Positions 1-19,359 of a stretch of 19,359 nt of DNA are shown here, in pieces. Source of the stretch: Octopus sinensis (taxonomy: Eukaryota); NCBI RefSeq assembly GCF_006345805.1, contig NW_021824281.1, forward strand, positions 1 through 19,359, in the 5' to 3' direction. Numbering within the stretch: position 1 is the first letter of the stretch; each line of letters opens with the position of its first letter. The translations under genes and the position numbers were made by a program. Under the pieces are notes generated by a model, which saw only the letters and a program-made list of their open reading frames with translations, did not search any database and had not been told where the DNA came from.

Positions 1-3000
1 ACAAACGAGCCTCGTTCACACATCATGCGTCAATTCAAACAAGCCTCGTTCACACATGCGTCCATTCAAACAAGGCTCGTTCACCCGTCATGCGTCCATA
101 CAAACAAGCCTCGTTCACACATCATGCGTCCACACAAACAAGCCTCGTTCACACATCATGCGTCCATACATACACGCCTCGTTCACACATCGTGCGTCCA
201 TTCCAACAAGCCTTGTTCACACATGTGTTCATACAAAGAAGCCTCGTTCACACATCATGCGTCTATACAAACAAGCCTCGTTCACACATCATTCGTCCAT
301 ACAAACAGGCCTCGTTCACACATCATGCGTCCATACATACACGCCTCGTTCACACATCATGCGTCCACACAAACAAGCCTCCACACATCATGCGTCCACA
401 CAAAGAAGCCTCGTTCACACATCATGCGTTCATACAAACAAGGCACGTTCACCCGTCATGCGTCCATACAAACAGGCCTCGTTCACACATCATGCGTCCA
501 TACAAACAAGCCTCGTTCACACATCATGCGTCCATACATACACGCCTCGTTCACACATCATGCGTCCACACAAACAAGCCTCGTTCACACATCATGTGTC
601 CATTCAAACAAGCCTCGTTCACACATCATGCGTCCAAACAACCAAGCCTCGTTCACACTTTATGCGTTCATACAAACAAGCCTCGTTCACACCTCATGCG
701 TTCATGCAAACAAGCCTCGTTCACCGCCATGCGTTCATACAAACAAGGCTCGTTCACCCGTCATGCGTCCATACAAACAAGCCTGGTTCATACATCATGC
801 GTCCACACAAACAAGCCTCGTTCACACATCATGCGTCCACACAAACAAGCCTCGTTCACACATCATGCGTCCATACACGCCTCGTTCACACATCATGCGT
901 CCACACAAAGAAGACTCGTTCCCACATCATGCGTTCATACAAACAGGCCTCGTTCACACATCATGCGTCCACACAAACAAGCCTCGTTCACACATCATGC
1001 GTCCATACAAACAAGCCTCGTTCACACATCATGCGTTCATACAAACAAGCCTCGTTCACACATCTTGCGTTCATACAAACAAGCCTCGTTCACACATCAT
1101 GCGTTCATACATACACGCCTCGTTCACACATCATGCGTCCATACAAACAAGCCTCGTTCACACATCATGCGTCCATACAAACAAGCCTCGTTCACACATC
1201 ATGCGTTCATACAAACAAGCCTCGTTCACACATCATGCGTCCATACAAACAAGCCTCGTTCACCCGTCATGCGTCCATACAAACAAGCCTCGTTCACACA
1301 TCATGCGTCCATACAAATATGCCACGTTCACACATCATGCGTCCATACACGCCTCGTTCACACATCATGCGTCCATACACACAAGCCTCGGTCACACATC
1401 ATACGTCCATACACGCCTCGTTCACACATCATGCGTCCACACAAAGAAGCCTCGTTCACACATCATGCGTACATTCAAACAAGCATCGTTCACATATCAT
1501 GCGTCCACACATAGAAGCCTCCTTCACACATCATGCGTCCATAGAAAGAAGCCTCGTTCACACATCATGCGTCCATACACACAAGCCTCGTTCACACATC
1601 ATGCGCCCATACACGCCTCGTTCACACACGCTTCCACACAAAGAAGCTTCGTTCATACATCATGCGTCCATTCAAACAAGCCTCGTTCACACATCATGCG
1701 TTCATACAAACAAGGCTCGTTCACCCGTCATGCGTCCATACAAATATGCCTCGTTCACACATCATGCGTTCATACAAACAAGCCTCGTTCACACATCATG
1801 CGTCCATACAAACAAGCCTCGTTCACACATCATGCGTCCATACATACACGCCTTGTTCACACATCATGCGTTCATACAAATAAGCCTCGTTCACACATCA
1901 TGCGTCCATTCAAACAAGCCTCGTTCACCGTCATGCGTTCATACAAACAAGCCTCGTTCACACATCATGCGTCCATACAAACAAGCCTCGTTCACACATC
2001 ATGCGTCCATACATACACGCCTCGTTCACACATCATGCGTTCATACAAACAAGCCTCGTTCACACATCATGCGTCCATACAAACAAGCCTCGTTCACCGT
2101 CATGCGTCCATACAAACAAGCCTCGTTCACCCGTCATGCGTTCATACAAACAGGCCTCGTTCACCCGTCATGTGTTCATATAAACAGGCCTCGTTCACAC
2201 ATCATGCGTCCATACAAACAAGCCTCGTTCACACATCATGCGTTCATACAAACAAGCCTCGTTCACCCGTCATGTGTTCATACAAACAAGCCTCGTTCAC
2301 ACATCATGCGTTCATACAAACAAGCCTCGTTCACACATCTTGCGTCCATTCAAACAAGCCTCGTTCACACATGCGTTCATACAAACAAGGCTCGTTCACC
2401 CGTCATGCGTCCATACAAACAAGCCTCGTTCACACATCATGCGTCCATACAAACAAGCTTCGTTCACACATCATGCGTCCATACAAACAGGCCTTGTTCA
2501 CACATCATGCGTTCATACAAACAAGCCTCGTTCACACATCATGCGTCCATACAAACAAGCCTCGTTCACACATCATGCGTCCATACAAACAAACCTCGTT
2601 CACACATCATGCGTCCATACAAACAAGCCTCGTTCACCGTCATGCGTTCATACAAACAAGCCTCGTTCACACATGCGTTCATACAAACAAGCCTCGTTCA
2701 CACATCATGCGTCCATACAAACAAGCCTTGTTCACACATCATGCGTCCATAAAACAAGCCTCGTTCACCGTCATGCGTTCATACAAACAAGCTCGTTCAC
2801 ACCGTCATGCGTTCATACAAACAAGCCTCGTTCACACATCATGCGTTCATACAAACAAGCCTCGTTCACACATCATGCGTCATACAAACAAGCCTCGTTC
2901 AAACATGCGTTCATACAAACAAGCCTCGTTCACACATCATGCGTCCATACAAACAGGCCTCGTTCACACATCATGCGTCCATACAAACAAGCCTCGTTCA

Positions 3001-3095
3001 CACATCATGCGTCCACACAAACAAGCCTCGTTCACACATCATGCGTCCATACACACAAGCCTCGTTCACACATGCGTCCATACATAGATGTTCAT
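1..3095. repeat. 34-bp tandem satellite, about 90 copies (consensus ACAAACAAGCCTCGTTCACACATCATGCGTCCAT), open at the window start
   Basis: Head-to-tail repetition with no spacers. Recurrent variants include CCAT/TCAT, CACAT/CCCGT, and 30-32 bp deletion units (ATACACGCC, CACATGCG, CACCGTC). The three + frame ORFs share one rotating 34-aa period, as expected when three 34-bp units make 102 nt. Confidence 0.97.
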
Positions 3096-3453
3096 ACATT
3101 CAGGGACATGTAATTCAGGGGCAGGTAATTAAGGGGCATGTAATTCAGGGGAAGGTAATCCAGGGGCAGGTAATTATGGGGAAGGTAATTGAGGGGCAGG
3201 TAACTCAGGGGCAGGTAATTCAGGTGCATGTAATTCAGGGGCATGTAATTATGGGAAAGTAATTCAGGGCAGATAATCCAGGGGCAGGTAAATCAGAGGA
3301 ATATAATTCAGGGGCAGGTAATCCAGGGTTACGTATTTCAGGGGCAGGTAATTCAAGTGCATGTAATTCAGGGTCATATAACTCCGGGGCAGGTAATTCA
3401 GGTGCATGTAACTCAGGGGCAGGTAATTCAGGTGCATGTAACTCAGGGGCAGG
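3096..3453 (+). repeat. 15-bp G-rich minisatellite, 24 units (consensus TAATTCAGGGGCAGG / TAATTCAGGTGCATG)
   Basis: Units start with TA every 15 bp, with two 14-bp units. It translates as QG(H/Q/K)VI pentapeptides in the ORF track. The last five units alternate as a 30-bp dimer. Confidence 0.95.
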
Positions 3454-3541
3454 TAAGGGTTGGGTTAGGGGTTGGGGTTGGTTGGGGTTGGGTTTGGGGT
3501 TGGGTTAGCGTTAGGGGTTTGGGGTTGGGTTAGGGTTAGGG
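3454..3541 (+). repeat. Degenerate interstitial telomeric tract (TAAGGG, TTGGG, TTGGGG, TTAGCG, TTAGGG), G-strand on +
   Basis: Read directly; it ends in canonical TTAGGGTTAGGG. TTAGGG is the telomeric repeat of vertebrates and most non-arthropod, non-nematode animals. Confidence 0.9.
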
Positions 3542-3551
3542 TAATATACTC

Positions 3552-3677
3552 TTTCACTGTGACCATGGTGGAGCACCGCCTTTAGTCAAGCAAATCAACC
3601 CCAGGAATTATTCTTTGTATGCCTATTACTTAATGTATAGGTCTCTTTTGCAGAACCGATAAGTTACGGGGACGTAA
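3552..3677 (-). mobile_element. SINE 3'-region fragment, antisense (octopus tRNA/CORE-SINE-like)
   Basis: CACTGTGACCATGGTGGAGCACCGCCTTTAGTCAAGCAAATCAACCCCAGG...AAGTTACGGGGACGTAA matches the other in-window SINE copies and my recollection of the common octopus SINE. The family name is not database-verified. Confidence 0.8.
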
Positions 3678-3914
3678 TGTTCGATATACTGATTTAGTAG
3701 GTATTTATTTATTGTAATAATTTCAATTATCATAAATTATGGGCTAGGAAAATACTAGAAACTTTTTTGATAGACCTATCGGGGCTCCATGAGTGTGTGG
3801 GACTTTTTAATTATGTGAGTGTGGGTATTTTCATTTCAGTGTTTGTGTGTGAGAGTGTTTTTATTTCTGTGTGCGCGAGTGTGTGAGCGACTGAGTGTTT
3901 CTATTTGTTTGTGT

Positions 3915-4020
3915 GTGTGCGACACTTACAACTACAACAAACACTTTGACCATTTGTAAGATACCCACATTTGAGATCACTAAATACTAAATCAAAATGA
4001 GTTCAATTTATTGCACCTTT
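3915..4020. repeat. ~105-bp dispersed module, copy 1 of 4 (others at 6211-6324, 6893-7006 and 8707-8815)
   Basis: Shared GCGACA(C/A)TTACA...AAGATACCCACATTTG...AATTTATTGC, each copy preceded by a GT-rich tract. Confidence 0.9.
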
Positions 4021-4112
4021 ATATATATACACACACACACATGTATGTGTTTGTGTATTTATATGTCGTATATAGCGTCGTATATATATATATATATATA
4101 TCTATATATATT

Positions 4113-4145
<33 letters not shown>

Positions 4146-4200
4146 GTATATATGTATATGTATGTATATATATATATGTATATATACATACAGATATACG
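4021..4200. repeat. (TA)n / (TATG)n / (CA)n compound microsatellite
   Basis: Read directly; it is the source of the Y/I-rich pseudo-ORFs. Confidence 0.95.
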
Positions 4201-4344
4201 TGAATATACCAACACACGTATATGTAGTATCTAAAAGAAAAAAGAAACTGTAAGGGATGGAATGGGAGTTCTTTCCGTTTTATTAAGAAAACTTGCATCT
4301 GTATGTGTGATAGTACGTGCGTGCATTCTCGTGTGCCCTTCGAG

Positions 4345-4474
4345 GGCGAACATACACAGACACACACACACACACACATTTAAACATATATACGACGAGA
4401 TTCTATCAGTTTCCTTCCATGAACCCGAAACCATGTGGTTCGTAAGCAAACTACTTACAACATAGCCATTCCTA
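4345..4474 (-). mobile_element. SINE 5' half (tRNA-like head plus CA/TA linker) with internal deletion, antisense
   Basis: TGAACCCGAAACCATGTGGTTCGTAAGCAAACTACTTACAACATAGCCA is the reverse complement of a head with A-box-like TGGCTATGTTG and B-box-like GGTTCA. It is joined directly to ATACGACG...CAGTTTCC. Confidence 0.75.
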
Positions 4475-4485
4475 CGTCGATATTC

Positions 4486-4643
4486 ATATATACGACGGCT
4501 TCTTTCAGTTTTCCTCTACAAACTCTACTCAGAATACATTGGTCGGCCCTAGGCTATAGTCGAATACACTTGCCGAAGATGCAACGCTGTTGGTTTGAAC
4601 TCAGCACATTGCGGTTCGTGAGCAATCATTCTCACAGAAATGC
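4486..4643 (-). mobile_element. Second SINE 5' half, antisense, more diverged
   Basis: ATACGACGGCTTCTTTCAGTTT...GGTCGGCCCTAGGCTATAGT...ACACTTGCC...TGAACTCAG aligns as the reverse complement of the + copies at 5010-5165 and 5195-5345. Confidence 0.75.
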
Positions 4644-4661
4644 GTGCACAAACAGACACAT

Positions 4662-4855
4662 AATGTCACGGTTTAAAGGTGAACATGTTTAAAACATAAA
4701 TAGCTACGAGTTTGCGTATATGCATGTCTCTATGTGCCTGGGGGCGGGCGTGTGTTTCCAGAATGTCGCAGTTTTAAGGTCAACATATTTAAAACATAAA
4801 TAGGTACGAGATTGCGTCTTTGCATGTATCTATATTCGTGGGTGCGGACGTGTGA
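4662..4855. repeat. Two-copy 100-bp direct tandem duplication
   Basis: AATGTCACGGTTTAAAGGTGAACATGTTTAAAACATAAATAG... at 4662 and AATGTCGCAGTTTTAAGGTCAACATATTTAAAACATAAATAG... at 4762. Confidence 0.9.
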
Positions 4856-5009
4856 GTGTTTGTGCGTGTGTGAGCACAGTCCACCTATACCCAAGCTGGT
4901 TGCATCGTCTCATAAGAACCAGCCGTGAAAGTTCCGGATCACATTAATGAACTCATTTGCATACAAACAATTAGGGCTCCCCTTGAACTTGTCAGGTTAA
5001 CAAACAGTA

Positions 5010-5165
5010 GTGTCTGAATGGGAATTATCTTGCTTACCTAACAAATGTTTTCGAGTTCAGTCCCACTGGGTGGCATGTTGGGCAAATGTCTTCTACTATA
5101 GTCTCGGGCCGACCAAAGCCTTGTGAGTGGATTTGGGAGACGGAAACTAAAAGAAGACTGTCGTA
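5010..5165 (+). mobile_element. SINE 5' half (tRNA-like head plus CORE-like segment), sense
   Basis: B-box-like GAGTTCAGTCCC, CORE-like TTGGGCAAATGTC, then GGCCGACCAAAGCCTTGTGAGTGGATTTGG, ending at a (TA)n linker. Confidence 0.8.
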
Positions 5166-5194
5166 TGTATATATATATATATATGTAGCAGTAA

Positions 5195-5342
5195 GAGTGG
5201 CTATGTAGCTTGCTATCCAAATACGGTGTTTCTGGTTCAGTCCAACTACGTGGCCCCATTGGCAAGTGTCTTCCAATATAGCCTCAGACAGACCAACGTT
5301 TCTGAGTAGATTTGGTACACGGAAACAGAAAGTAGCCCGTGG

Positions 5343-5345
<3 letters not shown>
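5195..5345 (+). mobile_element. Second sense SINE 5' half
   Basis: GAGTGGCTATGTAGCTTGC (A-box-like), GGTTCAGTCC (B-box-like) and TTGGCAAGTGTC (CORE-like), ending at (TA)n. Confidence 0.8.
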
Positions 5346-5424
<79 letters not shown>

Positions 5425-5468
5425 CAGGTATATATTGACAGATATATGTATATACATATAGATATTTA
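5341..5468. repeat. (TA)n(GA)n compound microsatellite / SINE linker
   Basis: Read directly; a related linker occurs at 8059-8156 and about 9745-9836. Confidence 0.9.
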
Positions 5469-5570
5469 AACATATAAGGGATGGCCATAATGGGACATCC
5501 GACTCACTAGAGAGGGCAGTTGAACTCCAAAAATCGTAAAAGTCTGTCATGTCTGAATAATATATTCGAA

Positions 5571-5770
5571 AGTTACTTCCTCTTGCTCATTATAATTTAT
5601 TAAAAGTAATATAATTGTATGTAAGGAAAGTAACTCTGGAAGATGTTATCTAGTTATCTCCCTTCCGAGAGTTAATTTCTTGCATATTTTTTTATTGTTA
5701 AATTATAATATTGAAGGGGAGTAACTGTAGAAGATACTTTGTAGTTATCTCCCTTAAGTATGTAGTTATC
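5571..5770. repeat. Cluster of imperfect palindromic motifs A(A)GGGAAGTAACT-N~14-AGTTATCTCCCT(T); possible non-autonomous DNA-transposon relic
   Basis: Full motifs at 5623-5664 and 5714-5755, with half motifs at 5571 and ~5668. The same motif occurs at 7552-7592, 8378-8560 and 9246-9286. Confidence 0.75.
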
Positions 5771-6316
5771 GTAATATACACTTTGTCGCTCTTAGACTCT
5801 CAGTTATTTCACTGTGACCATGGTGGAGCACTGCCTTTAGTGAAGCAAATCAACCCCAGGAATTATTCCTTGTATGCCTATTACTTAATGTATAGGTCTC
5901 TTTTGCAGAACCGATAAGTTACGGGGACGTAATGTTCGATGTTCTGATTTAGTAGGTATTTATTTACTGTAATAATTTCAATTATCATAAATTAAGGGGT
6001 AGGAAAAATACTAGAAACTTTTTTGATAGACCTATTGGGGCTCCTTGTGTGTGTGGGACTGATTTTATTTATGTGAGTGTGGGTATTTTCATTTCAGTGT
6101 GTGTGAGAGTGTTTTTATTTCTGTGTGCGTGAGTGTGTGAGCGACTGAGTGTTTCTATTTGTTTGTGTGTGCGAGTGTGTGAGCGACTGAGTGTTTCTAT
6201 TTGTTTGTGTGTGTGCGACACTTACAAATGCAGCAAGCACTTTGACCATTTCTAAGATACCCACATTTGAGATCACTAACTACTAAATCAAAATAAGTTC
6301 AATTTATTGCACCTTT
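5771..6316. repeat. Duplicated block A, copy 2, including an antisense SINE 3' fragment at ~5789-5932 and a 42-bp tandem duplication at 6131-6216
   Basis: Colinear with 3541-4020. Confidence 0.92.
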
Positions 6317-6485
6317 AGTGACTTGAGATGTTGCTCATATTTTTCCCATGTGTCGACAATGTATTAAGTTCACAAGTGGATAAAAGAAATTCTCATGCTC
6401 GCGTGGAGGGGGCTGATATTCTAACTGCGAGTGCAAAGGACCCAATGCCCCTTTACATTCTGAATAAATTGTATGTTTGTGCTAG

Positions 6486-6497
6486 TTAGGGTTAGGG
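6486..6497 (+). repeat. Two perfect TTAGGG units (possible telomeric stub)
   Basis: GTTAGGGTTAGGGTTT, same polarity as the two larger tracts. It sits at the boundary between unique sequence and a GT-rich tract. Confidence 0.45.
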
Positions 6498-6499
6498 TT

Positions 6500-6892
6500 T
6501 TATGTGTGAGTGTGTAACTGCGTTTTCATTTCTGTGTGTGGGTGCGTATGTGAGAGTTTGGATGTGTAACTGTCTTTTTCGTTGCTATATGTGTGTGTCT
6601 GTGTGTTTGTGCGTGTGTAGGTATGTAACTGTTTCCATTTCTGTGTTTGTCCGCGTGTTTGAGTGTGTGAATATGTAGCTATGTATTTTCATTTGTGTGT
6701 TTGTGCGTATGTGAGTGTGTGTGTGTGTGTGTGAGTATTGTTTTTCAGTGTTTGTGTACGTGGAACTGTTTTTATTTGTGTGTGTGTGAAAGTGTGTGTT
6801 GGTAGTTTCATTTCAGTGTTTGTGTTTGTGTGAATGTTTTTATTTCTGTGTGTACGTGTGTGTGAGCGACTGTGTTTTTATTCGTTTGTGTG
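6500..6892. repeat. Degenerate GT-rich low-complexity minisatellite (recurring GTAACTG / TTTCATTTC(A)GTGTG words)
   Basis: Read directly; related tracts at ~3805-3915, 6060-6215 and 8570-8710. Confidence 0.8.
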
Positions 6893-7053
6893 TGTGCGAC
6901 AATTACAGCTACAACAAACACTTTAAGCATCTCCAAGATACCCACATTTGCAGATCCCTAAGTTCTAAATGAAAAGAAGTTAAATTTATTGCACCTTTAG
7001 TGACTTCAGATTTGCGAGTGTTAAGCACGCAATGCCTCCCGTATCTACATACC

Positions 7054-7278
7054 TGGATTGGCCATAATTGGCCTCATTCGGAGATCTCTCGGGTGTGGAA
7101 TATTTATAACTATAGAAGTTAACTTGTTACAGGTTTTGTTTATGGCTTAACTTTTGTAGATTTTGGGAAGTTCATAGATCTTACTGGCTTTGCAGTGAAA
7201 TCTAGTCAAGCAATTTGTCTCCTTTTTTGTTAAATCGTGTTGGAACTGGTGAATAAGAGTAGACAGTTTGGTTATTAC
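7054..7278 (-). pseudogene. Degenerate Penelope-like element (PLE) reverse-transcriptase N-terminal fragment
   Basis: Manual translation: VITKLSTLIHQFQHDLTKKETNCLTRFHCKASKIYELPKIYKS*AINKTCNKLTSIVINIPHPRDLRMRPIMANP (75 codons, one stop at 7149-7147). It matches the PLE pattern LTxKExxxL...FYGLPKIHKS...PxDLKLRPIVAGP as I recall it, including the spacing. Recognised by eye; no HMM was run. Confidence 0.75.
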
Positions 7279-7295
7279 CTTCGAACGACTGTAGC

Positions 7296-7408
7296 TGTTT
7301 TACTCCCTGTATTTTAGCTGTTCGGCAAATGAGAATAAGTTAGAATAAATACTAGGCTTACAAAGAAGTGCTGCGGACGATGTGATGGACTAAAGGCGGC
7401 GCTCCAGT
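7296..7408 (+). mobile_element. SINE 3'-region fragment, sense (paralog at ~8989-9110)
   Basis: TAGCTGTTCGGCAAA...TACTAGGCTTACAAAG...GACTAAAGGCGGCGCTCCAG is the reverse complement of the antisense fragments. It truncates the PLE fragment. Confidence 0.75.
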
Positions 7409-7551
7409 ATTTATATATATACATATATACTTACAGATATACGTGTCTATACCCACATACGCATATATACTATATAAAACAAAAAAGAAATTTGATTATG
7501 TCATTATTACTTTATTACAGATATTACAACATGAAACGTATTATATGACGT

Positions 7552-7592
7552 TAGGGAAGTAACTCTAGGAGATATTTTTTGCTATCTCCCTA
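7552..7592. repeat. Single palindromic motif TAGGGAAGTAAC...GCTATCTCCCTA, starting inside a literal TTAGGG (paralog at 9246-9286)
   Basis: Same motif family as 5571-5770 and 8374-8564. Confidence 0.7.
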
Positions 7593-7616
7593 GTGAAGAG
7601 GTCATGGACTTTTCTC

Positions 7617-7929
7617 GTTATTTACTCTTTTACTCTCATTTACTTGTTTCAGTCATGTGACTGTGGCCACGTTGGAGCACGACCTTTAGTCGAGCATATC
7701 GACCCAGGACTTATTCATTGTAGGCCTAGTCTCTTTCGCTGAACCTCTAAGTTATGGGGACGTTGACAGACTAGCATCCGTTGTGTAGCAATGTTTGGGG
7801 ACAAACAGACATACGCACACACACATACACACGTGCACATATATATAAACATATATATGACTGCATTTTTCCAGTTTCCTTCCACCATATCCAATCACAA
7901 GGCTTTGGTCGGCTCGGGGCTATAGTAGA
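7617..7929 (-). mobile_element. Headless SINE (3' tail, body, linker and part of the 5' region), antisense (paralog at 9311-9617)
   Basis: TTTACTCTTTTACTC tail, CAGTCATGTGACTGTGGCC...GGAGCAC, CA/TA linker, then CACAAGGCTTTGGTCGGCTCGGGGCTATAGTAGA. Confidence 0.85.
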
Positions 7930-7939
7930 TTTTTCAAAA

Positions 7940-8046
7940 GATGCTGGTGTGTTTTCCTCCCTGTATTTCAGCGGTTCGGCAGAAAAGAATAAGTTAGAAT
8001 GAATACTAGGCTTAGAAAGAATAAGTGCTGCTGACGATGTGCTCGA
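7940..8046 (+). mobile_element. SINE 3'-region fragment, sense, abutting the antisense copy (paralog at 9628-9735)
   Basis: GATGCTGGTGTGTTT...AGCGGTTCGGCAG...TACTAGGCTTAGAAAGAATAAG...TGCTCGA. Confidence 0.75.
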
Positions 8047-8058
8047 AGAAGATAGATT

Positions 8059-8098
<40 letters not shown>

Positions 8099-8373
8099 GA
8101 GAGAGACAGATCTATATATATAGAGAGAGAAACATGTATATACATATAGATATTTATATTTATGTATATGTGTGTATGTTTCGGTGTCCCTAAAACCGGT
8201 TGACAACCGATGCCGGTGTTTTTTACACTCCATTAACTTATCCGTTCGGGAAAAGAAGACCAACAGAATATATACTAGACTGACGTAAACAAAAGTCCTA
8301 GTGTCGATTTGCTGAAGAAAAGGATGTGCATGGGCACAGTGAAATGACTAAACCAGGATAAGAGTAAAAGTAA
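8059..8373 (+). mobile_element. SINE linker plus 3' half with AGAGTAAAAGTAAA tail, sense
   Basis: (TA)n(GA)n linker, TTGACAACCGATGCCGGTG, GTCGATTTGCT, CAGTGAAATGACT, then the tail GATAAGAGTAAAAGTAAA. Confidence 0.75.
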
Positions 8374-8564
8374 ATGTAAGGGAAGTAACTGCAAGATTTT
8401 GTAGTTATCTCCCTTTCTAGTAACTCTACAAAGAAAGATAACTCCAAAATCTTTCAGAGTTACCTCCCTCACATATACTGATAATTGTTAAATATACTAG
8501 GCAAGAGAAGTAACTCTAGAAAAGGAGATAATTACAAAATCTTCCAGAGTTACTTCCCTTACAT
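8374..8564. mobile_element. ~190-bp MITE-like element with ~47-bp terminal inverted repeats built from the palindromic motif
   Basis: ATGTAAGGGAAGTAACTGCAAGATTTTGTAGTTATCTCCCTTTCTAG (8374-8420) is the inverted counterpart of CTAGAAAAGGAGATAATTACAAAATCTTCCAGAGTTACTTCCCTTACAT (8516-8564). A third copy lies internally at ~8430-8469. No unambiguous target-site duplication. Confidence 0.65.
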
Positions 8565-8569
8565 GTATC

Positions 8570-9780
8570 TGTTTGTGTACGTAAAACTGTTTTTATTTGT
8601 GTGTGTGTGTGTCGGTAGTTTCATTTCAGTGTTTGTGTTTGTGTGATTGTTTTTATTTCTGTGTGTATGTTTGTGGGAGCCTATGTGCGGTTTTTTTCGC
8701 TTGTGTGTGTGCGACAATTACAGCTACAACAAACACTTTGAGCATCTCCAAGATACCCACATTTGCAGATCACTAGCTTCTAAATGAAAAGAAGTTCAAT
8801 TTATTGCGACTTCAGATTTGCGATTGTTAAGCACCCAATGCTCCCTGTATCTACATACCTAGTACTGACTTTGCAGTGAAATCTAGTCAAGCAATTTGTC
8901 TCTTTTTTTGTTAAATCGTGTTGGAACTGGTGGATAAGCCTAGACAGTTTGGTCATTATATTCGATTGACTGTAGTTGTTCATGTTTTAACCGATGTTTT
9001 ACTCCCTGTATTTTAGCGGTTCGGCAAAAGAGAACAAGTTAGAATAAATACTATGCTTACAACAAATAAGTGCTGCGGACGATGTTCTCGACTAAAGGCG
9101 GCGCTCCAGTATTTATATATATATATATATTTACATAGATATACGTGTATATACCCACATACGCATATAAAACAAAAAAGAAACTTTGATTATGTCATTA
9201 TTACTTTATTACAGATATTACAACATGAAACGTATTATATGACGTTAGGGAAGTAACTCTAGGAGATATTTTCTGCTATCTCCCTAGTGAACAGGTCATA
9301 GACTTTTCTCGTTATTTACTCTTTTACTCTCATTTACTTGTTTCAGTCATTTGACTGTGGGCATGTTGCAGCACCACCTTCAGCCGAGCATATCGACCCC
9401 AGGACTTATTCTTTGTAGGCCTAGTACTTATTTTTTCAGTCTCTTTCGCTGAACCTCTAAGTTATGGGGAGGTAAACAGACTAGCATCCATTGTGTAGCA
9501 ATGTTTGGGGACAAAGACACACGCACACATATATAAACATATACATGACTGGAGTTTTCCAGATTCCTTCCACCATATCCAATCACAAGGCTTTGGTTGG
9601 CTCGGGGCTATAGTAGATTTTTCAAACGATGCTGGTGTGTTTTCCTCCCTGTATTTCAGCGGCTCGGCAGAAAAGAATAAGTTAGAATAAATACTAGGCT
9701 TAGAAAGAATAAGTGCTGCTGACGATGTGCTCGAAGGTAGATTGGTATATATAATATATATATTTATAAAGATATATCAG

Positions 9781-9811
<31 letters not shown>

Positions 9812-9975
9812 CATGTATATACATATAGACATTTATATATATGTATATGTGTGTATATTTCTGTGTCTCCAAAACCGCTTGACAACAAATGCCGGTGTTT
9901 TTTACACTCCATTAACTTATCCGTTCGGGAAAAGAAGACCAACAGAATTAATACTAGACTGACGTAGATAAGAGT
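8570..9975. repeat. Duplicated block B, copy 2
   Basis: Colinear with 6749-8365. It lacks ~126 bp (about 7055-7180) of the PLE fragment and 69 bp (8288-8356) near its end. Confidence 0.93.
8864..8980 (-). pseudogene. Truncated paralog of the PLE RT fragment
   Basis: ORF-track peptide TKLSRLIHQFQHDLTKKETNCLTRFHCK; the LPKI...RPI part is deleted. Confidence 0.65.
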
Positions 9976-10300
9976 TAGGGTTAGGGTTGGGTTAGGGTTA
10001 GGGTTAGGGTTGGGTTAGGGTTAGGGTTAGGTTGGTTAGGGTTAGGGTTAGGGTTAGGGTTAGGGTTTGGGGTTGGGTTAGGGTTGGGGTTGGGTTAGGG
10101 TTAGGGTTGGTTAGGTTAGGGTTAGGGTTAGGGTTGGTTAGGTTAGGGTTGGGGTTAGGGTTAGGGTTAGGGTTGGGGTTGGGTTAGGGTTGGGTTAGGG
10201 TTAGGGTTAGGGTTGGGGTTAGGGTTAGGGTTTGGGTTAGGGTCAGGGTCAGGGTCAGGGTTAGGGTTAGGGTTAGGGTTAGGGTTGGGTTAGGGTTAGG
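9975..10300 (+). repeat. Interstitial telomeric tract of ~326 bp, mostly TTAGGG with TTGGG, TTGGGG, TTAGG and TTGG variants and three TCAGGG (10243-10260)
   Basis: Read directly. Confidence 0.97.
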
Positions 10301-13300
10301 TGCGCTCGTAGGTACATCAGAACAAGGTATATACCTAGTAAATCTGTAGCTTGTGCAGAGTCCGGTGCTCCCGTAGGTACATCAGAACAAGGTAAATACC
10401 TAGTAAGTCTGTACCTTGTGCAGAGTCCGGTGCTCCCGTAGATACATCAGAAAAAGGTAAATACCTAGTAAGACTTTAGATTGTGCAGAATCCAGTGCTC
10501 TCGTAGGTACATCAGGACAATTTAAATACCTAGTAAGTCTGTAGCTTGTGCAGAATCCGCTGCTCCCGTAGGTACATCAGAGCAAGGTAAATACCTAGTC
10601 AGTCTGTATCTTGTGCAGAAACCGTTGTTCCCTTAGGTACATCAGAACAAGGTAAATACCTAGTCAGTCTGTATCTTGTGCAGAGTCCGGTTCCCCCGTA
10701 TGTACATCAGAACAAGGTAAATAGCTAGTAAGTCTGTAGCTTGTGCAGAATCCGGTGCTCCCGAAGGTACATCAGAACCAGGTAAATACCTAGTAAGTCT
10801 GTAGCTTATGCACAATCCGGTGCTCCCGTAGGTACATCTGAACAAGGTAAATACCTAGTAAGTCTGTAGCTTGTGCAGAAACCGGTGCTCCCGTAGGTAC
10901 ATCAGAACAAGGTAAATACCTAGTAAGTCTGTACCTTGTGCAGAGTCCGGTGCTCCCGTAGGTACATCAGAAAAAGGTAAATACCTAGTAAGTCTGTAGC
11001 TTGTGCAGAATCCGGTGCTCTCGTAGGTACATCAGAACAAGGTAAATACCTAGTAAGTCTGTAGCTTGTGCAGAATCCGGTGCTCCCGTAGGTACATCAG
11101 AACAAGGTAAATACCTAGTAAGTCTGTAGCTTGTGCAGAATCCGGTGTTCCCGTAGGTACATCAGAGCAAGATAAATACCTAGTCAGTCTGTAGCTTGTG
11201 CACAATCCGGTGCTCCCGTAGGTACATCAGAACAAGGTAAATACCTAGTAAGTCTGTAGCTTGTGCAGAGTCTGGTGCTCCCGTAGGTACATCAGAACAA
11301 GGTAAATACCTCGTAAGACTTTAGCTTGTGCAGAATCCGGTGCTCCTGTAGGTACATCAGAACAAGGTAAATACCTTGTAAGTCTGTAGCTTGTGCAGAA
11401 TCCGGTGCTCCCGTATGTACATCAGACCAAGGTAAATACCTAGTAAGTCTGTAGCTTGTGCACAATCCGGTGCTCCCGTAGGTACATCAGAACAAGGTAA
11501 ATACCTAGTAAGTCTGTAGCTTGTGCAGAGACAGGAGTTCCCGTAGGTACATCAGAACAAGGTAAATACCTAGTAAGTCTCTAGCTTGTGCAGAATCCGG
11601 TGCTCCCGTAGGTACATCAGAACAAGGTAAATACCTAGTAAGTCTGTAGCTTGTGCAGAGACCGGTGCTCCCGTAGGTACATCAGAACAGGTAAATACCT
11701 GTAAGTCTGTAGCTTTTGCAGAGACAGGAGTTCCCGTAGGTACATCAGACAAGGTAAATACCTAGTAAGTCTGTAGCTTTTGCAGAGACAGGAGATCCCG
11801 TAGGTACATCAGAACAAGGTAAATACCTAGTAAGTCTGTAGCTTGTGCAGAATCCGGTGCTCCCGTAGGTACATCAGAACAAGGTAAATACCTAGTAAGT
11901 CTGTAGCTTGTGCAGAATCCGGTGTTCCCGTAGGTACATCAGAGCAAGGTAAATACCTAGTCAGTCTGTATCTTGTGCAGAGTCCGGTGCTCCCGTAGGT
12001 ACATCAGAGCAAGGTAAATACCTAGTCAGTCTGTATCATGTGCAGAGTCCGGTGCTCCCGTATGTACATCAGAACAAGGTAAATAGCTAGTAAGTCTGTA
12101 GCTTGTGCAGAGTCCGGTGCTCCCGTAGGTACATCAGAACAAGGTAAATACCTAGTAAGTCTGTAGCTTGTGCAGAGTCCGGTGCTCCCGTAGGTACATC
12201 AGAACAAGGTAAAAACCTAGTAAGTCTGTAGCTTGTGCAGAATCCGGTGTTCCCGTCGGTACATCAGAGCAAGGTAAATACCTAGTCAGTCTGTATCTTG
12301 TGCAGAGTCCGGTGCTCCCGTAGGTACACCAGAGCAAGATAAATACCTAGTAAGTCTGTAGCTTTTGCAGAATCCGGTGCTCCCGTAGGTACATCAGAAC
12401 AAGGTAAATACCTAGTAAGTCTGTAGCTTGTGCAGATTCCGGTACTCCCGTAGGTAAATCAGAACAAGGTAAAAACCTAGTAAGTCTGTAGCTTGTGCAG
12501 AGACCGGTGCTCCCGTAGGTACATTAGAACAAGGTAAATACCTAGTAAGTCTGTAGCTTGTGCAGAGACCGGTGCTCCCGTAGGTACATCAGAACAAGGT
12601 AAATACCTTGTAAGTCTGTAGCTTGTGCAGAGTCCGGTGCCCCCATAGGTACATCAGAACAAGGTAAATAACTAGTAAGTCTGTACCTTGTGCAGAGTCC
12701 AGTGCTCCCGTAGGTATATCAGAAAAAGGTTAATACCTAGTAAGTATTTAGCTTGTGCAGAGTCCGATGCTCCCGTAGGTACATCAGAACAAGGTAAATA
12801 CCTAGAAAATTTGTACCTAGTGCAGAGTCCGGTGCTCCCGTAGGTACATCAGAAAAAGGTAAATACCTAGTAAGTCTTTAGCTTGTGCAGAATCCGGTGC
12901 TATCGTAGGTACATCAGAACAAGGTAAATACCTGGTGAGTCTGTAGCTTGTGCAGAATCCGCTGCTCCCGTAGGTACATCAGAACAAGGTAAATACCTTG
13001 TAAGTCTGTAGCTTGTGCAGAGTCCGGTGCTCCCGTATGTACATCAGAACAAGGTAAAAACCTAGTAAGTCTGTAGCTTGTGCAGAATCCGGTGTTCCCT
13101 TCGGTACATCAGAGCAAGGTAAATACCTTGTAAGTCTGTAGCTTGTGCAGAGTCTGGTGCTCCAGTAGGTACAGCAGAACTAGGTAAATACCCAGTAAGT
13201 CTAGCTTGTGCAGAGTCTGGTGCTCCAGTAGGTACAGCAGAACTAGGTAAATACCCAGTAAGTCTGTAGCTTTTGCAGAGACAGGAGATCCCGTAGGGAC

Positions 13301-16300
13301 ATCAGAACAAGGTAAATACCTAGTAAGTCTGTAGTTTGTGCAGAATCCGGTGCTCCCGTAGGTACATCAGAACAAGGTTAATACCTAGTAAGTCTGTAGC
13401 TTGTGCAGAATCCGGTGTTCCCGTAGGTACATCAGAGCTAGGTAAATACCTAGTCAGTCTGTATCTTGTGCAGTGTCCGGTGCTCCCGTAGGTACATCAG
13501 AGCAAGGTAAATACCTAGTCAGTCTGTATCATGTGCAGAGTCCGTTGCTCCCGTATGTACATCAGAACAAGGTAAATAGCTAGTAAGTCTGTAGCTTGTG
13601 CAGAGTCCGGTGCTCCCGTAGGTACATCAGAACAAGGTAAATACCTAGTAAGTCTGTAGCTTGTGCAGAGTCCGGTGCTCCCGTATGTACATCAGAACAA
13701 GGTAAAAACCTAGTAAGTCTGTAGCTTGTGCAGAATCCGGTGTTCCCTTCGGTACATCAGAGCAAGGTAAATACCTAGTCAGTCTGTATCTTGTGCAGAG
13801 TCCGGTGCTCCCGTAGGTACACCAGAGCAAGGTAAATACCTAGTAAGTCTGTAGCTTTTGCAGAATCCGGTGCTCCCGTAGGTACATCAGAACAAGGTAA
13901 ATACCTAGTAAGTCTGTAGCTTGTGCAGAGTCCGGTGCTCCCGTATGTACATCAGAACAAGGTAAATACCTAGTAAGTCTGTAGCTTGTGCACAATCCGG
14001 TGCTCCCGTAGGTACATCAGAACAAGGTAAATACCTAGTAAGTCTGTAGCTTGTGCAGAGACAGGAGTTCCCGTAGGTACATCAGAACAAGGTAAATACC
14101 TAGTAAGTCTCTAGCTTGTGCAGAATCCGGTGCTATCGTAGGTACATCAGAACAAGGTAAATACCTGGTGAGTCTGTAGCTTGTGCAGAATCCGCTGCTC
14201 CCGTAGGTACATCAGAACAAGGTAAATAACTTGTAAGTCTGTAGCTTGTGCAGAATCCGGTGTTCCCGTAGGTACATCAGAGCAAGGTAAATACCTAGTC
14301 AGTCTGTATCTTGTGCAGAGTCTGGTGCTCCCGTAGGTACAGCAGAACTAGGTAAATACCCAGTAAGTCTGTAGCTTGTGCAGAGTCCGGTGCTCCCGTA
14401 GGTACATCAGAACAAGGTAAATACCTAGTAAGTCTGTAGCTTGTGCAGAGTCCGGTGCTCCCGTAGGTACATCAGAACAAGGTAAATACCTAGTAAGTCT
14501 GTAGCTTGTGCAGAGTCCGGTGCTCCCGTAGGTACATCAGAACAGGTAATATCCTCGTAGACTTTAGCTTGTGCAGAATCCGGTGCTCCTGTAGGTACAT
14601 CAGAACAAGGTAAATACCTTGTAAGTCTGTAGCTTTATGCAGAATCCGGTGCTCCCGCAGGTACATCAGAACAGGGTAAATACCTAGTAAGTCTGTAGCT
14701 TGTGCAGAATCCGGTGCTCCCGTAGGTACATCAGAACAAGATAAATAACTAGTAAGTCTGTAGCTTGTGCAGAAACGGGTGCTCCCGTAGGTACATCAGA
14801 ACAAGGTAAATACCTAGTAAGTCTGTAGCTTGTGCAGAGACCGGTGCTCCCGTAGGTACATCAGAACAAGGTAAATACCTAGTAAGTCTGTAGATTGTGC
14901 AGAGACCGGTGCTCCCGTAGGTACATCAGAACAAGATAAATAACTAGTAAGTCTGTAGCTTGTGCAGAAACGGGTGCTCCCGTAGGTACATCAGAACAAG
15001 GTAAATACTTAGTAAATCTTTAGCTTGTGCAGAATCCGGTGCTCCCGTAGGTACATCAGAACAAGGTATATACCTAGTAAGTCTGTAGCTTGTGCAGAGT
15101 CCGGTGCTCCCGTAGGTACATCAGAACAAGGTAAATACCTAGTAAGTCTGTACCTTGTGCAGAGTCCGGTGCTCCCGTAGGAACATCAGAAAAAGGTAAA
15201 TACCTAGTAAGTCTTTAGCTTGTGCAGAATCCGGTGCTCCCTTAGGTACATCAGAACAAGGTAAATACCTAGTAAGTTTGTAGCTTGTGCAGAGACCGGT
15301 GCTCCCGTAGGTACATAAGAACAAGGTAAATACCTAGTATGTCTGTAGCTTTTGCAGAGACCGGTGCTCCCGTAGGTACATCAGAACAAGGTAAATACCT
15401 AGTAAGTCTGTATCATGTGCAGAGTCCGGTGCCCCCATAGGTACATCAGAACAAGGTAAATATTTAGTAAATCTTTAGCTTGTGCAGAATCCGGTGCTCC
15501 CGTATGTACATCAGAACAAGGTATATACCTAGTAAGTCTGTAGCTTGGCAGAGTCCGGTGCTCCCGTATGTTCATCAGAGCAAGGTAAATACCTAGTCAG
15601 TCTGTAGCTTGTGCAGAGTCCGCTGCTCCCGTAGGTACATCAGAGCAAGGTAAAAACCTAGTCAGTCTGTAGCTTGTGCAGAGTCCGGTTTTCCCGTAGG
15701 TACATCAGAGCAAGGTAAATACCTAGTCAGTCTGTAACTTGTGCAGAGTCTGGTGCTCCTGTAGGTACATCAGAACTAGGTAAATACCTAGTAAATCTGT
15801 AGCTTGTGCAGAGTCCGGTGCTCCCGTAGGTACATCAGAACAAGGTAAATACCTAGTAAGTCTGTAGCTTGTGCAGAGTCCGGTGCTCCCGTAGGTACAT
15901 CGGAACAAGGTAAATAACTCGTAAGTCTGTAGCTTGTGCAGAATCCGGTGCTCCTGTAGGTACATAAGAACAAGGTAAATACCTAGTAAGTCTGTAGCTT
16001 GTGCAGAATCCGCTGCTCCCGAAGGTACATCAGAACAAGGTAAATACCTAGTAAGTCTGTAGCTTGTGCAGAATCCGGTGCTCCCGTAGGTACATCAGAA
16101 CAAGGTAAATACCTAGTCAGTCTGTATCTTGTGCAGAGTCCGGTGCCCCCGTATGTACATCAGAACAAGGTAAATAGCTAGTAAGTCTGTAGCTTGTGCA
16201 GAGTCCGGTGCTCCCGTATGTACATCAGAACAAGGTAAATAGCTAGTAAGTCTTTAGATTGTGCAGAATGAGGTGCGCTCGTAGGTACATCAGAACAAGG

Positions 16301-19300
16301 TATATACCTAGTAAGTCTGTAGCTTGTGCAGAGTCCGGTGCTCCCGTAGGTACATCAGAACAAGTTAAATACCTAGTAAGTCTGTAGCTTGTGCAGAATC
16401 CGGAGTTCCCGCAGGTACATCAGAGCAATGTAAATACCTAGTCAGTCTGTATCTTGTGCAGAGTCCGGTGCTCCCGTAGGTACATCAGAGCAAGGTAAAT
16501 ACCTCGTAAGTCTGTAGCTTGTGCAGAGTCCGGTGCTCCCGTATGTACATCAGAACAAGGTAAATAGCTAGTAAGTCTTTAGATTGTGTGCAGAGACCGG
16601 TGCTCCCGTAGGTACATCAGAACAAGGTAAATATCTAGTAAGCCTGTACCTTGTGAAGATCCGGTGCTCCCGTAGGTACATCAGAACAAGGTAAATACCT
16701 AGTAAACTGTATCTTGTGCAGAGACCGTTGCTCCCCTGAGGTACATCAGAAAAGGTAAATACCTAGTAAGTCTTTAGCTTGTGCAGAATCCGGTGCTCTC
16801 GTAGGTACATCAGAACAAGATAAATACCTAGTAAGTCTGTAGCTTTTGCAGAATCCGCTGCTCCCGTAGGTACATCAGAACAAGTAAATACCTAGTAAGT
16901 CTGTAGCTTGTGCAGAATCCGGTGTTCCCTTCGGTACATCAGAGCAAGGTAAATACCTAGTCAGTCTGTAGCTTGTGCAGAGTCCGGTGCTCCCGTAGGT
17001 ACATCAGAGCAAGGTAAATACCTAGTAAGTCTGTAGCTTTTGCAGAATCCGGTGCTCCCGTAGGTACATCAGAACAAGGTAAATACCTAGTAAGTCTGTA
17101 GCTTGTGCAGAGTCCGGTGCTCCCGTAGGTACATCAGAACAAGGTAAATACCTAGTAAGTCTGTAGCTTGTGCAGAATCCGGTGCTCCCGTAGGTACATC
17201 AGAACAAGGTAAATACCTAGTAAGTCTGTAGCTTGTGCAGAGTCCGGTGCTCCCGTATGTACATCAGAAAAAGGTAAATACCTAGTAAGTCTGTAGCTTG
17301 TGCAGAATCCGGTGCTCTCGTAGGTACATCAGAACAAGGTAAATACTTGTAAGTCTGTAGCTTGTGCAGAATCCGGTGCTCCCGTAGGTACATCAGAAAA
17401 AGGTAATACCTAGTAAGTCTGTAGCTTGTGCGAATCCGGTGCTCTCGTAGGTACCTCAGAACAAGGTAAATAACTAGTAGTCTGTAGCTTGTGCAAATCC
17501 GCTGCTTCCCGTAGGTAACATCAGAACAAGGTAAATACCTAGTAAGTCTGTAGCTTGTGCAGAGACCGGTGTGCTCCCGTAGGTACATCAGAACAGTAAA
17601 TAACCTTGTAAGTCTGTAGCTTGTGCAGAGTCCGGTGCCCCCATAGGTACATCAGAACAAGGTAAATACTAGTAAGTCTGTACCTTGTGCAGAGTCCGTT
17701 GCTCCCGTAGGTATATCAGAAAAGGTAAATACCTAGTAAGTATTTAGCTTGTGCAGAGTCCGATGCTCCCGTAGGTACATCAGAACAAGGTAAATACCTA
17801 GAAAATTTGTACCTAGTGCAGAGTCCGGTGCTCCCGTAGGTACATCAGAAAAAGGTAAATACCTAGTAAGTCTTTAGCTTGTGCAGAATCCGGTGCTATC
17901 GTAGGTACATCAGAACAAGGTAAATACCTGGTGAGTCTGTAGCTTGTGCAGAATCCGCTGCTCCCGTAGGTACATCAGAACATGGTAAATAACTCGTAAG
18001 TCTGTAGCTTGTGCAGAATCCGGTGCTCCTGTAGGTACATAAGAACAAGGTAAATACCTAGTAAGTCTGTAGCTTGTGCAGAATCCGCTGCTCCCGAAGG
18101 TACATCAGAACAAGGTAAATACCTAGTAAGTCTGTAGCTTGTGCAGAATCCGGTGTTCCCGTAGGTACATCAGAGCAAGGTAAATACCTAGTCAGTTTGT
18201 ATCTTGTGCAGAGTCCGGTGCTCCCGTATGTACATCAGAACAAGGTAAATAGCTAGTAACTCTGTAGCTTGTGCAGAGTCCGGTGCTCCCGTAGGTACAT
18301 CAGAACAAGGTAAATACCTAGTAAGTCTTTAGCTTGTGCGGAATCCGGTGCTCTCGTAGTACATCAGAACAAGGTAATCCTAGTAAGTCTGTAGCTTTGC
18401 AGAATCCGGTGCTCCCGTAGGTACATCAGAACAAGGTAAATAACCTAGTCAGTCTGTATCTTGTGCAGAGTCCGGTGCCCCCGTATGGTACCATCAGAAC
18501 AGGTAAATAGCTAGTAAGTTGTAGCTTGTGCAGAGTCCGGTGCTCCCGTAGGTACATCAGACAAGGTAAATAGCTAGTAAGTCTGTTAGATTGTGCAAGA
18601 TCCGGTGTGCTCCGTAGGTACATCAGAACAAGGTATATACCTAGTAAGTCTGTAGCTTGTGCAGAGTCCGGTGGCTCCCGTAGGTACATCAGAACAAGTT
18701 AAATACCTAGTAAGTCTGTAGCTTGTGCAGAATCGGAGTTCCCCCAGTTCCGCAGGTACATCAGAGCAATTGTAAATACCTAGTCAGTCTGTATCTTGTG
18801 CAGAGTCCGGTGCTCCCGTAGGTACATCGCAGCAAGGTAAATACCTTCGTAAGTCTGTAGCTTGTGGAGTCCGGTGCTCCCGTATGTACATCAGAACAAG
18901 TAAATAGCTAGTAATTCTTTAGATTGTGCAGAATCAGGTGCGCTCGTAGTACATCAGAACAAGGTATATACCTAGTAAGTCTAGCTTGTGCAGAGTCCGG
19001 TGCTCCCGTAGGTACATCAGAACAAGGTAAATACCTAGTAAGTCTGTACCTTGTGCATACGTCCGGTGCTCCCGTAGGTACATCAGAAAAGGGTAATACC
19101 TAGTAAGTCTTTAGCTTGTGCAGAATCCAGTGCTCTCGTAGGTACATCAGAACAAGGTAAATACCTAGTAAGTCTGTAGCTTGTGCAGAATCCGCTGCTC
19201 CCGTAGGTACATCAGAGCAAGGTAAATACCTAGTCAGTCTGTTATCTTGTGCAGAATCCGGTGTTCCCGTAGTACATCAGAACAAGGTAATACCTAGTAA

Positions 19301-19359
19301 GTCTGTAACTTGTGCAGAGTCCGGTGCCCCGTAGGTACATCAGAACAAGGTAATACCTA
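10301..19359. repeat. 65-bp tandem satellite, about 139 copies (consensus GGTGCTCCCGTAGGTACATCAGAACAAGGTAAATACCTAGTAAGTCTGTAGCTTGTGCAGA(A/G)TCC), open at the window end
   Basis: Period confirmed by eye (GGTAAATACC at 11041 and 11106). Head-to-tail with no spacers; recurrent diagnostic variants. Confidence 0.98.

What the first reader, a model, noticed from the sequence alone, without database searches (positions are those of the whole stretch)
5571..9286. Palindromic AGGGAAGTAACT-N~14-AGTTATCTCCCT motif sits beside SINE tails and where telomeric tracts substitute
Seen: the motif occurs at 5571-5770, 7552-7592, 8374-8564 and 9246-9286, and each occurrence is within ~10-35 bp of a SINE 3' tail (three independent loci plus one duplicate). 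In both duplicated blocks, the copy without the motif cluster has a telomeric tract in its place, with the junction ~10-16 bp from where a full motif would be. The left arm begins TAAGGG or TTAGGG. Established: programmed breakage followed by telomere addition is directed by short motifs in Tetrahymena (Cbs) and by a degenerate palindrome in the nematode Oscheius tipulae (SFE). Inference, speculative: the motif marks a breakage, targeting or recombination site. More conservatively, it is a hairpin-forming MITE that is fragile and attracts SINE insertions. No such system is known to me in molluscs.
Basis: partly seen in the sequence, partly recalled or inferred. Interest (0 to 1): 0.75.

Follow-up and report, generated by a model that had tools for sequence, protein, structure and literature searches.

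The report
Foldback repeat in a subtelomere-like mosaic
A short hairpin-forming repeat really does sit beside SINE tails and at the edges of duplicated blocks in DNA studded with telomere repeats, but it looks like an old foldback or MITE-like repeat at break-prone patch boundaries, not a programmed chromosome-breakage signal.

Summary
The motif is real. Seven paired copies lie at the four stated loci (three independent), against none in 300 shuffles. It is part of a homologous repeat unit of about 55-60 bp ("U") whose spacer is also conserved. The two clusters share a 150-bp U-spacer-U segment, and cluster 2 is a strong foldback.

All three independent SINE copies that keep a 3' tail abut a U unit within 0-23 bp (random placement P <= 1e-6).

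The "telomere in its place" claim holds by position only. The two junctions have opposite polarity. At 9974/9975 a G-strand tract starts inside a SINE tail, as in telomere healing. At 3540/3541 the distal end of a G-strand tract is joined to a SINE 3' end. That is the wrong orientation for healing of that block.

All three telomeric tracts point the same way and lie at patch boundaries. This resembles human-type subtelomeres.

Best reading: an old foldback or MITE-like repeat in a subtelomere-like mosaic, whose edges are nick- or break-prone. A Cbs/SFE-like programmed breakage signal is not supported and fails the testable SFE criteria.

No other copy of this genome could be reached, so genome-wide tests remain undone.

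The parts
5571..5770 (+). U cluster 1. It holds an inverted arm at 5571-5583, spacer, unit U (5619-5675), spacer, unit U (5710-5766), and a third arm AGTTATC (5764-5770) truncated at the block A boundary.
   Evidence: Folds at -25.3 kcal/mol, z -4.5. 5619-5769 aligns with cluster 2 in reverse over about 150 bp.
7548..7604 (+). Solo U unit (arms at 7553-7564 and 7581-7591).
   Evidence: nhmmer E 1.8e-16. Weak hairpin at -4.5 kcal/mol, z -1.4. No indel of 6 bp or more within 75 bp since the duplication.
8371..8567 (+). U cluster 2, a foldback: U forward (8374-8430), U reverse (8415-8474), spacer, U reverse (8509-8564). Terminal inverted repeat 8371-8390 / 8548-8567.
   Evidence: Inverted repeats of 20 nt at 95% and 32 nt at 91% and 84%. 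Folds at -41.8 kcal/mol, z -8.9. nhmmer hits.
9242..9300 (+). Solo U unit, the duplicate of 7548-7604 (96% identical).
5771..5930 (-). SINE-like 3' part (copy A2). Its 3' end (rc ...GTATATTAC) abuts the truncated third U arm at 5770/5771.
   Evidence: blastn to the fullest copy, query positions 178-329. Alignment.
3541..3675 (-). SINE-like 3' part (copy A1). The same 3' end GTAATATAC is joined to the distal end of telomeric tract 1.
7606..7940 (-). SINE-like copy L2, 5'-truncated, with a GTAA/GAGTAAAA-type tail. The tail ends about 14-23 bp from the solo U. Its duplicate is at 9287-9626.
   Evidence: A possible target-site duplication GAAAARTC (7/8) is weak.
8143..8373 (+). SINE-like 3' half L3. 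Its tail ...GATAAGAGTAAAAGTAAA runs directly into cluster 2.
9822..9974 (+). Duplicate of L3 (copy B2). It lacks 69 bp of SINE body and is cut in the tail at ...GATAAGAG, followed by (TTAGGG)n.
3457..3542 (+). Telomeric tract 1: degenerate, with TTGGGG/TTAGGG variants, G-strand on +. It lies between the 15-bp satellite and block A1.
6486..6499 (+). Telomeric tract 2 (TTAGGGTTAGGGTT), G-strand on +, between module M2 and the GT-rich minisatellite of M3.
   Evidence: (exact 12-mer; chance expectation 0.12).
9975..10300 (+). Telomeric tract 3, about 55 repeats at 88% matches, G-strand on +, between the cut SINE tail and the 65-bp satellite.
3552..4021 (+). Block A copy 1. It matches 5807-6317 at 93-95%, and homology extends left to 3541/5771. 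It is shorter on the right than copy 2.
6749..8365 (+). Tandem unit 1, matching unit 2 at 8571-9974 (92.9% in ungapped columns). Cluster 2 sits exactly between the two units.

Best explanation
The motif is the core of an old, non-coding, dispersed inverted-repeat family, which I call U.

ANATOMY
- The unit is about 55-60 bp. Read by eye from the alignment, its consensus is ATGTAAGGGAAGTAACTCTGGAAGATTTTGTAGTTATCTCCCTTTCTAGAGTTACTTCTCTT.
- The ancestral element had at least U-spacer-U (about 150 bp).
- It is foldback or MITE-like.

CONTEXT
- It lies in a subtelomere-like mosaic of duplicated patches. These patches are separated by telomeric tracts that all point the same way.

MECHANISM (INFERRED)
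- The AT-rich, hairpin-prone U clusters are places where nicks or breaks occur or persist.
- The free 3' ends there prime reverse transcription of the GTAA-tailed SINE. This is why SINE 3' ends abut U.
- Occasionally those ends become duplication junctions (5770/5771, 8567/8571) or are healed by telomerase (9974/9975).
- The 3540/3541 junction is of a different kind. A block that ends exactly at a SINE 3' terminus was attached to the distal end of an existing G-strand tract. This is the orientation expected for telomere-primed reverse transcription or end capture.

WHAT IS SHOWN AND WHAT IS NOT
- Shown: the repeat family, its foldback structure, its adjacency to SINE 3' ends, the breakpoint positions and the polarity of the telomeric tracts.
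- Inferred: fragility, the direction of causation, and the subtelomeric location.
For: - Motif and unit statistics.
- The spacer between the arms is conserved, and unit identities are 59-84% with positional correspondence between clusters (c1_u1 to c2_u3 at 84%).
- A 150-bp homology links the two clusters in inverted orientation.
- Cluster 2 folds at -41.8 kcal/mol (z -8.9) and cluster 1 at -25.3 (z -4.5).
- No coding signal.
- All three tail-bearing SINE copies lie within 0-23 bp of U, with different spacers and both U orientations. Random placement gives P <= 1e-6.
- Homology breakpoints: A1/A2 ends at 5770/5771 inside a third U arm. Unit 2 starts 3 bp after the cluster 2 inverted repeat. 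Unit 2 ends 9-14 bp before the cluster-equivalent position.
- All telomeric matches are on the + strand.
- Literature. Inverted repeats that form hairpins or cruciforms trigger chromosome rearrangements (PMC10164571). Degenerate TTAGGG-like blocks occur in subtelomeres, and interstitial telomeric sequences (ITSs) are often flanked by mobile elements and satellites (PMC6410037). ITSs lie at boundaries of subtelomeric repeat elements in humans (PMC4032850). L1 can insert at unprotected telomeres without its endonuclease (PMC4700185). Octopus genomes are rich in SINEs, LINEs, TIR elements and MITEs (PMC13282606).
Against: - There are only three independent U loci and three breakpoints, all in one window.
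- No target-site duplication could be shown for U, so transposition is unproven.
- The solo U is a weak hairpin, yet it also has a SINE 3' end beside it. It shows no indel since the duplication. Structure-driven fragility therefore does not explain all cases.
- SINE tails are simple repeats that are themselves unstable (27-bp and 69-bp deletions). They are confounded with U in every case.
- The set B junction position depends on accepting a 69-bp deletion.
- The subtelomeric location and the species are not verified.
- Genome-wide copy number is unknown, because every external search failed.
Confidence: 0.45

Rival explanations
1. The SINE 3' tail is the hub and U is passive. U is a small DNA transposon or MITE that inserts preferentially in or next to GTAA/A-rich SINE tails. 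The tails are unstable simple repeats, and they are where deletions, duplication boundaries and telomere junctions fall. U is then only a bystander at those junctions.
For: - Every junction of interest is in or at a SINE tail: 3540/3541, 5770/5771, 8373/8374 and 9974/9975.
- Tails carry 27-bp and 69-bp deletions.
- The A1/A2 homology ends exactly at the SINE terminus, so set A adds nothing independent of the SINE-U adjacency.
- Cluster 2 has a 20-nt, 95% terminal inverted repeat that ends in TA on both sides.
- Tc1-Mariner, PiggyBac and MITE families are recorded in Octopus vulgaris.
Against: - At 5770/5771 the SINE or block boundary truncates a U arm, so U was there first.
- The solo U is 14-23 bp beyond the tail, not inside it.
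- No convincing target-site duplication flanks U.
- The unit 2 start at 8571 is at the far edge of cluster 2, not in a SINE tail.
Confidence: 0.25
2. U is a cis-acting signal for programmed (developmental) or otherwise directed chromosome breakage with de novo telomere addition. It would be analogous to Tetrahymena Cbs or the Oscheius tipulae SFE.
For: - It has palindromic architecture.
- Its context is rich in telomere tracts and satellites.
- One healing-type junction (9974/9975) maps 9-14 bp from where cluster 2 would be.
- Two further homology breakpoints lie at cluster edges.
- Units start with a telomere-like TAAGGG or TTAGGG.
Against: - In set A the tract has the wrong polarity for healing of block A (and sequence).
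- Only 1 of 3 proximal telomere junctions is near a U-equivalent site.
- The telomere is not added inside the motif at a telomere-matching triplet, as in SFE.
- The arms are 12 nt, separated by a conserved 12-16-nt spacer, rather than a 29-bp palindrome with a 3-bp centre.
- Units are 59-84% identical and share flanking spacers, which is typical of a decaying repeat.
- The telomeric tracts are interstitial in one assembled molecule and 5-25% degenerate, so they are old germline features, not somatic ends.
- TTAGGG occurs in only 1 of 6 independent units.
Confidence: 0.04
3. The loci are not independent. SINE-plus-U is an old composite that spread by segmental duplication within this repeat-rich region. 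The adjacency was then created once and inherited.
For: The whole core is built from recurring modules: four copies of module M, repeated SINE fragments, and repeated microsatellite-flank pieces such as 4164-4247, 7407-7490 and 9109-9190.
Against: - The sequence between tail and U differs in length and content: 0, 14 and about 23 bp, with no similarity.
- U has the opposite orientation relative to the SINE at 8374.
- The SINE bodies are only 61-73% alike.
- Flanks beyond U are unrelated.
Confidence: 0.1
4. This is small-sample coincidence or assembly artefact. The mosaic may be partly a mis-assembly of repeat-rich long reads, and the apparent regularities may be post hoc.
For: - Indel noise rises to 2.7 per 65-bp unit in the last kilobase, which suggests poorly polished long-read consensus.
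- The junction calls rest on 9-mers.
- The pattern was noticed before it was tested.
Against: - The duplicated copies differ by 5-13% with many indels, so they are not assembly duplicates.
- The core region shows no such noise.
- The U-SINE proximity gives P <= 1e-6.
- All three telomeric tracts share one orientation.
Confidence: 0.1

Closest known systems
MITEs and foldback-type transposable elements (for example Drosophila FB, or chromosome-breaking double-Ds in maize; named from established knowledge, not fetched)
   Same: U is short and non-coding. It has terminal and subterminal inverted repeats built from a reiterated short unit. It forms a strong single-strand foldback, occurs at several loci, and lies next to rearrangement breakpoints.
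   Different: No target-site duplication, autonomous partner or genome-wide copy number could be shown. Only 3 loci were seen, and unit divergence is high (59-84% identity).
Fragile inverted repeats and palindromes (yeast Alu-IR and hairpin-capped breaks; PMC10164571, PMC10622511)
   Same: Closely spaced inverted repeats with a predicted stable hairpin (cluster 2) lie next to a duplication junction and near a telomere-healed end.
   Different: The arms here are short (20-50 bp) and imperfect. Fragility is inferred from three breakpoints and was not measured. The duplications are direct, not the inverted duplications typical of foldback priming.
Subtelomeric internal telomere-like islands at duplicon or SRE boundaries (human; PMC4032850, PMC6410037)
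   Same: Degenerate TTAGGG-like tracts, all in one orientation, separate duplicated low-copy blocks and satellites.
   Different: A chromosome-end location is not verified here. Two of the five patch boundaries carry a U cluster instead of a telomeric tract.
Oscheius tipulae SFE (PMC13060919; bioRxiv 10.1101/2022.08.19.504554)
   Same: Both are degenerate palindromes in a subtelomere-like context, with a telomere-matching triplet in the arm (GGG here, GGC/GCC there).
   Different: SFE is 29 bp with a 3-bp centre. The break is at its centre and the telomere is primed on the conserved triplet inside the motif. SFE has been shown necessary and sufficient. Here the arms are separated by a conserved 12-16-nt spacer, the one healing-type junction lies 9-14 bp outside the motif, and there are no functional data.
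Tetrahymena Cbs (15-bp chromosome breakage sequence; from established knowledge)
   Same: In Tetrahymena, telomere addition occurs a few to some tens of bp from the element rather than inside it. That matches the 9-14 bp offset at 9974/9975.
   Different: Cbs is a nearly invariant, non-palindromic 15-mer. It is lost together with its flanks, and telomeres are added on both sides. Here the units are variable and retained, and the second junction has the wrong polarity.
Retroelement attachment to chromosome ends (endonuclease-independent L1 at dysfunctional telomeres; HeT-A/TART; PMC4700185)
   Same: At 3540/3541 a retroelement 3' terminus is joined to the 3' end of a G-strand tract. The element points with its tail towards the older sequence, and the copy is truncated at its far (5') side.
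   Different: The attached block contains about 350 bp of non-SINE sequence, so a read-through template or a DNA-level capture is needed. This is a single case, and no reverse-transcriptase source was identified.

Membership tests
Oscheius tipulae SFE-type breakage motif | A 29-bp degenerate palindrome with conserved GGC/GCC flanking a 3-bp centre. | tested here: not met
   The arms are 12 nt, separated by a conserved 12-16-nt spacer. SFE definition from PMC13060919.
Oscheius tipulae SFE-type breakage motif | The telomere is added inside the motif, directly on the telomere-matching triplet. | tested here: not met
   The junction ...GATAAGAG|TTAGGG maps 9-14 bp (alternatively about 77 bp) outside the unit.
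Oscheius tipulae SFE-type breakage motif | Germline DNA is intact and somatic DNA is broken at the motif; the motif is necessary and sufficient. | not testable with these tools
   There is a single assembled window, with no reads and no tissues.
Tetrahymena Cbs-type breakage sequence | A nearly invariant short sequence at every break site. | tested here: not met
   Units are 59-84% identical, and arm variants include AGGAAAGTAACT, AGGGGAGTAACT and AGGGAGGTAACT.
Tetrahymena Cbs-type breakage sequence | New telomeres are added on both sides within tens of bp, each capping its own fragment. | tested here: not met
   The junction at 9974/9975 fits. The one at 3540/3541 is G-strand running into block A, where capping would need the C-strand.
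MITE | Terminal inverted repeats. | tested here: met
   Cluster 2: 8371-8390 against 8548-8567, 20 nt at 95%, plus a 32-nt subterminal inverted repeat at 91%.
MITE | Target-site duplication flanking the element. | tested here: inconclusive
   By reading, only 2-bp candidates (TA, AT, GT) appear at the alternative boundaries. None exceeds chance.
MITE | Short, non-coding, with many dispersed copies that share ends. | tested here: inconclusive
   About 45-200 bp, with no Pfam hit. Three independent loci share a 150-bp segment. Genome-wide copy number is untestable.
Foldback element | Long inverted arms made of reiterated short subrepeats, giving a strong intrastrand fold. | tested here: met
   Cluster 2 has U forward, U reverse and U reverse, and folds at -41.8 kcal/mol, z -8.9. 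Cluster 1 folds at -25.3, z -4.5.
Subtelomeric duplicon mosaic with internal telomere-like islands | Degenerate telomere-like tracts, in one orientation, at boundaries of duplicated blocks. | tested here: met
   There are three tracts, all + strand. They lie at 3457-3542, 6486-6499 and 9975-10300, next to blocks A1, M3 and unit 2.
Subtelomeric duplicon mosaic with internal telomere-like islands | Physical proximity to a chromosome end. | not testable with these tools
   The window has no terminal tract. Both ends are satellites.
Telomere-primed or endonuclease-independent retro-insertion | The retroelement 3' end is joined to the 3' end of the G-strand, and the copy is 5'-truncated. | tested here: met
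   TTAGG|GTAATATAC (SINE 3' end, reverse strand) at 3540/3541. A1 stops at 4021 where A2, M3 and M4 continue.
Telomere-primed or endonuclease-independent retro-insertion | The inserted segment corresponds to a retroelement RNA. | tested here: inconclusive
   The block is 135 bp of SINE plus about 350 bp of non-SINE sequence shared with A2. It needs a read-through template.
tRNA-derived SINE (label used for the neighbouring repeat) | A tRNA-like head with pol III boxes. | tested here: not met
   ARAGORN finds 0 tRNAs. There is no Rfam tRNA hit at E <= 1. Box B with up to 1 mismatch gives 0 hits. The copies are old, and the family is defined only by at least 6 head and at least 8 3'-half fragments.

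The most novel reading that the evidence does not exclude
U clusters are cis-acting sites of recurrent, directed chromosome breakage in a cephalopod. New sequence, either telomere repeats or retro-copied modules anchored by a SINE tail, would be added to the broken end. U and telomeric tracts would then be interchangeable 'end marks' in a layered chromosome end (order: tract 1, cluster 1, tract 2, cluster 2, tract 3). This would be the first motif-directed breakage and healing system in molluscs.
Probability: 0.04. Interest if true: 0.85.

Novelty: new member of a known kind. Interest (0 to 1): 0.27.

Why it matters
If the ordinary reading holds, this is one more inverted-repeat element in a repeat-rich, subtelomere-like region. 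It is mainly useful for repeat annotation.

It also serves as a worked example of a general point. The polarity of an interstitial telomeric tract tells which neighbour was healed and which was captured.

Two things would be worth a genome-wide look. The first is the tight coupling of this repeat to SINE 3' ends, which could reveal the target preference of the LINE machinery that moves the very abundant octopod SINEs. The second is a SINE 3' terminus joined to the far end of a telomeric tract, which would be evidence for retroelement capture at chromosome ends in a mollusc.

Only if telomere-clipped somatic reads mapped to U would it bear on programmed DNA elimination.

Tried and rejected
1. 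Scans of public collections for the motif (metagenome, prokaryote genome and viral contigs) gave 65 loci. None has the full motif or the SINE, so they are chance matches.
2. I tried to reach other copies of the same genome through spurious ORFs. A SINE-head ORF gave 1 word-sharing candidate and no hit.
3. Two SINE core patterns searched in viral contigs gave 0 hits.
4. A literature search for the sequences themselves returned only unrelated primer matches.
5. Rfam found only sub-threshold microRNA-like hits on microsatellites and on the foldback, with no hammerhead or tRNA. ARAGORN found nothing.
6. Pfam on the ten longest core ORFs found nothing.
7. I tested whether 5465-5575, left of cluster 1, is a diverged SINE 3' half, which would have been a fourth tail. 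Alignment scores equalled the shuffles, so I rejected it.
8. I tested whether the solo U is specially conserved between the tandem units. It lies inside a broader 95-100% stretch, so it carries no specific signal.
9. A resemblance of TATCTCCCTTTCTAG to the piggyBac end, and TAA...TTA as a PIF/Harbinger target duplication, were both considered. I dropped them: the GGG...CCC polarity is opposite to piggyBac, and TAA/TTA is not a direct repeat.
10. I considered whether clusters 1 and 2 are the terminal inverted repeats of one 3-kb element. They are inverted relative to each other, but with two clusters that is a 50% prior and the interior is junk. I did not pursue it.

Full report
WHAT THE WINDOW IS

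The window is eukaryotic, repeat-dominated DNA. Its layout, is:
- 1-3084: a 34-bp satellite.
- 3098-3456: a 15-bp satellite.
- 3457-3542: a degenerate telomeric tract.
- 3543-9974: a 6.4-kb core of interspersed-repeat fragments, microsatellites and duplicated blocks.
- 9975-10300: about 55 TTAGGG-type repeats.
- 10299-19359: a 65-bp satellite.

No ORF of the core has a Pfam match. ARAGORN finds no tRNA, Rfam has no tRNA or SINE hit, and a box B consensus is absent. Within the window the family is defined by at least 6 head fragments and at least 8 3'-half fragments in both orientations, several of them 5'-truncated. Its 3' tail is of the type GAGTAAAA/GTAAA.

Yes, for the motif.
- AGGGAAGTAACT with up to 2 mismatches occurs 18 times against 1.8 expected. 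Four of those hits are chance matches in the 65-bp satellite.
- The paired form occurs at seven sites, all inside the four stated intervals. None appears in 300 shuffles.

Aligning the units shows more than a palindrome. The 12-16 nt between the arms (CTCTGGAAGAT..TTTTGT) is conserved. So are a few bases upstream (ATGTAAGGG) and a third arm downstream (TTCTAGAGTTACTTCTCTT). A profile built from them finds exactly seven units and no diverged extras: 5619-5675, 5710-5766, 7548-7604, 8374-8430, 8415-8474(-), 8509-8564(-) and 9242-9300. The last is the duplicate of 7548-7604 (96%).

Independent units are 59-84% identical. Cluster 1 (5619-5769) aligns with the reverse complement of cluster 2 (8565-8421) over about 150 bp as U-spacer-U, with unit-by-unit correspondence. 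This is a repeat family by descent, not merely a recurring binding site.

"Palindromic" holds mainly at cluster level.
- Single units fold weakly as DNA, at -4 to -9.6 kcal/mol and z -1.1 to -5.2. The solo unit does not use the two arms in its best fold.
- Cluster 2 is a strong foldback at -41.8 kcal/mol, z -8.9. It has a 20-nt, 95% terminal inverted repeat and 32-nt subterminal ones.
- Cluster 1 is intermediate at -25.3, z -4.5.
- "Left arm begins TAAGGG or TTAGGG" is true for 4 of 6 independent units, and TTAGGG occurs only in the solo unit. One near-match to a hexamer is not evidence of a telomere relationship.

PROXIMITY TO SINE TAILS

Three independent SINE copies in the core keep a 3' tail. 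Each ends beside a U unit.
- At 5770/5771 the tail end (reverse strand ...GTATATTAC) abuts a truncated third arm, AGTTATC. That is 14-16 bp from the full hairpin.
- At about 7606-7616 the tail ends 14-23 bp from the solo unit.
- At 8373/8374 the tail ...GAGTAAAAGTAAA runs straight into cluster 2.

The intervening sequences are unrelated. U is in the opposite orientation at 8374, and the SINE bodies are only 61-73% alike. I therefore treat the three as independent. Random placement of three U loci in the non-duplicated core puts all three within 35 bp outside distinct SINE 3' ends about once in 10^6 trials. The association is real in this window. Whether it holds genome-wide is unknown.

"TELOMERIC TRACTS SUBSTITUTE"

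By position this is correct, with caveats.

Set A.
- Homology between 3541-4021 and 5771-6317 (93-95%) starts at the shared 9-mer GTAATATAC. This is the SINE 3' terminus on the reverse strand.
- A1 has a 27-bp deletion in the tail relative to A2.
- To the left, A2 has cluster 1 and A1 has the telomeric tract.

Set B.
- Tandem units 6749-8365 and 8571-9974 are 92.9% identical in ungapped columns, with eight indels of 6 bp or more.
- Unit 2 ends ...GACGTA-GATAAGAG|TTAGGG.
- GATAAGAGT matches 8357-8365 of unit 1 at 9/9 if unit 2 carries a 69-bp deletion. That places the junction 9-14 bp before cluster 2.
- A gap-free alignment (6/9) would place it about 77 bp away.
- Indels are frequent here, and a chance 9/9 match is unlikely. 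I estimate roughly 20:1 in favour of the near position, but it is not certain.
- Unit 2 begins at 8571, 3 bp after the terminal inverted repeat of cluster 2. Cluster 2 therefore sits exactly at the tandem-duplication junction.

All telomeric matches are TTAGGG on the + strand. A G-strand runs 5' to 3' towards a chromosome terminus. For each tract, then, the sequence on its left is what the telomere was added to, and the sequence on its right was joined onto a pre-existing telomere afterwards.
- The junction at 9974/9975 (SINE tail, then TTAGGG) is a healing-type junction.
- The junction at 3540/3541 is the opposite kind. The tract belongs to the 15-bp satellite on its left, and block A was attached to its distal end. 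A telomere capping a fragment that begins with block A would read CCCTAA on the + strand.
- Set A is therefore not an instance of telomere addition at a break next to the motif.
- Of the three proximal junctions (3456/3457 in the 15-bp satellite, 6485/6486 in module M2, 9974/9975 in a SINE tail), only one is near a U-equivalent position.

What the 3540/3541 junction does show is a block that ends exactly at a SINE 3' terminus. It is joined tail-first to the 3' end of a G-strand tract, and it is truncated at its other side (A1 stops at 4021 where A2 and the related modules continue). This is the geometry of retroelement attachment to chromosome ends, as with endonuclease-independent L1 at unprotected telomeres and HeT-A/TART (PMC4700185). 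It would need a read-through template, because about 350 bp of the block is not SINE. A DNA-level capture cannot be excluded.

THE LARGER PICTURE

The order along the core is: tract 1 | SINE + module M1 ... | cluster 1 | SINE + M2 | tract 2 | M3 ... solo U, SINEs | cluster 2 | M4 ... solo U, SINEs | tract 3 | satellite.

Same-orientation degenerate telomere-like islands at the boundaries of duplicated low-copy blocks and satellites are the known architecture of subtelomeres (PMC6410037; PMC4032850). The one unusual feature is that two of the five patch boundaries carry a U cluster rather than a telomeric tract.

Three homology breakpoints lie within 0-16 bp of cluster edges: 5770/5771, 8567/8571 and the 9974-equivalent position. 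Of roughly 6-8 scorable breakpoints, that is more than the 2-3% expected per breakpoint. However, all but one of them are also at SINE tails, and SINE tails are unstable simple repeats in their own right.

MOST LIKELY MECHANISM (CONFIDENCE ABOUT 0.45)

U is an old foldback or MITE-like repeat. Its clusters are nick- or break-prone, as closely spaced inverted repeats are known to be (PMC10164571). Free 3' ends there serve as primers for the GTAA-tailed SINE, so SINE 3' ends pile up beside U. At 8373/8374 the tail merges with U's own GTAA. Occasionally the ends become duplication junctions or are healed by telomerase.
- Shown: the family, its structure, the adjacency, the breakpoints and the polarity.
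- Inferred: fragility, the direction of causation and the subtelomeric location.
- At 5770/5771 the junction cuts a U arm, so U pre-dates that junction.
- Against a purely structural explanation: the solo unit is a poor hairpin, yet it has a SINE end beside it. It shows no indel within 75 bp since the duplication.

RIVALS
- The SINE tail is the hub and U merely inserts there (0.25).
- An inherited SINE-U composite (0.10).
- Coincidence or assembly artefact (0.10). Indel noise at the right end of the window shows imperfect polishing, but the duplicates differ by 5-13%, so they are not assembly duplicates.
- A programmed breakage signal (0.04).

COMPARISON WITH KNOWN BREAKAGE SIGNALS

The SFE of Oscheius tipulae is a 29-bp degenerate palindrome with a 3-bp centre. 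The break is at its centre, and the telomere is primed on the conserved GGC/GCC inside the motif. It has been shown necessary and sufficient (PMC13060919). U fails the two testable criteria, architecture and addition site.

From established knowledge, Tetrahymena Cbs is a nearly invariant 15-mer with telomeres added on both sides within tens of bp. The 9-14 bp offset fits, but the variability of U and the wrong polarity in set A do not. "Works like" cannot be excluded for a single junction, but membership is not supported.

LIMITS

I could not reach any other sequence from this genome.
- Pattern scans of metagenome, prokaryote and viral collections gave only chance matches.
- The protein collection holds no ORFs from these repeats.
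- The literature search found neither the sequences nor any description of telomere-associated repeats in octopods.

Noticed in passing
window 10299-19359: In the 65-bp satellite (139.6 copies), indels per unit rise from 0.3 or less to 0.9 (17299-18298) and 2.7 (18299-19298), while mismatches stay at about 3 per unit. This looks like poorly polished long-read consensus at a contig end. A variant unit (GGTGCGCTCG...GGTATATACC) recurs at 10299, about 16268 and about 18937, which hints at higher-order periodicity.
   Followed up: partly
window 1-3084 and 3098-3456: There are two further satellites: a 34-bp unit ACAAACAAGCCTCGTTCACACATCATGCGTCCAT (92 copies) and a 15-bp unit ATTCAGGGGCAGGTA (24 copies). 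The first produces a spurious 1020-aa ORF. The 15-bp array is the sequence onto which telomeric tract 1 was added (junction 3456/3457).
   Followed up: no
window 3815-4021, 6073-6334, 6792-7015, 8604-8830: Four copies (82-93% identical) of a module made of a GT-rich minisatellite of about 26-68 bp plus CGACAATTACAGCTACAACAAACACTTT...ATTGCACCTTT. Its left side is bounded by a telomeric tract or a U cluster in all four cases, directly for two and through a SINE fragment for the other two. Its nature is unknown.
   Followed up: partly
window 3540/3541: A SINE 3' terminus is joined to the distal end of a G-strand telomeric tract, and the copy is truncated at its far side. This is the geometry expected for telomere-primed reverse transcription or end capture.
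   Followed up: partly
window 4249-4268 and 5477-5500: A shared short piece, TAAGGGATGG..AATGGGA, follows directly after microsatellites at two places. It starts with the same TAAGGGA as U but is otherwise unrelated to it.
   Followed up: no
window 7056-7182: A 125-bp segment is present in tandem unit 1 and absent from unit 2. There are eight indels of 6 bp or more in 1.4 kb between the units, so length changes are frequent in this region.
   Followed up: yes
window 4662-4854: A 100-bp tandem duplication (1.9 copies, 83% identical) in otherwise unannotated sequence.
   Followed up: no
window 4164-4247, 7407-7490, 9109-9190: A repeated piece (...ACAGATATACGTG.ATATACC.ACA.ACG.ATAT...AAAAAAGAAA) follows (TA)n microsatellites. 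In the tandem units it lies 60 bp left of the solo U. This shows that even the flanks are built from recurring modules.
   Followed up: no
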